Of a DNA stretch of 64,000 nucleotides, positions 1 to 64,000 are shown piece after piece. The stretch lies in IMG/VR virus record IMGVR_UViG_3300008117_006295, positions 13,132-77,131 of that record; one strand, written 5' to 3'. A model generated the notes under the pieces. The model searched no databases. It had not been told where the DNA came from and saw nothing but the letters and a program-made list of their open reading frames with translations. Source of the DNA: a virus. Positions within the stretch are counted from its first letter, which is position 1. Each line of letters starts with the position of its first letter. The translations under genes were made by a program, and so were the position numbers.

Positions 1-485
1 AAACAGGATCAGCCGCTTCTGGTAAATTAGACAAAGTAAATGTTGGCTCCTATTATACTCGTTTAGGAGTTTTTGCATCAACACCAATTGATGGAACAGA
101 TACAAATGAAGCTAATAGTTCTGGCACTTTTGCTTATAATAACACTCGTCCAATAGCTAAGAGATATACAACAACTCTTTCTGGCGTTAGCAACACAGTT
201 CTTTTAAGTGGTGCGGCTAGACCAGGATTGAGACGTAAGGTTAATAAAACTGAAAGTACAACTAATAGGCTTGATACAACTCTAATTAGATCTGGTGGAT
301 TTAATATCTATACCGGTAAGTTTACAAATAACCAAACTGGTGCAGTTGTTAAACCAACAGTTCAAACAGATAGTTTTGGTCAGGATGATGCTGCAACACC
401 AACATCAAGCGTTCCTGGCGAACTAACTTATACTCTTGGCGGCGCTCCTATTAATACAGAATATAAACCAAAGTATAATACATAA
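1..485 (+). CDS. Partial CDS (5' end outside window), probable virion structural protein
   Basis: The frame of the listed 228..485 ORF is open from base 3 (TGSAASGKLDKVNVGSYYTRLG...), so the TTG at 228 is internal. The protein is T/S/G/N-rich. Confidence 0.7.
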   Translation, partial: TGSAASGKLDKVNVGSYYTRLGVFASTPIDGTDTNEANSSGTFAYNNTRPIAKRYTTTLSGVSNTVLLSGAARPGLRRKVNKTESTTNRLDTTLIRSGGFNIYTGKFTNNQTGAVVKPTVQTDSFGQDDAATPTSSVPGELTYTLGGAPINTEYKPKYNT

Positions 486-502
486 TTATTTAATATAAAT
501 TA

Positions 503-508
503 GTGTAT
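503..508 (+). promoter_or_regulatory. GTGTAT + AT-rich motif, candidate phage late promoter
   Basis: AGTGTATCTAATAA in an intergenic gap; the same core recurs at 925, 1772, 5003 and 9429. Confidence 0.5.
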
Positions 509-515
509 CTAATAA

Positions 516-550
516 CAGGGCCAATGATACTTTTGGTGTCATTGGCTCTG
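516..550 (+). terminator. 15-bp stem-loop (terminator or 5' leader hairpin)
   Basis: CAGGGCCAATGATAC-TTTTG-GTGTCATTGGCTCTG forms 15 pairs including 2 G:U; only a weak U-tract follows. Confidence 0.55.
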
Positions 551-583
551 CTTATTATATCTCTTTCTTAGAAAGAATAGTAT

Positions 584-907
584 ATGAATGAAAATATAAC
601 TCATTTTTGGCAATCCCTTTCAACAGTAAGTATTGGAGTTATAGTAACACTAGTTGGATTTTGGGTTGGTATTGGTAGAAAGATTATTACCAGAGAAGAG
701 ATAGGAGAAATGATTAAAAATGAATCATCGTATTCACAAGATAGACAATTTATTATGGAAAGACTAGCAACGAATAAAGAAAATCAAGCATTAATAACGA
801 ATATGTTACAGCGTAATACGGAAGTAATGAATGAGTTAAAAATTCAAATTGCTACATTAGGTAAAACTCTTGAGGCACTAGAAGAGAGAATAGAAAGAGC
901 TAAATAA
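584..907 (+). CDS. Single-TM coiled-coil membrane protein (holin/XhlA-like)
   Basis: N-terminal hydrophobic helix (TVSIGVIVTLVGFWVGIG) followed by a C-terminal heptad coiled coil. Confidence 0.6.
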   Translation: MNENITHFWQSLSTVSIGVIVTLVGFWVGIGRKIITREEIGEMIKNESSYSQDRQFIMERLATNKENQALITNMLQRNTEVMNELKIQIATLGKTLEALEERIERAK

Positions 908-924
908 TTTAATTTTTATTGATG

Positions 925-930
925 GTGTAT
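925..930 (+). promoter_or_regulatory. GTGTAT motif, candidate late promoter
   Basis: GGTGTATATAATATA upstream of a GGAG RBS and ATG 956. Confidence 0.5.
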
Positions 931-955
931 ATAATATATATTCTGGAGAAAAAAT

Positions 956-1177
956 ATGGCCAATGATATTCAACTTGCAATTTCTGGAAATCCTATAAAA
1001 AATGGTAGTATCGTTTTTTCGTGCGGAATGACAGGCTATCCATCTGGAACTATAGTGAATAATAGTTTTGTTAAAAATACTCCAACCATAAATACTATTC
1101 AATCAAAATATGATTTAAGATTTGATGATCCTAGTTATTATTATGGTATTGGTAGTGGTTTAATAGTGGGCGGTTAA
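956..1177 (+). CDS. Small hypothetical virion-associated protein
   Basis: ORF with a GGAG RBS, closely coupled to the next gene. Confidence 0.6.
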   Translation: MANDIQLAISGNPIKNGSIVFSCGMTGYPSGTIVNNSFVKNTPTINTIQSKYDLRFDDPSYYYGIGSGLIVGG

Positions 1178-1178
1178 A

Positions 1179-1766
1179 ATGCCAATACTCAGAATAGATC
1201 AATTTCCAGACGGAAGTGGTGCTGTAAGTAATGATGATCTTATATTATTTTTGGATAACCCAAGTGGTTCTTCAACGACTAAATATATGAAGATTTCTGA
1301 TATGGCCGGTGCTACATATAAACATTATGGATCTTTTTATGATACCACTATTCAAACAAATGTTAATGTTTCTGGAATAAATACTATAAAAATTAATAGT
1401 ACAAATATTTCTAGTGGAATTAGTATTGCTAGTGGAACACGACTTTTATTTGCTAATAGTGGAATATATAATATACAATTTTCAGCACAAATAGAAAAAA
1501 CTGATGGCGGAGATGACACTATAGAGATATGGTTGTCTAAAAATGGTTCTGGAGTAGCCGATTCTAATACTTCCATCACGCTACATCAACAAGATGCAAA
1601 AACGGTTGCCGCATGGAATTTTCTAGTGTCTGCTAATTCTAATGATTATTATGAATTAAAATGGTATTCTACAGACCCAGGTCTAATAATACTTGCTCAA
1701 TCAGGATTAACTAATCCTAATAGGCCAGAAATACCATCTATTATATTAACAGCAGTACAGGTTTAA
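1179..1766 (+). CDS. Tail fibre/decoration-like protein with C-terminal C1q/BclA-like beta-sandwich
   Basis: YGSFYDTTIQ...SGIYNIQFSAQ...IEIWLSKNG...AAWNF...DYYELKW pattern typical of C1q/TNF-like phage fibre tips. Confidence 0.55.
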   Translation: MPILRIDQFPDGSGAVSNDDLILFLDNPSGSSTTKYMKISDMAGATYKHYGSFYDTTIQTNVNVSGINTIKINSTNISSGISIASGTRLLFANSGIYNIQFSAQIEKTDGGDDTIEIWLSKNGSGVADSNTSITLHQQDAKTVAAWNFLVSANSNDYYELKWYSTDPGLIILAQSGLTNPNRPEIPSIILTAVQV

Positions 1767-1771
1767 TTAAG

Positions 1772-1777
1772 GTGTAT
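1772..1777 (+). promoter_or_regulatory. GTGTAT motif, candidate late promoter
   Basis: GGTGTATTCTAATTTA in the gap before the holin-like gene. Confidence 0.5.
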
Positions 1778-1818
1778 TCTAATTTATTAGAATATTGTCT
1801 TTATATTTGGAGATATAA

Positions 1819-2157
1819 ATGATTAAACCTGGATATAGAACTAGCGAATTTTGGTTTACACTAGTTAGTTTTTTATTTAGTGGATTATATTTATTAGGTA
1901 TTATTAATGATAATGGTCAGAAAGAAGATCTGATAAGAGATGTTAGTCATGGCGTAGAATCAGCTATATTAATTGGTGGTCAATTAGCTATTTTATGGAA
2001 ATATATTAATAGTAGAAAACAAATTAAACAAACTTGGTGGAGCACAGCAAGTCCAGAAGAAAGAATAGAAGCGAATATTAAAAATAGTAAAGGTACTAAA
2101 AATGAATCTGTCAGAAGCACTAAAACCAGAGCTAGAAAATCTAGTAAAAGAAAGTAA
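1819..2157 (+). CDS. Holin-like membrane protein
   Basis: KPGYRTSEFW N-terminus, two hydrophobic segments, highly basic C-terminus, GGAG RBS. Confidence 0.55.
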   Translation: MIKPGYRTSEFWFTLVSFLFSGLYLLGIINDNGQKEDLIRDVSHGVESAILIGGQLAILWKYINSRKQIKQTWWSTASPEERIEANIKNSKGTKNESVRSTKTRARKSSKRK

Positions 2158-2488
2158 AAAATCTTTAGGAGAAGTTAAATCTGTAGCTATTGCTCAAGCA
2201 TGGAAAATATTACAGTTAACAATTGCTGCACTTATACAAAAGATAGAAGTATTAGGTGATGGAGTACCAGGAAAAACTAAAAAAGAAATAGCCATGGATC
2301 TATTAAGTAGATTCTATGATAGTGTTTTTATTATCATAGATATTCCTTTTGTTGCTCCTATTTTTGAGTCTATTATACATAAGTATGTGAAAATATTTCT
2401 TATGATACTTGTTGGATCAACCATAGATGCTATGGTAACAACTTTTAAAGAATTAGGGATTTTTAATAAACCATCAATTAATACTTAA
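2102..2488 (+). CDS. Hypothetical protein (lysis-cluster associated)
   Basis: 128-aa ORF with amphipathic helices. Confidence 0.65.
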   Translation: MNLSEALKPELENLVKESKKSLGEVKSVAIAQAWKILQLTIAALIQKIEVLGDGVPGKTKKEIAMDLLSRFYDSVFIIIDIPFVAPIFESIIHKYVKIFLMILVGSTIDAMVTTFKELGIFNKPSINT

Positions 2489-2502
2489 AGGAAAATAATA
2501 CT

Positions 2503-2883
2503 ATGAATTATACTGAAACCTTTGATCAATTTGCTAGCAGACTCAGTGGAACAGATCTTGCATTATATGCTGGAGCAGGATTAATTCTGTGGGTTTTGTT
2601 TAAAGATAAATTAAGTCCAGTTCAACAATTTCTTAGTCCATTCTTTGAAAAACTAAAAAATTCTACAGCTATTAAACCAAATACTTCTAATCTTATCACA
2701 ATTCCTACTGTTAAGCCAAATGTACAAAAAGAAGATATATTTTTTAAGTTAATAGCATCATGGAAACAAACAAGAGACTTGGCATCAGAATGTGGATGCG
2801 TAGCAGCAGTTAAGGCTGCTGATGAAATGTTTCCTTATTTAAGTCCTGTAGTATGTACAAAAGAAGAGGTTAAACCACTATGA
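2503..2883 (+). CDS. Single-TM membrane protein
   Basis: TM segment LALYAGAGLILWVLF; AAGGA RBS. Confidence 0.65.
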   Translation: MNYTETFDQFASRLSGTDLALYAGAGLILWVLFKDKLSPVQQFLSPFFEKLKNSTAIKPNTSNLITIPTVKPNVQKEDIFFKLIASWKQTRDLASECGCVAAVKAADEMFPYLSPVVCTKEEVKPL

Positions 2884-3380
2884 ATTTAAAAATATTATTG
2901 TTATTAATAGGATCAGTATTATTAGGAATTGGTATACTTAAACCAAATATTAATTTATTAAATAATCCTAATCCATCTCCAGCGGTAATTGTAGATGGTT
3001 CAGATTTATCAGAACCAACAGATGAAAAACTTAAATCAAGGGCTAAAGATGTTATTAAAGCATTATCTAGTAATAATGATAGAAAAACAGACGGTAAGAG
3101 ATTAGCTAGTTTATATTCTGATCTTGCTAATTTAGTTTCTCTTGATGGCGAAGATCAAGTTATTAAAAATACAGAAGAAATTAGACAAGCTAATAAATTA
3201 GTTGGTTTAATGCTACGTTTAGATATTAAGGGTAAATATGAAGACTTACCTGAAGCAGCACAAGCTTTGATGTTAGAAGCCATTGGAGACGATCAAGTTT
3301 TATTAAGCACACAATTAAGGGCTAAAGCAGTAGATGGTTTTAAGGCTTTAGCATGGTCATGTTATGAAGGAAGTAAATAA
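2880..3380 (+). CDS. Membrane-anchored/exported helical protein
   Basis: N-terminal signal/TM segment, Pro-Asn linker, ATGA overlap with the previous gene. Confidence 0.7.
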   Translation: MNLKILLLLIGSVLLGIGILKPNINLLNNPNPSPAVIVDGSDLSEPTDEKLKSRAKDVIKALSSNNDRKTDGKRLASLYSDLANLVSLDGEDQVIKNTEEIRQANKLVGLMLRLDIKGKYEDLPEAAQALMLEAIGDDQVLLSTQLRAKAVDGFKALAWSCYEGSK

Positions 3381-4309
3381 TGCCAAGATATTCTCCAGAA
3401 GAACTATATAATAATTATAAAAAAGGATACAGTGGTTGTTTATGGGAACAACACGTATTCGACCATTTAATGGAAATTAGTAAATATCCATTATTTGGCG
3501 ATGCAATAGGAAAAAGATTTGTTAATAGCGGAAAAGGTAAACTGTCTACTCCTTTTAAAAGCGTATTAAAATTTGATAAAAGAGCTTATGAAGAAAGACA
3601 AACTACTGGTGATTGTGTAAGCCATGGAACAAGAAATGCATGCGATATTAGTAGAGCAGTAGAAATAGATATTAATGGAGAAAAAGAAGCATGGATAGCA
3701 AGAGGAGCAACAGAAGCTATTTATGGAGCCAGAGGTCATGGTGGTCAAGGAATGAGTTGTGCTAGAGCGGCAGAATTTGTTAGTAAAAATGGCGGAATAG
3801 TATTAAGACAAAACTATAAAGGTGTCGCTGATTTTACCAAGTATAATGGAAATCTTGGTGCCGGTTGGGGAGGAAGAGGATTACCTGATCCTGTTATAGA
3901 TTTAGCTAATGATCACCAAATCAAAACCGTAAGCCTTATTAATACAATAGAAGAAGCTAGAGATGCTTTAGCTAATGGTTATGGTTTAGCCGTATGTTCT
4001 AATTATGGCTTTAGTAATAAAAGAGATAAAAAAGGCATATCAAATGTTAGTGGTAACTGGGCTCATTGTATGGCTTGGATAGCCTGTGATGATACTGGTA
4101 GCGAACCATTATTTTTAGTACAAAATAGTTGGGGTAAGTGGAATGATGGTGGACATCCGGATTGGGGTCCAATACCAGACGGCTCTTTTCTTATACGAGC
4201 AGATGCTGCTGCTGGAATGTTAGCAGCAAATGGTAGTTATGCTTTTAGTAATTTTGATGGATTTCCTGTTCAAAAACTTCCTTCATATGGTTTTGAGGAT
4301 TATTTATGA
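3380..4309 (+). CDS. Papain-like (C1A) cysteine peptidase
   Basis: Q74-xxGD-C79 (QTTGDCVSHG), H229 (WAHCM) and N249 (QNSWG) give a complete clan CA catalytic set. Confidence 0.9.
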   Translation: MPRYSPEELYNNYKKGYSGCLWEQHVFDHLMEISKYPLFGDAIGKRFVNSGKGKLSTPFKSVLKFDKRAYEERQTTGDCVSHGTRNACDISRAVEIDINGEKEAWIARGATEAIYGARGHGGQGMSCARAAEFVSKNGGIVLRQNYKGVADFTKYNGNLGAGWGGRGLPDPVIDLANDHQIKTVSLINTIEEARDALANGYGLAVCSNYGFSNKRDKKGISNVSGNWAHCMAWIACDDTGSEPLFLVQNSWGKWNDGGHPDWGPIPDGSFLIRADAAAGMLAANGSYAFSNFDGFPVQKLPSYGFEDYL

Positions 4310-4470
4310 GAATTATTGATAAGATTGCTATGAATAGATTAATCGGTATTATAAGTAATTTTATATTAGGATTAATCAAAATTTTTGCACCAAAAGCTGT
4401 TGATGATATAGAAATTCCAAAACCAGTAAAACGCAAAAAAATATTACCATGGAGAAATAAAGATGAATAA
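4306..4470 (+). CDS. Small 54-aa amphipathic/basic protein (not in ORF track)
   Basis: MRIIDKIAMNRLIGIISNFILGLIKIFAPKAVDDIEIPKPVKRKKILPWRNKDE*; ATGA overlap with the protease stop, and it overlaps the next start. Confidence 0.7.
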   Translation: MRIIDKIAMNRLIGIISNFILGLIKIFAPKAVDDIEIPKPVKRKKILPWRNKDE

Positions 4471-4780
4471 ATTTTTTGGATTATTATTAATTGCTTCAAT
4501 TTTTTCTTTTGGTTCATATAAATATACTGGGTCAACAACAGCAGCAGTAACTTTAGCTGGCGGTATTATAAAAGCACAGCATGTTAATATTGATAAAAAG
4601 TATAAAAGAAAAGATTGTCCAGTTTGCAAAGGTAAAGGATACTATATTAGTGGAGATGGAATTAGTAAAGTAGATTGTGGATATTGTGAACCAGAAACAA
4701 ATAATGCAAAAGTAGTAACACATCCTGGTCCATATATTACTGGAACCTGTTCATCAAATAACTGTAGAACTATTAAATAA
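4463..4780 (+). CDS. Exported protein with DnaJ-like CxxCxGxG zinc-finger motif
   Basis: Signal peptide; CPVCKGKG...CGYC and a C-terminal C-x4-C. Confidence 0.7.
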   Translation: MNKFFGLLLIASIFSFGSYKYTGSTTAAVTLAGGIIKAQHVNIDKKYKRKDCPVCKGKGYYISGDGISKVDCGYCEPETNNAKVVTHPGPYITGTCSSNNCRTIK

Positions 4781-4995
4781 TGATAACTATTAATTTAACA
4801 CAATATCTTATTAAAATTTATGGAGATAATATTGATAATATAATTAATGAAGATCTTATTAATATATTAGATACTAAACAATATCCAAGAGAAATTTTAG
4901 AAGAACTAGAAACTAATCAAGAAATAAAAAATATAGAAATATTTACTGTAGATGGAGAAACTTTACTATTAAATAGTCAAAAAGAAATCGAATAA
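4780..4995 (+). CDS. Hypothetical acidic protein
   Basis: TAATG coupling to the upstream gene. Confidence 0.55.
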   Translation: MITINLTQYLIKIYGDNIDNIINEDLINILDTKQYPREILEELETNQEIKNIEIFTVDGETLLLNSQKEIE

Positions 4996-5002
4996 AGCAA
5001 TA

Positions 5003-5008
5003 GTGTAT
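5003..5008 (+). promoter_or_regulatory. GTGTAT motif, candidate late promoter
   Basis: AGTGTATTTAAATTATA upstream of an AAGG RBS and ATG 5029. Confidence 0.5.
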
Positions 5009-5028
5009 TTAAATTATAAAGGTAATAT

Positions 5029-5415
5029 ATGAAAGAAAAATTAGAAAAAATAGCACAAAAAGTTCTTGATCAAGCAAACATACCAAAAGATGAAAACTAT
5101 GGTAGTGTTATAGCTATTTTAATGGTCATTAGTATAATTTTAACTTGTATTAGAGTTCTACAAGAATGTAGAAAAAGTAAAGATAGTAGTTTATCTCAAT
5201 CTCAACTAGGAGATTCTTATGGTCAAGAAATTAGATTACTGGGCAAAAAAAGAGGAATGTTTACTAAATTAAGATTGCGTAAAATTATAAAAAGAAATCT
5301 TAGTCCGGATCAATATAATACATATGGTGAAAACTTATTAAATAGTATTCTATCAATAGGAGAAAATATCACGGATGATGAAACAATAACTTTACTGGAG
5401 GCAGCAAATGTTTAA
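5029..5415 (+). CDS. Hypothetical single-TM protein
   Basis: TM segment VIAILMVISIILTCI. Confidence 0.65.
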   Translation: MKEKLEKIAQKVLDQANIPKDENYGSVIAILMVISIILTCIRVLQECRKSKDSSLSQSQLGDSYGQEIRLLGKKRGMFTKLRLRKIIKRNLSPDQYNTYGENLLNSILSIGENITDDETITLLEAANV

Positions 5416-5662
5416 TATTTTAGTATGGTGCGTATACGGACTATTTGTTGGAAGCATAGCCAAATCAATAGTTCCTGGTGAAGAAAATTTTGGGTTTGTT
5501 AAAACTGTGGCTCTCGGCATAGCAGGATCTTATATGGGCGGCGCCATACTCTACCTACTCGGCTCATATAGCGCAGTATCACCAGCAGGAATAATGATGG
5601 GAGTGGCTGGTGGAATATTAACCTTAGTTCTATATAACAAGCTCATCGAAAAAAAATCTTGA
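5408..5662 (+). CDS. GlsB/YeaQ/YmgE (transglycosylase-associated) membrane protein
   Basis: W..GL.VG.IAK.I.PG...G...T..LGIAGS..GG three-TM signature. Confidence 0.85.
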   Translation: MFNILVWCVYGLFVGSIAKSIVPGEENFGFVKTVALGIAGSYMGGAILYLLGSYSAVSPAGIMMGVAGGILTLVLYNKLIEKKS

Positions 5663-5687
5663 CTCTCGTACTCAGTCAACCTATAAT
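5659..5687 (+). promoter_or_regulatory. sigma70-type promoter (probably a leaderless transcript)
   Basis: TTGACT (5659-5664), 17 nt spacer, TATAAT (5682-5687); ATG at 5694 with no Shine-Dalgarno. Confidence 0.8.
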
Positions 5688-5693
5688 AGCTCC

Positions 5694-6161
5694 ATGCGAC
5701 CAACATGGAGCGATTATTTTCTAGGACTAGCTAAAGTAGCTTCTAAAAGAAGCCACGATATCCATACGCAGCATGGTTGTGTAATAACAGATCAATATAA
5801 TAGAATTTTAGGAGTAGGATACAACGGTTTTCCAAAAGGACTTGATGATTCTGTTTTACCATTAACTCGTCCAGAGAAATATGACTGGATGATTCATGCT
5901 GAACGAAATGCTCTTTCTAATTGTGTTGTTCGTCCTGATAATGGAATAGCGTATGTTACTGGACAATGTTGTTGTGATTGTATAATGGCCCTATGGCAAG
6001 AAGGAATTATAAAAGTAATCATGTCTGACACTCATGGAACTCATAAATTTACAGAAGAAGATCAAAAACGTTTTGATACTTTTGTATCACACAGTAAAAT
6101 ACAAATAGAAAAAATAAACCCGAATCTTTCTTGGATCAAAGGTATAGGTGGTGTATTATGA
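5694..6161 (+). CDS. dCMP deaminase
   Basis: RPTWSDYF, GYNGFPKG, HAERNAL and CxxC zinc motifs. Confidence 0.92.
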   Translation: MRPTWSDYFLGLAKVASKRSHDIHTQHGCVITDQYNRILGVGYNGFPKGLDDSVLPLTRPEKYDWMIHAERNALSNCVVRPDNGIAYVTGQCCCDCIMALWQEGIIKVIMSDTHGTHKFTEEDQKRFDTFVSHSKIQIEKINPNLSWIKGIGGVL

Positions 6162-6328
6162 TAAACACTATAGTTGAACTTTGTTTTTATCTTTCTGTGA
6201 TTAAATATTATTATGTTTATTTTTTTGATAACATAGAAATTAATCAACAGTATTTACAATTTCAATTTTATAACTCTACAATACTAGGGATATTCACAAT
6301 ATTGAATTATAAAAGGTATCAAAAATGA
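6158..6328 (+). CDS. Small hydrophobic hypothetical protein
   Basis: ATGA overlaps on both sides; start revised from 6131. Confidence 0.5.
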   Translation: MINTIVELCFYLSVIKYYYVYFFDNIEINQQYLQFQFYNSTILGIFTILNYKRYQK

Positions 6329-7299
6329 TTTTTAATGAACAAATAACTAGAAAACCTGATCACTATCCTTGGACACAAGAATTTATAGAAGCTATGCATA
6401 ATGGCTTTTGGACACATAGAGAATTTAATTTCCAAAGCGATATACAAGATTTTAAAGTAAATTTAAATGATCAAGAACAAGAAATTATAGTTCGTGCATT
6501 ATCTACTATTGGTCAATTAGAAATATCTGTTAAAAAGTTTTGGGCTAAATTAGGAGATAATCTTCCTCATCCATCGTTGAACGATATGGGCTATGTAATG
6601 GCTAATGTTGAAGTTGTTCACGGAGATGCTTATGAGAGACTATTAGAAGTACTAGGAATTGATGATAATTTTGAAAAAATATTACAACTAGATATTATTA
6701 ATGGTCGAGTGAACTATCTAAGAAAACACTTACACAAGTTTCACTCTGATAACAAAAAACAGTTTGTATATTCTTTGATACTATTTACATTGTTTGTTGA
6801 AAATATAGCATTGTTTTCTCAATTTTATACTATCAGTTGGTTTGGTCGTTATAAAAATGTTTTAAAAGACACAAACAAGCAAGTAGAATATACTTCAAGA
6901 GAAGAAAATTTACATGCTATGATTGGTATGAAAATTATTAATGTTATTCGTGAAGAATATCCAGAACTTTTTGATGAAGAACTAGAGAATAAAATACTTC
7001 ATGAGTCTAAGGAAGCAGTCAAGTATGAATGTGAAATAATAGAATGGATAGTAAATGGTTATGATGATGATCATTTAAATACTCCACTATTAAAAGAATT
7101 TATAAAGAACAGAATGAATATATCATTACAAGAAATAGGATACGATCCAATTTTTGAGGTCGATACCGTATTGTTAAGAAAAACCTTCTGGTTTGAAGAA
7201 CAGGTTCTTGGTAATAATATGTCGGACTTCTTTCACTCTAGACCTGTTGAATATCAAAAATCTGCTATGAGTTTTGCAGAAGAAGATTTATTTTCTTGA
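6325..7299 (+). CDS. nrdB: Ribonucleotide reductase small subunit (class Id-like)
   Basis: Ferritin-fold ligands E66, E96xxH99, Y103, FVEN, EENLH; K70; C-terminal DFFHSRPVEY. Confidence 0.95.
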   Translation: MIFNEQITRKPDHYPWTQEFIEAMHNGFWTHREFNFQSDIQDFKVNLNDQEQEIIVRALSTIGQLEISVKKFWAKLGDNLPHPSLNDMGYVMANVEVVHGDAYERLLEVLGIDDNFEKILQLDIINGRVNYLRKHLHKFHSDNKKQFVYSLILFTLFVENIALFSQFYTISWFGRYKNVLKDTNKQVEYTSREENLHAMIGMKIINVIREEYPELFDEELENKILHESKEAVKYECEIIEWIVNGYDDDHLNTPLLKEFIKNRMNISLQEIGYDPIFEVDTVLLRKTFWFEEQVLGNNMSDFFHSRPVEYQKSAMSFAEEDLFS

Positions 7300-7319
7300 T
7301 TTATCACTAAAGGATAATT

Positions 7320-8972
7320 ATGTCTCATAAAAAATATTATTGGCTCAATTCTCATAGTCGTTTATTCTTAGAAAGAGGATATTTAGCTGATGGGCTTAGT
7401 CCAGAAGAAAGAATCAGACAAATAGCAGATAGAGCAGAAGAACTACTAGGAATCCCAGGATTTGCTGATAAATTTGAGGACTATGTTAGTAGAGGATTTT
7501 ATTCATTATCTACTCCTGTATGGAATAACTTTGGTAATCAAAGAGGACTGCCAGTTAGTTGTTTTAATAGTCATATTAGTGATACTATGCAAAGCATACT
7601 ATATAAAGTTGCTGAAGTAGGAATGATGAGTAAATTGGGTGGTGGTACAAGCGGATATTTCGGTGATCTTAGACCAAGAGGATCAAAGATAAGTGTTGGT
7701 GGAGAATCTAGTGGACCTATTCACTTTATGGAATTGTTTGATAAAGTAGCAGATGTTGTTAGTCAGGGTTCTGCTCGTAGAGGATCGTTTGCAGCATATA
7801 TGCCAGTTGAACATCCAGATATTGAAGAGTTTTTACAAATTAGATCCGAAGGACACAGTATTCAGAATATGAGTATTGGCATAACAATCAGTGATTCTTG
7901 GATGAAGAGTATGGTAGATGGTGACAAAGAAAAACGAAAAATTTGGGCAAAGATTATTAAAAAACGTTTTGAAACTGGCTATCCATATTTAATGTTTGTA
8001 GACACTATTAACAATAATAGTCCAGAAGTCTATAAAGATAAAAATCTAAAGATCAATAGTTCTAATTTATGTTCAGAGATTACACTATCTTCAGATGAAA
8101 GTAATTCTTTTGTTTGTGTACTATCATCATTAAATCTGCTTCATTGGGATGAAATAATACAAACAGATGCTATTGAAACTTTGATTTATTTTTTGGATGC
8201 AATAAATGAAGAATTTATAATCAAAACTGAAAATATTAAATTTATGGAAAGCGCATATAATTTTGCAAAAAATCAAAGAGCGCTAGGAATGGGTGTTCTT
8301 GGATGGCATTCATATTTACAAAGTAAAATGATACCGTTTGAATCTCTAAAAGCTAAAACATTAAATAATACTATATGGAAACAAATTAGAGAAAAATCCG
8401 ATAAAGCAAGTATAGAGCTAGCTAATAAATTTGGAGAACCACCTTTATTAAAAGGATATGGTAGACGCAATGTTACTACACTAGCTATTGCCCCAACAAC
8501 ATCTAGTTCATTTATTCTTGGGCAAGTTAGTCCAAGCATAGAACCATTGAATAGCAATTATTTTGTTAAAAATTTAGCAAAAGGTAAATTCACATATAAA
8601 AATCCATATCTCAAAGAACTTCTAAAAGGCTATGATAAAAATGATGATGAGACATGGAAGAGCATTTTAATAAGAGGAGGATCTGTTCAACATCTATCAT
8701 TCTTATCCAAAGAAGAAAAAGATGTATTCAAAACATTTGGTGAAATTTCTCAAAAAGAAATTGTGATTCAAGCATCTCAAAGACAAAAATATATAGATCA
8801 ATCACAATCGTTAAACCTAATGGTTGGTACAGACGTTTCTCCAAAAGAAGTTAGCACTCTACTAATAGAGGGCTGGGAAATGGGAATCAAAACATTTTAC
8901 TATCAAAGATCAGGTAATCCTGCTCAGGAATTAGCTCGTAATATTTTAACTTGTTCATCATGTGAGGCTTAA
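7320..8972 (+). CDS. nrdA: Ribonucleotide reductase large subunit (short, no ATP cone)
   Basis: PVSCF, GGGTS, SNLCSEI, AIAPTTSSS, KTFYY and C-terminal CSSCEA. Confidence 0.96.
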   Translation: MSHKKYYWLNSHSRLFLERGYLADGLSPEERIRQIADRAEELLGIPGFADKFEDYVSRGFYSLSTPVWNNFGNQRGLPVSCFNSHISDTMQSILYKVAEVGMMSKLGGGTSGYFGDLRPRGSKISVGGESSGPIHFMELFDKVADVVSQGSARRGSFAAYMPVEHPDIEEFLQIRSEGHSIQNMSIGITISDSWMKSMVDGDKEKRKIWAKIIKKRFETGYPYLMFVDTINNNSPEVYKDKNLKINSSNLCSEITLSSDESNSFVCVLSSLNLLHWDEIIQTDAIETLIYFLDAINEEFIIKTENIKFMESAYNFAKNQRALGMGVLGWHSYLQSKMIPFESLKAKTLNNTIWKQIREKSDKASIELANKFGEPPLLKGYGRRNVTTLAIAPTTSSSFILGQVSPSIEPLNSNYFVKNLAKGKFTYKNPYLKELLKGYDKNDDETWKSILIRGGSVQHLSFLSKEEKDVFKTFGEISQKEIVIQASQRQKYIDQSQSLNLMVGTDVSPKEVSTLLIEGWEMGIKTFYYQRSGNPAQELARNILTCSSCEA

Positions 8973-8974
8973 TA

Positions 8975-9400
8975 ATGATTAGAGTAATGAAAATAAATGA
9001 TAATGCAACAATACCGACCAGAGCAAATATGTATGATGCTGGTGCAGACTTACACTCTGTTGAAAATATAACAATACCACCATTATCAAGAGCGATAGTT
9101 AGTACTGGTATTATTGTAGAGTTTCCATCATATAATGTATATGGAAGAATTGCACCAAGATCTGGCTTAGCTGTAAAACATGGTATTGATGTTTTAGCAG
9201 GAGTAGTTGATAATGGATATAGAGGAGAAATAAAAGTAGTACTATTTAATACTGATAAAGATAATTCATTCGAGGTTAAAATAGGTGACAGGATTGCTCA
9301 ATTAATAGTTGAAAATTTTTATATTGGTCCAGTAATGGAAGGTGAAATTGATTTAAATACAGAAAGATCCAATAACGGGTTTGGATCAAGTGGGACATAG
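8975..9400 (+). CDS. dut: Trimeric dUTPase
   Basis: AGADL, RIAPRSGLA, GVVDNGYRGEI, GDRIAQL, RSNNGFGSSG. Confidence 0.96.
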   Translation: MIRVMKINDNATIPTRANMYDAGADLHSVENITIPPLSRAIVSTGIIVEFPSYNVYGRIAPRSGLAVKHGIDVLAGVVDNGYRGEIKVVLFNTDKDNSFEVKIGDRIAQLIVENFYIGPVMEGEIDLNTERSNNGFGSSGT

Positions 9401-9428
9401 ATATAACATATATATAAAATAGCTTTTA

Positions 9429-9434
9429 GTGTAT
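9429..9434 (+). promoter_or_regulatory. GTGTAT motif, candidate late promoter
   Basis: AGTGTATATATTAAG in the gap upstream of phoH. Confidence 0.5.
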
Positions 9435-9481
9435 ATATTAAGTATTGTAGTACTTAACAGTATATATTAAAGGAATCAAAC

Positions 9482-10216
9482 TTGAAAAAAAATACCAGAA
9501 GTAAGAGTGGTAAAAAGAAAAAAGTAATAGATGCTACTAATAATATTCAAGTTCCAGCGATTAATAGAAATAGTCTTAAGCCAAGAACTCCAAATCAGAT
9601 TGAATATATAAGAACAATATCTGAGAATGTTATTACGTTCTGTCATGGTGTTGCTGGTTCTGGAAAGACTCATATCGCAATAGGTATGGCTCTAGAATAT
9701 TTATTAGCCAATAAAATTAAAAAAATTATAATTACTAGACCAGTTGTTGAAAGTGGAGAAAAAATTGGATATTTACCAGGAACAGCAGAAGAAAAATTAC
9801 ATCCTTATCTTCTGCCTATTCTTGATGAAATTAAATACTTCATATCTGTTGCAGAGTACTCAAGTTTAAAAACGAACGACAGAATCGAAGTGGTGCCTCT
9901 TGGATTGATGAGAGGACGTAACTTTCATAATAGTTTTATAGTTGCGGACGAATGCCAAAATGCATCATACGATCAATTAAAAATGCTATTGACAAGAATT
10001 GGAAATGGAAGTAAAATGATATTGACCGGTGACCATACTCAAAGTGATCTTAGTCGTAATTTACGCGGAGGATTCTTCGATATAATCAACGCTCTTACGG
10101 GTACTGATGGAATCGGTTTTTCACAGTTAGAACACAAGGATATAGTTCGTAATCCTATTATACCAAAAATACTTGTTCGTTTAGAAAATTTTGAAAATGA
10201 AAGCAGAAAACAGTAG
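9482..10216 (+). CDS. phoH: PhoH family ATPase
   Basis: GVAGSGKT, IITRPVVE, GYLPG, MRGRNF, DECQN, TGDHTQSDL; TTG start with AAGGA RBS. Confidence 0.95.
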   Translation: MKKNTRSKSGKKKKVIDATNNIQVPAINRNSLKPRTPNQIEYIRTISENVITFCHGVAGSGKTHIAIGMALEYLLANKIKKIIITRPVVESGEKIGYLPGTAEEKLHPYLLPILDEIKYFISVAEYSSLKTNDRIEVVPLGLMRGRNFHNSFIVADECQNASYDQLKMLLTRIGNGSKMILTGDHTQSDLSRNLRGGFFDIINALTGTDGIGFSQLEHKDIVRNPIIPKILVRLENFENESRKQ

Positions 10217-10781
10217 ATGCTTATTATTAAATGGTGATTATTCTCCATTAGCCATTATAAGTTGGAAACGAGCACTTATACTATCTATTAAATATGAGGA
10301 GAATAATATAAGAGGTGTTGAAATAATAGATTTTTATAAATCAGATTTTATTCAATGCTCTAATGATAAACGGATGCCTATACCAGCGGTTGCTAAGACT
10401 AAAAAGTTTTTTAGACTACAAGATCAACAAGCTACATTTTCTAGAAAAAATATATTTATAAGAGATAATTATACTTGCCAATATTGTGGAAATAAATTTG
10501 ATACTAATTCGTTAACATATGATCATGTTATACCGAAATCTGTACTTAAAAATTCTGGATCTCCACCAACTTGTTGGACAAATATAGTAACGGCTTGTGT
10601 ATCATGTAATAGAAAAAAAGGCAATAGAACACCTAAACAAGCTAATATGCCATTAAGAACTATACCTATTAGACCAAAACAAAATGGTAGGAGCTTGTCA
10701 ATCACGCATCAGCTGTCTAAAATAAGAACAGCCGTGCCAAGTGAATGGCTGTTATATATCCCAGAATCATATTTATTATAA
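10197..10781 (+). CDS. HNH endonuclease
   Basis: RDNYTCQYCG, TYDHVIPKS, WTNIVTACVSCNRKKG. Confidence 0.9.
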   Translation: MKAENSRCLLLNGDYSPLAIISWKRALILSIKYEENNIRGVEIIDFYKSDFIQCSNDKRMPIPAVAKTKKFFRLQDQQATFSRKNIFIRDNYTCQYCGNKFDTNSLTYDHVIPKSVLKNSGSPPTCWTNIVTACVSCNRKKGNRTPKQANMPLRTIPIRPKQNGRSLSITHQLSKIRTAVPSEWLLYIPESYLL

Positions 10782-11134
10782 TGCCTCTATACTCCTATAT
10801 CTGTAATAACTGTAGCAGCTTATTTGAAATGGTTTATTCTTATTCAGAATATGATGAATCTAAAAATAGCACAAAATGTCCATCTTGTGGTTCTAAAAAA
10901 GTTGAACGAAATGTTGATGATATGAAAACATTAAGCTCTTCTGTAAAAAAATCTGACGGCGAACTTAAAACTATTGGTGATCTTGCTCGTAGAAATACAG
11001 ATAGAATGAGCGAAGATCAAAAAGAAGTATTGAATCAAAAACATAATGCATATAAAGAAGAAGTAATAGATAAACCATTACCAAAAGGTATGTCTAGAAT
11101 GAAAAAAACTAAGGGTAAAACAAAATGGTACTAA
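10781..11134 (+). CDS. FmdB-family zinc ribbon protein
   Basis: MPLYSYICNNC...FE...CPSCGS; TAATG coupling puts the start at 10781. Confidence 0.85.
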   Translation: MPLYSYICNNCSSLFEMVYSYSEYDESKNSTKCPSCGSKKVERNVDDMKTLSSSVKKSDGELKTIGDLARRNTDRMSEDQKEVLNQKHNAYKEEVIDKPLPKGMSRMKKTKGKTKWY

Positions 11135-11145
11135 AAGAAGATAAT

Positions 11146-11526
11146 ATGGAAAATTATATTTATCAAAATAATACTGATAATAATAATATTGAAAGTGAAT
11201 ATTATACTTTAATAGGTCTTGAAGACTACATGGATTCAAATAATAGACCAAGGCTTAAAGATGAACAAGATGATAATATTTTTGCTAAAAAAATTGTTAG
11301 AGACAATTCATCAGTAAGATATAGTGTCAGATTATCAAAAGATGGTAAAATTTTTAATCCAGTATCTATTTATGGTAAAGAAAATAATTCTACATTTTTA
11401 GATAGAATTTGTAGAGCATCAGGGAAATTTAAAGATGTAAACTATAAAGCTTTTGATATGTATATTAATTTCTTAAAAACAAAAAATTCCGCATGGCTAC
11501 ATAACGCCGAAAGAGAGGCTGAATAA
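11146..11526 (+). CDS. Hypothetical protein
   Basis: ORF within a coupled operon; start may be 11125 or 11146. Confidence 0.7.
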   Translation: MENYIYQNNTDNNNIESEYYTLIGLEDYMDSNNRPRLKDEQDDNIFAKKIVRDNSSVRYSVRLSKDGKIFNPVSIYGKENNSTFLDRICRASGKFKDVNYKAFDMYINFLKTKNSAWLHNAEREAE

Positions 11527-11882
11527 TGGCAAAAATTACAAAGATTCAAAACTATGCTATATTATGGTTGAACTATCAAGGAATAGAATCAATTAAAATA
11601 GCAGATGAACTCAAATTAACAGAAAAACAAGTCCTCTCTGTTTTAGAAAAAGGCATAGATTCTAAAGTATCAAAAGATTCAACTATTAAAACCGTTAAGT
11701 CATCAGTGAATAAAAGCAGATCAAAAGATTTGATGATAACGCAAACATCTGCAAAAGGAACAAAAAACGTAGCTATAATGACACAAGAGGCCAGTCAACT
11801 AAATGATGATTTAAAAAAAATTAATACTAGCACTTCATCTTCAAGAGCCAAAAATAATATAATCTATCGCCCAAATGGCTAA
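11526..11882 (+). CDS. Hypothetical protein with N-terminal HTH-like segment
   Basis: QGIESIKIADELKLTEKQV resembles an HTH. Confidence 0.6.
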   Translation: MAKITKIQNYAILWLNYQGIESIKIADELKLTEKQVLSVLEKGIDSKVSKDSTIKTVKSSVNKSRSKDLMITQTSAKGTKNVAIMTQEASQLNDDLKKINTSTSSSRAKNNIIYRPNG

Positions 11883-12309
11883 TAAAAAATATCCATCGAA
11901 ATATTCGAATGGTAAACTAGTATCTGCTGCTCAATATATCACAGAGATAATATGTGAAAATAGAGCTAAGATGCTTAAAAAAGATTTACATTATCGTTTT
12001 TGGGTAAGTAAAGAATGGGCTTCTTACTATCGTAATCAAATAGGAACCGCTAATAAACTCTTAGAAAAATATAGTGATACCGCTATAATAAAAGCATTGA
12101 ATAATTCAAAGGCTTCAAAAATTTATTCTTTGCGAGCACCACACTTGTTGCCTATCATAGAACACGAAGAAGAAATAGTACAATCCCAAAATAAAATATT
12201 CACAAAAGAAATTGAAAGATTAGAAAATCCAAAATTTCAATCTGTGAATATAGGTATCAAAAAAAATAATATATTGTCAAAATTAAAGGATATAGATAAT
12301 GAGTCTTAA
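11875..12309 (+). CDS. Hypothetical protein
   Basis: 144-aa ORF overlapping both neighbours. Confidence 0.7.
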   Translation: MANKKYPSKYSNGKLVSAAQYITEIICENRAKMLKKDLHYRFWVSKEWASYYRNQIGTANKLLEKYSDTAIIKALNNSKASKIYSLRAPHLLPIIEHEEEIVQSQNKIFTKEIERLENPKFQSVNIGIKKNNILSKLKDIDNES

Positions 12310-13312
12310 AGACGATGTTGTGAAAAATTTCGGTGATGATATTATCCTAAGTGGTAATGCTATAGTTGATAAAAAAAATGTGATAATACCAATTAGTCCA
12401 TCATTAGACATAGTACTAAATGGAGGAATACCAGAAGGTAGCTTCGTAGTATTAACAGGACAACCAAAGTGCGGTAAAACAACAACCTCATTGGATTTTG
12501 CCGCTACTGCACAAAAACCAGAATATAAAGGAGCATTAAAAGATACACGAGAAGTGTACTACCTTAACATTGAAGGTCGATTAAAGAAACGCGATCTTGA
12601 AGGAATACCAGGATTAAATCTTGACAAATTCCATGTAATTGGTAGTCAGCAAGGCAAAATTCTTCATGCTGAGGAATATCTACAAATTGGTGAAAAAATT
12701 ATTAATGAAATCCCAGGAAGTGTTGTTATCATAGACTCATATTCTGCATTATGCACAGAAGCAGAAATAACGAGTGAAATGGATAAGATGCAAAGAGCAG
12801 ATGGGGCTAAATTATTAGCAAAATTTTGTCGCAAGGTCGCTAATGTTATTCCTGTTAATAAAAATATAGTAATTGGTATTACCCATCTTATGGGTAATCC
12901 TACCGGCTATGGTGCAGAATTCAAGGAGAAAAGTGGTCAGGCTATCGCTTATCAAACTGATATTAAACTAAGAGCTAAAACATTTAAACCTTGGACATTA
13001 AGTGCAGATAGTACTCAGATAGGACAAGAGATAGAATGGCAAGTAGTATGCTCTGCTTTAGGTCCACCAGGAGGTAATATCACAAGCTATATTAGATATG
13101 GCCAAGGGGTTGACAAATATATGGAAGCGATTACACTTGCTTCTGATATGGGTATCATACATAAAGGTGGTGCATGGTATACTTTGACTAGTTTGTCAGA
13201 TAAACCAAAATTTCAAGGTGCTGAAAAAGTAAGACAGTATTTGTTAGAAAATGAACAAGCCTATAAAGATTTAGTATCAAGTATTAAAACAACAATGGGT
13301 CTTAAATGCTAG
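12299..13312 (+). CDS. recA: RecA/UvsX-like recombinase
   Basis: SLDIVLNGGIPEG, Walker A GQPKCGKT, Walker B VIIDS, C-terminal KGGAWY/FQG. Confidence 0.92.
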   Translation: MSLKDDVVKNFGDDIILSGNAIVDKKNVIIPISPSLDIVLNGGIPEGSFVVLTGQPKCGKTTTSLDFAATAQKPEYKGALKDTREVYYLNIEGRLKKRDLEGIPGLNLDKFHVIGSQQGKILHAEEYLQIGEKIINEIPGSVVIIDSYSALCTEAEITSEMDKMQRADGAKLLAKFCRKVANVIPVNKNIVIGITHLMGNPTGYGAEFKEKSGQAIAYQTDIKLRAKTFKPWTLSADSTQIGQEIEWQVVCSALGPPGGNITSYIRYGQGVDKYMEAITLASDMGIIHKGGAWYTLTSLSDKPKFQGAEKVRQYLLENEQAYKDLVSSIKTTMGLKC

Positions 13313-13710
13313 TAAAAGATTTGGATGGTAATAATCATAATTGGTTATTAACTGGTAATATGGCTAAGGGTAAAGTATCCAATAAGTCTTCTTATCATCT
13401 TTCCGCTAGAAATATTATTAATATTATATATCCAACATTACAAATTTTAGAAGAAGTACCAATACAGTTAAGAAAAAATGAAACCTTATATTTAGATTTT
13501 TATTTACCCTTAAAAAAAGTATGTATAGAAGTTCATGGCGAACAGCACTATAAGTTTATTGCATTTTATCACAATACTATATTAAATTTTTTGAAAGCAC
13601 AAAAAAGAGATAAAGAAAAACAAGAATGGTGTGAAATCAATAGTATAAAGCATATTATTTTACCATATGATAAAGAAACAGAATGGAGAGATATCATTGT
13701 CAACCACTAA
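13306..13710 (+). CDS. DUF559/Vsr-like PD-(D/E)xK endonuclease
   Basis: LDFYLP...IEVHGEQHY...RDKEKQEWC. Confidence 0.75.
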   Translation: MLVKDLDGNNHNWLLTGNMAKGKVSNKSSYHLSARNIINIIYPTLQILEEVPIQLRKNETLYLDFYLPLKKVCIEVHGEQHYKFIAFYHNTILNFLKAQKRDKEKQEWCEINSIKHIILPYDKETEWRDIIVNH

Positions 13711-14185
13711 AGAACAAGTAGAGCATTGGGATAAAATTCTTGATGAATATGAAACATCTGTTGGTCTTGGTAAATATAGCGATATTCATAATTTTACTGA
13801 AGATGAACTTAATCAATATTTTACAATGAATCGTGATGTAATAGAGAAATTAACCCCAGAAGATTGTGCTCAAATATCTTATAGATTAGCACAGTATGCC
13901 TTTTTTATGCAAAGAACACTTAATAGAGAAATAGCTAGACATAACTGGGCTGAAGAAACAATAAAAGAAACTATTGCTGATGAAATTAATAATTACAAAG
14001 GATATGGATTTGTTGAAAAATCTTTACAAGCAATTAAACATAATGAAAAAGCATTTGCTCTCAATAAAATTAAAAAATATGCTCAACAAAGAATGGATAG
14101 ATTGAGCTATCTTGCAAATAGTATTAAAAATTTATCAGATATTCTTCTTTCTGTACAAAGAACAAAGGTGAAACATGGATCTTAA
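13697..14185 (+). CDS. Helical protein, possibly a UvsY-like recombination mediator
   Basis: TTG start after a GGAG RBS; long coiled coil two genes downstream of RecA. Function is inferred from context only. Confidence 0.5.
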   Translation: MSTTKEQVEHWDKILDEYETSVGLGKYSDIHNFTEDELNQYFTMNRDVIEKLTPEDCAQISYRLAQYAFFMQRTLNREIARHNWAEETIKETIADEINNYKGYGFVEKSLQAIKHNEKAFALNKIKKYAQQRMDRLSYLANSIKNLSDILLSVQRTKVKHGS

Positions 14186-14576
14186 TAAATTATTCAGTGA
14201 TTCTAATCCAAACGAAATCAAAAAATTGATCAGTTTATTGCAATCTATGGTTGACAATAGTTCATCAGATGGAGATAATGAATCTGAGGACAATGAAGAT
14301 GAACAGATAATCAAAACCCGTTCACAAAAAACAAATACTAAACGATCAAAAAAACAAAACAATAAATTCTTATCTATGCAAGAAATGAATATGCATAAAG
14401 AAGATATTGAATTTCAAAAAAGGGTTTCTAAACATCCTCCAGTACCAAGGAATAGAGGATTTGAACCATTAAGAGTAAAATGTAGAGTTTGTGGAAAAAC
14501 AGAAGAAGTTAATGGAGCATTAGTTGATTCTGTTGAAAGATATAAATGTAATAATTGTGCATCATCCGCTGGTTAA
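14175..14576 (+). CDS. Hypothetical protein with C-terminal zinc ribbon
   Basis: CRVCG...YKCNNC. Confidence 0.7.
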   Translation: MDLNKLFSDSNPNEIKKLISLLQSMVDNSSSDGDNESEDNEDEQIIKTRSQKTNTKRSKKQNNKFLSMQEMNMHKEDIEFQKRVSKHPPVPRNRGFEPLRVKCRVCGKTEEVNGALVDSVERYKCNNCASSAG

Positions 14577-14588
14577 TCAAGGAATAAA

Positions 14589-16070
14589 ATGATATTATGT
14601 GATCCAGCAGCCGAGAGGGCTGTTTTAGCTGGTATTTGTTCATATGGTGAAGATGCCTATTTGGACATTATCGATATAGTTCAATCATCGACATTTACCA
14701 TTGATAGTAATGGTATAATTTTTCAATGTTTAAAAAAAATCTGTGAAAGCGATAAAAAGCCCAAAATAGATTTGGCTTCAATATATTCTTCGGCACAAGA
14801 ACTTGGATTTGCAAACATCTTATCCAAAAAAGAAGAAGCACAACATTTAAAAGCTGTTATAGATTTTCCAGTTAGTTTAGAAAATGTAAGAAAATTTGCA
14901 GCCAAAATACGCAAACTTGAAATAACAAGATTGCTTAGAAAACAATTAGAATCAGCACAAGATAAACTTTTAGATATTAATGGTAGTGAATCAATTTCTA
15001 GTATTCTGGGGATAGCAGAAGACACCATCTTTAATTTTTCTTCTTTATTAAATGATACTGATAATAATCCTGTTCATGTTGCAAAAGACATAGACTCTTA
15101 CATCAAAAGTTTAGAAGAAAATAAAATTGATCAAATCGGCATACCCACCGGCTTTCCTGCTTATGATAGAGCGATAGGAGGAGGCTTTAGAAGAGGAACC
15201 GTTAATGTAATTGCTGCTAGACCTAAAACTGGTAAAACTTTATTAGCAGATAATATTGGATATTATATTGCAAATAAATTAAAAATTCCAGTTCTTAATA
15301 TGGATACAGAAATGAGCACTCTTGATCATATTAATAGAATTCTAGCTATGAATACAGAGATTGAAATCAATTCAATTGAAACTGGAAAATTTGCAGAATC
15401 TCCAGATAAAAAGACAAAAATTATACAAGCATCAGAAACATTAAAAGAAACTCCTCTTTTCTATAAAAGTATAGCGGGAAAACCATTCGAAGAACAACTA
15501 GCTATTATGAGAAGATGGATAGTTAAAGAAGTGGGTTTAAATGATGATGGTTCAGCAAAAGAATGCGTTATAATATATGATTATCTAAAACTTATGGATA
15601 GTACCGGAATATCTCAGGATATGAAAGAGTATCAAGTTCTAGGCTTCATGATGACTAGTTTACATAATTTTGCCGTTAGATATCAGGTTCCAATATTATC
15701 ATTTATTCAATTAAATAGAGATGGCATAACAAAAGAAAGTACAGATACTGCTTCCGGTTCAGATAGAATTATATGGTTATGTAGTAATTTCAGTATCTTT
15801 AAAAGAAAGAGCGATGAAGAAATAGCGGAAGATGGAATAGATAACGGTAATAGAAAATTATTACCATTAGTTAGTCGTCACGGTGGAGGATTAGACGATA
15901 ATGATTATATCAATTGTCATATGAAAGGCTGGTGTGCCAAAATATCTGAAGGTAAGACAAGACTAGAATTATTAAATAATACTAAAAATAAAGACGAAGG
16001 ATTTATAATTGATGACAACTCAAACTTTAATGACGAAGATGAAGACGCACCGCAAATCCCATTTAAATAA
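14589..16070 (+). CDS. dnaB: Replicative DNA helicase DnaB
   Basis: AERAVLAG, GIPTGF, AARPKTGKT, IYDYLKL, IQLNR. Confidence 0.95.
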   Translation: MILCDPAAERAVLAGICSYGEDAYLDIIDIVQSSTFTIDSNGIIFQCLKKICESDKKPKIDLASIYSSAQELGFANILSKKEEAQHLKAVIDFPVSLENVRKFAAKIRKLEITRLLRKQLESAQDKLLDINGSESISSILGIAEDTIFNFSSLLNDTDNNPVHVAKDIDSYIKSLEENKIDQIGIPTGFPAYDRAIGGGFRRGTVNVIAARPKTGKTLLADNIGYYIANKLKIPVLNMDTEMSTLDHINRILAMNTEIEINSIETGKFAESPDKKTKIIQASETLKETPLFYKSIAGKPFEEQLAIMRRWIVKEVGLNDDGSAKECVIIYDYLKLMDSTGISQDMKEYQVLGFMMTSLHNFAVRYQVPILSFIQLNRDGITKESTDTASGSDRIIWLCSNFSIFKRKSDEEIAEDGIDNGNRKLLPLVSRHGGGLDDNDYINCHMKGWCAKISEGKTRLELLNNTKNKDEGFIIDDNSNFNDEDEDAPQIPFK

Positions 16071-17196
16071 TCAAGATAAATTAAAACTTGTTTGTGATGA
16101 TTTATGCGATCATATTGATGAACTTTTAGATTTTCTAGATCTAAAGTATAGTATGAACAATAAAATGGTCTCAATGTGCTGTCCGATACACGATGGAGAC
16201 AACCCATCTGCTATAAATATATATTATACTGGTGACTATTATAGAGGAAACTGGAAATGCAGAACTCATGGTTGCGATAAAATTTTTAAAGGATCGATAA
16301 TAGGATTTGTTAGAGGCGTTATATCAAGTCAAAAATATGGATGGGTGAAAGACGGTGATCAAGGATGCTCGTTTGAAGAGGCTGTAGAATTTTGTCTAAA
16401 TTTTTTGAAAAAAGATTTTAAAGACATAAAGGTATCAAAAACCGATAAAGAAAAAAAGCAATTTGCATCTATCATAGAAAATATATTTGATGATCGAAAA
16501 ATAGAAAATAATAAAGTGTTGCCATCAAGAGATGCTGTTCGCAAGTCTCTTATTATGCCATGCGATTATTTTGTTAACAGAGGCTTTAACAAAGATATAT
16601 TAGATAAATATGATGTAGGTCTATGTAACAAACAAGATAAAGAAATGTTTAATAGGGCGGTAGCACCAATCTATAATGATGATGCTACAAAAATGGTTGG
16701 ATGTACTGCTCGTAGCATATTTGAAAAATGTGATCATTGTAAACATTTTCACGACCCTGTTTTAGAATGCCCAGATAAAGAAGATCTATGGAAATATTCA
16801 AAATGGAAACATAGTAATAATTTTAAGATAAATCATTATCTATATAATTTTTGGTATGCTAAAGAACATATAGCAAAATCTCATACGGCCATACTGGTTG
16901 AGAGTCCTGGAAATGTTTGGAAATTAGAAGAAAATGGTATACATAATAGTTTAGCTATATTTGGATCTTCATTGAGCGATAGACAAAAAATCTTATTGGA
17001 TTCTTCTGGAGCAATGGCTATAGTTATTATAACAGATAACGATGAGGCAGGAGACAGTGCTGCCAAACAAATAGAATCAAAATGTAAAAATACCTATAGA
17101 ATATTTCATTTTAAAATTTCTAAAAACGATGTTGCCGATATGACATCAGAAGAGATTCAAGCTGAAATTAAAAATAAATTAGAAAGAATAGTATGA
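16039..17196 (+). CDS. dnaG: DNA primase (CHC2 zinc finger + TOPRIM)
   Basis: CPIHDGDNPS...WKCRTHGC, ILVESPGNV, DNDEAG; start uncertain (16009-16039). Confidence 0.9.
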   Translation: MKTHRKSHLNNQDKLKLVCDDLCDHIDELLDFLDLKYSMNNKMVSMCCPIHDGDNPSAINIYYTGDYYRGNWKCRTHGCDKIFKGSIIGFVRGVISSQKYGWVKDGDQGCSFEEAVEFCLNFLKKDFKDIKVSKTDKEKKQFASIIENIFDDRKIENNKVLPSRDAVRKSLIMPCDYFVNRGFNKDILDKYDVGLCNKQDKEMFNRAVAPIYNDDATKMVGCTARSIFEKCDHCKHFHDPVLECPDKEDLWKYSKWKHSNNFKINHYLYNFWYAKEHIAKSHTAILVESPGNVWKLEENGIHNSLAIFGSSLSDRQKILLDSSGAMAIVIITDNDEAGDSAAKQIESKCKNTYRIFHFKISKNDVADMTSEEIQAEIKNKLERIV

Positions 17197-17783
17197 CTAA
17201 AATTATAGCATTTTCTGGTCGTAAACAATCTGGAAAAACTTCTAGTGGAGATTATTTACAATCATTATTAGATCATGCTGGCTTATCACAAAAATATAAA
17301 TTATATAGTTTCGCTGATCCTTTAAAAAACGATATTTGTATGAATATTTTAGGACTAACATATGAACAATGTAATGGTACCGATGTAGATAAAAATACTC
17401 TAACAGATATATTTTGGCAAGGAGAGCAATTAACTGCCAGAAGAGTGATGGAGGTTGTTGGTACTGATATATTTAGATCACTTAAAAATGATGTTTGGGT
17501 AAGCTCTACAGTTAGAAAAATTCAACAAGAAAATTGTGATATTGCTATTATTTTAGATGTAAGATTTCCAAATGAAGTAGAAGCTATAAAATCTATCGGT
17601 GGACACGTTCTAAGGCTAACGCTAGATCCATTTCATTCTGAATCATCTAGCGAAAGCGCATTGGATCAAAAAATATATGATTGGAATAATTTTGATGCTA
17701 TTATAAATAATATAAATATGTCAATTGAAGATAAAAATATTGCTATTAAAGATTTTTGTAAACATAAAAACATTATACCATAG
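17193..17783 (+). CDS. Deoxynucleoside monophosphate kinase (T4 gp1-like)
   Basis: SGRKQSGKT, SFADPLK, GTDIFR, DVRFPNE, HSESSSE. Confidence 0.9.
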   Translation: MTKIIAFSGRKQSGKTSSGDYLQSLLDHAGLSQKYKLYSFADPLKNDICMNILGLTYEQCNGTDVDKNTLTDIFWQGEQLTARRVMEVVGTDIFRSLKNDVWVSSTVRKIQQENCDIAIILDVRFPNEVEAIKSIGGHVLRLTLDPFHSESSSESALDQKIYDWNNFDAIINNINMSIEDKNIAIKDFCKHKNIIP

Positions 17784-17796
17784 AAATAAAAATAAT

Positions 17797-18837
17797 ATGA
17801 TAATAACTTATTTAAGAAGTTCTAGTTATGGCACTCATTCTATGTGTGAGCAGCAATATTTTATAGAATATGTTCTTGGATTAAAAAGTCCATCAAATAA
17901 AAAAGCAGACAAAGGCACAATATGTCATAAGATATTAGAAATTTTAGCAGATATTAAGCTAGCTATTCAAAGCGATAAAACAATAATTAATGATGATATT
18001 GTTGGTAAATTAGATATTAATAATTATGATCTAAATAAAATTTCAGAACAAGTATATAAATATTATACTTCTCAATTTACTCACCATAAATGGGAATCTA
18101 AAGATCAAAAAGATTGTATTAATTGGGTTAATAAAGCTTTAACTTATAATAATGGTATGTTTGATCCTCGCAATAGAGAAATAGTACAATCTGAACAAAG
18201 ATTTGATATTGAAATTAAAAAAGAATGGTCAAAATATGAATACGATTTGAATGGTGAGATAATCAAAGGTAATCTTGCTATAAAAGGAACTATCGATTTA
18301 ATAACTAAGGTTAATGATTCTACTTTAGAAATAATTGACTGGAAAACTGGTCGTAGATTAGATTGGGCCACTGGAGAAGAAAAAACTCATGAAAAATTAC
18401 AGAATGATCCACAGTTAAGAATGTATCATTATGCTGTTAGTCATATCTATCCTCAATATGATCATATAATGGTAAGTATTAATTTTATTAATGATGGTGG
18501 AGTATTCTCTATATGTTATGATAAAAGCGATTTACCAAAAACCGAAATGATGTTGTGTAAAAAATTCGAAACAATCAAAAAGAGTAATCGTCCTATTTTA
18601 AGTAAATCATGGAAATGCAATAAACTTTGTCATTTTGGTAAAACTACTTTCCAAGATTCTCACGTTCTTCCTATATTAGAGTATAGAGAAAATCAATTAG
18701 TACCACAAGGTAATTTTATGACCAAGTGCGAACAAATAAAGCATGATATCGATCTCAAAGGTATAAAAAGCGTTGTTGACGAATACACAACTCCGGGCTA
18801 TACTGTAGGACACTACAAGTCTCCGGGAAGCACCTAA
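17797..18837 (+). CDS. Cas4/AddB-like PD-(D/E)xK exonuclease with probable Fe-S cysteines
   Basis: CEQQY, GTICH, KGTIDL, IIDWKTG, QLRMY, WKCNKLC...C. Confidence 0.85.
   Translation: MIITYLRSSSYGTHSMCEQQYFIEYVLGLKSPSNKKADKGTICHKILEILADIKLAIQSDKTIINDDIVGKLDINNYDLNKISEQVYKYYTSQFTHHKWESKDQKDCINWVNKALTYNNGMFDPRNREIVQSEQRFDIEIKKEWSKYEYDLNGEIIKGNLAIKGTIDLITKVNDSTLEIIDWKTGRRLDWATGEEKTHEKLQNDPQLRMYHYAVSHIYPQYDHIMVSINFINDGGVFSICYDKSDLPKTEMMLCKKFETIKKSNRPILSKSWKCNKLCHFGKTTFQDSHVLPILEYRENQLVPQGNFMTKCEQIKHDIDLKGIKSVVDEYTTPGYTVGHYKSPGST
18776..18804 (+). promoter_or_regulatory. sigma70-type promoter for the dnaE operon
   Basis: TTGACG (18776-18781), 17 nt spacer, TATACT (18799-18804), inside the 3' end of the upstream CDS. 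Confidence 0.7.
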
Positions 18838-18842
18838 AATTT

Positions 18843-20717
18843 ATGAATTATTCAGTACTACATTGTCATTCTATGCATTCTTTATTGGACGGGTTAAGTA
18901 AACCAAGTTCTATAGCAGATAGGTGCGTAGAAATTGGTGTTAAAGCATGCGCATTAACTGATCATGGAAATATTTCAGGCGCTGTTAAATTTTATTCGGC
19001 TATGAAAAAAGCAGGAGTAAAACCTATCTTAGGATGCGAATTATATATTTGTGATCAAGATGCATCAATTAAGGACGCATCCAATAAAAAACTAAGCCAT
19101 TTTTTAGTATTGGCCAAAAATCTTCAAGGATGGAAAAGTCTGGTCCGTTTAGTTTCAGAGAGCAACAACCCTGATCTTTTTTATTTCAAGCCACGCCTCA
19201 ATCTGGAGCGCCTAGAGAAGTATTGTCGAGGTAATCTGATAGGAGTCTGTGGTCATCTTGGGTCATACTTGGCCGATAAGATTTTGGATGATAAAAATGA
19301 ACTAATTCCAGATTATCTTACCGTTGGTATTGAAGCAGTTAAAAAATTGCATTCTATATTTGGACCAGAAAATGTATTCTTGGAATCACAACTTATTGAT
19401 CAAGAAAATCTTCCTTGTCAGGTTATTTTAACAAATGCTATTAGAGAAATTGGTAAAAAGACAAATACCAAAATTATAGCAACTCCAGATGCTCATTATG
19501 CTAGGCGTAGTGATGCTGTTGATCAAAGAATTTTATTATGTACTAATCTCAAAACCACATTACCAGAAATTAGTAGAAAAATCAGCAATAATGAAGATGT
19601 TCCAATGGGATGTTTTTTCTTGTCAGATAACTATCATATTCCATCTTATGATGAATTGATAGAGCTGCACCCTGCTGAAGAATTAGAGAATACTAATTTG
19701 GTAGCCTCTATGATTGAAGACTATAATATTTTAAGTAAACCAAGGCTACCGCCATTTTCTTGTCCAAAAGGCTACGATCCTGATACATACTTAAGACAAC
19801 TATGTAGAAATGGTTGGAAACAAAAAATAGCTAATATAGTACCAAAACATGATCATCAACAATATACTGATCGTATCAAATACGAATTAGAAGTTTTACA
19901 AGGTGCGGGATTATCTAGTTATTTCTTGATTGTACAAGATGTTGTTGATTATGTTCGTAAACAAAATTGGCTTCCCGGTCCTGGAAGAGGAAGTGCTGCT
20001 GGATGTTTGGTATCTTATTTGATAGGTATAACAAGCATTGATCCAATAAAATACGGATTAATTTTTGATAGATTCTATAATGCTGGTAGAAATACAGCTG
20101 ATCATATTTCTATGCCAGATATTGATGTTGACGTTCCTATTAATAAAAGAGAATATGTAATTGAATATATTAAAAATAAATACGGGGCAGATAAAGTCTC
20201 TCAAATGGTTACATTCAATACGATGAAGGGAAGAGGCGCTCTCAAAGATGTTTTAAGAGCATATGGAAATATTACATTTGATGAAATGAATAAAATAACT
20301 AAAAATATTCCTGATGAAGCTAAAATTGCTGATGAACTACAAGAAATGAAAGAAGAAACCGGGGAAGCATCTATTATTAGATGGGCATTAGAAAATAAGA
20401 GCGATGACTTAAGAGAATGGTGCTATATAGATGATAATAATGAATTACAAGGACCACTTGCAAAACGTTTCGAACAAGCTATTAGATTAGAAGGCACAAA
20501 AACAAACCAATCTAAACATGCTGCTGGTATTGCGATCAGTAGTATGCCATTGGGAGAATGTTGCCCCATGGTTTACGATACAAAAAATGATAAACCTATT
20601 GCAGGAATGGAAATGCAAGATCTAGAAAGTATCGGAATTATTAAGTTTGATATACTCGGCGTAGCAATGTTAGACAAAATTATGTTTATTGAAGATTTAC
20701 TTTTACAAGGAGCTTAA
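18843..20717 (+). CDS. dnaE: DNA polymerase III alpha, N-terminal part (PHP + palm/thumb)
   Basis: LHCHSMHSLLDG, TDHG, DAHY, GPGRGSAAG, MPDIDVD, HAAG; ends just after KFDILG. Confidence 0.93.
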   Translation: MNYSVLHCHSMHSLLDGLSKPSSIADRCVEIGVKACALTDHGNISGAVKFYSAMKKAGVKPILGCELYICDQDASIKDASNKKLSHFLVLAKNLQGWKSLVRLVSESNNPDLFYFKPRLNLERLEKYCRGNLIGVCGHLGSYLADKILDDKNELIPDYLTVGIEAVKKLHSIFGPENVFLESQLIDQENLPCQVILTNAIREIGKKTNTKIIATPDAHYARRSDAVDQRILLCTNLKTTLPEISRKISNNEDVPMGCFFLSDNYHIPSYDELIELHPAEELENTNLVASMIEDYNILSKPRLPPFSCPKGYDPDTYLRQLCRNGWKQKIANIVPKHDHQQYTDRIKYELEVLQGAGLSSYFLIVQDVVDYVRKQNWLPGPGRGSAAGCLVSYLIGITSIDPIKYGLIFDRFYNAGRNTADHISMPDIDVDVPINKREYVIEYIKNKYGADKVSQMVTFNTMKGRGALKDVLRAYGNITFDEMNKITKNIPDEAKIADELQEMKEETGEASIIRWALENKSDDLREWCYIDDNNELQGPLAKRFEQAIRLEGTKTNQSKHAAGIAISSMPLGECCPMVYDTKNDKPIAGMEMQDLESIGIIKFDILGVAMLDKIMFIEDLLLQGA

Positions 20718-20718
20718 A

Positions 20719-20901
20719 ATGGCAACGGTAGAATTCAAAGACTTGGCAGAAGGAGCAGAGTTTATTTACAATAGTATACAGTATAAAAAAATTCCTGTTA
20801 TCAAAGTAAGTTGTTGTACATCCTTGAATGCAGAGAATATTACTGATTCTAATAAAAAAATTATGATTAGACCACTAGAAAAGGTTGAAGTTAATGAATA
20901 A
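20719..20901 (+). CDS. Small hypothetical protein
   Basis: AGGAG RBS; MATVEFKDLAEGAEFIYN...VSCC. Confidence 0.65.
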   Translation: MATVEFKDLAEGAEFIYNSIQYKKIPVIKVSCCTSLNAENITDSNKKIMIRPLEKVEVNE

Positions 20902-21583
20902 TAACAAAATTTGCGTTTTTGATTTCGAGACAGATGGATCAAATCCAGATTTCTGTAGTCCTGTACAAATAGCTGCTGTAATGATAGATCCGGTTAGTTT
21001 AGAAATTATTGATGGTTCAGAATTTAATGTAAACTTTAAACCAGAAGTGATAGAACAGAATGAAAATTATGAATATACAACTGATATCTTAGATTTTCAT
21101 GCTAAAGTTAGAGGATGTTCAAAAGCCGATATTCTAAAACAGTGGCAACAATATCCTAAACAAGAATATAGTTGGCAATTATTTATTAATTATTTACAGA
21201 ATTATCATACTAGAAGTAGTCGCAAAAGTCAATTTAGCGCCCCTATTGCCGCTGGATATAATATACATAGATTTGATCTTCGTATTATAGAAAGACTTAG
21301 CTCAAAATATAATAATCTAAATAAAGAAAATCGATCAGATATCTTTTATCCTCGTGATACATTAGATATAATGGGACTAATGTTTTATTGGTTTGAAGCA
21401 AGTAATGAACTCAATAGTTATTCTTTAGATACTGTGAGAGAATACTTTGGTATTAGTGGAGAGGGTGCTCATGATGCACTAAAAGACGTTAAAGATTGTG
21501 CGGAAATATTAACGAGATTTATGAAACTACATCGTAATCTTTCATCGAAAGTAAAATTTAAAAATTCATTTTTGGGAAAATAA
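20894..21583 (+). CDS. dnaQ: DEDDh 3'-5' exonuclease (Pol III epsilon-like)
   Basis: VFDFETDG, GYNIHRFD, AHDALKDV. Confidence 0.85.
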   Translation: MNNNKICVFDFETDGSNPDFCSPVQIAAVMIDPVSLEIIDGSEFNVNFKPEVIEQNENYEYTTDILDFHAKVRGCSKADILKQWQQYPKQEYSWQLFINYLQNYHTRSSRKSQFSAPIAAGYNIHRFDLRIIERLSSKYNNLNKENRSDIFYPRDTLDIMGLMFYWFEASNELNSYSLDTVREYFGISGEGAHDALKDVKDCAEILTRFMKLHRNLSSKVKFKNSFLGK

Positions 21584-23193
21584 TGTCTAAAAATTTACAA
21601 TTTAATTGTGGATGTTCTTTTAAAATCAATGATAATAGTATCGAATTTAATCCTAATATTGAAACTATTAATTTAGATTGTCAAAAAACTTGGGATTTAA
21701 TTAGCGATGGTAATACTAAGGGATGTTTTCAATTAGAAAGCAGACTTGGTAGGTCGTATGCTAAAAAACTTAAACCAGAAAATGTAGAACAGCTTTCTGC
21801 ATTAATAGCAATTATTAGACCAGGATGCTTGGAGTCTTTTAAAGACGGTAAGAGTATTACCCAGCATTATATAGATATTAAAAATGGACAAGAGTCTATT
21901 GATTATCTACATCCATCATTAGAGCCAATATTAAAGACAACATATTCTCAAATGATTTATCAAGAGCAGGCGATGCAAATAGCAAAAGATATCGCGGGAT
22001 TTAGTTTGCAAGATGCTGATTCTTTAAGAAAAGCTATCGGTAAAAAACTTCCAGAAGAAATGGCAAAAATTAAAACAAAATTTTTAGAAGGATGCAAACA
22101 AAGTAAAGTTGTTGACGAAGCAACTGCCGAACAAATATTCGGCTGGATTGAAAAAAGTCAAAGATATAGCTTTAATAAATCCCATTCTGTATCATATGCG
22201 ATGAATGCTTATTTATCAGCATATGCTAAGGCCCATTTTCCGAAAATCTTCTTCTCCTCTTATTTGTCTTTTGCTAAAGATAAAGTAGATCCACAAGATG
22301 AAATTAAGGAATTAATCCAAAATGCAAATGAGATGGATGTTGATGTAAGAACGCCAGATCTTAGAAATCTAAATAGATTTTTTCTATTAAAAAATGATAA
22401 GATTTATTTTGGACTAACAGATATAAAAGGTGTTGGTCAATCAGTTTTTGATAAAATAGTTTCAATTGTTAAAGAGTCCCATATTCATCTAGATACTGCC
22501 TGCTGGTATAAAATACTATTTAAATTATTGGTTAATATTAATTCTACAGCAGCAAAAGCATTAATACAAAGTGGTGCCTTGGACTATCTTAGTAAACCAA
22601 GACAAACAATGCTCTATGAATTTAATACTGTCAGCAATCTTACAAAGAAAGAAATAGAACACGCTCTTAATTATACCGTAGAAAATACTAGCCTAATAAT
22701 TATTCTAAATAAATTAATAGGAAATAGTAAGATTAATAAAAAACGTAAAGAAAATCTTGAAAATTTGATTTATAATCTTCAACATCCTCCTCATTCGTTG
22801 AGTGATCAAGCTGAATGGATATCTGATTGTGAATATACTTTATTAGGATATTCTATATCTTGTAGTAAGGTTGATCTTTATGATATAAGTATGACAAATA
22901 CTTCTTGCCGTGACTTTAAAAATGGTATTAATAATCAAAAATTAATTATGGGTGGAGAAATAACTGGTTGTAATGTTACCCAAACCAAAACTGGTAAAAC
23001 AAAAGGATCAGATATGGCTTTTGTAACATTACAAGACAATACTGGTGCTGTAGACTCAGTAATATTTTTTCCAGAAACATATAAAAAATATCGTAATATT
23101 TTATTTGCAGGACATGTTATTATAGTGCAGGGAGCACGATCAAAAACTGGAGACTCGTTCATTGTTGAAAAAGCTTATGTGGCAAGATCTTGA
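21583..23193 (+). CDS. dnaE: DNA polymerase III alpha, C-terminal part (fingers, HhH, OB)
   Basis: GCFQLES, IRPG, IYQEQAMQIA, ADSLRKAIGKK, YSFNKSH, FGLTDIKGVG, MAFVTLQD. Confidence 0.93.
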   Translation: MSKNLQFNCGCSFKINDNSIEFNPNIETINLDCQKTWDLISDGNTKGCFQLESRLGRSYAKKLKPENVEQLSALIAIIRPGCLESFKDGKSITQHYIDIKNGQESIDYLHPSLEPILKTTYSQMIYQEQAMQIAKDIAGFSLQDADSLRKAIGKKLPEEMAKIKTKFLEGCKQSKVVDEATAEQIFGWIEKSQRYSFNKSHSVSYAMNAYLSAYAKAHFPKIFFSSYLSFAKDKVDPQDEIKELIQNANEMDVDVRTPDLRNLNRFFLLKNDKIYFGLTDIKGVGQSVFDKIVSIVKESHIHLDTACWYKILFKLLVNINSTAAKALIQSGALDYLSKPRQTMLYEFNTVSNLTKKEIEHALNYTVENTSLIIILNKLIGNSKINKKRKENLENLIYNLQHPPHSLSDQAEWISDCEYTLLGYSISCSKVDLYDISMTNTSCRDFKNGINNQKLIMGGEITGCNVTQTKTGKTKGSDMAFVTLQDNTGAVDSVIFFPETYKKYRNILFAGHVIIVQGARSKTGDSFIVEKAYVARS

Positions 23194-23217
23194 CAACTCA
23201 CTCCACCATGATATAAT
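23190..23217 (+). promoter_or_regulatory. Strong sigma70 promoter for ssb
   Basis: TTGACA (23190-23195), 16 nt spacer, extended TGn-TATAAT (23212-23217). Confidence 0.85.
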
Positions 23218-23267
23218 ACGTTACAAAGTGTTTGGTTTTGGTTTTAACTTTTTTAGGAGATAATTAT

Positions 23268-23651
23268 ATGAATTTAGTTATTTTAAAGGGTAATTTGGCT
23301 AGAGATCCTGAATTAAGGATGGTTGGTGGCGAAAAGCAAACAGCCGTTGTTAATTTTTCCATTGCTGTTAACCGTGAATTTATACGAGCAAATGGAACTC
23401 TAGATAAGATTACAAGTTTCATTTCTTGTGAAGCCTGGGATAGCGGAGCAGAAGCGATTGCAAAGGCTTTAAAGAAGGGTGATCTAGTTCTAGTTGAAGG
23501 ATCACTAAGAAATGATAGCTGGGAAAAGGATGGAGTAAAGCATAGTACTATTAAGGTTAGGGTAAATAATTTTGCTCCATTAGCAAAAGCTCGCAGCAAA
23601 TCAGCGTCAAGCGAAAGCGATGCTGATGTAGAAGAAACAGTATCGTTCTAA
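23268..23651 (+). CDS. ssb: Single-stranded DNA-binding protein
   Basis: MNLVILKGNLARDPELR, KKGDLVLVEGSL, acidic tail ending VSF; AGGAGA RBS sets the start at 23268. Confidence 0.95.
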   Translation: MNLVILKGNLARDPELRMVGGEKQTAVVNFSIAVNREFIRANGTLDKITSFISCEAWDSGAEAIAKALKKGDLVLVEGSLRNDSWEKDGVKHSTIKVRVNNFAPLAKARSKSASSESDADVEETVSF

Positions 23652-23673
23652 TTAATCAATTGATTATTATTCT

Positions 23674-23711
23674 AGCAGTTAGGACATATCCATTGGTATG
23701 TCCTTTCTGTT
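23674..23711 (+). terminator. Rho-independent terminator after ssb
   Basis: AGGACATATC-CATT-GGTATGTCCT stem followed by TTCTGTT. Confidence 0.7.
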
Positions 23712-23735
23712 ATGAATATCAAAATAGGAATACTT

Positions 23736-25400
23736 ATGAAGAAAAGAATATTTATTTGTAATGAAGCTAGTTTTATAGCAAGTGGTTATGGTATACATGG
23801 TAAAGAACTTTTAACTAGACTTCATAATAGTGATAAATATGAGGTTGCAGAATTAGGCTGCTATTCAACAGTAAATGATCCTAGGATTCAAAATATACCA
23901 TGGAAATTTTATCCTAATCTTCCTAAGCCTGATGATACTGAAAAGCTAAACGAATATAAAAGCAATGGAAATAACCAATTCGGTCTTTGGAGATTTAATA
24001 AAGCTATAATAGATTTCAAGCCGCACATTGTTTTCGATGTTAGAGATTACTGGATGTATGCTTATCAAGAGACTAGTCCTTTACGAAAATATTTTAAATG
24101 GATTCTAATGCCAACGGTTGATAGCGCTCCTCAACATTTTGAATGGTTATCAACTTTCTGCAATGCCGATATGGTTATGCCATATACTGAATGGGCAAGA
24201 GATGTTCTTGTGAATTCTTGTGGAAATAAGATTAATTTATTTCCTAAAGTTGCATTGGCTGGTGTTAACCCTAATGATTTTTATCCTATTGATGATAGAG
24301 CATCTCTTAAAGAAAAGTATTTTGGTAGAAAAGATGCTATGATTACTGGCTTGGTTGTAAGAAACCAAAAAAGAAAACTAGTATCAGATATTCTATTAAC
24401 ATATAAAAAATATCTAAATACATTATTAATTTCTGGTAATAAAGATCTTTATGATAGATCATTCTTATACCTACACACAACATATCCTGAAGAACACGGA
24501 TGGAATATTCCTGCTTTACTTTTAGAGTTTGGTATGTTAGATAAAACTTACTTTACTCATAATTGCAGAAATTGTGGCAATATAGAAGCCTCCAAATTTC
24601 AAAATGCTGTTACTGTTTGTCAGAAATGTAATAGTGCATCAAGAACATTTCCTAATCCAACAAATCCGCTCAGTACTGAAAAATTAAATGAAATATACAA
24701 TTTGTTTGATTTATTTATACAGTATGCTATCTGTGAAGGATTTGGTTATCCTCAAATAGAAGCAGCGGCTTGTGGCGTTCCTATTGCTAGTGTTGATTAT
24801 AGCGCTATGTCAGAAATATGCCGCGATCTAAATGGAACAAAAATTCCTGTTAAGAGACTATTTAGAGAACTCGAAACAAATGCAGATAGAGCATATCCTG
24901 ATAATGATTTTACATCAAAGATGATATATGATTATTTTATCAATTATTCCGAAGAAAATGCTAAAAAATTATCTGCTGAAACTAGACAATTATGCATAAA
25001 TAAATATACTTGGGATAATGTATATAAGATATGGGAAGAATGTTTCGATAGTATAGACATATCAGATTTAAAAGATTGGAATGATCCTACTATATCAGAA
25101 GTATCGACAAATATGTCTGTTCCTGGAAATCTATCAAAAATAGAATTTGTCAAATATATTTGCGATAATATAATTAAGGAACCAAAACTATTTTATAGTG
25201 GACATATACAAATGCTTCTTAGAGATTTTCTAAGTGGTATAGTAGCTAAAAATAGTAATATTACAACTATAAATCATCAAGAAGTTGTAAATATATTAGA
25301 GCAATATTTAGTTAATAAAGTTAATCATGAAAAATTAAGAGTAAATTCACACTTATTAAAACAAGAAGATTTTATAACATGTCAGAATCCAAAGAGATGA
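23736..25400 (+). CDS. GT4 (GT-B) glycosyltransferase with inserted zinc ribbon
   Basis: SGYG, RNQKRK, EGFGYPQIEAAACGVP; CRNCG...CQKCN insert. Confidence 0.88.
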   Translation: MKKRIFICNEASFIASGYGIHGKELLTRLHNSDKYEVAELGCYSTVNDPRIQNIPWKFYPNLPKPDDTEKLNEYKSNGNNQFGLWRFNKAIIDFKPHIVFDVRDYWMYAYQETSPLRKYFKWILMPTVDSAPQHFEWLSTFCNADMVMPYTEWARDVLVNSCGNKINLFPKVALAGVNPNDFYPIDDRASLKEKYFGRKDAMITGLVVRNQKRKLVSDILLTYKKYLNTLLISGNKDLYDRSFLYLHTTYPEEHGWNIPALLLEFGMLDKTYFTHNCRNCGNIEASKFQNAVTVCQKCNSASRTFPNPTNPLSTEKLNEIYNLFDLFIQYAICEGFGYPQIEAAACGVPIASVDYSAMSEICRDLNGTKIPVKRLFRELETNADRAYPDNDFTSKMIYDYFINYSEENAKKLSAETRQLCINKYTWDNVYKIWEECFDSIDISDLKDWNDPTISEVSTNMSVPGNLSKIEFVKYICDNIIKEPKLFYSGHIQMLLRDFLSGIVAKNSNITTINHQEVVNILEQYLVNKVNHEKLRVNSHLLKQEDFITCQNPKR

Positions 25401-26149
25401 CAATAAATAATATTCATACGTCATGTAAAGATTGCGTTTTTGCAACATATGATCAAAATACACAAACCGATTGTCAGTTAAATCTAATAAATAGATATAA
25501 GGAAAGTGGAACTTCAATCATAGAAGCATATGATGATGATAAAGAATTCTTTATAGTTAACGATAGGAAATGTATCGGATACCGAACAGAGTCTTGGTAT
25601 ACTAATCTAGGATTAGAATTATCTATCGAAGAAAAAATAAAACAAATAAAAGAAACTTTTAGACTAAAATATATTTTATTTATTGATTTAAAAAATATCT
25701 CTATAGATAAACTACAAATAATCTTTAATGATATAAAAAATGCTGATATTAAACCATCAAAACTGATCTTATTAAGGTATAATTATACAAATAAAATTTT
25801 TGATTTTGATTCACTTAAAGAGCTAATAGAAAATAGCGACCTTAACTGTGAGTGGCGTGTACAAACAATGGTTGATGATGAAGTTACACTAAAGAGCTTA
25901 ATATCATCTACTATTGCCACGAATACTAAATATAAGTTTATTCTGTATATTTCTGAATATACTGATCTATTAAATAAAATAATTAATGAAGCTAATAAGA
26001 TTATTTATGATGATCTAAAAACATTTATAGTACTATCTGATAAAGAGCATAATGCAAAATTATTTTTAGGACTATTATATAGATATGTTTGGCATTCATC
26101 TGGCGTAGATATATTGGAGGAAACTAAAGATTTCACGATAGTATCATGA
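25397..26149 (+). CDS. Hypothetical protein with Cys-rich N-terminus
   Basis: SCKDCVFA...C...C; ATGA overlap. Confidence 0.65.
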   Translation: MTINNIHTSCKDCVFATYDQNTQTDCQLNLINRYKESGTSIIEAYDDDKEFFIVNDRKCIGYRTESWYTNLGLELSIEEKIKQIKETFRLKYILFIDLKNISIDKLQIIFNDIKNADIKPSKLILLRYNYTNKIFDFDSLKELIENSDLNCEWRVQTMVDDEVTLKSLISSTIATNTKYKFILYISEYTDLLNKIINEANKIIYDDLKTFIVLSDKEHNAKLFLGLLYRYVWHSSGVDILEETKDFTIVS

Positions 26150-26802
26150 AAATTATTATTCTAGGAGATAAATACCAAAAAGGAAGTAAAAGTCAAGGAT
26201 GTGCCGGATTAATAAAGATTAATAATAATTCAAATATATTAGAAAATCAGTATCTTATATTAAAGTCAAGTTTCCCAGATTCAAAAATATTTTATGTATA
26301 TGGATTTGATAATAAAAAGATCATATCATATTTTGAAAATAAAAAACTAAATATTAATTTTATATATAATGAAAAATACGACGAATACAACGAAGGGTTC
26401 TCTTTGAGTCTAATTAAGGAGTACATAGATTCTGAAACATTAATTATTTCTGGATATAATATATTTTCTCCAAATTGCTTTAAAAAATTTGATACAACAC
26501 ACTCTCAAGTTTTTGTTGATAATTCGGAAAATAGCAAAATAGGATGTATTATAAATAATAAAAATATTCTTGAGAATATCTTTTATGATCTAGATAATAA
26601 AATTCATTCAATGTTTTATCTAAACAAACCAGATGCAATCATTTTTAATAACTTATTACAATCAAAAGTATATAATGCTTTTCTATTTGAACTAATCAAT
26701 ACTTGCATATCATCAGGTTGTAATATAAAATTAAAAAATCTAAATAAAAACATAAGACATTATAAAACCACTAACAATACTAAACAATATGAAAAACATT
26801 AA
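26146..26802 (+). CDS. Nucleotidyltransferase-fold protein (LicC/GT-A-like, degenerate)
   Basis: MKIIILGDKYQKGSKSQG...LIKI...ILENQ...YNEKYDEYNEGFSL. Confidence 0.6.
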   Translation: MKIIILGDKYQKGSKSQGCAGLIKINNNSNILENQYLILKSSFPDSKIFYVYGFDNKKIISYFENKKLNINFIYNEKYDEYNEGFSLSLIKEYIDSETLIISGYNIFSPNCFKKFDTTHSQVFVDNSENSKIGCIINNKNILENIFYDLDNKIHSMFYLNKPDAIIFNNLLQSKVYNAFLFELINTCISSGCNIKLKNLNKNIRHYKTTNNTKQYEKH

Positions 26803-27178
26803 ATTATCATTTTTTATAGATGGCACAGATTCTTCCGAAATCTTGGTTAAAATTAAGGAATATTTCTCACAAAAATATACTATAGACGATGTTATAGTAT
26901 TCAGTAAAGATCCTATAATTAGCAGGATGCCAAAAGAGTATGGAATATTATCAACATACCACTTAACTTTCTATAAAGGAATAATAGTCTTTTTCACGCT
27001 AGAGGATTATTTATCCCATGAAAATATTTCATTATCAAAAGAAAGATACCTATTCATAAATGATAAAACAATTAAAGATATAGAATCTATTAATAGATCA
27101 ACTATACAAAATATTAATATGATAACTATGAACGAAGATAAAACTATTCAATTAACAAAATTACCATCAACATTATGA
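26789..27178 (+). CDS. Hypothetical protein
   Basis: Coupled ORF. Confidence 0.6.
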   Translation: MKNIKLSFFIDGTDSSEILVKIKEYFSQKYTIDDVIVFSKDPIISRMPKEYGILSTYHLTFYKGIIVFFTLEDYLSHENISLSKERYLFINDKTIKDIESINRSTIQNINMITMNEDKTIQLTKLPSTL

Positions 27179-27969
27179 ACAACTATAATAACTTATCAGA
27201 TTCCAAAAAAAAACAAATTCTAGAAAAAGAATATTGCTCGCTAAAAAAAAGCTTTGGTGAGATAGCATCTTTATATAACACTTATTCTAATAAATTAAGA
27301 AGAGACGCAATAAAATTTGGATTATCTATACGATCCAAAAGTGATGCTCAAAAAAATGCCTTATCCAAGGGTGTTGCTAAACATCCAACAAAAGGAAAAG
27401 AAAGATCAATTACAGAAAAAAATAAAATTGGACTCGGAGTAATGAAAAATTGGGAAGAGCTTCCTGATAATGAACTTCAAAAAAGAAAAAATAAAGCTAA
27501 AGAAAATTGGGATAAATTATCAGATGATACTAAAGCTAATATGATAAACTCAGCAAATGCTGCTGTAAGAGTTGCTAGTAAAGTCGGATCTAAATTAGAA
27601 AAATGTATACTAGAAAATTTACTAGCAGACGGATACAAGGTTGATTTTCATAAAGAACAAATGTTATCAAATACCAAGCTACAAATAGATATTTTTCTAC
27701 CAGAAGATAATATTGCTATTGAAGTAGATGGACCTTCTCATTATGAACCAGTATGGGGCGACGAAGCATTAAAACGTAATAAGTCTTATGATAATAAAAA
27801 GACAGGACTCATACTGGGAAAAGGGTTGGTATTAATTAGAATTAAACAGATCAAGGACTTTTCACCATCACGCGGACGATTATTATATGATCAGCTGAAA
27901 ACCGTTCTGATGCAAATTAAAGAAAAATTCCCGGACACAGACAACAGATATTTTGAATTAGGAGAATAA
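27175..27969 (+). CDS. DUF559/Vsr-like endonuclease with N-terminal DNA-binding region (possible homing endonuclease)
   Basis: HTH-like N-terminus, HPTKGKERS (NUMOD3-like), IDIFLP...IEVDGPSHY...DNKK...LIRIK. Confidence 0.75.
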   Translation: MNNYNNLSDSKKKQILEKEYCSLKKSFGEIASLYNTYSNKLRRDAIKFGLSIRSKSDAQKNALSKGVAKHPTKGKERSITEKNKIGLGVMKNWEELPDNELQKRKNKAKENWDKLSDDTKANMINSANAAVRVASKVGSKLEKCILENLLADGYKVDFHKEQMLSNTKLQIDIFLPEDNIAIEVDGPSHYEPVWGDEALKRNKSYDNKKTGLILGKGLVLIRIKQIKDFSPSRGRLLYDQLKTVLMQIKEKFPDTDNRYFELGE

Positions 27970-27970
27970 G

Positions 27971-28711
27971 ATGGCTAAAAAAACTATTGTATCTACAGAA
28001 AATACTATCGAAATAACAGAAGCAAAAACTGTTGTTAAACCAGCTATGCACAGCTTAGAGTGGACAGACTATGTACTAAGCTTATTATCAGATGATGAAA
28101 AAATAAAGGGCAATCCAACAACTGATGGATTAAGAAGAATATTTGAAATTGCTCTGGATTGTACTGTTGTTACATCTTCAACCAAAGTAGCACAGTGTCC
28201 CGACCATAATAATGAAAAAAGAGCCACCGTGGTTCACTCCATAGGCTATATTTTAAATTCACCGACCAAGGAGACAGAAAAACAAAACACGATCAATATA
28301 GATGGTGCCGCTGACGTTTACTGGGGGAATTGCGATAAGATCTATAGAAATCATCCAGTAGCAGTTGCTGAAACAAGAGCAGAAGGACGAGCATTAAGAA
28401 GAGCCCTGAGATTACGCAAAGTGGTTGCCGCAGAAGAAATAGCCGAAAATATCGAAGACCATGTTGATGGAGATAGTATAGGTAAAATAACACCAAATCA
28501 GATTAATTTTATTGATGTTTTAGCAAAAAGACTTGATATTAATATATCTAAAACGTTAGAGAAACTTGCTTTATCAAACGATAATATCTATAATATTAAA
28601 TATGACGACGCTGTTATTATTGTCAAAACACTATCAGATTTCCAGCAGGATCACTCAAAAATGTCGTCGGATCTTATTGGATATGATGAAACATGGAAAC
28701 ATAGATCATGA
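27971..28711 (+). CDS. Putative single-strand annealing protein (Rad52/Sak-like)
   Basis: GLRR...G.AD...AVAETRAEGRALRRAL and a C-terminal ITPNQINFI helix-bundle motif. Confidence 0.55.
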   Translation: MAKKTIVSTENTIEITEAKTVVKPAMHSLEWTDYVLSLLSDDEKIKGNPTTDGLRRIFEIALDCTVVTSSTKVAQCPDHNNEKRATVVHSIGYILNSPTKETEKQNTINIDGAADVYWGNCDKIYRNHPVAVAETRAEGRALRRALRLRKVVAAEEIAENIEDHVDGDSIGKITPNQINFIDVLAKRLDINISKTLEKLALSNDNIYNIKYDDAVIIVKTLSDFQQDHSKMSSDLIGYDETWKHRS

Positions 28712-29037
28712 AAATTTTCTACAAAGTTAATGATAAGCTCACTTTTGAATTAGAGGCAGAAGGTCAAAAAGAAATTTTTAAAGAACTAGCAACTATTCAA
28801 GAGATTTTTAGCGAAGAAAAGTGCGGACTCTGTGGAAGTACCAATATTAAATTTGTTGTTAGAAGCGTTGATGGTAATGATTATTACGAATTAAGATGTA
28901 ATGATTGTGGAGCTGTCTTAGCTTTTGGTCAACATAAAAAAGGTGGCACTTTGTTTCCAAAAAGAAAAGATGATGATGGAAATTATATGCCCAACAAAGG
29001 TTGGCATAAGTTTGTAAAAGATACTAAGGATAAATGA
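28708..29037 (+). CDS. Zinc-ribbon hypothetical protein
   Basis: CGLCGS...YELRCNDCGA. Confidence 0.7.
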   Translation: MKIFYKVNDKLTFELEAEGQKEIFKELATIQEIFSEEKCGLCGSTNIKFVVRSVDGNDYYELRCNDCGAVLAFGQHKKGGTLFPKRKDDDGNYMPNKGWHKFVKDTKDK

Positions 29038-30680
29038 ATAATACCACTATAGTAACAGGTATTTGGGATTTAGGAAGAGACTCTCTTTCTGAAGGCTGGG
29101 GAAGAAAATTCGATCATTATATAGAAAATTTTAAAAGATTACTAAGTATACAAGAATTAAATCTTGCTATATTTATTGATTCTTCCCTTGAGGATCTGGT
29201 ATGGAAATATCGTAATAAAAATAATACGGTAGTTTATAAACACTCTATAAATGAATTTAATGGAGCGTTTTTCCCATTTTTTGACCAAGTACAAAATATA
29301 CGTTTATCTGAACAGTGGCAGAATCAAGTAGGTTGGTTAAAGGATAGTACTCAGGCAAAAATGCCTTTGTATAATCCTATGGTTATGAGCAAAATGTTTT
29401 TATTACATAATGCTAAAATATTTAATCCATTTAATAGTACTCATTATTTTTGGTTAGATGGAGGAATAACAAATACTGTACATCCAGGATATTTCAGCCA
29501 TGATAATGTAATAGAAAAAATAGAATCTATTACAGAAAAGATGCTATTTGTATGTTTTCCTTATGAGACTAAAACAGAAATACATGGTTTTGATATTAAT
29601 GCAATGAAGAGATATGGGAAAAACAATGAGATAAATAGAGTTGCCAGAGCAGGTTTTTTTGGTGGACACAAAGATTATATTTCATCAGCAAACACACTAT
29701 ATTATTCTTTATTGCAAAGTTCTTTAAATGAAGGATATATGGGTACTGAAGAGAGTATCTTTACCCTTATGACATATCTTGAACCAAATACATATCATAT
29801 TGAAATGATTAATGAAGATGGTTTATTAAGTACATTTTTTGAGAATGTAAAAAATAATACTACTAAACAAGATAAAATTAAAACAACACAGAATTATAAA
29901 CATAATAAAATATCTTTATATATTAATACTTTTAATTCTCCAGAACAATTACAAATGGTTTTGGACTCTTTCTCTAAACATGATAAAAGATTTATAGAAA
30001 ATACTGAAAAAATTCTTATTAATAATTCCACTAAAAATGAGTTATTTGAAAAATACGATAATATCTGTTCAAAGTATAACTTTATAGACCATATCAAAAA
30101 AGGTAATCTTGGTATTTGCAGAGCAAGACAGTTAGCCGCAGAACACTTTAAAGAATCTGGTAATAAATACATGTTATTCTTTGAAGATGATATGCTTTTA
30201 GACTTTAACAATAATTGTGATTTTGGTTTTAGTAAAAATGTTAAAGATCTATTTACTAATATGGTTAGAATTATGGATTTGGAAAAATATGATTTTTTAA
30301 AATTAAGTTTTAGTGAATTTTATGGTAATAATGGTCAACAGTGGAGTTGGCATAATGTTCCTAGTCCAAAAAAAGAAGAATATTTTGGTAATATAAATTC
30401 AAAACCTCCAACAAAATTTAATACTATTCATAGTTTAAACAGTGTTATTTATGCTGATGGCGAGATTTACTATTCAAACTGGCCTCATATTATAAGTCAA
30501 GAAGGTAATAAAAAATGCTTCTTAGATACAACTTGGAATAGTCCATTTGAACAAACATGGATGAGTCATATTTATAGTTTAACAAAAAACAATATAGTCA
30601 AACCAGCAATACTATTACATAGTCCCATAACACATAATAGAGTTCATCATTATGAAGCCAAAGACAGAAAAGAAAATTAA
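29034..30680 (+). CDS. Two-domain glycosyltransferase: HtrL/WlaTC-like + GT2-like
   Basis: TTIVTGIWDLGR, SKMFLL, YFWLDGG, GFFGG; second domain with GNLGICRARQ and FFEDDM. Confidence 0.8.
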   Translation: MNNTTIVTGIWDLGRDSLSEGWGRKFDHYIENFKRLLSIQELNLAIFIDSSLEDLVWKYRNKNNTVVYKHSINEFNGAFFPFFDQVQNIRLSEQWQNQVGWLKDSTQAKMPLYNPMVMSKMFLLHNAKIFNPFNSTHYFWLDGGITNTVHPGYFSHDNVIEKIESITEKMLFVCFPYETKTEIHGFDINAMKRYGKNNEINRVARAGFFGGHKDYISSANTLYYSLLQSSLNEGYMGTEESIFTLMTYLEPNTYHIEMINEDGLLSTFFENVKNNTTKQDKIKTTQNYKHNKISLYINTFNSPEQLQMVLDSFSKHDKRFIENTEKILINNSTKNELFEKYDNICSKYNFIDHIKKGNLGICRARQLAAEHFKESGNKYMLFFEDDMLLDFNNNCDFGFSKNVKDLFTNMVRIMDLEKYDFLKLSFSEFYGNNGQQWSWHNVPSPKKEEYFGNINSKPPTKFNTIHSLNSVIYADGEIYYSNWPHIISQEGNKKCFLDTTWNSPFEQTWMSHIYSLTKNNIVKPAILLHSPITHNRVHHYEAKDRKEN

Positions 30681-31959
30681 GAAAAAAACAAACATTGTAG
30701 AAACCCCAAATACTATTTTTGTACAGATAGCCTCTTATAGGGATCCTCAGTTATTACCCACAATTGAGGATATGTTACGTAATGCTAAATATCCAGAAAA
30801 TATAAGTATTGGTATAGCATGGCAGCACTGTAATAGTGATACTTGGGCGGATATAGAAAAATATGCTGATGATAGCAGATTTAAAATTATAGATATACCA
30901 TATGAAGAAAGTAAGGGGGTTTGTTGGGCCAGAAATAAAGTTCAACAACTATATGATGGAGAAAAGTATACTCTGCAAATAGATAGTCATCACAGATTTG
31001 TTAAAAATTGGGATGAAATATTAATTAATATGATAGTTGATCTACAGAATAATGGTTATGATAAGCCATTATTAACAGGATATATACCGAGTTTTGATCC
31101 TGATAATGATCCTGCTGCAAGAGTTAATACTCCGTGGAAAATGAACTTTGATAGATTCATACCAGAAGGAGCGGTATTTTTTCTACCGGCTAATTTTGAC
31201 TCTTGGGATGATCCAACAAAACCATTGCCAGCAAGATTCTATAGTGCGCATTTCGCTTTTACAGTAGGAGAATTTTGTAAAGAAGTTCCTCATGATCCAT
31301 ATTATTATTTTCATGGAGAAGAAATTAATATTGCAGCCAGAGCTTATACCTGTGGATATGATCTATTTCACCCCCATAAAGTAATATGTTGGCATGAGTA
31401 TACCAGAAAAGGCAGAACCAAACAATGGGATGATGATAAGCATTGGGGAGCCAGAAATACAGAATCTCATTTAAGAAACAGAAAACTCTTCGAGATGGAT
31501 GGAGAAAAAAGAGATATAGATTTTGGAAAATATGGATTTGGTAATGTCAGAACACTAAGAGACTATGAAAGATATTCTGGTCTTAGTTTTAAATATAGGG
31601 CCATACAACAGGATGTTTTGGATCATAAGCCTCCACCAGATCCGTCTAAAGATTTAACAGATGAAGAATTCGATAGCAAATTATTAAAAATATTTAAACA
31701 CTGTATAGATATTGGATATAATCAAGTTCCAGAAAATGATTATGATTTTTGGGCAGTAGCATTCAAAGATGAAAATGGTCAGGATATGTACAGAAAAGAT
31801 GCTGATAAAGAAGAAATTATAAGGATGAAAAATGATCCTGATAATTATTGTAAAGTATGGCGAGAGTTCCAAACGGATAAAAAGCCTCATAGTTGGATAG
31901 TTTGGCCGCATAGTATTAGTAAAGGATGGGCAGATCCAATTACTGGATTTTTACCATGA
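30652..31959 (+). CDS. GT60-family polypeptide GlcNAc transferase (Skp1/Gnt1-like 'GlcNAc' domain)
   Basis: IFVQIASYRDP, GVCWAR, LQIDSHHRF..NWD, YFHGEE, RAYTCGYDL. Confidence 0.85.
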   Translation: MKPKTEKKIKKKTNIVETPNTIFVQIASYRDPQLLPTIEDMLRNAKYPENISIGIAWQHCNSDTWADIEKYADDSRFKIIDIPYEESKGVCWARNKVQQLYDGEKYTLQIDSHHRFVKNWDEILINMIVDLQNNGYDKPLLTGYIPSFDPDNDPAARVNTPWKMNFDRFIPEGAVFFLPANFDSWDDPTKPLPARFYSAHFAFTVGEFCKEVPHDPYYYFHGEEINIAARAYTCGYDLFHPHKVICWHEYTRKGRTKQWDDDKHWGARNTESHLRNRKLFEMDGEKRDIDFGKYGFGNVRTLRDYERYSGLSFKYRAIQQDVLDHKPPPDPSKDLTDEEFDSKLLKIFKHCIDIGYNQVPENDYDFWAVAFKDENGQDMYRKDADKEEIIRMKNDPDNYCKVWREFQTDKKPHSWIVWPHSISKGWADPITGFLP

Positions 31960-32567
31960 TTAATAATTTTTGTTTTCTTAGTGAAGCTAATTATCCTAAT
32001 TATGTTAATAGGATACAACAATATTCTATTCCAAGATATTTAGAACTTAATATTAATATACCTTTTTATATAAGCACTAATTATAAAAATTTATTTAAAG
32101 AAGAATATTTAAATCATGAATATATTAAAATTTATGATATTGAAGAACTTAGAAAAAATAATATCAAATCTCAGAATTATGAATTATTACCGTCAGATCC
32201 CACAGGAATATATCCAGCAAGATATCCGTGGAATTTAAGACGTTTTATTTTAGAAAAAGCCATAGATGATGGATATTTAGGATTATTTTTTATAGAGTGC
32301 GACACTAAGATTCATCCTGGTATTAATAATAGTCGTTTAATAGAACTAATGAATAATCTTTATAGTCCCAATACTGTTAAAACCTCATCTGCTAGATTTG
32401 TTTATAAAAACAGATCTCCAGCTTGTGTGTTTGATTATCATAATGAGTATATAAAAGATTTAAAATTAAATTTTAATGATGAGGATTATGATAGTCTGGA
32501 TGGAACAAATCAATTATTTTTTGGTAAAGATACAGAGAGTTTGAAACAATTTATTAATACATACTGA
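31956..32567 (+). CDS. Glycosyltransferase-like protein, possibly truncated
   Basis: YPWNLRRF, FIECD (DxD-like); abrupt end with a short candidate tail in another frame (to 32610). Confidence 0.55.
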   Translation: MINNFCFLSEANYPNYVNRIQQYSIPRYLELNINIPFYISTNYKNLFKEEYLNHEYIKIYDIEELRKNNIKSQNYELLPSDPTGIYPARYPWNLRRFILEKAIDDGYLGLFFIECDTKIHPGINNSRLIELMNNLYSPNTVKTSSARFVYKNRSPACVFDYHNEYIKDLKLNFNDEDYDSLDGTNQLFFGKDTESLKQFINTY

Positions 32568-32624
32568 AACACCATTTATAACAGAACATTCTTTTGATGA
32601 TAGGTATTAAATTACAGTATTATT

Positions 32625-34145
32625 ATGTTTAAAATATTAGATTCTAAATTAGCAGATGCCGGATTCTATATAAATCTTGATGAGTCTATAGAAAGGAAAA
32701 ATTTTATAGAAAATCAGAAAGAAATTTTTAGTATAAGTAATCTGGAAAGGTTTTCTGCTTTATCTAATGAATTAAGACAATCATCTTGTACAGAAAGTCA
32801 TAGGGCAATTTTTAGAAAATGTATCAATAATGGTATTAAAAAAACATTTGTAGCAGAAGATGACTTTGTTATAAATGCAAAATTTAATTTCTTAAATAAG
32901 AATATAGAATTATCTAGTATTTTAGAGTATCTGGTAGATTTTGATGATTATGATGTTTTAATGTTTGGATGTAACCCTAAGAAAAAACTTATAGTTCAAA
33001 GTAAATATATAGCAAAAAATTTGAGTAGCACAGGAGCCTGGGCATATATAATAAAAGAAAATGCTATGAAATATATATTAGATAACTATAATTATAGAAA
33101 AGATTACTGTGCTATAGATGATATATTACCAAGTTTAAATGGTAAAGGATTTAAAACAGTTGTAACATTACCACAAATTTGTAATCATAGAGATGGTATA
33201 GAATCAACATTACAGCCACATGTTGGAGTAACACACTACTCTACTTGGATAAATGGTAATTGGGATAAATATTTTTTTGATTATATAAAGAATGAAGATG
33301 AGCTAATCAAGTCTATAGATAATGAATATCTAGTACCTCAAAAATTAACTGTTGTTATAACGGGACATTCTGTAGAAAATTGGCTATTCCACCTAAGATA
33401 TTTATTACAGAGTATGCCAAAAATATTATTTGATTGTCATTTTATAGTATGTTATGATAATTTTAGTTATGATGATAAGTTTAATTTATCAAAATTTTTT
33501 AGAGATGTTAAATCTGAAATACATCCAACTATAGAATATGTTAATGGTGGATTGATTAGTTCTCTTAAAAAAGTTTTATCATGTATTAATACAGAGTATT
33601 TTCTATGGTTAGAGCATGATTGGGTATTTTTAAAACAAAATATAGACTTTTTCAATATTATTAAAGCAATGGATAATAATAATTTTATTAATTCAATATG
33701 GTTAAATAAAGACGATAATAATCCTAGGGGTTTTGATATTTGCGAATATAATAATAAAATAACTCCATATGAACTAGACAATAGAATAGACGAATGCGAT
33801 ATTGTAACCACATGCAGATGGTCAAATAATCCTGCTATACATAGAACATCAAGAATGAGAGAATTATTTGATAAGTATATTAATAATGAATATGTAGATT
33901 TAACTAATCAAAGATCTCATAATATAGAAGAGAAAATAATACCAATTTACCGTAAAGAAATTGAAGATTATGGTTGGGAAGCAGTTAAAGACACTTGGGG
34001 TACATATGTATACGGTAATTTAAATGATAGCCCTTGTATGGGCCACACAGACGCTACAAGAAGGTATCAGGGAGGAAGCAAGTCTATGCCAGAGATCAAT
34101 GGCGAGAACTATATAAACCAAAATCCTTTAAAAGATAGTGATTAA
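32625..34145 (+). CDS. GT25-like + GT2-like glycosyltransferase fusion
   Basis: YINLDESIERK, ERFSA, CTESH, VAEDD, STGAWAY; second domain with FLWLEHDW and WSNNP. Confidence 0.8.
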   Translation: MFKILDSKLADAGFYINLDESIERKNFIENQKEIFSISNLERFSALSNELRQSSCTESHRAIFRKCINNGIKKTFVAEDDFVINAKFNFLNKNIELSSILEYLVDFDDYDVLMFGCNPKKKLIVQSKYIAKNLSSTGAWAYIIKENAMKYILDNYNYRKDYCAIDDILPSLNGKGFKTVVTLPQICNHRDGIESTLQPHVGVTHYSTWINGNWDKYFFDYIKNEDELIKSIDNEYLVPQKLTVVITGHSVENWLFHLRYLLQSMPKILFDCHFIVCYDNFSYDDKFNLSKFFRDVKSEIHPTIEYVNGGLISSLKKVLSCINTEYFLWLEHDWVFLKQNIDFFNIIKAMDNNNFINSIWLNKDDNNPRGFDICEYNNKITPYELDNRIDECDIVTTCRWSNNPAIHRTSRMRELFDKYINNEYVDLTNQRSHNIEEKIIPIYRKEIEDYGWEAVKDTWGTYVYGNLNDSPCMGHTDATRRYQGGSKSMPEINGENYINQNPLKDSD

Positions 34146-34148
34146 TTT

Positions 34149-34745
34149 ATGTTTAATTTTACTAATGCTAATTTACTATTAAATAGACCAAATCATACGA
34201 TAGATGCTAGTATAATTTCAAAAGAACAGATAAGATATATTTTAGCAGTGCTAGATAGTGTATTAAGTCAAAATATTCAAGGAGACGTTGTTGAATTTGG
34301 ATGTTATGTTGGCGAGTCATCAAAATATTTAAGAATGATGCTAGATCATCATTTATCTACAAAAAAATTATATGTTTATGATTCTTTTGATGGATTACCT
34401 CCATTAAGTAAATATGAAGAAAATACTGGGTGGCAACCAGGAACATTAAAAACATCAGAGTCCGTATTAGTAGAAAATTTTTATAACAATGGATTAAAAC
34501 CACCAATAATTACTAAGAATTGTTTTGGATTTTTGGATGGTGATTTTTATGATAGTATTTATGATAGTTTATCTAAAGCCTATCCTCTATTATCTGTTGG
34601 AGGATGCTTAATGTTTCATGATTATGAAAGAAATGATCTTCCAGGAGTAAAAGCAGCTATAATAGATTATATGAAAAATTATAATGATAATTCATATACT
34701 TTAATTAAAATTTATGAACAACTGGGATTATTAATTATTCTATAA
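34149..34745 (+). CDS. TylF/MycF-family O-methyltransferase
   Basis: GDVVEFGCYVG, YDSFDGLP, LDGDFYDS, GGCLMFHDY, PGVKAA. Confidence 0.88.
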   Translation: MFNFTNANLLLNRPNHTIDASIISKEQIRYILAVLDSVLSQNIQGDVVEFGCYVGESSKYLRMMLDHHLSTKKLYVYDSFDGLPPLSKYEENTGWQPGTLKTSESVLVENFYNNGLKPPIITKNCFGFLDGDFYDSIYDSLSKAYPLLSVGGCLMFHDYERNDLPGVKAAIIDYMKNYNDNSYTLIKIYEQLGLLIIL

Positions 34746-37700
34746 TATTATCTTTTCTTAATAAAATATTTTCACTAAATATTGCACTATCCCAAGTAGG
34801 CTTAAAACTACTAAGTGTTGGTAATGTTGCTCCTGAAATATCAGATATATATTGTGAATTGTGGATATTAATATTTGGATTACTAGTATATGGATAATTA
34901 ACATATGTTAATTTTGTTGTTTGTATATTATTAGCTAAATTAAGACTATCCTCATAATATAAAATATCGTCAACATATCCATTATTATAGAAATTATAAA
35001 AAACATATCCGTCATTAGAATTATACGTTAACCATGGAGCTTGTTGTTGTAGCCAGCCGGTGTATATATCATTTCTCTTAATATCTTTTCTTCTAATAGT
35101 ATTGGTAGATATTTGATGTCTAGATCCTATATTATCTAGTCTAGTAAAATTAGTTTGATAACCTTCAGCATATTTAATAGCATATAATTTATCAGAATTA
35201 TATACACTCTGATTTGGAACAGCAAACCTGGAAATATATGGCGAAGCATTTTTGAAATAAAAATCTATTAACTGTAAGGGACCAATAGGAAAACTATAGT
35301 CCTTAATATTTTTATTATATATTTTATTATTAAGATAATACTCTTTCCATGTTGTATTATAATCTATAACAATTGCTTCTGGCGCAGAAACGTATCCTCT
35401 TCCAGGATCCGTAATTGTTACAGTTTCAATAATACCCTTACCGGTATATATTGAACCTAATATATCTTCGCTAATATCTATAGAGTAAGTCGCCTTTCCT
35501 CCTATACCTCCTCCTCCAGAAAAATAAATCTCAAATTTTCTTAAATTATAATCGCCACTATTTGTTTGTGGGAAAAATCCTTCTCCTCCATCTATAACAT
35601 CTACATTAGATATCTGTCCATACTGATTAATTTGTACTAAAAATTCTGGTTTATGATTCCAACTAGTAGGTACTCCGGGAGTTTTGCAAATTAATGTACT
35701 ATAACTCGAAAAACCTGTAGCGTCTGATATAGTAAGATCACTATATATATATCTACTATATCCATCAGCTATAGCTTGATTGTTTTCTAATGAATAATAT
35801 TCTCCAACATCAGGATAACTATAAGAATAATTATCAAATAATCTAATAAATTTACTAGCTCCATTTAAAGATAGAGTTGCAGATTCCGTATCTCCTAATT
35901 CGTCTTCAATAGCTAAAACTGGATTTACATCAAAAAATGCTAACATATTAATATGGTGATCGTCATTATTATAAGAATATCCAGATGGACAAATAAACCC
36001 ACAGCGAGTTCCTGAGGGCCAATAGCTTGAATAATAAGAATCATATATTGGAAATGATAGTCCTATTATCTCTCCAGAAACAGAAAAAAATGGATCTATA
36101 GGATAAGTAATAAATGTTCCAGAACTCACAGATTCATCATAAAAATATTCTGTAATATAGTTTGTGGTGCAACTAGCATAATTATTTTCGATATTTATTA
36201 ATGAATTTATTTTATTAATATTTCCATAAGCATCTATAATTTTATCTATATAGTATAATTGATCATATATTGATGAATATTTATTTGTTGTAATATACTG
36301 ATCCTCTGTACTATTTTCACAATATCCTGGTATACCTGTTGTTGATATTGCTATAGATGAAGATTCTAAAAATGTTTTTGTAAAAACTAATGTAGTATCA
36401 TCAAAAGCTATAATTGGTTTTTCATTAAATAAATAACCAGATAGGGTAGAGCAATAGTACTCACTACCGCTATAGTTAATATTGTAACTATTAGTAATAA
36501 ATTTATTATCAGCTACATATGCATTATATGGTAATATTTCTCCACTAGAATCTTTCATAAGATCATTTATTAGAATTTTTTGAATACCATGAATAGTTTG
36601 ACCATATAAATATATGCCAATAGATTTATTGGAATTACAAGTATTGTAATCATCTCCTCCATCTGTAATTTTAATATTTGAACATATTCCTTCTATTTTA
36701 GCCTGAGCTTTTGCTGGTTTAGATATTGAAAACTGAGAAAAATCTTTTTGCTCTCCATTTATAATTACTTGAGGTGGATAAGAATAATTTTCTCCATTAT
36801 TCGTTATGGTTGCTCCCAAAACTTTATAATTTACTTCTGGAGTAAAAGAACAAGGGGTTCCACTATGAGTAGACTGTAATATAACTTCGGCTTGGGAATT
36901 AATCGGTCCATCTCCACCTTCGAATAAAATTCTAACATTTGGAGTACCAGAAGTTAAATTTAATCCAGGGTCAGATATGTATACTTTATCTAAAGTTCCA
37001 GATAATGTCAATCTAATTTCTAAACCATATCCTTCATCATTGGAGTTAATACTAATATACGGAGCTGTTTGGTAAAATTGTCCAGGATTATCTATATTTA
37101 TCTGTGTAACACTGCCATCTGATATTAATGCTGTAAGATTTGCCCTGACTCCTTTTATAGGATTATAACCTCCTATTAAATTAATTGTCGGCGCAATAGT
37201 ATAATTATATCCAGTATTTAATATATCTATTTTACCAATAGAATAATTTATAGAAGCTATAGCTTTTGGCTCTCTTGTTTCTTTAAACGGAGAGGATATT
37301 GTACTGCCTATAATTTTTAATGTGGGTTGTGAAGCAAAAGATTGAAAATTACCAGAATCAACTATATATCCTTCATAAGAAGCAACTGTCGGCGGAATAA
37401 TTTCTACCGTTGGCTGACTAGCATAACGACCTCCATCTAGAATATTAATCTTTGATACTCCATAACTCATTCTTGGAATTATAATAGCGTCACTAGATAC
37501 AGTGAAAATATTAGTTGTATGACTTGGGGTCACAGTATGAGTAGCAGATACTGTACATGTTGGGGACGAGGTTTTTGTTATAGTCGGTGTTGATGTAGAT
37601 GTTTTAGTAATCGTTGGAGTTTGAGTTTTAGTCTTTGTTACTGTAGGAGTTGGACTAAAAGATTTAGTAACGGTTGGGCTTGGCGTTAATGTTTTAGTAA

Positions 37701-38784
37701 CAGTTACTGATGGAGTAGGAGTTACTGTTGGTAAATTAAATGTAGCAATTGGGCCATGAAGAGCCTTATGTGTTGGCGTTATACTTATCGTATTAGTCGG
37801 CGTCGGAGTATGTGTCCAAGATGGAGTTTTTGATTTGGTAAGAGTCGGAGTAAAAGTCACAGTAGCACTTGGAGTAGCAGTATTACTAGGAGTAACAGTC
37901 GGAGTTGATGTGGTGGTTGGTGTTGGTGTTTGAGACTCAACGATAGGATATAAAAATATACTAGCTCCACTAGGCTTAGGTAAAGTTGGTAATGGTTTTC
38001 TTTTAATAAGTATCTTTGGAATTTGAGTATAATTTTTACCAGGATTAATAATATTCACTCCTGATATACCCCCATTAATAAAACAACAACCAGAAGCCGC
38101 AAATCCCGGTATATGTCCTTCTATTAAAAGATTTGGCGCCTTAGAAAAACCAAATCCTTCATTTATAATATCTAATTCTTTTATATTCCAATAATCCTCA
38201 TTTAAAATACTCATTATAGGAATAATTGAAGCTCCTCCAATATTATTTTCTATTGTAATTGTTGGAATAATATCTCTATTAAATAATCCTGGGTTTATTA
38301 TTTTAGTTTTATAGATATATCCAGATATAATTGCTTCTAATTTTGCATTTTCTCCATCTCCTTCTACTATTAGATCTGGCGCTTCGTTATACGATCCACA
38401 GTCTACTATTTCTACAGATTTTATAAATCCACTTATTTCACATATTGCTTCGGCACTTAATCCACTACCACTAAAAATAATATTTGGTTTATCTATATAA
38501 TCATTACCACCAATAAAATTATTAATATTTTCTATACTACCAATAGAAATAATATCTGCGATTGCGCCATTACCTCCACCTCCTTCGATAGTTATTGTAG
38601 GTGGTGAAATATATCCATTACCAGTATGATCAATACCAATAGCTACAACTTTACCATTAAACTCAGAAACGTTGCCTTCGGCTTCTTTTGGTCTTCGATC
38701 CAAATAAACACTAACTGGTATTTGTAAATTTGATCCTCTGTTTTCTACTAATAATCCATAATCAGCTATTGGTAATATATCCAT
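34735..38784 (-). CDS. Large tail/baseplate structural protein with Gly-rich beta repeats and a Thr/Pro mucin-like tract
   Basis: Many G.G..A.A....G.I..I.I.N.G.GY...P repeats; T/P/S tract at about 37513-37935. Confidence 0.75.
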   Translation of the reverse strand: MDILPIADYGLLVENRGSNLQIPVSVYLDRRPKEAEGNVSEFNGKVVAIGIDHTGNGYISPPTITIEGGGGNGAIADIISIGSIENINNFIGGNDYIDKPNIIFSGSGLSAEAICEISGFIKSVEIVDCGSYNEAPDLIVEGDGENAKLEAIISGYIYKTKIINPGLFNRDIIPTITIENNIGGASIIPIMSILNEDYWNIKELDIINEGFGFSKAPNLLIEGHIPGFAASGCCFINGGISGVNIINPGKNYTQIPKILIKRKPLPTLPKPSGASIFLYPIVESQTPTPTTTSTPTVTPSNTATPSATVTFTPTLTKSKTPSWTHTPTPTNTISITPTHKALHGPIATFNLPTVTPTPSVTVTKTLTPSPTVTKSFSPTPTVTKTKTQTPTITKTSTSTPTITKTSSPTCTVSATHTVTPSHTTNIFTVSSDAIIIPRMSYGVSKINILDGGRYASQPTVEIIPPTVASYEGYIVDSGNFQSFASQPTLKIIGSTISSPFKETREPKAIASINYSIGKIDILNTGYNYTIAPTINLIGGYNPIKGVRANLTALISDGSVTQINIDNPGQFYQTAPYISINSNDEGYGLEIRLTLSGTLDKVYISDPGLNLTSGTPNVRILFEGGDGPINSQAEVILQSTHSGTPCSFTPEVNYKVLGATITNNGENYSYPPQVIINGEQKDFSQFSISKPAKAQAKIEGICSNIKITDGGDDYNTCNSNKSIGIYLYGQTIHGIQKILINDLMKDSSGEILPYNAYVADNKFITNSYNINYSGSEYYCSTLSGYLFNEKPIIAFDDTTLVFTKTFLESSSIAISTTGIPGYCENSTEDQYITTNKYSSIYDQLYYIDKIIDAYGNINKINSLINIENNYASCTTNYITEYFYDESVSSGTFITYPIDPFFSVSGEIIGLSFPIYDSYYSSYWPSGTRCGFICPSGYSYNNDDHHINMLAFFDVNPVLAIEDELGDTESATLSLNGASKFIRLFDNYSYSYPDVGEYYSLENNQAIADGYSRYIYSDLTISDATGFSSYSTLICKTPGVPTSWNHKPEFLVQINQYGQISNVDVIDGGEGFFPQTNSGDYNLRKFEIYFSGGGGIGGKATYSIDISEDILGSIYTGKGIIETVTITDPGRGYVSAPEAIVIDYNTTWKEYYLNNKIYNKNIKDYSFPIGPLQLIDFYFKNASPYISRFAVPNQSVYNSDKLYAIKYAEGYQTNFTRLDNIGSRHQISTNTIRRKDIKRNDIYTGWLQQQAPWLTYNSNDGYVFYNFYNNGYVDDILYYEDSLNLANNIQTTKLTYVNYPYTSNPNINIHNSQYISDISGATLPTLSSFKPTWDSAIFSENILLRKDNIIE
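37513..37935 (-). repeat. Degenerate (T/S)-P-T repeat tract (coding)
   Basis: About 140 aa of TPTPTTTSTPTVTPSNTATPS... sequence. Confidence 0.85.
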
Positions 38785-38800
38785 TATAGTCTTTCTTTTA

Positions 38801-41800
38801 TTAACCTATTTTATAAGCATTTCCTAAATTATCTATTAAAATATTTCCAATAATATTATCAAAGCTGCTAGAAAAACTAGTCATATGATTATTACATAAT
38901 TTAGTTATATAATACACATAAGCTGGTTCACCTATAAGATGACCACGGAGTACATTTAATTCGCCAAAATTTGTTATTATAATACTATCAAAATTAGAAT
39001 TTTTAATTGATAGTCCACTAGCCATCAAAATATCAGTATTAAGATAATGGTTAAATTTAAAAGAATCAAAACTTATTTCTTCTGGAGCTGTATAGGCAGA
39101 TGTATTAAGCTCGAAGCTATAATCTATATCACTACCTGAAATACTAGTCATAGAATAACTTTCATATGAATGCCCATTAATCATACCGATACTATTTAAA
39201 TATAATGAGTTACCGCACGGAGATGCTGTCCTAGATCCTACCGCTCCATCTGCACCAGTAGGGATACTAATGGTGTAGTTCATACCACTAGTAACTAATA
39301 CTGGAAATGGATTATGTCCAGTTATTTCTAATGTTAAATCACCAGATGCTATTATCTCTCCTTGTAAACAACATGTTGTATCTTGATATATTATTTGTGG
39401 TATTATCTTTTGTTTAACACATTGTATATCCTCTAGATTAATCGTTGGAATATTTTTGATAGTATATATATTATTTATACTAGCATTACCATAATATAAA
39501 GCATAATTAATATTATCGATTGGAAATATATTGATAGATTTATTTATAATAGCAGTAAAAGATCCTGTGGGACTGGTATAAGTTATTTCTGCTAGATTAT
39601 ATTTTGTTTCTTCTAATAAATATATTTGATCCTGCATATATCCTTGATTATTAATAAATAATTTATCTTTATTATCTATTTTTATTATTCTACCAGGAAA
39701 TACTTTATCGGGAACGCTATCTTCTATAGCTGATGATACAATGCCAAGATCTAGAGCAATTTCATTATATGTAGTATATAGTGGTTCTTCTATAACTGAT
39801 CTTATTCCTCCTGTTGGCGGAGGCCATACATATGAATTACCAAAAATATAGTCATTAATATTGGGATCGCTAGTATATCCTAGTGATGTAGTATAATTTA
39901 CATAAGTGATACTAGTATTATAGTCTATTCCAGAAATTATAGTATTATTAGGATCTGCATTATCATCAGCAAATAATAAACTTAATGATTGAACAGGTAT
40001 TATTAATGAGTGAGAAGTATTTTTTATTGGTAAATCTGGAGGACTAATATATCTATTTATAATACGATCATAATTAGTATTTGTATCATAATTTATATAG
40101 TCACTAGAAGGAGAACTATTAGTCAATACAAAATCACTAGTAATACTATAAGATTTACCTAATGGATATGTTGTTAATTGATCAATTATATAAACATGAT
40201 TATTTGTATCAACTCCTAAATAATTTATGATATTACCATTATCAGCAGCGATTTTTGATTCTTCATTATCAAAAATTATATCTCCAGAAACAAAAATATT
40301 GTTTTCTGAGCATCCTACTCTAATAGGATAATCAAAACCCTGACTTAGAATAACTCCTGTAGGCTCAATGCTATACTTATTATTGGAAATAATATTACCA
40401 GAATTGACTATAATAAAACCAAATGGACCATCTGTTGGGACCAATTCAGCAATCGCTCCATCTCCATAACCATTACCAGGAAAATAAATTTTAGCTATCT
40501 CTTTTTTAGACATTGGAAAAATATAACTATAATTTGTAAAATCTTCTTTAAACATAGTATCAGAATCAATTTTGCTATAATATATAGAATTTAAATAGCC
40601 CGAAACCTCAATTTCGGCAGCGGTAGGAAATGGAGGAGAAGAATTTCCATCTATAGTTGTTGTTGTAGATTCTGTAATGCCACCAGGACCAGGCCTATTT
40701 TCAAAATAAGATTTAGTTGTTATATTACCTCTTTTAATTGTTTGACCAACAAGCGTTATGTCATTATTAATGAAACTAGCTCCTTCTGTTTTAAAATTAC
40801 CAGCTCCACTTTCACCATCATCGAACATACCAGTAGTATTGACCGTAGAGACCTCTATCCATGGTGCATCGACTAAAGTTTGATTTATAATAGATCCTCG
40901 ATAATATCTAGTAGATGATTCATTATCCCCTTTTACTGTTAAATCATAAAAGGGTAAAGAAGGATTATATATGCCCTCTTCATAATTATCTAATCTAGAA
41001 ATATATTTAGCCCCGTGAATAGGATAAGGTACTGTACTAAAATAACTAGATAGATCATTATCAGTAGAATAATTTGATGTAAACCCTTCTCTGGTATAAT
41101 TATCTGTAGTAACAGATTTTGTTCCTGTTATACAATTCCCGGCTAATGATCTGCTACTACTATAGGTTACTTGTTTACTGGCACTAACTCCACTTGAAGA
41201 GATACTTATACTTTTAGTTACAGTAAAACTTAATGGATTATTGCCAACGAGTGTTCTGGGTAAAGTTACAACAGAATCTTCATCTACTATACCATCTCTT
41301 TCAATGTATCCCTGGCCCTCTGCATATACTTTTACTCTTCCAGCATTAATATAATCATCATAGACTCCCCATGCGGTAAGATATTCTCCTAGAATAGCAT
41401 TACAATCAAAATCCATAAAGCCACCACCCGCTGATGGAAAATCTCCAATACGAAAATAATAATAATAAGTTTCTCCATCTTCTGGAGGAGGATCTATTTC
41501 CCAAGATATTCCAAAAGTAATAACGTCTCTTATATTTAATGGAGCATGTCTAAAATAGATTTCTGATCCTGCGATTTGAGATAAAATATTCTCTTCTGGT
41601 GGAGGAAGAGCATTATTGAATTTTGTTATACCGTATATATTTTCTGGAAAAGATTGTGAAACTATAATATTAAAATTCGATCCATAGATATTTTCTATAC
41701 TACGATATAATTGATGATAATTAATACTTTTACAAATATTATCTAATGTAAAAATTGTTTTATCACTAAATTCTTCATTGGTTAAAGGATCGGACGATAA

Positions 41801-44440
41801 AGTATCAGTTCCTGGACCATGAATTTGCATCTCAATAAAATCTGGACTGTTTTTTACGCCAGAGAGAGTAGATAAAAAAGATTCTTTAAATTTAACACAT
41901 CCGCTTCTTTCTGGAACCACCATTGTATAATTATCTAAAAGATATTTTTGGCGTATACCAGAAATATTGGTAATATGATTAATAGGTATAGGTATTCCGC
42001 TATATGTAGTTGCTCCAGAAAAACCAGGATTTGAATATGCAAAATCTAATGCATATAATGGTTTATCAAATTCTATATAATCAATATCTGAAGCATTTAA
42101 ATTAATATCTGCTATTTTCCATTGTTTAAATCTTGATTTGTCTATAATACTAGTTGCGCTAGGAGTTATTGTTGAAGTAGGAGTTTGACTTAATGTTGGA
42201 GTTGCAGTAATAGATGATGTGGGAGTTTGTGTTTTTGTAACTGTAATTGTTGGAGTATTTGTGCTAGTACGGCTATTTGTTGGAGTTTGAGTGTTAGTTG
42301 GAGTTGGTGTTGCGGGGGTTGGGCTTAATGTTGGTGTTTTGGTATGCGTAGGCGTAGTAGATTGTGTTAATGTACAAGTGGGAGTAAATGTTGATGTTGG
42401 TGTTGGAGTATTCGCTATACTGGCAGGAGAAGACGAAGGTTCTGGAGTAGTAGTAGGTGTAGGAGTTGCTGTATTATAGTTATTTGGAAGATATCTTGTT
42501 ACATTGGGGGCAGGAGATTTGCTAGGAGTAGGCGAAGCTGTATTTGTTGTTGTAGGAGTTAAGGTTGGAGAAGCAGTTAGGCTCGCCGTTGCCGTTGGCG
42601 TAAAAGACTGTGTTGTTGTTGGTGTTGGAGTCTTAGTTTTAGTTACAGTAATTGTTGGTGTAAACGATGGAGTTGCTGTTGACGATGGAGTTAAACTTTT
42701 AGTTGGAGTACATGTTGGTGTAATAGTAGGGGTTTGCGTACGAGTAGGAGTAATACTTGGTGTTGTAAATGGAGGAATAGACGATGTCACACTTGGAGTT
42801 GGTGTAACGAACATAGGTATACCATGTACTAATAAATCGTCATCAGCTGCTTGTAAAAGTAGTTGTAATTTAGAAGACGCTGTTCCTGCATGAGTATATC
42901 CTGTTCCAGATTCTGCTATTTTTATACTTGAAACCTTACCTCTAATTTCACATACCGCATATGCTCCACTACCAGGACCAGGTTCTACAATAAAAGTTTC
43001 ACCATTTATTTCTACTGTTTCTAATGGTTCTGGAGAAATTATTATATTAGGTGGTTTTTTCCATAATACAGGATTATTCTCCATATAAATCTCTAAAACA
43101 CCAGAAGATTCAGGATTTAATACGGCAATAGGTATTGGTATTTCTTCAAAATTAATTATTTCTCCACCAGCCGGTTGTAGTGCGACTACTGGAGCAGAAA
43201 TATATCCTGTTCCAGGGAGTATAACTCTTATCCAATCAATTGATCCACTCCATGCAACGTCAAATTCTGCATCAACACCTTCTTCATCATGATAGTATTT
43301 TGTATTGTTTTCTCTAATAAAATTATGATTATAATGATAAAATCCATCAGAATCTTTAGAAGTATTATTTACATTAAAAAGACTTGGTTTATAATATTTT
43401 AGATAAATATTCGGTTCTCTACTAAATTCCAAAATATCTAGAAATGTTGGCGGTCTACCATTTTTTTTAAAAAAAGTATCATATGTGTCAAACCATGTAT
43501 AAGTATTACCCGGTATATTTTCCCATGGTTCTTCTTTTGGATTTGGTAGATCAACTAAAGAAAATGATTTTATACTAGTATTTAATCTTGCCCTAACCGC
43601 TTCTGTGTCAGGATTATATCTATAGTTTTCTGGATAAGAATAAAATCCAGAATCTGCCAAACAGTCCATTTGTAAATGTATTTTATTTGGAACACAATAT
43701 AGATCATATGTATGAGAATCTATAAATTTAGTACCACTTGGTCTTGGTGTGCCATCTGTAGTTCCGTCATTAACTATAAGAATATTACTATCTGGTATAT
43801 CTAAAATTTTAAATCCTAATCCATTAAAAATTATATCATCTCCAATTCTAGGAATATATTCTACTTCTTCTAATGATTCATATATAATTTCGTTATATAT
43901 TTTATATTCACCATTTCTATTGTAATAACTACCAGTTATTCCACTAGGTGGTATAGTTCCAATTCTTACAATTATTGGCGATCTATTACTAGATAAACAT
44001 GCACCATATCTATTTTCTATTATTGGAAAAGTATTTTGGTTATTAATTGCAATTGCACCATTATATAAATCAACACCAAAAGTATTATTCATAGTCCATA
44101 TTGAGCCATCACTTTTCATCAATAATTCTATATTATTATCTCCTGTTGGTGCAATAATTACTTTTAACCAATCAGTATTTCTATCTATTTGACAATAATT
44201 ATTATATATTGGTAAATTTAAATTAAAATTACCCGCACCAACTTTTCCATTTATAGACCACAGAGTACCGCTCGTGCTAATTGCAAAATAATTACCAATA
44301 CTTTGCCATTCTTGAATTTCACACTTTACTGGATTTAATGATCCATCTAAATGATAATATCTTGGACTATAAGTAGGATCACATCCTTGTGATAGATTAG
44401 TATAATTATTGTTATTACAACAATATTGCCAAAAACTCAT
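38801..44440 (-). CDS. Giant tail/baseplate protein with RCC1-like N-terminal segment and Thr/Pro mucin-like tract
   Basis: TAATG coupling sets the start at 44440 (MSFWQYCC); STSGTLWS and KSDGSIWT resemble RCC1 repeats; T/P tract at about 42149-42805. Confidence 0.75.
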   Translation of the reverse strand: MSFWQYCCNNNNYTNLSQGCDPTYSPRYYHLDGSLNPVKCEIQEWQSIGNYFAISTSGTLWSINGKVGAGNFNLNLPIYNNYCQIDRNTDWLKVIIAPTGDNNIELLMKSDGSIWTMNNTFGVDLYNGAIAINNQNTFPIIENRYGACLSSNRSPIIVRIGTIPPSGITGSYYNRNGEYKIYNEIIYESLEEVEYIPRIGDDIIFNGLGFKILDIPDSNILIVNDGTTDGTPRPSGTKFIDSHTYDLYCVPNKIHLQMDCLADSGFYSYPENYRYNPDTEAVRARLNTSIKSFSLVDLPNPKEEPWENIPGNTYTWFDTYDTFFKKNGRPPTFLDILEFSREPNIYLKYYKPSLFNVNNTSKDSDGFYHYNHNFIRENNTKYYHDEEGVDAEFDVAWSGSIDWIRVILPGTGYISAPVVALQPAGGEIINFEEIPIPIAVLNPESSGVLEIYMENNPVLWKKPPNIIISPEPLETVEINGETFIVEPGPGSGAYAVCEIRGKVSSIKIAESGTGYTHAGTASSKLQLLLQAADDDLLVHGIPMFVTPTPSVTSSIPPFTTPSITPTRTQTPTITPTCTPTKSLTPSSTATPSFTPTITVTKTKTPTPTTTQSFTPTATASLTASPTLTPTTTNTASPTPSKSPAPNVTRYLPNNYNTATPTPTTTPEPSSSPASIANTPTPTSTFTPTCTLTQSTTPTHTKTPTLSPTPATPTPTNTQTPTNSRTSTNTPTITVTKTQTPTSSITATPTLSQTPTSTITPSATSIIDKSRFKQWKIADINLNASDIDYIEFDKPLYALDFAYSNPGFSGATTYSGIPIPINHITNISGIRQKYLLDNYTMVVPERSGCVKFKESFLSTLSGVKNSPDFIEMQIHGPGTDTLSSDPLTNEEFSDKTIFTLDNICKSINYHQLYRSIENIYGSNFNIIVSQSFPENIYGITKFNNALPPPEENILSQIAGSEIYFRHAPLNIRDVITFGISWEIDPPPEDGETYYYYFRIGDFPSAGGGFMDFDCNAILGEYLTAWGVYDDYINAGRVKVYAEGQGYIERDGIVDEDSVVTLPRTLVGNNPLSFTVTKSISISSSGVSASKQVTYSSSRSLAGNCITGTKSVTTDNYTREGFTSNYSTDNDLSSYFSTVPYPIHGAKYISRLDNYEEGIYNPSLPFYDLTVKGDNESSTRYYRGSIINQTLVDAPWIEVSTVNTTGMFDDGESGAGNFKTEGASFINNDITLVGQTIKRGNITTKSYFENRPGPGGITESTTTTIDGNSSPPFPTAAEIEVSGYLNSIYYSKIDSDTMFKEDFTNYSYIFPMSKKEIAKIYFPGNGYGDGAIAELVPTDGPFGFIIVNSGNIISNNKYSIEPTGVILSQGFDYPIRVGCSENNIFVSGDIIFDNEESKIAADNGNIINYLGVDTNNHVYIIDQLTTYPLGKSYSITSDFVLTNSSPSSDYINYDTNTNYDRIINRYISPPDLPIKNTSHSLIIPVQSLSLLFADDNADPNNTIISGIDYNTSITYVNYTTSLGYTSDPNINDYIFGNSYVWPPPTGGIRSVIEEPLYTTYNEIALDLGIVSSAIEDSVPDKVFPGRIIKIDNKDKLFINNQGYMQDQIYLLEETKYNLAEITYTSPTGSFTAIINKSINIFPIDNINYALYYGNASINNIYTIKNIPTINLEDIQCVKQKIIPQIIYQDTTCCLQGEIIASGDLTLEITGHNPFPVLVTSGMNYTISIPTGADGAVGSRTASPCGNSLYLNSIGMINGHSYESYSMTSISGSDIDYSFELNTSAYTAPEEISFDSFKFNHYLNTDILMASGLSIKNSNFDSIIITNFGELNVLRGHLIGEPAYVYYITKLCNNHMTSFSSSFDNIIGNILIDNLGNAYKIG
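42149..42805 (-). repeat. Degenerate (T/S)-P-T repeat tract (coding)
   Basis: About 220 aa of TPTPSVTSS...TPTSTITPSATS sequence. Confidence 0.85.
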
Positions 44441-46590
44441 TATAAACACTCCGCTGAAATTAATTCATAAATATTTCCACCAAAATTAGATATATAACAT
44501 ACATTCTGCTCACCAGAAATAGTATCTGGTTGAATATCTTTTAACTTATTTATAACGCTAACTGTAGTATTAAATTGAACTAATGTAACTTCTTTGCTAG
44601 AATTTTTATCCCAAGAGCCACTATATAAGCCTTTCATCATTGATGATGATCCAGCTGAGTTTAAAGCTATATATTTATTTGTAAATGTATCATAATATGC
44701 ATAAACTAAAGAATCTTTAGGTATTAATCCTCCAATTTTATCAATAATTTCAATTTTTGCATTACCAGAAGTTTCTGTGGTTTGAGCAGTTTGACCATTT
44801 TTATCATAAATATCATCAGAATATTGAGTTATACTTTCACTATGTTCTGTAACTATAAATCCGGATGATGAAGAGAATGGTACTAATGTATTTTCTATTT
44901 TTGCGACAACTACTTTATATGGCTGAGGACTTACCCAAACACCTCTATCGTTATCAAATCTTAAGTCTACAGGACCAACAGGCCATGTTGATGGAGAAGA
45001 TAACCAATTGTGTGGAAATCTATCAGTATTGTCTCCTTCATTTGGAATAGGTTTTCCATTTGTATCATATCCCCAAGATTGTAATACTAATGGGCCTCTC
45101 AACCCCAAAAATCTATAATCGTCTGAATATCTATTAGGATCTTCTTTTCCATAAAAATTAGTAATAAGACCACTTTCTGGAACAGTTTCTTCTCTTCCGA
45201 CCAAGTCTAATGAATGACCATCTCCCGATCCAGAATGATGATGTTCTCCGCTACCAAAAGGATTTGTTAATGGATTAAGATAAAATTGAGTTATATCTAG
45301 ATTATATAACATTTCTCCACTTACTGAACATGGTGGATTAGGATGATTTGAAGAACTCAATAAATCTTTTTTAGTAAATTTGGTAAAAGAAGGTAATCCT
45401 CCGTCTCCATTTAATGAAATAGGTGTGAAAAAAGCATCAAGACCCATGTATGCTTTATTGCCATAATTTTCCATCATTTCTACTGCTGTTTTGGCTAAAG
45501 TACTAGTTCCAACAATAACTCTTTCAACATTTGCAGTAGCATTTAAATCATACCCACCAACTAATATTCTTTGCAATGAAGCTTTTGCAGAATTAGGTTT
45601 ATTTTCTTCTCCTGATACTCGTCTATTACTATTATTAAATTTTTTGATTTGACGATTAATTTTACCTTGAGTAATTTGATTATTTCTTAAAAATCTTAGT
45701 TGTTCTGTTCTATATTTTGCAATCATCTTAAATCGCTCAATATACTGTCTTGTTAGTCCTCCAAATTTTGGAGTAAATGTTCTAAAGTCATATGATGTTG
45801 TTATTCCATTTGAACCAAAAGAAACTGATACGCCAGTTAAATTTGGACCGGTTGCACCAAATATCTGACCAAAACCATATTGCGGCAAACCAGGAACTGT
45901 TACTCCTCCGGTTTCACCATATAACAAGCCAATATTGGCGGATTGGGCTATAGCATTTCCTGCTTCTATCATGTATGCAGTTGATCCAAAAACCCATGGA
46001 GCTAAATCTTGATTAACTTCAACTCCTATACCACCAGAACTTGTATGGAAATTAGTAGATGCAAATGGACCATATGTCCTGATATTACTTTTCATTGGTA
46101 TAACAGCTGCTGCTGGTAAAACAGCTGCTGGTTGACCACCTTTATCATTAATTGATGCGGCATCCACAGACGATGAAGCGTTTGACATTATATTATCAGC
46201 AGAACATACACTTTGGGCTTTAACTGAAGATGTATCTTGTAGGCTTGATGTAGACGATTGACTAGGAGGAGATGATCCAGACGATTCCCCATCTCCACCA
46301 TTTGCTACGAATGCAGTAGCATTAAGAGCTTGAGCTGTCATTAGTAAGGTTGGATTAAAAACATTTTGGTTAGCAGGACATAATGAAGCAAAACACCCAT
46401 CGCTAAATTTTATAACAACACCCGGTATTAAACTACTACTGGTAGTATTACTATCTGCTAAAAAATAGATTTTTTCCTCAACATCAGCTTTTAACCATGC
46501 TCTACCATTGCTACTAACATCATCAGCCAATATTTCTGACTCAGAAATTTTACTAAAATCTAACTTAGCACTACAGGATGTTCCAGCCAT
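44440..46590 (-). CDS. Tail-associated structural protein
   Basis: 716-aa ORF in the tail operon; AGGAGA RBS. Confidence 0.7.
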   Translation of the reverse strand: MAGTSCSAKLDFSKISESEILADDVSSNGRAWLKADVEEKIYFLADSNTTSSSLIPGVVIKFSDGCFASLCPANQNVFNPTLLMTAQALNATAFVANGGDGESSGSSPPSQSSTSSLQDTSSVKAQSVCSADNIMSNASSSVDAASINDKGGQPAAVLPAAAVIPMKSNIRTYGPFASTNFHTSSGGIGVEVNQDLAPWVFGSTAYMIEAGNAIAQSANIGLLYGETGGVTVPGLPQYGFGQIFGATGPNLTGVSVSFGSNGITTSYDFRTFTPKFGGLTRQYIERFKMIAKYRTEQLRFLRNNQITQGKINRQIKKFNNSNRRVSGEENKPNSAKASLQRILVGGYDLNATANVERVIVGTSTLAKTAVEMMENYGNKAYMGLDAFFTPISLNGDGGLPSFTKFTKKDLLSSSNHPNPPCSVSGEMLYNLDITQFYLNPLTNPFGSGEHHHSGSGDGHSLDLVGREETVPESGLITNFYGKEDPNRYSDDYRFLGLRGPLVLQSWGYDTNGKPIPNEGDNTDRFPHNWLSSPSTWPVGPVDLRFDNDRGVWVSPQPYKVVVAKIENTLVPFSSSSGFIVTEHSESITQYSDDIYDKNGQTAQTTETSGNAKIEIIDKIGGLIPKDSLVYAYYDTFTNKYIALNSAGSSSMMKGLYSGSWDKNSSKEVTLVQFNTTVSVINKLKDIQPDTISGEQNVCYISNFGGNIYELISAECL

Positions 46591-46602
46591 ATTATCTCCT
46601 TA

Positions 46603-48204
46603 TTATTCTACTAAATCACTAATTGTAGGATTTTGTATACCTATATTTGAACCTTCATCTGGACTAGTTCCAATACCATCTATATTAAATTCTGCAAATG
46701 CGCCTATTCTATTATCTTCTTGTCTAAAAAATGTTAGTGCAGGATCTGTGAGTCCTAGCACCCTAGTGCCTTCATCTACCCAGCCTCCAGCGTTTGTTGG
46801 AATATCGCTAAATATTAATTGTGAATAATTTTGTCCATCTGTTGATCGATTATAACATATTGTTTGATTAATATTAGCAATATATTGTTTACCATAGTAA
46901 GTATCTCCTAAATTTTGCACAAAGGCATGTATCTTCTTTAGATCTTCTGTTATATTATACTTATTAACATAAATATCTCTGCTTTTTGGATTATTAACAG
47001 AATCAGCAGCAGATAATGAAGCATCAAGAGCGGTAGCTGCATTTGCTAAAGTATTTAATGAATTGTCTAAGTTAGCAACACCCTGAGGATGCATCTCTCT
47101 TATTGCTGCGTTTAATGTGCCAGGAGTTGATGAATTAAAAGCGCGATCTTTCCAGAGTTCGTAAGATGACATGGCCGCTCTTATGTCCATTTCAGAAATT
47201 GTGTATGGCCCATTACTTGCAAAAGGCATATTTAAAGAACAGTTTAATGTATGTACTCTTTTTGCTATCCAAAAACCGACGCAGTTATCTCTGGCATAAG
47301 GCACTATTGGATTACCATTTAATTCATCTTCTCCAAAAAAGAAATCAAATTTATCAACATAAGTTAGATAGTGTTGTTGTTCTCCAAAAATTAAACTTCG
47401 TGTTTTATCATTTCTTATTTCTTGACCATAACTTAAATCAGTAGCTGATCCATTAAAAGCATTAATTATATAATTAAAACTTGTTGGTTGTTGATTAAGC
47501 GTTACAGTATTTATACTGATGACATTTTCATTATTCATTGTTATAAAAAAATCTAGTCCAAGAACATCGCAAACATCGCTGATAAGTTGTAGTATACTAA
47601 TACTAGGGCCTGGGACTCTATAGTATTCTGGAAGTCCTGTTGGAAAACTAGTAAAATTAATAGTAAATTCATAATTTGTTGGAGAATAAATAGTTGGATT
47701 CATTAACTTTAATCCATCTATAATTTTTTGGTATGGCATACCTCTTTCACTGGTAAAAGACGTACCGAAAACTGTACAGTCCTGATTTAAAACATTTCCT
47801 TCATAATAAGAATATATATTAAAATAATTTTTTGTTTGAATAGGTGGACCTAAATAAGAATCTACAATAACAACACAATTTTCAAGTAATGATCTTGGAT
47901 CAGAAATCTTAACATTATATACTTTACCAGAACTATTTTGAGTAACTGTCCAATTATTTAATATTCCACCAAAATCAAAAAAAGTAGACTCAGAAGCTAT
48001 TCGCGTTGTAAAATAAACAGGTTGGCCGATTGTATTTGCTCCCACTCTTGGTCCGAAATTCTGATTTGCTTCACAATCCTCAATAAGATCCAAACTTAAA
48101 GTACTTTCTTGCTGACTACCAAATCCTAAAGAACTATTAAAAGATAAAACTGTTGCTCCTAAAAAAACAATAGGTTCATTCAAAATTGGTGTTGGTAAAG
48201 TCAT
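46603..48204 (-). CDS. Tail/baseplate hub-like protein
   Basis: FLGATVLSFNSSLGF...STLSLDLIED...FGGIL...YNVKISDPR...ISILQLISDVCD; position downstream of the TMP; GGAG RBS. Confidence 0.6.
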   Translation of the reverse strand: MTLPTPILNEPIVFLGATVLSFNSSLGFGSQQESTLSLDLIEDCEANQNFGPRVGANTIGQPVYFTTRIASESTFFDFGGILNNWTVTQNSSGKVYNVKISDPRSLLENCVVIVDSYLGPPIQTKNYFNIYSYYEGNVLNQDCTVFGTSFTSERGMPYQKIIDGLKLMNPTIYSPTNYEFTINFTSFPTGLPEYYRVPGPSISILQLISDVCDVLGLDFFITMNNENVISINTVTLNQQPTSFNYIINAFNGSATDLSYGQEIRNDKTRSLIFGEQQHYLTYVDKFDFFFGEDELNGNPIVPYARDNCVGFWIAKRVHTLNCSLNMPFASNGPYTISEMDIRAAMSSYELWKDRAFNSSTPGTLNAAIREMHPQGVANLDNSLNTLANAATALDASLSAADSVNNPKSRDIYVNKYNITEDLKKIHAFVQNLGDTYYGKQYIANINQTICYNRSTDGQNYSQLIFSDIPTNAGGWVDEGTRVLGLTDPALTFFRQEDNRIGAFAEFNIDGIGTSPDEGSNIGIQNPTISDLVE

Positions 48205-48215
48205 TAATTAATCTC

Positions 48216-50132
48216 CTAAATAGAACATCCTGCATTACATATATATTCTAGACTGATAGTAAAGCTTCCATCTAATGGATTTTTAGTATATTGTTTTTGT
48301 GTTATAACAGTATTAGCGCTATTTGGTAGTGATATGGGAAAAGAACCAAGATCCTGACAAGACATACATTCTAATTGATTTAACCATTCAGCACCATCAG
48401 TAATATAATATTTACCAGTAGACGATAAGTCCACACCTCTTATTGTTATTGATACTGTTTTTGATGTTGTGGTATTGATATCCTGTATTACTGCGCATTG
48501 GCCATTATTTGGTATTGTAAAAGTAGCTATTATTGGAGTAGGATTATTTGTAGATATAGAAATTTCACTATATTTTCTTCCGCATGGATTATTTTTATTA
48601 GTATATTCAGCTGAATAACTTATTGAACCATCATAATTATGAGTAATATTAAATGATGATGGATGAGGTGGATTACTTCTAGGATCATCAGATGGAGCTG
48701 TTATTTCTAATGACGCTAAAGTAACCCCTAATAAATTTTTGAAATTAGTATTAAAATCTTTTTTACGGGCGTCTGCTGAACCATATTCATATGTTGCTGG
48801 AGTATATATTATATCTAATAATTTTTTAGCATTTTCATACTTATTAGTTAATGCATCACCAGCAGCATTATATAAGAAAAATGATCCTGTTTTAGGAAGT
48901 TCCAATGGTTTACTACTTCTAATTAATCCACCTTCAATTAAACCTTCTATATTTCCATCAATAGATATAGTATGATATTTTATTCCACTTTTATATTCTA
49001 TATTGTGTTTTTTTGAAACAGTATGTTTTGTTTCTGGTAAACTAAAATTATTAGATGTTTTATTTTTTATTAAAGCAGAATATGTTGCAGAAAAAGAGCC
49101 TTTTGATTCTGAAGCTGAACAAGTTATAGTTTCATTAAAAACCATAAAATCATCATCTCCTATCTCTTTTAATAGTCCTTCTGATCCTCCTATAGCATGA
49201 GCTGTTGTCAAATCTTTTAACATACTAGGATCGCACCCGGACGTGGCCGTTTGATTTTCTAATACTTGATTTAATAAGTTTTTAACCTGATAATATAATC
49301 TATACTGAACAAAATTTTTGGCCTGTTCCCAGGCAGGAATTAATTTACTAATACTATTTTCCTCATCTGATGCTGAACTATATGTATAAAAGTTTTTACC
49401 AGTAGCACTAATTTCATATTGTATTTCAAAAGTTGTATTATCTATATTTAGCAATTGATTTTCTTCAGTATTTTGCACTTTATTAAATGATGATTCTGAA
49501 TTAAAATTAATTGACCAATTATCATTAAAATTTTTAATTTTAAATTTATTAATATCTAATATATTAGAATAATCGCCTTTTGGGAAGGTACTATCAGATA
49601 AAAATATAGTTTCACTAAAAGATTCTTCTAAATTTGGATTAGATTGCCATGCGCCAAAGTTTCCATCAAACTTTGCGCCAATAAAATCAACACTATTAAA
49701 TTCTAATTCTGCAGTATATCTGGCATTATGATGCCAATTATTTTCACTATCATTAATATTAAAAGATCTTAATATTCCCCCTTTAGCTTTTAATATACTT
49801 TTGGTAGTACCTCCGCTAACATCTTTAACCACATGTAAAACGCTACCATTTTTACTCAGAATAGCTCTTAATTTATACATATGATCTATAACGGCACCTA
49901 TACCATTATTAGTATCGGTTGTAGTTTGAGTATTAGCATCCCAGTTTCTTAGATCCATTGCTGTTATAGTGCCATTTAATGTTATTATATATGTATATCC
50001 AATAATTGTATCATTAGAATAATTAAATTGTAAATCAATAGCGATAGTTGGAGATGGAATAACTCTACACTCTGCCAGATCTTTTTGTCCATAAAAAACT
50101 TTAATATCTGGTGCATATTTTATTGTAGGCAT
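48216..50132 (-). CDS. Tail protein, paralog of 50120..51913
   Basis: Shares SNDT/SIIGY.Y.I.LNG, KIK.FNDNW, LIPAWE.AK and G..EGG blocks with its neighbour. Confidence 0.75.
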   Translation of the reverse strand: MPTIKYAPDIKVFYGQKDLAECRVIPSPTIAIDLQFNYSNDTIIGYTYIITLNGTITAMDLRNWDANTQTTTDTNNGIGAVIDHMYKLRAILSKNGSVLHVVKDVSGGTTKSILKAKGGILRSFNINDSENNWHHNARYTAELEFNSVDFIGAKFDGNFGAWQSNPNLEESFSETIFLSDSTFPKGDYSNILDINKFKIKNFNDNWSINFNSESSFNKVQNTEENQLLNIDNTTFEIQYEISATGKNFYTYSSASDEENSISKLIPAWEQAKNFVQYRLYYQVKNLLNQVLENQTATSGCDPSMLKDLTTAHAIGGSEGLLKEIGDDDFMVFNETITCSASESKGSFSATYSALIKNKTSNNFSLPETKHTVSKKHNIEYKSGIKYHTISIDGNIEGLIEGGLIRSSKPLELPKTGSFFLYNAAGDALTNKYENAKKLLDIIYTPATYEYGSADARKKDFNTNFKNLLGVTLASLEITAPSDDPRSNPPHPSSFNITHNYDGSISYSAEYTNKNNPCGRKYSEISISTNNPTPIIATFTIPNNGQCAVIQDINTTTSKTVSITIRGVDLSSTGKYYITDGAEWLNQLECMSCQDLGSFPISLPNSANTVITQKQYTKNPLDGSFTISLEYICNAGCSI

Positions 50133-51913
50133 ATAAACTCCAGTTCTACATGAAATGATCCGTCTATCCTATTAACATTATATTGTTCTTTAGTTTTTAT
50201 ATATCCATCTTCTTTATTTATAGCAGTTAAAGTTGTTAATCCGACTATTCCTGTTAATGATGGGATAGAGTTACAAATTTGTATAGTATCAGTACCACAA
50301 ATTTTATTAGCTTGAGATGCTCCGTCTATTGATATGGAAATAGTGCCATTTTTTTTGGTATTTAATTTTTGTATAATTGGTCCAGCAGATCGTCCTGGAA
50401 CAACAAATTCTTGAACAACATCTGCAGGATAATTTTTAACTATAGAAATATTTGTATATCCAAATTCATTACTAATAGAATTTAAACTATCATAATTTGC
50501 ATTATAGTTAATAATTCCATTATTATAATCATGAGTTATTACAAAAGAAGTTGGTAGTGGAGACGTTGGTAAATTTTGATGAGCAGTTAATAATAAATTA
50601 GCATTAGTAATATTTAATGTTGTTTTTATACTATCTGAAAGATCGTCGTTAGCACTATGTTTAATATATGCTAAAAATGAATCGTATGCATTATCATATT
50701 TTGTAATATTATTATTTTTTTTTGTAATAAAAGCTCCACTAGCTGGCAATTCAAAATTATCATCTATTTTATCTATAAAACCACCTTCCACTAATCCTGT
50801 AACACTACCATTAACTGACAAACTAACATTCATTGAATCTCCATCAGAATATGAATTATCAACAGTAAAATTATGTAATGCGGCATTTTCTGCTAAACTT
50901 TTAGAACTATCAAATTTTTTGACAATAGCAGAATACTTTAAACTAAAAGATCCATCGGCTTCTGATGTATCACAATTAATAATTTCATTATATATTTTAT
51001 AATTAGTTGACATAGCATCATTTAATAATCCTTTTGATGCGACATCGTCTAATTTAAAAAGATCATTTGGATTTTGTCTACCAGTATTACCATTAAAATT
51101 ATCAGAACTAATAGGTAAAGCTCTTTTAGCATTAGTCTCGTCTAATAAGCCTTTAATTTGATTATATAATCTATCTTGACAAAACATTTTTGCCATTTCC
51201 CAAGCTGGTATCAATTTACTATTAACATAAAAATTTCTACCAATAGCAGATATCTCATAATTAACATTAAAATGATTATTACTAATAGTTGATAATTCTT
51301 TATATATTTCATCTCCAATAGAAAAAGTCCAATTATCATTAAATTCTTTGATTTTATATTTTTTAATATCTACTAAATTATCAGATGGATAGTTTTTATT
51401 ACTTTCGTTTATACCTGTTATTTTAGTATGAAAAAAAGAATCAGCACAAGAAATATCAGTATTATCTAAACATCCAATCAAATCTATCTCATTACACTCT
51501 ATTGTAATAGTATATGGGGCATAATTTACCCAATAATTATTAGAATTTTCAAAACTAATAGATTTTATTGTGCATCCTTTAGCGATCAGGATAGCGCTAT
51601 TGCTACGATCTGTAACATGAAGATCTCCTCCATTACAACTAAAAATATTCCTTATATGATCAATATGGCTAATAACATTTTCTATACCATAACCTAATGC
51701 GCTGTCTGGTTTTTCATTAAATCGTAAAGCATTTGCATAACCGTTTAAAATTACTGTATATGAATAACCTATAACAGAATCATTAGAATAGTATATATCA
51801 GAAGATATTGTTATCTTTGGAGCAGGAGCTAAACGAGAAGAATTTCCTATTGCTGAATTATCTGAAGATAAATAAAATACTTTAGTATTAGTTGACTGTA
51901 ATTCATTAGACAT
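50120..51913 (-). CDS. Tail protein (distal-tail position), paralog of 48216..50132
   Basis: Immediately downstream of the TMP; colinear motif sharing with the next gene. Confidence 0.75.
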   Translation of the reverse strand: MSNELQSTNTKVFYLSSDNSAIGNSSRLAPAPKITISSDIYYSNDSVIGYSYTVILNGYANALRFNEKPDSALGYGIENVISHIDHIRNIFSCNGGDLHVTDRSNSAILIAKGCTIKSISFENSNNYWVNYAPYTITIECNEIDLIGCLDNTDISCADSFFHTKITGINESNKNYPSDNLVDIKKYKIKEFNDNWTFSIGDEIYKELSTISNNHFNVNYEISAIGRNFYVNSKLIPAWEMAKMFCQDRLYNQIKGLLDETNAKRALPISSDNFNGNTGRQNPNDLFKLDDVASKGLLNDAMSTNYKIYNEIINCDTSEADGSFSLKYSAIVKKFDSSKSLAENAALHNFTVDNSYSDGDSMNVSLSVNGSVTGLVEGGFIDKIDDNFELPASGAFITKKNNNITKYDNAYDSFLAYIKHSANDDLSDSIKTTLNITNANLLLTAHQNLPTSPLPTSFVITHDYNNGIINYNANYDSLNSISNEFGYTNISIVKNYPADVVQEFVVPGRSAGPIIQKLNTKKNGTISISIDGASQANKICGTDTIQICNSIPSLTGIVGLTTLTAINKEDGYIKTKEQYNVNRIDGSFHVELEFICLQ

Positions 51914-51919
51914 AATTAA

Positions 51920-54900
51920 TTACTCTTCTGCTTGTGGAGAGGTCTTTTTACTAGCGGGTTTTCCTTTTGATCCTGAAGAATATCCTACATTTCCGCCTGT
52001 TTGATTATATAATTTATCCATAGCAGCATCTATTTGCTCAGTGATCAATCTTTGCATATTTCCTTCTATAGCTTGGAAAGCTGCTGCTCCACTAACTCTA
52101 ACGTCTACAACATGTTGACCTCCTCGTATTTCTATAGTAGATGGAATATTTACTGTTGATAAAACAGCAACATATTGACCAAATAATTCGATAGTTTTAC
52201 CAAAATTATCTAATGCAACTAATGTTCCATTATCTATTATTCCTTTAGAAGAATTTTGTGGATCATTATTAGTATTAGTTTTTTTGCTTCCCGGTTGTGT
52301 TGGAGACGGTGTTCCTAGCGGAGTTAATGCCATAGGCGGTGTTATTAGACTATTAGTATTTGTATACTCTCCTAGTCTTTGATCAGTTGAACCATAGCTA
52401 TTTGCGGTATTAATTCCTACAGATTCTGCGCCATAATTAGCTCCAGCAGATGGTAAAGACACAGGAACAGTTGGTCTAGGAGCAGGAACGGGAAGACTTT
52501 GTGAAGGCTGGACAGAATTTGGATATATGCTACTCTGTTGTACTCCGCCATAGGTAGGGGTTGTGGTATTTGGTATTACTGAGGTATTTCCTGTTAATTC
52601 TTTGGCGCTTTCATCAATTTCTCTATTTGTTTGAGCTTCAACCAATGCATTATTTTCTTGTGTCTGTAATGATGGGTCTTGTGGATAATTTTCAGCTGGT
52701 AATACATTTCCATTTTCGATAGTGGTTTCAGGCTTAGAGAATCCACTTGCTACTATATTAGCAATAATTGTAGCTAAATTAGTCACAGATTGTGTTAATA
52801 GTATAAAAGCATTATTGAGGTCATTAATTATTGTTAATTCAGAATTTTCAGCATCAATATTTTGTGATTCAACCGGATTCTCAGTTGACGCAACCATTTG
52901 AGCTTCAATAGCAGCATTTTCAGCTTGAGAAGTAGCATCTTGTTGTTCTGGTAAGACTTCTTTAGGTTTTTGATTAGCATATTCTTCTTTTCTTCTAGCC
53001 TGATTCTCTTCTGCCCTAGCTCTAGCTTCTTTGACAGCATCATTAAACGCTTTATCTTTTCTTGCTTCTTCTTCTGCAATACCTTGCCATCCTGGGGTTC
53101 CAGTTGTTACAGGTACCTTATCTGATCTTTCTATACTTTGAACTTGTTCTTCTCTATTTTTTATAAAAGCATCAATATCTCCACCAGTACTAAATCCAAG
53201 TTCTCTATCTAGATCTTCTGAAGTACCTCCTTCGCTTTTGATTCTTTTTGCTGTTTCTAACTGTAATTGTTTATCAGCAAGTTCTTTTGCATTTTTTCTA
53301 TCTATTGAATTTAATCCTTCATAATTAGTTCCAATATTTTCTTTTTTAGCTTCTTCTGTTAATCTAGATTCAGTAGCTGCATTTTGCTGTGCTGATTGTG
53401 CTGCTTGATTGCTAGCTTCCCATAGTTTACCTACTTCGACACCAATACCAATAATAGAATTTCCAATATTTAGTAAATTATTACCAACTTGAGCTAAATA
53501 AGATTGAGTCTGATTTTCGCTTAACATTGATTCTACCTCAGACATCTTACCTTCCCAATTATTATATAGTTCGAAGAAAGCCTTTAGAGTATCCGCAGCA
53601 GCGTATGCTCCATATACAGCAGCAGCTGCTGTGGCTGCTCCTGCGGCTGTTACACCGGCAGCAACGGTTCCGCCAGCAGCAGTTCCGCCAGCAGCAGCAG
53701 CGCCACCAGCAGCAGCAGCGCCACCAGCAGCAGCAGCGCCACCAGCAGCAGCGCCACCAGCAACAGCAGTTCCAGCAGCACCGATACCGAGTCCTCTTCC
53801 AACAATACTTAATAAACTATCAGTAAGAGCGGATACTCCTCTATCTAATAATTCATTGCCAACAGCAGCGCCAAGAGATGTTAATCCTGCTATAATAGTT
53901 GCCCACATAGCGTCACTAGCATTTTTAGCCTCAGCAACCTTGGCTTCTTGTGCTAAAACTTCTTGAGACTTATCTTCTACAACACCTGTCATCTGAGCTT
54001 CAGACGGTTTACTCTGCTCAACACCATCTTGGTTTTCTTTATCTCCAAACATTGACTGTCTAAAATTTTCTCTTTCTTTATCTACTTTTTGTTCAGCCTG
54101 CCTATATTCTTGAGAGCCCCTATATTCTTCTATTTCTGACCTTAATTCTTCGGGAGTTTTTCCAGTTTTGATTGCTGTATTATCAAAAGTTTCTTTTGCT
54201 CTTTCTTCTTTAGCCTTGGCATCTTTATATGCTTTACTTTTCTTAAAATCTTGATATTCTGGACTAGCTCTAAATTCATCAACATTTTTGAATACTCTGG
54301 TAGTAGCCGAACTTACGGTATTTTTAGCAGCATTTTCTTCTAATTTTAAAGTTTCTGCTTTGGCTTTTTCTTCATTAGAATAAGCAATATCAGCTGACTG
54401 AAATTGCGCCTCAGTCATGCCTAATTTTTCTGCTTCTTGTTTATCTAAAGCTTGTTTCTCTCTAACTGCCGCATCTAAATCACTAAATGCTGTTTTTTGT
54501 GGTTCGGCTTGTGGCGGTAAGCCAACATTATTTTGTTTTGGTAGATTAGAAAAACCAGCTAATATAGCATTTTCTAAAATTCCTGGTAAGTCCCTGGCTA
54601 AACTACTTAAGATTTCAGCCGAACCTCCCTCGCCGCTTTCGTATGCTTTTGCAGCAGCAACAGCAGCTTTGGATAACATTTCAGCAGCCTTGGCTTGTTT
54701 ATCTGTCGCTTCTTTATACATTTGTAACATAGCATCCTGAACAGGATCAACCCCTGTTTCTGCCAAATTTAATGCTTGTCCAAATGTCATTTTTTCCATT
54801 TTATTAGTTTTTGGATTACGATACAATGCCCCGGTTTGAGTATTTAGTAATTGTTTGCCTCCTGGCGTCGATTCTAACATACGTCTTGTTACTTGAGCCT

Positions 54901-57900
54901 GCATTTGATTCTTTAGAGATTCTGGCATCATACTGCTAATATCATTTAATCCAGCAAAAGCATTTTTACGGAATTCTAAACTATTCATTTCTTGAGGAGT
55001 AGCTTTTCCACTAATTACTTTGGTATATGCGGATAGTCCTTTATTTATTTTTTGTAATTCATCAGCATCACTAGTGAGTATTTTTTCCATAAAATTAACA
55101 GAGCCTTTAGCGGCCTGTTGTTGCTCTTGTAATCCTTTTAGCGCAGCAGCAGCGGCCGTCCCATCATTTGCTAATTCTTCAAGAGCTTTACGACTATTAT
55201 TAATAGCATTATTTTGATCAGCAACAACCTTTAACTGTTCCTGAACAGCAGCTGCTAGTTCTTGTCTTCTTTCTGGAGATTCTCCATCAGCAGCCTTAAG
55301 AGCATCTTGGCGTTTAGCTAGCTCTTTCTCTGCGGCAGATCTTTCCTCTATAGCACTTTGCATTCCATTAAAGATAGTTTCTGGGTCTGTAGATCCGCCT
55401 GCTACGACACCACTAGATAATCCTCTTATTCTAGCGTCTCCTGCGGCTGTTTTTTCTGCTATTGTTAAATTTCTACCTAAAGCTTCAGCTAATGCAATTT
55501 CTGCATTTAATCTAATGTCAGATGCTTTTAATGTCCAGTCCATTGATTCTTGCATAGCTTTAGCGTAATCGTTCATCAAATCTATGCTAACATCTAAAGC
55601 ATCATTATATTGTTTTTGAAATTCTTGACCTATTTTTAAAGCGGCTGCTGATTTTTTCTCTAATTCTGCAACAATATTGGTCTCTGACTTAAATTTTTCA
55701 AAAGAAACACCTTCTTTTCCTTGTGTTTCAGCAGTTAATGATCCTTTTAATTCTTCTCTAACAGAATCACTAAGGGTAGCACCAGCTAATCTAAAGGCTT
55801 CATCAAGTTGCTCCATAGCAGAATCAACATTTAATGATCCTGTTTGAGCTAAAATATTAGGTAATTGATCATTAATAATTTTAGCTGCTATTATTTGATT
55901 TTTTAGATCTTCTCCACCAACACCGCCTCCAGCAAGAGCAGCAGTTTGAGAAGCAACTTCTTTAACTTGATCTAAAGAATAGGCCTGAATATTTCCTAAT
56001 ACTTCTTCATTAGTTCTATCTACTTTACCAATTGTTGCTTGGCCAGAATATGCTGCTGCTGTAGCCGTAGCTTTTGTTTTCATTTTATCAATATTTTGAG
56101 CGAAAGCTTTTAGCATTGCTGATGCTCTATCATAAGTTCTAATTAAACTTTCTGTTTCTAAAGCAACTTTTTGATAAGCTCTTGATAAAAGTATTTGTCT
56201 ACGCTCATTTTCAGCTTCTACTGCTAATAATTGTTTAGCTGCTGCTATTGCTTCTTGTTGATTTTTTGACTTTTCTTCATCTGTACTTCCTAATTGACCA
56301 CTAATAGCTAGTCTTCTTCTTTCTCTTTGATCATCCGTAGAAGCATTTTCAAGATAAATTCTTCTAAAAATATCTTGTTCGCTCTTACCACTTTCTCTCA
56401 TCGTGGCAAAAGTTTGTGATTTTTTATATAATTGATTGGCTTTATCCTCACTTACTCTTTGAATTTCTTGATCTCTTGCTGTTACAGTAGTAGTATCTCC
56501 TCTATTTTTAGCTGCTTGTCTTTCAAGATCTAATTGATTTAATCTTGTGTTATACTGATTAGCAATATCAATATCTGATTGTATTTCTGATTCTTTTACT
56601 CTATTTAGTCTTTGTGAACCTAATTGTCTATACCTTCCAGTATTGATCGCCTCTTCTGCTAGATATGCTTTTCTGGCTTCTGCCTCTTGAGGCATGCCCA
56701 TAGCATTAGACACCATATCAGAATATGGCGCTAGTGCTCTCATCCATGATTTATTAGCTTCTGGTAAATCTATCATGCTGCGAGATCTAAGATCTTGCAT
56801 ACCAGATTCTTGTTGAGACAATATTCTTTGAGCAGAAGCTATGTTGGCGTCCGAAGCATTCTGTTCTAGTTTTTTAAATGCTTCTGCTGTTTTACCAGAT
56901 GCTTCTGATAGATTATCTAATTGTTTACGTAAAGAAGATTCATTAATAGACTTATAGTATTCACTAATTGCTGTTGACACTGCTGCAAAAGCTATAACGC
57001 CAGCTTGAATACTAGTAGAAAAATTTCTTAAAGTATTAGATATTCCGGATAAACGATTATTAAAGAATCCATCTAAAGTATCAGCAAAATTATTAATATT
57101 TTTACGAATATCTAGTTCACCAGCAACACCAGCTCCTTTACCAAATCCTTCGAATCCGGCCATTAAAGCTGTGGTTTGATCACTAAGTTGAACACCATAT
57201 GTTTTTAATGTCTCTCTTAAAGTAGCAGAAACTGTTGCTAATGTAATCAATGCTCTAGTAGTTGCTTTTAATGGACCTCCAAGATTATCTACAAATCTTT
57301 GAAAACTACTATCTAGATTATCACTAAGTCTTTGAGCTAAATCTTGTGAAGCTAAATCAGGATTTATTCCTCTTTCTTCAGCAACTCTTTTTAAAGCTTC
57401 TGTTTGAGCTTCTGATTCTGTTAAAGTTCTATTTAATATATCTCCTAATCCATTAACAGCTGCTATAGTATCTTCTACTCTATCTCCAGATCCCGCTCTT
57501 TCAAATCTGGACATTAATTGTTTAGCCATTAAATCAAAATCTAAAGTTTTATCAACACTAACCGATTTAAGTTTATTAGCTAAATCATTAACATAATTTT
57601 TTCTATCATCTGATGTTTTTAGTTTTTTAGCACCTACGGCGGCTTCTGTTAATTGTGCTCTTAATTGTGTTTGAGAATTTCTTAACTCTCGTGGAATACT
57701 TCTAGCAATATCCTGTGCAGCATATACTATTGATCTTCTAAATTCTTCTAATGCTTGTCCTGCTTTTTCGGCGTTAAATGCCATATATTCATCAACATCG
57801 CCACCGGTAGCAAATCTCTGAACTCCTCCAACAATACCACCCTTGTTATATCCTTGTAATTTATCAGCTTTATTTAATTTATGTAATTTACTATATCCTA

Positions 57901-60900
57901 TTTTTTGTGCAGCATTTTTATTAATTACAAATTCACCAGGAGTTAATAGTGCTGGAACAGTATCTTTTGACGATATTCCTGCTCTTCCTCCTGTGGCAAA
58001 TGTCTCAATATTAGTGGGTTTAAGTGGTGATGATCCAACATATTTTAATGCTAGTCCCAATGGATGTTTAAATAAACTACTTTCAAATTGTTGTACTAAA
58101 TCAGGATCTCCAGATTGTATTCTGGACATAAGTTGTCCAAGTAAAGCTCCTTCTCTAACATCACCCTCACTTCCGGCATAAATAGATTTTCTAGCTCCTC
58201 CTTGTACCTCAAACTCTGTTCCATCCTCAGATTTCAAAGTTTGAGATCCTTCTTGAACTCTTATGCCAACAGACATCATTCCAGCACTTGGATTTTTATC
58301 GAATTTACCCTTTAGACCAGTTTGATTTTCTGTAGCAGCATATTTGTCCTTAAGAACTTCATAATTATCATGTATCCATTGTACAACTAATCCTTTTTGT
58401 AATTCATAATCAAGATCAAAAGTTTTGGGATCTAATACTTCATCAAAACTTAAAACCATCGGCTTGCCTGATCGGTCACCACTAGCAAGCGTGAATCCGC
58501 TACCTCCATTAACTCTCATCTTAGCTTGTTGTTCAGCTTTACTTTTTTCTGTATATAGATAAAATCCTGCTCCTTGACCATATCCTGTGGCTATATTACT
58601 TAATGCTCCTTTTTCTTTGAAGCTCTTTAAAACATTATCATCGATTCCAGTATTACTTCCATGATATAGTTTGACAGCTCCTCCTTCAGCAAAAGCTGCT
58701 ATTTTTTCTGGATCAGGAATACCATATTGCTGTCTAAAATATCTTTGGAATTCTTCAACAGCTTTACCTCTACTACCAGAATCTATTGTTCTTTTTACTT
58801 CTGTAGGAATATCAGGATCGATACCGAATATTTTTGCGGCTTTTGCTCCTATTCCACTTGGAAAATCTATTGGTCTTGTTCTTTGAGCATCGTCTAAGAT
58901 TTTAGCATCTGCTGATCCAAAAATTTGTTCTAGTAAAGCACCCTCAATATTCCCTTGTCCAAGAGTTTCTCTTTCTTTTTGACTTAATTTCTTTGGTGAG
59001 ATTCCAAGAAGTTTTGCTGCTCCTCCTACTAATTTTTCTGTTTCTCCACTAAGATAATCAATAACACTCTTATATTGAGTTGGTAATCCTCTCTGAATTA
59101 TAGAAGCATTAATTGATCTTTCTTGACCAGATTGATCTGTACCAAGATTCCATATTTCTGGTCCTAATAATCCTGTATATCCTAGTGGATTAAGTCCAAC
59201 TAAACCTAGTTGTTGTGATGATAATACCGCATTAGCTGTTTCTTCTAAGGTTTTTGTTCTTTTATTGCCTTGTGATTCATTAAATTTATCTATTAAATAA
59301 TCTCTTGTTGCAGTATAATAAGCTAATTTATCTGGTTTAGTTTCTGGTCTAAATGCAGAATTCCAATATTTTAGCTTACCTCCTTCGGCAGTATCTCTTA
59401 CTGTTTTTCCTGCAAATGGACCAAAACTAGCATCTGTTGGTAATCTTTCGGTTCCAAATCGTTTTAAAATTTCTCTTCCTTCTGCTGGTAATATGCCAGA
59501 AGATTTTTTAACAGCTGTTTCTTTAGCAACTTTTTGCAATATTGCCTGTTGTAAGCCCGATTGAGCTTCTTGTGGAACTGATGTGCCAAATGCTCCTTGA
59601 ACAGCAGATTGAACTTGTTGTGCCATAATTTCTGAAGAAATATCAGAAGAAGCAGCAGAAACTTGTGCTCTTCTATTAGGGTCAACAGAATACATATCCG
59701 GATAACGTGATGATAATTCTGATATAATATTATACGCTCTGTAACTTAGTGCTCCTTCAGATAGTCTTGCTTTTTGTTTTCTTAAACTTTCAACTTGTTC
59801 TGCTATATCTGGATAATTTTCTTTTAGTTTTTTACTTAATACTTTGTATGGTCCACCAGGAGCATTAGCTAAAATTTCTTGTATTTGACTATCATATTTA
59901 GCTTCTTCAATATCAACAACTTTATTTATACTATCTAATAGCATAGGAACCATAGTACTACGATTTTGTAACTGTGGCCTATTACCCATAAGTATAGAAG
60001 CAATTTCTGGATGTAAATATTTAGATAATGTAGCATCATCACCAGCGAATAATGCTTCTCTTACTTTAGTAGCACTAATATCTTCTATACGTGGTATATC
60101 AGTAACTTTCATTCCTGCTCTGGTATATTTTCCTAGCGTTCTTTCATCTTTACCAGATGTTATTGCCATAGCGCCACTAGTTCTAGCAAATTTTCTTTTG
60201 TCCCCACTTCCTAGAACTTCAACATATTTTGGTATTTCTCCTGTTGGACTATCTCCTTGAGCTAACATGGCTCCAGGAAAATTAATACGAGCCATAAGTT
60301 GTCTAAGATCAGCATCAAAAATTCCATATCTAGCAGCATGTTCTGGTCCTTCACTGCTTTTCATTGGTAAATTACCAGCAGCATTTACTAAAATATCTTT
60401 CATAGAAGCATTGGGATTTTGTTCTATCATGCTAGCAAGTAGTGTTTCAACAGCACCAGCATGACCTCTTGTTGCAGGAGCAAAGCCGCCTGTATAGTAT
60501 CCACCAGCTTGTACTATATCTGATAGTTCACTTTGTTTTTTACGTCTTAGCTGATAACTTCCGGCTTTTCTTCCTAAAACTGTTGCTTTTTTACCTAATT
60601 CTTCTCTTAATGTAACTTCTTCTACTCCAAAATCTCTACTTGCACCTCTGGTACTACCGGGTTTACGTCCATACAATCCGGCGCCCGTTAAATCTCTAAC
60701 TTCTCGACCTTTCTGGACCATCTCTTGTTCTTCTTTGGTGTTAGAACTTAAAATATATGCTCTATCTACGTCTTTTAAATATGCATCTAATTTAGATTGA
60801 CTGGCTGTTGCAGTAAGGGCTATTACTTGATCGGCTTTCTTAATATCTTCTGGAGTAAGAATTGGAAATCTTGTTGTTTGTCTGAGTGTAGCATCGTCAT

Positions 60901-63900
60901 TAGCCCCAGCGCCCATTGCTAAACTACTTTTACCACTACCCGCTGCTCCTGCAATAGCAATAAATTTGCTTAATTCTTCTTTTTTACGCGCTTTTGCTGC
61001 TAACTCTCCAAGTTTAATACTATAATCACTAGTATCAGTAATACCTAGTGCTTCCATAGCTTTTTTAACTTTTTCAGTATTAGTAGGATCTCGTAATATA
61101 TCGGTATCTATGACACCAATATTTCTAGTAACTTTACCACCACGAGCATAAGTTTGTCGTTGAATACCAGCATTTCCTAATAGCTCATTTAGAGTTGAGT
61201 CTAAAATTCCTTGCATATTAGAATCTAATTTAGGAGCATTCTGAATAAGAGTAGTTAAAAATTCTTCTTTACCATAATCTTCTACTTTATCTATTGTTTC
61301 TTGTTTTTGTCCACCTTTTAATAATATCTCGTTAATTTTTGGATTAATTGGACGATATTCACGGGCATTTTTCTTAGCTCCAGACTCTACCCACATAGAG
61401 TATCCTTCTTTAGCTAGCTCTGGATCAGGACTTCTTCCTCCCGAACTAATAGTTCCTCGTCTTAGATCTTGTAAAACATTATCAAGTAAACCATTCTTAT
61501 AAGAGCGTCCATAAACAACATCCGCACTATTATAACTTCCGCCAAGAGCATCAAAAGCATCTGCTAAATCATCATTGTCTCCACCGAATAATTGAGATAC
61601 TCTTTCTTTATATTTAGTAAAACTATCTTCTGATTTGGCTCGTAAAGAATTAAATAATTGGTGTGTTAATTCATGATATAAAACATTTTTTGGTTGATTG
61701 CGCTCAAAAGCATTACTAGCCATTGAAACAAACCCGCGTCCTGTTGACGCTAGTACGCCCTTTTTTTGTTCCATAAGACCTTTACGAGCAACTGCTCTTT
61801 TATCCATTACATCAGATATTTTTTTACCAAGAGCGCTCTTTTCGTCCATAGCTTTATTAAAAGCCAAACTATCATAACTAAATGATCCATCCTCAAATGT
61901 TTCTATAGGAGTTTTTAATATTTTTTTGATTTCTTTAGTTTTTTCATCTAGTAATTTTTGATATCCAAATAAATCTTGCTCATCAGCTTGTGTGAATCCA
62001 AAGGCTTCCAATCCCTTATTATCATATCCTTGGGTACTAAAAGGATCTCTACTAAAAGTTCCACGATTACCAGAACGTTGTAATTCTCCACCAAAATCTA
62101 TCGTCTGAGGTAAAACTTTACTTAAATCGTCTCCTGGTAATCCTATAAACTTAGCAAAATCAGATAGATTACCCAATAATTCATTACGGCTAATTTTGGT
62201 ATTAAATAAACTTAAAAATCTTTTTCTATCAAATGGTTCGCTCTGAAATTTTTGAGATACTGCTTCTGGATCAATAGTTATTCTTTCATTACTTGGATAA
62301 GGATTAAAAGTATTATTTACTTTTTCATCATTTAACTTTTTTTCTATTTCTTTAACATAGGCGTTTGTTATACGTTTAGGAAATTTAGTTTCTCCTGTGC
62401 CGAATGGAGTTGACTCTGCTTTTCCACCAATAGCAAATTCAACAACTCCCTTTTCATTCCATTTTCTTCCGGTAGTTAGATCAGAATCCATTGAAAATCC
62501 TTGAGCCAAATAACGACCGAATCCTCCGCCTGCTTTTATTTTTTTTGTATCTTGAAAACTTTTAACTTCATCTTGTAGTTTATTTTTAGCTTCTTCTCCA
62601 GCTTTAGAGGCGGTAAGATTTTCTGTTACATAATAATTTGAAGGAATTTTGAATCCACTACCAGATTCTATTGGCGGTTTTTTATTTTTATTTTTAGATA
62701 AATCCATAAGTTTAACAGCTTTAGCCTCTGATACTCTGCTATCTTTATTGCCAGTTTCATATGTATCAAAATCTGAAATTCTAAATCTAGCAGTAAAAGG
62801 ATCGTCTGTTGGAGTAACCTGTGCTTCAAAAGTGTCTCCGTCAATAGCCTTTTGCTTACCGTCTATACTAGCTATTTTTGCCGCTCCTCCTTTAGCAAAT
62901 TTTTGTCTTTTGTTCGATCTTCCAGCTCTGATACTACCTCCTCCACCATACTTATTCATACTATGAAGATTATCTGCTCCGATAGTATCAACAGCTTTCT
63001 TTCTTATCACAAACTCTCCTGGCATAAGCATTGCTGGAACAGTATCTCTATTACCGCTGCCAGGAACCACGCCACCGCGAGCAAAGGCTTTAACTTTTCC
63101 TCCAGAAGCAAAAGTAGGCCCTCCAGAAGCTGCTATTCTTGAAGATAGATTATTTACTGCTGTTGTTAAATTATTTAATGCTGTAGTATTTAATTTTGTG
63201 GCTTCTGCAGCTCTTGATACTGCTTCGTTTCTTTCTCTATCTTTTGTTCCCGTGATAGTTGAAGCAACATTGGCTCCTGTTTCTCTCGCGCTACCTCTTC
63301 CCATAGTTCCAGCAAAACCACTAGCAAATTGTGTGGCTGCTTGAAAGCCTTTGATAGCTCCCATTATAGCTAACATTGGCAATAATGGTTTAAAAGCTCC
63401 GGCTAAATTAATTAATCCACTTGTTAAAGTTAAAACTATTGTTGCTAAACTTTGAAAAGCAGTATTTTTACCAATATCTCTAATTAATGCTAAAAACTGT
63501 TCTCTAACTTTTGCAATCTGATTTGCTAAAGAAAGTTGAGCTATTGCAGCATCTTGAGCTAAACTTCCTTGTCCTCTTTGAGCAACAGCGAGTGCCTTCT
63601 GTGCTTCGCTAAATTGTTGAATAAGAGGAATAACTTTACCAATTTGTCTAAATCCACCAAGTTCTTCTACGATTTTGGAGAATCTTATGTCTCTTGGATC
63701 TAGTTGATTTAACGCTTGACTTAAACGTCTGACTGCTTCATAAGGACCAACGAATTTTCCTTCAAGATCTGTTAATATAACTCCGAATTCTTTTAATTGA
63801 TTAATAGTACTAGCTCTTTGAAGACGTGTAAAAATAGTTCTTAAACCTGTAGCAATAGTTTCAGCACTTTCACGAGTAGTAGCACGTACGCTAGTAAATA

Positions 63901-64000
63901 CTGCAATAAATTCATTTAATGCATCTTTACCTTCGCTAACACCCTTACTAGCAGTAGCAAAAACACCACCGGTTCTTTGAATAGCAGCAATAATGTCAGC
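51920..64000 (-). CDS. Tail tape measure protein (>4,026 aa, 5' end outside window) with internal multi-enzyme cargo cassette
   Basis: The frame is open from 64000 (ADIIAAIQRTGG...TTRESAETIATGLRTIFTRLQR...LGGFRQIGKVIPLIQ, a TP901-type TMP core), in frame with the listed 63382 start. It has long Ala/Glu/Lys helical regions and enzyme motifs at 57800-63112. Confidence 0.9.
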   Translation of the reverse strand, partial: ADIIAAIQRTGGVFATASKGVSEGKDALNEFIAVFTSVRATTRESAETIATGLRTIFTRLQRASTINQLKEFGVILTDLEGKFVGPYEAVRRLSQALNQLDPRDIRFSKIVEELGGFRQIGKVIPLIQQFSEAQKALAVAQRGQGSLAQDAAIAQLSLANQIAKVREQFLALIRDIGKNTAFQSLATIVLTLTSGLINLAGAFKPLLPMLAIMGAIKGFQAATQFASGFAGTMGRGSARETGANVASTITGTKDRERNEAVSRAAEATKLNTTALNNLTTAVNNLSSRIAASGGPTFASGGKVKAFARGGVVPGSGNRDTVPAMLMPGEFVIRKKAVDTIGADNLHSMNKYGGGGSIRAGRSNKRQKFAKGGAAKIASIDGKQKAIDGDTFEAQVTPTDDPFTARFRISDFDTYETGNKDSRVSEAKAVKLMDLSKNKNKKPPIESGSGFKIPSNYYVTENLTASKAGEEAKNKLQDEVKSFQDTKKIKAGGGFGRYLAQGFSMDSDLTTGRKWNEKGVVEFAIGGKAESTPFGTGETKFPKRITNAYVKEIEKKLNDEKVNNTFNPYPSNERITIDPEAVSQKFQSEPFDRKRFLSLFNTKISRNELLGNLSDFAKFIGLPGDDLSKVLPQTIDFGGELQRSGNRGTFSRDPFSTQGYDNKGLEAFGFTQADEQDLFGYQKLLDEKTKEIKKILKTPIETFEDGSFSYDSLAFNKAMDEKSALGKKISDVMDKRAVARKGLMEQKKGVLASTGRGFVSMASNAFERNQPKNVLYHELTHQLFNSLRAKSEDSFTKYKERVSQLFGGDNDDLADAFDALGGSYNSADVVYGRSYKNGLLDNVLQDLRRGTISSGGRSPDPELAKEGYSMWVESGAKKNAREYRPINPKINEILLKGGQKQETIDKVEDYGKEEFLTTLIQNAPKLDSNMQGILDSTLNELLGNAGIQRQTYARGGKVTRNIGVIDTDILRDPTNTEKVKKAMEALGITDTSDYSIKLGELAAKARKKEELSKFIAIAGAAGSGKSSLAMGAGANDDATLRQTTRFPILTPEDIKKADQVIALTATASQSKLDAYLKDVDRAYILSSNTKEEQEMVQKGREVRDLTGAGLYGRKPGSTRGASRDFGVEEVTLREELGKKATVLGRKAGSYQLRRKKQSELSDIVQAGGYYTGGFAPATRGHAGAVETLLASMIEQNPNASMKDILVNAAGNLPMKSSEGPEHAARYGIFDADLRQLMARINFPGAMLAQGDSPTGEIPKYVEVLGSGDKRKFARTSGAMAITSGKDERTLGKYTRAGMKVTDIPRIEDISATKVREALFAGDDATLSKYLHPEIASILMGNRPQLQNRSTMVPMLLDSINKVVDIEEAKYDSQIQEILANAPGGPYKVLSKKLKENYPDIAEQVESLRKQKARLSEGALSYRAYNIISELSSRYPDMYSVDPNRRAQVSAASSDISSEIMAQQVQSAVQGAFGTSVPQEAQSGLQQAILQKVAKETAVKKSSGILPAEGREILKRFGTERLPTDASFGPFAGKTVRDTAEGGKLKYWNSAFRPETKPDKLAYYTATRDYLIDKFNESQGNKRTKTLEETANAVLSSQQLGLVGLNPLGYTGLLGPEIWNLGTDQSGQERSINASIIQRGLPTQYKSVIDYLSGETEKLVGGAAKLLGISPKKLSQKERETLGQGNIEGALLEQIFGSADAKILDDAQRTRPIDFPSGIGAKAAKIFGIDPDIPTEVKRTIDSGSRGKAVEEFQRYFRQQYGIPDPEKIAAFAEGGAVKLYHGSNTGIDDNVLKSFKEKGALSNIATGYGQGAGFYLYTEKSKAEQQAKMRVNGGSGFTLASGDRSGKPMVLSFDEVLDPKTFDLDYELQKGLVVQWIHDNYEVLKDKYAATENQTGLKGKFDKNPSAGMMSVGIRVQEGSQTLKSEDGTEFEVQGGARKSIYAGSEGDVREGALLGQLMSRIQSGDPDLVQQFESSLFKHPLGLALKYVGSSPLKPTNIETFATGGRAGISSKDTVPALLTPGEFVINKNAAQKIGYSKLHKLNKADKLQGYNKGGIVGGVQRFATGGDVDEYMAFNAEKAGQALEEFRRSIVYAAQDIARSIPRELRNSQTQLRAQLTEAAVGAKKLKTSDDRKNYVNDLANKLKSVSVDKTLDFDLMAKQLMSRFERAGSGDRVEDTIAAVNGLGDILNRTLTESEAQTEALKRVAEERGINPDLASQDLAQRLSDNLDSSFQRFVDNLGGPLKATTRALITLATVSATLRETLKTYGVQLSDQTTALMAGFEGFGKGAGVAGELDIRKNINNFADTLDGFFNNRLSGISNTLRNFSTSIQAGVIAFAAVSTAISEYYKSINESSLRKQLDNLSEASGKTAEAFKKLEQNASDANIASAQRILSQQESGMQDLRSRSMIDLPEANKSWMRALAPYSDMVSNAMGMPQEAEARKAYLAEEAINTGRYRQLGSQRLNRVKESEIQSDIDIANQYNTRLNQLDLERQAAKNRGDTTTVTARDQEIQRVSEDKANQLYKKSQTFATMRESGKSEQDIFRRIYLENASTDDQRERRRLAISGQLGSTDEEKSKNQQEAIAAAKQLLAVEAENERRQILLSRAYQKVALETESLIRTYDRASAMLKAFAQNIDKMKTKATATAAAYSGQATIGKVDRTNEEVLGNIQAYSLDQVKEVASQTAALAGGGVGGEDLKNQIIAAKIINDQLPNILAQTGSLNVDSAMEQLDEAFRLAGATLSDSVREELKGSLTAETQGKEGVSFEKFKSETNIVAELEKKSAAALKIGQEFQKQYNDALDVSIDLMNDYAKAMQESMDWTLKASDIRLNAEIALAEALGRNLTIAEKTAAGDARIRGLSSGVVAGGSTDPETIFNGMQSAIEERSAAEKELAKRQDALKAADGESPERRQELAAAVQEQLKVVADQNNAINNSRKALEELANDGTAAAAALKGLQEQQQAAKGSVNFMEKILTSDADELQKINKGLSAYTKVISGKATPQEMNSLEFRKNAFAGLNDISSMMPESLKNQMQAQVTRRMLESTPGGKQLLNTQTGALYRNPKTNKMEKMTFGQALNLAETGVDPVQDAMLQMYKEATDKQAKAAEMLSKAAVAAAKAYESGEGGSAEILSSLARDLPGILENAILAGFSNLPKQNNVGLPPQAEPQKTAFSDLDAAVREKQALDKQEAEKLGMTEAQFQSADIAYSNEEKAKAETLKLEENAAKNTVSSATTRVFKNVDEFRASPEYQDFKKSKAYKDAKAKEERAKETFDNTAIKTGKTPEELRSEIEEYRGSQEYRQAEQKVDKERENFRQSMFGDKENQDGVEQSKPSEAQMTGVVEDKSQEVLAQEAKVAEAKNASDAMWATIIAGLTSLGAAVGNELLDRGVSALTDSLLSIVGRGLGIGAAGTAVAGGAAAGGAAAAGGAAAAGGAAAAGGTAAGGTVAAGVTAAGAATAAAAVYGAYAAADTLKAFFELYNNWEGKMSEVESMLSENQTQSYLAQVGNNLLNIGNSIIGIGVEVGKLWEASNQAAQSAQQNAATESRLTEEAKKENIGTNYEGLNSIDRKNAKELADKQLQLETAKRIKSEGGTSEDLDRELGFSTGGDIDAFIKNREEQVQSIERSDKVPVTTGTPGWQGIAEEEARKDKAFNDAVKEARARAEENQARRKEEYANQKPKEVLPEQQDATSQAENAAIEAQMVASTENPVESQNIDAENSELTIINDLNNAFILLTQSVTNLATIIANIVASGFSKPETTIENGNVLPAENYPQDPSLQTQENNALVEAQTNREIDESAKELTGNTSVIPNTTTPTYGGVQQSSIYPNSVQPSQSLPVPAPRPTVPVSLPSAGANYGAESVGINTANSYGSTDQRLGEYTNTNSLITPPMALTPLGTPSPTQPGSKKTNTNNDPQNSSKGIIDNGTLVALDNFGKTIELFGQYVAVLSTVNIPSTIEIRGGQHVVDVRVSGAAAFQAIEGNMQRLITEQIDAAMDKLYNQTGGNVGYSSGSKGKPASKKTSPQAEE
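53688..53756 (-). repeat. 18-bp tandem repeat encoding (GGAAAA)n in the TMP
   Basis: CCAGCAGCAGCAGCGCCA x3 plus one 15-bp variant on the + strand. Confidence 0.9.
57800..63112 (-). other. [F/Y]AxGG-delimited enzymatic cargo array inside the TMP
   Basis: In-frame motifs FASGG 63098-63112, FARGG 63071-63085, FAKGG 62885-62899, FAIGG 62423-62437, YARGG 61136-61150, FAEGG 58679-58693, FATGG 57986-58000, YNKGG 57836-57850 and FATGG 57800-57814; DTVPA..PGEFVI modules at 63005-63046 and 57923-57964. Confidence 0.85.

What the first reader, a model, noticed from the sequence alone, without database searches (positions are those of the whole stretch)
57800..63112. Tape measure protein carrying a [F/Y]AxGG-punctuated array of enzymes: candidate tail-injected effector polyprotein
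Seen in sequence: about 1,770 aa of non-helical sequence sits inside an otherwise helical TMP. Eight [F/Y]AxGG motifs (plus YNKGG and YGGGG variants) occur here, and the internal ones fall at apparent domain boundaries. They delimit four segments: 149 aa (thermonuclease motifs), 424 aa (HExxH peptidase), 814 aa (P-loop kinase + HIGH nucleotidyltransferase + PD-(D/E)xK-like) and 226 aa (ADP-ribosyltransferase-like). I did not see this motif in the remaining TMP sequence. Established knowledge: TMPs fill the tail tube, are often proteolytically processed and are ejected into the cell. Phage polyvalent proteins combine ART, metallopeptidase, nuclease and kinase domains. Several viral and bacterial proteases cut after Gly-Gly. 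Inference: the GG motifs are processing sites or linkers that release individual enzymes, delivered with the genome for host takeover or anti-defence before phage transcription starts.
Basis: partly seen in the sequence, partly recalled or inferred. Interest (0 to 1): 0.95.

Follow-up and report, generated by a model that had tools for sequence, protein, structure and literature searches.

The report
Giant tape measure carrying swappable enzymes
The tail "ruler" protein of this uncultured aquatic phage carries a string of real enzyme domains separated by one short conserved joint, and related phages swap these domains at the joints, so the tail probably brings ready-made enzymes into the host ahead of the DNA; whether the joints are cut is not shown.

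Summary
One open frame on the minus strand (51920-64000, cut by the record end; full form 4,288 aa) is a tape measure protein (TMP). It has eight [F/Y]AxGG motifs between residues 297 and 2063, against about 0.2 expected, and none elsewhere in the window.

The motifs are true module borders. Homology breakpoints against 119 relatives pile up on them. Cutting 167 related TMPs at the motif gives 159 different architectures.

Module identities:
- Supported: SNase-like nuclease, P-loop plus HIGH-motif nucleotidyltransferase, and an ADP-ribosyltransferase fold.
- Unproven: the HExxH module folds confidently but matches no known peptidase. The PD-(D/E)xK reading of the small module is also untested by fold.

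The two larger bracketing modules are homologous to the glycine-rich region of lambda gpH, where lambda's TMP is cut at an unmapped site. In cultured phages this module is single-copy.

Cleavage at the joints remains untested. No Gly-Gly protease was found, and HExxH modules occur in only a third of relatives.

This scan has found the same family before on other DNA. The literature I could search describes single enzyme fusions to TMPs (P23-45, T5), but not this array. Verdict: new variant of a known kind, high interest.

The parts
51920..64000 (-). Tape measure protein gene. It is truncated at its 5' end by the end of the record. An identical full-length protein, P0002, has 4,288 aa.
   Evidence: PF10145 on P0002 and most relatives; phrog_4211 TMP; the window ends at the record end.
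63113..64000 (-). Conserved N-proximal TMP core (residues 1-296 of the window's part).
   Evidence: 55-76% identical in IMG/VR relatives. 286 relatives were found with this region.
62900..63112 (-). Bracketing module M1: FASGG-KVKA-FARGG ... DTVPAMLMPGEFVIRKKAVDTIGADNLHSMNKYGGGG.
   Evidence: Matches many TMP PHROGs near their C-termini. The profile of 151 copies matches lambda gpH 728-796 with E 1.2e-9.
62438..62899 (-). Cargo A: SNase-like (thermonuclease) module, 154 aa, starting at the joint FAKGG.
   Evidence: Invariant DGDT, FR..(F)D.YE and GR.LA. phrog_452 endonuclease at E 5e-4. The family HMM hits the DGDT...FRFAGIDAPE region of P0027, which carries PF00565.
61151..62437 (-). Cargo B: 429-aa globular module with an invariant YHE[LM]THQ, starting at the joint FAIGG.
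   Evidence: AF2 pLDDT 89.5 and pTM 0.84. No significant PDB or BFVD match. Found only in giant TMPs among 1.84 billion representatives.
59678..61150 (-). Cargo C1: P-loop NTPase (GAAGSGKS) plus HIGH-motif nucleotidyltransferase (GGFAPATRGH, ISATKVR), starting at the joint YARGG.
   Evidence: Invariant columns. PDB profile hits to MJ0951 (E 1e-4) and NMNAT (E 0.04). Atlas lead to viral Zeta_toxin/AAA_33 + CTP_transf_like fusions.
58991..59677 (-). Disordered linker (about 65 aa) plus cargo C2, a helix/beta-sheet module of unknown function.
   Evidence: AF2 pLDDT is below 50 for residues 1-63 of the model and 75-90 afterwards. A recombination breakpoint lies in the linker. No family match.
58694..58990 (-). 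Cargo C3: a 99-aa module that also forms the C-terminal ~100 aa of inter-joint segments belonging to other clusters, always just before a joint.
   Evidence: Found in 35 non-redundant loci. E250, D271 and K295 (model numbering) are over 90% conserved. The fold was not tested on its own.
58001..58693 (-). Cargo D: ADP-ribosyltransferase-fold module, starting at the joint FAEGG.
57800..58000 (-). Bracketing module M2: FATGG ... DTVPALLTPGEFVINKNAAQKIGYSKLHKLNK...YNKGG...FATGG.
   Evidence: HMM score 93.6. One copy sits in the TMPs of 603 cultured-phage records.
51923..57799 (-). Remaining 'ruler' part of the TMP. It includes an Ala/Gly-rich hydrophobic stretch at residues 3403-3462 (window 53615-53794).
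   Evidence: Part of it (P0002 2900-3270) is shared with 80-87 of 119 relatives.

Best explanation
This is the tape measure protein of a large uncultured aquatic phage, and it doubles as a carrier of enzymes. Between two copies of a module inherited from ordinary lambda-type TMPs it holds an array of independently folding domains: an SNase-like nuclease, a TMP-specific HExxH domain, a P-loop NTPase fused to a HIGH-motif nucleotidyltransferase, two small modules, and an ADP-ribosyltransferase fold. Neighbouring cassettes are joined by one short, disordered, strongly selected peptide, GGx[VI]x[KR][FY]AxGGx[VA]. The same peptide flanks the core of the bracketing module, so the whole region is built as joint-module-joint-module. 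Evolution adds, drops and replaces modules at these joints. TMPs leave the tail before the DNA, so I infer that the cargo reaches the host at the very start of infection. There the NAD- and NTP-using enzymes and the nuclease would serve host takeover or counter-defence. I take the joint to be first of all a hinge and tether that lets each domain be threaded and refold on its own. It may also be cut, but that is open. Shown here: the gene, the motif statistics, the module borders, the shuffling, three domain identities and the homology of the bracket to lambda gpH. Inferred: delivery, activity in the host and the role of the joint.
For: TMP identity: PF10145 on the full-length form and most relatives, phrog_4211, and a gpH-type module. 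Motif enrichment: 8 observed against 0.2 expected, and 1,104 against 45 family-wide. BLAST breakpoints against 119 relatives cluster at the motif positions. There are 159 architectures in 167 proteins. Indels are bounded by motifs 368 and 951. Identity is mosaic: against L002 it is about 90% in B, about 35% in C1, then about 90% again. The joints are predicted disordered, with pLDDT below 50 at FAIGG and FAEGG. Glycine codons at 262 joints follow background usage, so selection acts on the peptide and not on the DNA. Catalytic motifs are invariant in A, C1 and D, and D has the ART fold. Precedents for TMP-borne enzymes: the P23-45 gp96 virion RNA polymerase (PMC10770324) and the T5 pb2C peptidase (PMC10038345).
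Against: There are no protein-level data: the phage is uncultured and nothing shows that the cargo is in the virion or ejected. Three to six copies of 1,770 aa of folded domains cannot fit a tail-tube lumen, so the cargo must be stored unfolded or elsewhere. That is unexplained. The tail type is unknown, because ten upstream genes of a relative and five downstream genes here match no family. A passive hinge would not need such a strict sequence ([FY]A.GG, with Ala and Gly-Gly invariant by definition and conserved flanks). This points to recognition by some partner, possibly a protease.
Confidence: 0.6

Rival explanations
1. True polyprotein. The joints are cleavage sites. A phage or host protease cuts at or next to Gly-Gly during tail maturation or after ejection and releases free enzymes.
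For: The bracketing module is homologous to lambda gpH 728-796 (E 1.2e-9). That region lies in the glycine-rich part where gpH is cut to gpH*, although the site and the protease are unknown (PMC12617516). T5 pb2 is cut after R1127, directly before AEGG, which frees an enzymatic domain. The joints are disordered yet strictly conserved at the peptide level, as expected for a recognition site.
Against: No cleavage data exist. No JAB, NlpC/P60 or other Gly-Gly protease was detected in the 77-kb record, which is only 56% complete. HExxH modules occur in only 41 of 116 full-length relatives, so a built-in universal protease is unlikely. The T5 parallel is by eye only, because the module profile does not match T5 pb2. 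Some module borders used by recombination carry no motif, namely C1|C2 and C2|C3.
Confidence: 0.3
2. Envelope-directed payload. The modules act in the periplasm or on the cell surface to open the way for DNA, like T5 pb2C or the wall-hydrolase motifs of mycobacteriophage TMPs, rather than as cytoplasmic effectors.
For: Known TMP-borne enzymes other than the P23-45 polymerase act on the cell wall. An HExxH domain and a nuclease could act outside the cytoplasm.
Against: An ADP-ribosyltransferase and a P-loop/nucleotidyltransferase unit need NAD+ and NTPs, which are cytoplasmic (established biochemistry). No lysozyme, transglycosylase or amidase family was detected in this protein.
Confidence: 0.07
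3. Inert padding. The modules are decayed passengers that only add length or bulk to the ruler.
For: Pfam fails to recognise almost all modules at its thresholds.
Against: Catalytic motifs are invariant across relatives that are only 32-40% identical overall. The AF2 models are confident.
Confidence: 0.03

Closest known systems
Thermus phage P23-45 gp96 (5,002-aa TMP with an N-terminal virion RNA polymerase; Chaban et al. 2024, PMC10770324)
   Same: A giant TMP that carries a working enzyme in its N-proximal part. The enzyme is thought to reach the host with the TMP ahead of the genome.
   Different: P23-45 has one fixed enzyme. It has no array, no repeated joint motif and no reported cassette exchange. 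No sequence relationship was tested here.
Lambda gpH and T5 pb2 (TMPs cleaved near the C-terminus)
   Same: The bracketing module is homologous to gpH 728-796. In T5 the cut separates an enzymatic domain from the ruler.
   Different: In 603 cultured-phage records the module occurs essentially once per record, in the TMP. Here it occurs twice, and 1-8 times in relatives, and it brackets a 1,630-aa cargo array far from the C-terminus.
Polyvalent proteins of phages and conjugative elements (Iyer et al. 2017, PMC5512222)
   Same: One polypeptide combines ART, metallopeptidase-like, nuclease and NTPase domains in rapidly shuffled combinations, and is proposed to be injected with the DNA.
   Different: That paper does not mention tape measure proteins (0 occurrences). 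Its proteins are head-packaged or conjugation-transferred. The Pfam models ART-PolyVal and DUF3990 match only far below threshold (E 0.27 and 0.09). No joint motif is described there.
Mycobacteriophage TMPs with embedded cell-wall hydrolase motifs (my own knowledge; TMP-borne peptidoglycan hydrolases are cited in PMC12617516)
   Same: Small enzymatic motifs sit inside a TMP. These TMPs also carry the same bracketing module, in 356 Mycobacterium phage records.
   Different: They hold one or two short wall-directed motifs. They do not hold a combinatorial array of cytoplasm-type enzymes.

Membership tests
Phage tail tape measure protein (TP901/lambda type) | TMP core domain (PF10145) or a TMP family profile | tested here: met
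   PF10145 is precomputed on the identical full-length P0002 and most relatives. phrog_4211 matches at E 2e-12.
Phage tail tape measure protein (TP901/lambda type) | gpH-type glycine-rich module (FAxGG ... GEFV ... [FY]AxGG) | tested here: met
   Two copies. The profile matches lambda gpH 728-796 at E 1.2e-9. Many TMP PHROGs match.
Phage tail tape measure protein (TP901/lambda type) | Gene sits between tail chaperone/tube genes and distal tail or baseplate genes | tested here: inconclusive
   Upstream genes lie beyond the record end. Of six downstream ORFs only the 1,349-aa one matches baseplate or fibre-like PHROGs. Upstream ORFs of relative L008 match nothing.
Phage tail tape measure protein (TP901/lambda type) | Protein length sets tail length | not testable with these tools
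   Uncultured phage; no images.
Polyvalent proteins (Iyer et al. 2017) | Several unrelated enzymatic/effector domains in one phage polypeptide, with variable architectures | tested here: met
Polyvalent proteins (Iyer et al. 2017) | Signature domain families (ART-PolyVal, MPTase-PolyVal and others) at family thresholds | tested here: not met
   ART-PolyVal scores 12.4 bits against a cut-off of 31.2. No MPTase model matched.
Staphylococcal-nuclease (SNase) superfamily, cargo A | Catalytic and Ca-binding motif set (DGDT, R, D..E, R) | tested here: met
   Invariant in 5 aligned copies and in the 34-member consensus. The family HMM hits the canonical SNase motif region of PF00565-bearing P0027 at E 7e-14.
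Staphylococcal-nuclease (SNase) superfamily, cargo A | OB-fold | not tested
ADP-ribosyltransferase superfamily, cargo D | ART fold | tested here: met
ADP-ribosyltransferase superfamily, cargo D | Catalytic H-Y-E (or R-S-E) residues in place | tested here: inconclusive
   H11, Y47 and E97 are invariant in 9 sequences. Their position in the active site could not be checked because no coordinates were available.
Zincin metallopeptidase, cargo B | HExxH motif | tested here: met
   YHE[LM]THQ is invariant in 21 sequences.
Zincin metallopeptidase, cargo B | Zincin fold or homology to a known peptidase | tested here: inconclusive
HIGH-motif nucleotidyltransferase (PPAT/NMNAT/cytidylyltransferase-like), cargo C1 | HxGH and ISxTxxR signature motifs | tested here: met
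   G221, P225, G229, H230, S359, T361 and R364 are invariant in 16 sequences. The profile hits MJ0951 (3gmi, E 1e-4) and NMNAT (9x6f, E 0.04).
P-loop NTPase/kinase, cargo C1 | Walker A; kinase-type family assignment | tested here: inconclusive
   Walker A GxxGxGK[ST] is invariant. The kinase assignment rests on sub-threshold Pfam hits and an Atlas lead scoring 0.82-0.89.
PD-(D/E)xK nuclease, cargo C3 | E ... D ... (D/E)xK motif on the restriction-endonuclease-like fold | tested here: inconclusive
   E250, D271 and K295 are over 90% conserved, but the acidic residue two before K is not. The fold search was filled by the ART domain. The Atlas gave no usable hit.
Viral polyprotein processed at Gly-Gly sites | Repeated site motif at domain borders | tested here: met
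Viral polyprotein processed at Gly-Gly sites | Cognate protease encoded; cleavage products observed | tested here: inconclusive
   No JAB or NlpC/P60 in the 56%-complete record. The downstream tail genes have no family. Cleavage products cannot be tested with these tools.

The most novel reading that the evidence does not exclude
The [FY]AxGG joint is the long-sought recognition element of a conserved TMP-processing step shared with lambda gpH, whose cleavage site and protease are still unknown. This phage family has multiplied it to turn the tape measure into a true polyprotein. The polyprotein would release a customisable set of free enzymes (nuclease, NAD-using transferase, nucleotidyltransferase) into the host before any phage gene is expressed.
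Probability: 0.3. Interest if true: 0.9.

Novelty: new variant of a known kind. Interest (0 to 1): 0.78.

Why it matters
If the cargo is delivered, the tail lumen protein is a second route, besides head-packaged ejection proteins, for pre-made effectors. That route would be programmable: hundreds of natural combinations already exist on one scaffold.

It is also a clear case of domain shuffling in TMPs. A systematic survey could not confirm any such case (PMC10684548).

It links a widespread but unstudied TMP module to the unexplained cleavage of lambda gpH. That link is directly testable in lambda.

The cargo modules are mostly invisible to Pfam. At least one, cargo B, exists only in these TMPs, so the family is a reservoir of unknown enzyme folds that probably act in host takeover or counter-defence.

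Tried and rejected
- **Pfam and PHROGs.** Searches on the whole protein and on each segment gave only sub-threshold hits. Twenty further cargo modules from relatives gave nothing above Pfam thresholds.
- **PDB sequence-profile searches.** Modules A, B and D gave nothing useful.
- **Cargo B fold searches.** Foldseek on PDB and BFVD and VIA wide showed no peptidase fold.
- **Cargo B homologues.** An exhaustive profile search found only 43 proteins, almost all giant TMP-like proteins, with the few short ones probably fragments. A near-length search found only three proteins on short contigs, probably TMP fragments.
- **Cargo D as a standalone protein.** One possible 239-aa homologue, P0126, was not followed up.
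- **Atlas search on C2+C3.** No usable hit.
- **Single-protein scan of IMG/VR with C1.** It found nothing. An alignment of the N-terminal core was needed.
- **T5 pb2 as a member of the bracket-module family.** Rejected, because the profile does not match. Only the by-eye 'R|AEGG' parallel remains.
- **DNA-level recombination signal at the joint.** Rejected, because Gly codons are used as in the background.
- **Built-in universal protease.** Rejected, because HExxH modules occur in only 41 of 116 relatives.
- **JAB and NlpC/P60 (lambda gpK-like).** Searched in the own record; none found, but the record is incomplete.


Full report
**What is there.** The minus strand of the window holds one open frame from 64000 down to the stop at 51920-51922. 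It is 4,026 aa long and open at its 5' end. The window ends exactly at the end of a 77,131-base IMG/VR virus record that CheckV rates 56% complete. An identical protein from another assembly, P0002, has 4,288 aa and carries the TMP core domain PF10145. The window's part matches the TMP family phrog_4211. The rest of the window encodes ribonucleotide reductase, DnaB-like helicase, primase, a UvsX-like recombinase, DNA polymerase and glycosyltransferases. G+C is about 30%. This is a large, uncultured tailed phage.

**The observation.**
- Shuffled versions of the protein carry 0.2 motifs on average and never more than 3.
- In 204 related sequences there are 1,104 motifs against 45 expected from composition.
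- No other ORF in the window has one, in 19,638 aa scanned.
- The motif is longer than five residues. 934 copies give GGx[VI][QR][KR][FY]AxGGx[VA].

**The motifs are module borders.** A word-indexed search with residues 297-2067 found 385 proteins of 2.2-7 kaa, nearly all with PF10145. They cover 100, 84, 71, 47, 25 or 17% of the query. Four lines of evidence place the borders on the motifs.
- BLAST segment ends of P0002 against 119 of these proteins pile up at the motif positions, with two extra borders inside the 814-aa segment.
- A scan of IMG/VR with the conserved N-terminal core found 286 relatives on contigs up to 244 kb. Scans with single cargo modules reached contigs up to 381 kb.
- Cutting 167 non-redundant proteins at the motif and clustering the pieces gives 284 clusters and 159 different architectures. 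The plan is always N-terminal core, bracketing module, variable cassettes, bracketing module, ruler.
- Against one relative (L002), identity is about 90% through cargo B, drops to about 35% exactly at YARGG (residue 951), and returns to about 90% near residue 1480. Another relative (L005) lacks everything between the joints at 368 and 951.

Glycine codons at 262 joints are used as in the background, so the peptide is under selection, not the DNA. In the two AF2 models the joints are the low-confidence stretches between confident domains.

**What the modules are.**
- **A (154 aa).** It keeps DGDT, FR...D.YE and GR.LA. The profile of its 34-member family hits the region 'DIVDGDT...FRFAGIDAPE' of a relative that carries PF00565. 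I accept it as an SNase-like nuclease.
- **B (429 aa).** It folds with pLDDT 89.5 and has an invariant YHE[LM]THQ. It has no significant match in PDB or BFVD. Among 1.84 billion representative proteins it occurs in only 43, almost all giant TMP-like proteins. 'Peptidase' is a motif-level guess.
- **C1 (491 aa).** It has an invariant Walker A, GGFAPxTxGH and ISGTxxR. It gives weak profile hits to MJ0951 and NMNAT. An Atlas lead points to viral P-loop kinase plus cytidylyltransferase-like fusions. I accept the P-loop NTPase plus HIGH nucleotidyltransferase reading. A role in NAD or nucleotide chemistry is speculation.
- **C2.** It has no assignment.
- **C3 (99 aa).** It also forms the C-terminal ~100 aa of inter-joint segments that belong to other clusters (c9, c19, c28), always just before a joint. 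E, D and K are over 90% conserved. The PD-(D/E)xK reading is possible but untested.

**The bracketing module.** The two 65-70-aa modules at residues 297-367 and 2001-2067 match many TMP PHROGs near their C-termini. A profile of 151 copies matches lambda gpH residues 728-796 (FATGG...HRGEFVF...YATGG) with E 1.2e-9.
- Lambda gpH loses about 14 kDa from this glycine-rich region during tail maturation. The exact site and the protease are unknown (PMC12617516).
- T5 pb2 is cut after R1127, which frees an enzymatic domain (PMC10038345). In the sequence that cut falls directly before AEGG. However, the profile does not match T5, so this is only a lead.
- In cultured phages the module is single-copy: 604 places in 603 records, mostly Mycobacterium, Gordonia and Escherichia phage TMPs.
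- In this family it occurs 1-8 times. The joint peptide is the flank of that module, so the region reads as joint-module-joint throughout.

**Mechanism.** I commit to a cargo-carrying TMP whose modules travel with the protein that leaves the tail first. P23-45 gp96 shows that a TMP can carry a functional enzyme (PMC10770324).

Whether the joints are cut is open. I put cleavage at about 0.3.
- For cleavage: the gpH homology, the T5 parallel, and a strict sequence in a disordered linker.
- Against cleavage: no protease was found. HExxH modules occur in only 41 of 116 relatives. Some module borders lack the motif.
- Unexplained on any reading: how three to six copies of 1,770 aa of globular domains are stored.

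**Novelty.** Full-text searches found no description of such arrays. The polyvalent-protein paper never mentions tape measures. A survey of phage protein mosaicism could not confirm any genuine TMP case.

Earlier follow-ups in this scan reported the same family on other DNA. I re-tested their lambda lead and read the P23-45 paper myself.

The kind, an enzyme fused to a TMP or a polyvalent injected protein, is known. The joint-punctuated combinatorial array is a new variant.

Noticed in passing
window 18843-23193 (+): The DNA polymerase is in two ORFs, 18843-20717 and 21583-23193. They match positions 42-608 and 622-1069 of phrog_405. A 232-aa ORF (20885-21583) lies between them. This could be a split gene with an inserted mobile element or homing endonuclease.
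   Followed up: no
window 38801-51913 (-): Five large ORFs directly downstream of the TMP (597, 638, 533, 716 and 1,882 aa) match no PHROG or Pfam family. Only the next one (34735-38784, 1,349 aa) matches baseplate-wedge or fibre-like PHROGs.
   Followed up: partly
window 53615-53794 (-), TMP residues 3403-3462: A 60-residue run made only of A, G, V, T, I and L, with AAGG-type repeats. It is probably the membrane-inserting hydrophobic stretch of the TMP. A degenerate joint, FSTGG, follows at residue 3603.
   Followed up: partly
window 52001-64000 versus the rest: The TMP gene has 34-39% G+C, against 25-34% in the rest of the window.
   Followed up: no
L143 (phage T5, NC_005859) pb2 residues 1120-1150: The published T5 TMP cleavage site, after R1127, lies directly before the sequence AEGGMMYPG...GEHGTEVV. 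By eye this resembles a degenerate joint plus module core. The module profile does not detect it.
   Followed up: partly
L144 (Synechococcus phage S-SM2, GU071095) 3002-5302: T4-like cyanophages carry the same bracketing module in a 766-aa 'transmembrane protein'. It is encoded between baseplate hub gp26 and a transglycosylase-domain protein, so it is probably their tape measure.
   Followed up: partly
relatives, e.g. L031:14144-15196, P0067, P0104, P0080: Other cassettes in the same slots include an ADPrib_exo_Tox-like module (PF03496), a second HExxH type (PHEAFHxIQ) and EF-hand domains. Most of the 284 segment clusters match no Pfam family.
   Followed up: partly
P0126 (239 aa, five contigs, longest 17 kb): A possible free-standing homologue of the ART module: 35% identity over 97% of the query.
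   Followed up: no

Follow-up and report, generated by a model that had tools for sequence, protein, structure and literature searches.

Zeta-family kinases act on UNAG, UNAM and UDP-glucose, and in ng_zeta1 of Neisseria gonorrhoeae a rewired layout places the catalytic Asp56 upstream of the P-loop Lys115 (PMC5923241). Phage use of an enzyme that combines a kinase with an NMNAT has a precedent in NARP3, and in the phage NadR Bas30_86 the lysine K10 of the GKF motif is required for activity (PMC13464706). A cytoplasm-acting enzyme can also be carried within a tail tape measure protein (TMP), as in the TMP-fused virion RNA polymerase gp96 of Thermus phage P23-45 (10.1101/2022.12.01.518664, PMC10770324). 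Injected polyvalent proteins were described by Iyer et al. in 2017 with modules that include zeta-like kinases, ARTs, zincins and nucleases; the passages of that paper reached by term searches contain no mention of HIGH-type nucleotidyltransferases or tape measure proteins (PMC5512222). A TMP cassette that joins a kinase to a nucleotidyltransferase was not found described in the literature searched.

The tape measure protein and its cassette

The window analysed here is a stretch of 64,000 nucleotides of DNA from an uncultured phage, whose end coincides with the end of the contig (Table 1). Judged by its sequence, the ORF that holds the kinase and HIGH motifs is a phage tail tape measure protein, as the phrog_4211 tape measure profile matches it (E 2.3e-12) and a 100% identical database copy (P0002, 4288 aa) carries PF10145. 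The window holds 4026 aa of this 5'-truncated ORF, which is longer at full length. Linker motifs of the form [FY]AxGG occur at aa 297, 306, 368, 522, 951, 1770, 2001 and 2063, and beside the cassette the polyprotein holds nuclease-, peptidase- and ART-like modules. A glycosyltransferase gene cluster adjoins the structural genes in the window.

Table 1 Features of the tape measure protein gene and of the kinase-nucleotidyltransferase cassette (window coordinates).
Feature	Residues (aa)	Position	Strand	Basis
Giant tail tape measure protein gene		51920..64000	-	ORF list and translation; 5' end lost at contig end
YARGG linker motif, start of cassette	951-955	61136..61150	-	Motif opens unit in every relative aligned
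Zeta-toxin-like (ng_zeta1-type) P-loop kinase domain	951-1162	60515..61150	-	AlphaFold2 and structure search
D-x-D of hIDxD motif, candidate catalytic base, N-terminal to P-loop	965-967	61100..61108	-	Invariant in relatives
Walker A GAAGSGKS	1018-1025	60926..60949	-	Motif and conservation
HIGH-motif Rossmann nucleotidyltransferase domain	1163-1350	59951..60514	-	Structure search and weak Pfam matches
YTGGFAPATRGH, containing the GxFxPxTxGH (T/HxGH) motif		60461..60496	-	Motif and conservation
ISATKVRE (ISxTxxR motif), invariant R354 just before		60056..60079	-	Motif and conservation
C-terminal helical extension of unit	1351-1440	59681..59950	-	Helices in model; aligns in 23/23 members
Conserved spacer and PD-(D/E)xK-like module	1441-1769	58694..59680	-	Motif pattern, conservation

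The cassette is part of the TMP gene and has no gene of its own. It forms a unit of 490 aa (aa 951-1440, window 59681-61150, minus strand); the span of 59990-61135 given in a first-pass annotation falls inside this unit, omitting its first residues with the [FY]AxGG linker and its C-terminal helical part. The Walker A, T/HxGH and ISATKVRE motifs lie where that annotation had placed them, all in a single open frame of the minus strand. An AlphaFold2 model of the unit shows two domains (pLDDT 86.4, pTM 0.79), followed by long helices at residues 391-428, 447-468 and 472-487 in unit numbering.

A search with the unit returned 90 matches from 1.84 billion representatives, nearly all within TMPs of 2-7 thousand aa. 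Across about 130 relatives, almost all of which are giant TMPs, the catalytic positions of the kinase and of the transferase are essentially invariant. Kinase and transferase were both found in 107 of the 115 large relatives, invariably in this order and separated by a median of 7 aa. The motifs are not there by chance, since they lie in one folding 490-aa evolutionary unit and their residues are invariant in relatives. The annotated fusion of a P-loop kinase to a HIGH-family nucleotidyltransferase was thus confirmed by model, structure search and motif conservation, and a unit of zeta-type kinase and HIGH nucleotidyltransferase inside a TMP can be assigned with high confidence. Both active sites look intact, and the domains are apparently active.

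Alignment to a near-identical TMP (L014) gave 86-98% identity for the flanks and 24-66% for the unit, the drop starting sharply at the linker (left edge aa 950). On the evidence of this alignment, a cassette has been exchanged between near-identical TMPs, and both alleles keep the catalytic motifs. The unit is basic (pI 8.4-10.1).

In this TMP, the unit shares one linker-bounded piece with the PD-(D/E)xK-like module, as there is no [FY]AxGG between aa 951 and 1770. The module shows the pattern E..D..(E/D)xK with D48 and K72 invariant. A homologous module flanks the unit, just upstream or downstream, in 91/115 large relatives, a count made within TMPs selected for having the unit, and in many relatives a linker motif stands between the two. 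An ART-like module follows downstream of the cassette here; such modules accompany 28 of 107 units (26%) and are often far from them.

Kinase domain

Modelled alone, the kinase domain reached a pLDDT of 89.5, and Foldseek gave a probability of 0.98. Its model (residues 9..211) aligned with ng_zeta1 (6epg/6eph/6epi; chain residues 48..232) over 153 aa at an rmsd of 3.8 and about 11-12% identity, with a VIA Z of 8.3-8.4, where 8.3 is barely above the range that the tool rates as common arrangement. Among the matches listed, ng_zeta1 was the only clear one and the only one to cover the N-terminal strand-helix block; adenylate kinases came next (Z 6.3), and the other kinases aligned from residue ~57-62 with Z <=6.3, including the weaker polynucleotide kinase (PNK) chains 4gp6 (Z 5.7) and 4xrp (Z 4.8). 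No NadR or Nrk chain occurred among the 50 matches listed, and at the sequence level the unit had no match to Pfam Zeta_toxin.

The segment FIAIAGAAGSGKSS (aa 1013-1026, window 60923-60964, minus strand) contains the Walker A core, whose lysine K74 is present in 131/131 relatives. Both aspartates of the hIDxD motif, D15 and D17 in unit numbering, are conserved in 125/125, and D17 lies 57 aa ahead of K74, compared with 59 aa between Asp56 and Lys115 of ng_zeta1. D17 is a candidate equivalent of Asp56, placed there by alignment offset and ranges rather than by a printed residue alignment. In the alignment of cassette relatives, the equivalents of the UNAM-binding Lys59 and Asn75 of ng_zeta1 are not conserved. 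Only the L021/P0079 lineage has a degenerate Walker A motif (GAAANRKS), and its HIGH site is intact, so the kinase and transferase activities may be separable.

Nucleotidyltransferase domain

The best structural matches of the transferase domain were PPAT 3x1k (VIA Z 13.3, rmsd 2.4, 142 aa), NadM 2qjo (13.0), archaeal NMNAT 1f9a (12.6) and NadD 5das (12.5), an effective tie within which the fold search cannot tell the families apart. Pfam matches were weak, to PF16581 in 21/23 members and to PF01467 in 9/23, and no member reached a curated family cut-off. Against the PDB, the family profile matched the TmcAL/UPF0348 group, the closest sequence family of the ISxT region (3gmi, E 6e-6), and phage NadR Bas30_86 at the HIGH motif (9x6f, E 1.4e-3), where both proteins have FAPxTRGH. 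Conservation is high at the T/HxGH motif (G221 126/127, P225 126/127, T227 122/127, H230 126/126) and around ISxTxxR (R354 127/127, S359 126/127, T361 126/127, R364 127/127). In alignment and model, a beta-hairpin insertion stands where the helix after strand 3 would be.

Possible roles of the cassette

Perhaps both domains act on one nucleotide-linked small metabolite, a reading that we prefer but hold tentatively. Delivery at infection, as the first-pass annotation had suggested, is plausible because the cassette sits in a virion protein; built into the TMP, the cassette would be carried by the virion and act in the newly infected cell. There the HIGH transferase would transfer an NMP, probably AMP, onto an already phosphorylated substrate, after which the zeta-type kinase would phosphorylate a hydroxyl, either on this NDP-linked product or on an NDP-linked metabolite of the host. 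An order of this kind is found in CoA synthase, where PPAT precedes dephospho-CoA kinase, and the same logic holds for PAPS synthase and for AvrRxo1, which acts on NAD; NadR differs in that its kinase acts first. The near-invariant NTP site (TxGH, R354 and ISxTxxR in 126-127 relatives) argues for this mechanism, as do the ng_zeta1-like N-terminal block and rewired layout of the kinase, the constant pairing of the domains, their near-confinement to TMPs, the cassette exchange and the gp96 precedent, and all characterised zeta-family substrates are, to our knowledge, NDP-linked metabolites. Against it stand the modest Z of 8.3, the D17/Asp56 match drawn from alignment ranges, the missing Zeta_toxin match, the variable Lys59 and Asn75 positions and the possible separability of the activities seen in L021/P0079, while the frequent PD-(D/E)xK neighbour and the basic pI would also fit a nucleic-acid substrate. 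TMPs are present in few copies per virion, which limits bulk metabolite turnover.

The NR/NMN-to-NAD+ salvage proposed in the first-pass annotation would work as in NadR or NARP3, with the kinase making NMN from nicotinamide riboside (NR) and the HIGH domain adenylylating it to NAD+, and if true would oppose NAD+-depleting defences right at injection. NMNATs among the tied top folds, the Bas30_86 profile match, the NARP3 precedent and the ART-like module in the same TMP are in line with it. However, the fold tie extends to PPAT and NadD, the kinase is zeta-like, the lysine of the NadR-type GKF is G/N/A in the cassette family, and the domain order is, as already annotated, the reverse of that in NadR. 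Neither PnuC nor Nampt, the partners of NARP3 and NARP2, was found in four complete related phage genomes or in this contig. NADase defences, in the parts of the literature consulted, release nicotinamide and ADPR rather than NR, and a few enzyme copies per virion would face a millimolar NAD+ pool. NAD+ salvage thus found no specific support and is unlikely; the low and often distant co-occurrence of ART further indicates that feeding a neighbouring ART is not a conserved logic. It is likewise improbable that the kinase drains cell-wall precursors by phosphorylating UDP-GlcNAc/UDP-MurNAc, as bacterial zeta toxins do, so that a weakened wall would ease entry or takeover, with the transferase separate or auxiliary. 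The best structural match among those listed is indeed a UNAM/UNAG 4'-kinase (PMC5923241), and a wall-weakening role was proposed for zeta-like kinases of injected polyvalent proteins (PMC5512222). Yet the UNAM-contacting positions are not conserved, Zeta_toxin is not matched in sequence, and it would be left unexplained why the kinase is obligatorily fused to a HIGH transferase that is intact.

A role in nucleic-acid end processing appears quite unlikely. Here PNK-like and nucleotidyl-transferring domains would work with the PD-(D/E)xK-like module on the ends of RNA or DNA, for example to repair or protect nucleic acid of phage or host during entry. This reading would suit the flanking nuclease-like module, the basic unit, the PNK fold matches and the nearness of the ISxT region to TmcAL, which acts on tRNA. 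Nevertheless, the PNK chains rank below zeta and adenylate kinases, the co-occurrence was counted only within TMPs selected for the unit, a linker parts module and unit in many relatives, and no HIGH-type transferase is known to us to seal or cap the ends of nucleic acids. Activated precursors, CDP-glycerol and ADP-heptose among them, are products of HIGH transferases, and with the glycosyltransferase cluster beside the structural genes this could point to virion glycosylation or another late function in the producing cell, the cassette merely being expressed within the TMP. This is very unlikely, as nuclease-, peptidase- and ART-like modules in one polyprotein are typical of injected effectors (PMC5512222). 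Swapping between near-identical TMPs also suits a host-facing conflict role better. Since TMP length sets tail length, inserted domains could be filler, but we give hardly any credence to an inactive relic or structural spacer, given catalytic motifs invariant in about 125-131 diverged relatives and retained by both exchanged alleles.

Comparison with known systems

The cassette shares a P-loop nucleotide-kinase fold with ng_zeta1 (6EPG/6EPH/6EPI; PMC5923241) and more loosely with zeta, PezT and AvrRxo1, and with ng_zeta1 also the Asp motif at a similar distance ahead of the P-loop lysine. It differs from ng_zeta1 in its low identity, its lack of an OB domain, its UNAM-binding positions, its fusion to a nucleotidyltransferase and its place in a virion protein. 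With CoaD (PPAT) and NMNAT/NadD/NadM it has in common a five-stranded Rossmann fold, (T/H)xGH and ISxTxxR, aligning over 142-165 residues; at 13-21% identity, however, family-specific substrate motifs are unrecognisable, and the beta-hairpin replaces a helix. NadR and NARP3 Bas30_86 (9X6F/9X6H; PMC13464706) likewise fuse a P-loop kinase with a HIGH transferase in a single chain, which is phage-encoded in NARP3, although in the cassette the order is reversed, the kinase is of zeta type, the GKF lysine is absent and no PnuC partner was found. Finally, Bas30_86 is a separately expressed enzyme whereas the cassette is part of a virion protein, as in P23-45 gp96, which carries an RNA polymerase while the cassette resembles metabolic enzymes.

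A two-domain cassette within a giant tape measure protein

The kinase and nucleotidyltransferase motifs lie in an open reading frame of 4026 residues without a stop that continues past the window end. As this end coincides with the end of the 77-kb IMG/VR virus record, which is rated 56% complete, the 5' part of the gene is missing; an identical database copy of the protein has 4288 aa and carries a precomputed PF10145 match. Because the N-terminal 290 residues match a PHROG tape measure family (aa 28-291 with phrog_4211, E 2.3e-12), sequence similarity identifies the protein as a giant tail tape measure protein (TMP). Copies of the motif [FY]AxGG interrupt it at aa 297, 306, 368, 522, 951, 1770, 2001 and 2063. 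FAxGG motifs are followed by a repeated module, which recurs in the TMPs of relatives up to six or more times at intervals of ~1,100-1,400 aa. A Gly/Ala-rich run in the C-terminal third, with hydrophobic segments on both sides, may insert into membranes or be flexible. The phage itself is without a close cultured relative. Its DNA polymerase III alpha-like gene has best cultured-phage matches that are ~33% identical (Bacillus and Rossellomorea phages), and its glycosyltransferase-like gene cluster adjoins giant structural genes.

Features of the window discussed in the text, with residues in TMP numbering
Feature	Window position	Strand	TMP residues	Remark
DNA polymerase III alpha-like gene	18843-20717	plus		
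Glycosyltransferase-like gene cluster	23712-34745	plus		phrog_2170, phrog_842, phrog_2835
Giant structural genes	34735-44449	minus		
Giant TMP gene	51920-64000	minus		continues past window end
Gly/Ala-rich run	53615-53788	minus	3405-3462	58 residues, GGAAAGGAAAAGG...
Repeated module	57815-58000	minus	2001-2062	DTVPAxLxPGEFVIxKxA...LHxxNK
'ART' module	58001-58693	minus	1770-2000	
PD-(D/E)xK-like module	58694-59020	minus	1661-1769	GNIEGA..E ... IDFP ... TEVKRT
Kinase-nucleotidyltransferase unit	59681-61150	minus	951-1440	starts at YARGG linker
ISATKVRE	60056-60079	minus		ISxTxxR-type NTP-phosphate motif
YTGGFAPATRGH	60461-60496	minus		includes GGFAPATRGH, the (T/H)xGH motif after strand 1
Walker A GAAGSGKS	60926-60949	minus		
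SNase-like module	62438-62899	minus	368-521	
Repeated module	62900-63112	minus	297-367	DTVPAxLxPGEFVIxKxA...LHxxNK

The three motifs reported in the first-pass annotation were found exactly at their positions in the translated TMP frame, and BLAST against giant relatives delimited the conserved evolutionary unit around them. This unit is rare. When 1.84 billion representative proteins were searched exhaustively with phmmer, only 90 relatives emerged, nearly all of them within proteins of 2,000-7,000 aa, and a word-based search yielded 68, most of them with PF10145. An alignment-based search found 29 IMG/VR loci with the unit, from which a clean 23-row family alignment was built; a single-sequence search for such loci confirmed none, and none of 50,697 phage records matched the segment by tblastn. 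Complete related genomes measure 197-244 kb, with direct terminal repeats in three of the four. One apparent stand-alone form (P0137, 334 aa) was rejected as a fragment beginning inside the kinase domain.

Of the 115 relatives that reach 2,500 aa or more, 107 showed both domains, with the kinase first in all 107 and a median gap of 7 aa; the few 'single-domain' cases that were checked by eye contained both. In a sliding comparison with a near-identical TMP (locus L014), the flanks are 86-98% identical and the stretch from aa 950 to ~1480 only 24-66%, the left edge of the drop falling exactly at the YARGG linker. A unit of such low identity between near-identical flanks argues that it is a cassette exchanged as one piece among related phages. 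The SNase-like module forms a second variable stretch (48-56% identical to the L014 protein over aa 400-499), which suggests that it is another swapped cassette.

A predicted zeta-type kinase, probably rewired, and a divergent nucleotidyltransferase

Modelled alone, the N-terminal domain adopts a predicted P-loop kinase fold (pLDDT 89.5). Among 48,161 PDB representatives, the top match of the structural fold search VIA was the gonococcal zeta toxin ng_zeta1 (6epg_B, rmsd 3.8 over 153 aa) at Z 8.3, followed by UMP and adenylate kinases (6.1), AvrRxo1 (5.8) and polynucleotide kinase (5.7). A second VIA search returned 6eph_B (Z 8.4), 6epg_B and 6epi_F (both Z 8.3), with adenylate kinases next at Z 6.3; the values of 8.3-8.4 are barely above the tool's caution line. 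Foldseek agrees on ng_zeta1 with a probability of 0.98. In this toxin, a zeta kinase reported to be topologically rewired, two sequence blocks have changed places and the catalytic Asp56 comes before the P-loop Lys115 (PMC5923241). The phage unit (numbered from TMP aa 951) has an invariant hIDxD motif (D15, D17) that precedes the likewise invariant K74 by 57 residues. All three ng_zeta1 entries align from model residue 9 to 211 with chain residues 48 to 232, whereas the other kinases align only from the Walker A strand on (~residue 57-62), and AvrRxo1 from 22-27. From these alignment ranges, with an offset of 39 at the start and 41 at the lysine, we infer that D17 is probably equivalent to Asp56. 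The Pfam Zeta_toxin family (PF06414) matched none of the 23 family members, nor was the TMP among the matches in a genome search with this family. Two other leads were set aside: the kinase profile matched PDB sequences at Walker A alone (UvrA and others), and a HAD-phosphatase reading of the N-terminal DxD was rejected because the stretch from there to Walker A is only ~55 residues and belongs to the kinase fold.

For the complete unit, AlphaFold2 confidently modelled two domains from the family alignment (pLDDT 86.4, pTM 0.79), of which residues 213-396 form a predicted HIGH-type Rossmann nucleotidyltransferase. The fusion of a P-loop kinase to a HIGH-family transferase, proposed from motifs in the first-pass annotation, is thus borne out by model and fold searches for both domains. 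In a fold comparison that covered NMNAT and PPAT, as the annotation had proposed, the transferase matched PPAT at Z 13.3 (3x1k, rmsd 2.4 over 142 aa), NadM at 13.0 (2qjo), archaeal NMNAT at 12.6 (1f9a) and NadD at 12.5 (5das), with 169 chains at Z of at least 8. As the scores are tied, fold alone neither identifies the substrate nor separates NMNAT, PPAT and NadD.

The domain has the features of the HIGH-motif (cytidylyltransferase-like) superfamily, namely (T/H)xGH, R354-x3-I-S-x-T-x-x-R and a superposable Rossmann-like fold. Pfam matches to PF16581 (21 of 23 members) and PF01467 (9 of 23) were all below the cut-off; the best PF01467 score among the relatives was 19.3 bits against a gathering cut-off of 21, yet covered model positions 2-132 of 133. 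Judged by sequence, the domain is a divergent orphan inside the superfamily, from which a PF01467 score below the cut-off does not exclude it. No NCBIfam family was matched at its cut-off, where weak generic matches were all that appeared, and the CoaD equivalog TIGR01510 was weak in two of the 23 members (best E 0.013, below cut-off). Against PDB sequences, the family profile picked up MJ0951/UPF0348 through the ISxT region (3gmi, E 6e-6), and at the HIGH motif it matched the phage NadR Bas30_86 (9x6f, E 1.4e-3); single-sequence searches of PDB and Pfam gave sub-threshold matches only. Alignments by hhalign to single E. coli NadD and CitC sequences were of motif length and not discriminating (10-27% probability), and the ESM Atlas returned only viral cytidyltransferase-like and citrate-lyase-ligase-like clusters without functional content.

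Conservation of both active sites

An alignment of 136 representatives to the HMM of the family shows the kinase residues D15 and D17 (125/125 each), K74 (131/131) and R162 (128/128) to be invariant. In the transferase, H230 (126/126), R354 and R364 (127/127 each) are likewise invariant, G221, P225, S359 and T361 are each kept in 126 of 127, and T227 in 122 of 127. As the key residues are essentially invariant, nearly every member seems to have two working catalytic domains. One lineage only (L021/P0079; L021:2001-3554) deviates, with a degenerate Walker A that retains the lysine (GAAANRKS); its TxGH and ISxT are intact, and its kinase may be inactive.

Possible activities of the presumably injected pair

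The analysis establishes two intact active sites held as a fixed pair inside a virion protein and exchanged as a cassette, and the identification of domains and cassette is made with high confidence. An enzyme fused to a TMP has a precedent in the virion RNA polymerase of Thermus phage P23-45, and the TMP would similarly carry the cassette into the cell. In CoA synthase and PAPS synthase, adenylyl transfer comes first and its product is then phosphorylated. The zeta-family kinases characterised so far are, as far as is known, active on NDP-linked metabolites, NAD in the case of AvrRxo1. Further substrates of the family are UNAG, UNAM and UDP-glucose (PMC5923241). On these two grounds we tentatively favour, at something short of an even chance, a mechanism in which the transferase and then the kinase would act on one nucleotide-linked small metabolite. 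Perhaps, although this is rather unlikely, the injected unit makes an unusual 3'-/4'-phosphorylated NDP-linked metabolite, or else, seconds after entering the cell and ahead of phage gene expression, restores or neutralises a nucleotide relevant to immunity. Candidate metabolites would be compounds resembling 3'-NADP, CoA or PAPS, or a dead-end precursor of the cell wall; on this reading, the divergence of the swapped alleles would be the mark of an arms race between phage and host defence.

Alternatively, the unit could drain UDP-sugars, which seems unlikely; the unit positions offset-equivalent to the UDP-sugar contacts Lys59 and Asn75 of ng_zeta1 (~20 and ~36, an approximate equivalence) are variable. 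Processing of nucleic-acid ends together with a nuclease-like neighbour is more doubtful still. The PD-(D/E)xK-like module has an E..D..(E/D)xK pattern, of which D48 and K72 do not vary among 15 relatives; a homologue, either upstream or downstream of the unit depending on the TMP, occurs in 91 of 115 cassette-bearing TMPs (79%). With a pI of 8.4-10.1 the unit is basic, which fits several of the proposed mechanisms. We give little credence to a role in the producing cell, and hardly any to an inactive spacer, against which two deeply diverged alleles (those of the window and of L014) both keep the catalytic residues.

The first-pass annotation had raised the possibility that the unit converts NR or NMN to NAD+ and feeds a neighbouring ADP-ribosyltransferase domain. 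A phage precedent for salvage exists in NARP3, which pairs a PnuC-like NR importer with the NadR-like enzyme Bas30_86, whose GKF lysine (K10) is required, its mutation causing loss of function (PMC13464706). In Bas30_86 and NadR, however, the NMNAT precedes the kinase, whereas the kinase comes first in every two-domain relative of the cassette, a reversal already recognised in the annotation. At the position of K10 in G-K/R-F-x-P, the cassette family has G, N or A (alignment to 9x6f), and unlike NARP3, the window's contig (56% complete) and four complete relatives encode no PnuC (PF04973); Nampt (PF04095) is likewise not encoded in these five. No NadR or Nrk chain was among the 50 matches listed in either VIA search, and Pfam AAA_28 was not matched. 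The only CTP_transf_like match in two of the complete relatives (G003 and G004) is the TMP domain itself, and the other two have no match. As far as the available text on NADase defences describes them, these yield ADPR and nicotinamide, not NR, so a kinase-first NR route cannot use their products. The link to the neighbour is weak as well: a homologue of the 'ART' module accompanies 28 of 107 units (26%), lying >700 aa away in 15 of those 28. The module itself has faint Pfam matches (DUF3990, E 0.087; ART-PolyVal, E 0.25) and no PDB sequence match, and its ADP-ribosyltransferase identity is weakly based. Given the reversed order, the missing lysine, the zeta-type kinase, the lack of PnuC and Nampt and this weak link, nothing specific supports NadR-like salvage, and we regard it as improbable.

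Comparison with known virion-delivered enzymes

Virion-delivered enzymes, among them RNA polymerases, ADP-ribosyltransferases and wall hydrolases, act ahead of phage gene expression. Shared by the TMPs of an entire clade of environmental phages (140-250 kb), a conserved, swappable kinase-nucleotidyltransferase pair would widen this repertoire to nucleotide-metabolite chemistry, and would extend rewired zeta kinases of the ng_zeta1 type from plasmid toxin-antitoxin systems to phage virions; at 490 aa, the cassette is also a compact, expressible assay target. A literature search found no description of a kinase-nucleotidyltransferase TMP cassette. In its available text, a survey of polyvalent proteins describes zeta-like kinases, ARTs, zincins and nucleases in injected proteins, and a term search of that text found neither a HIGH-type transferase nor tape measure proteins (PMC5512222). 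The cassette belongs with these known injected polyvalent and TMP-fused enzymes, as a variant of them.
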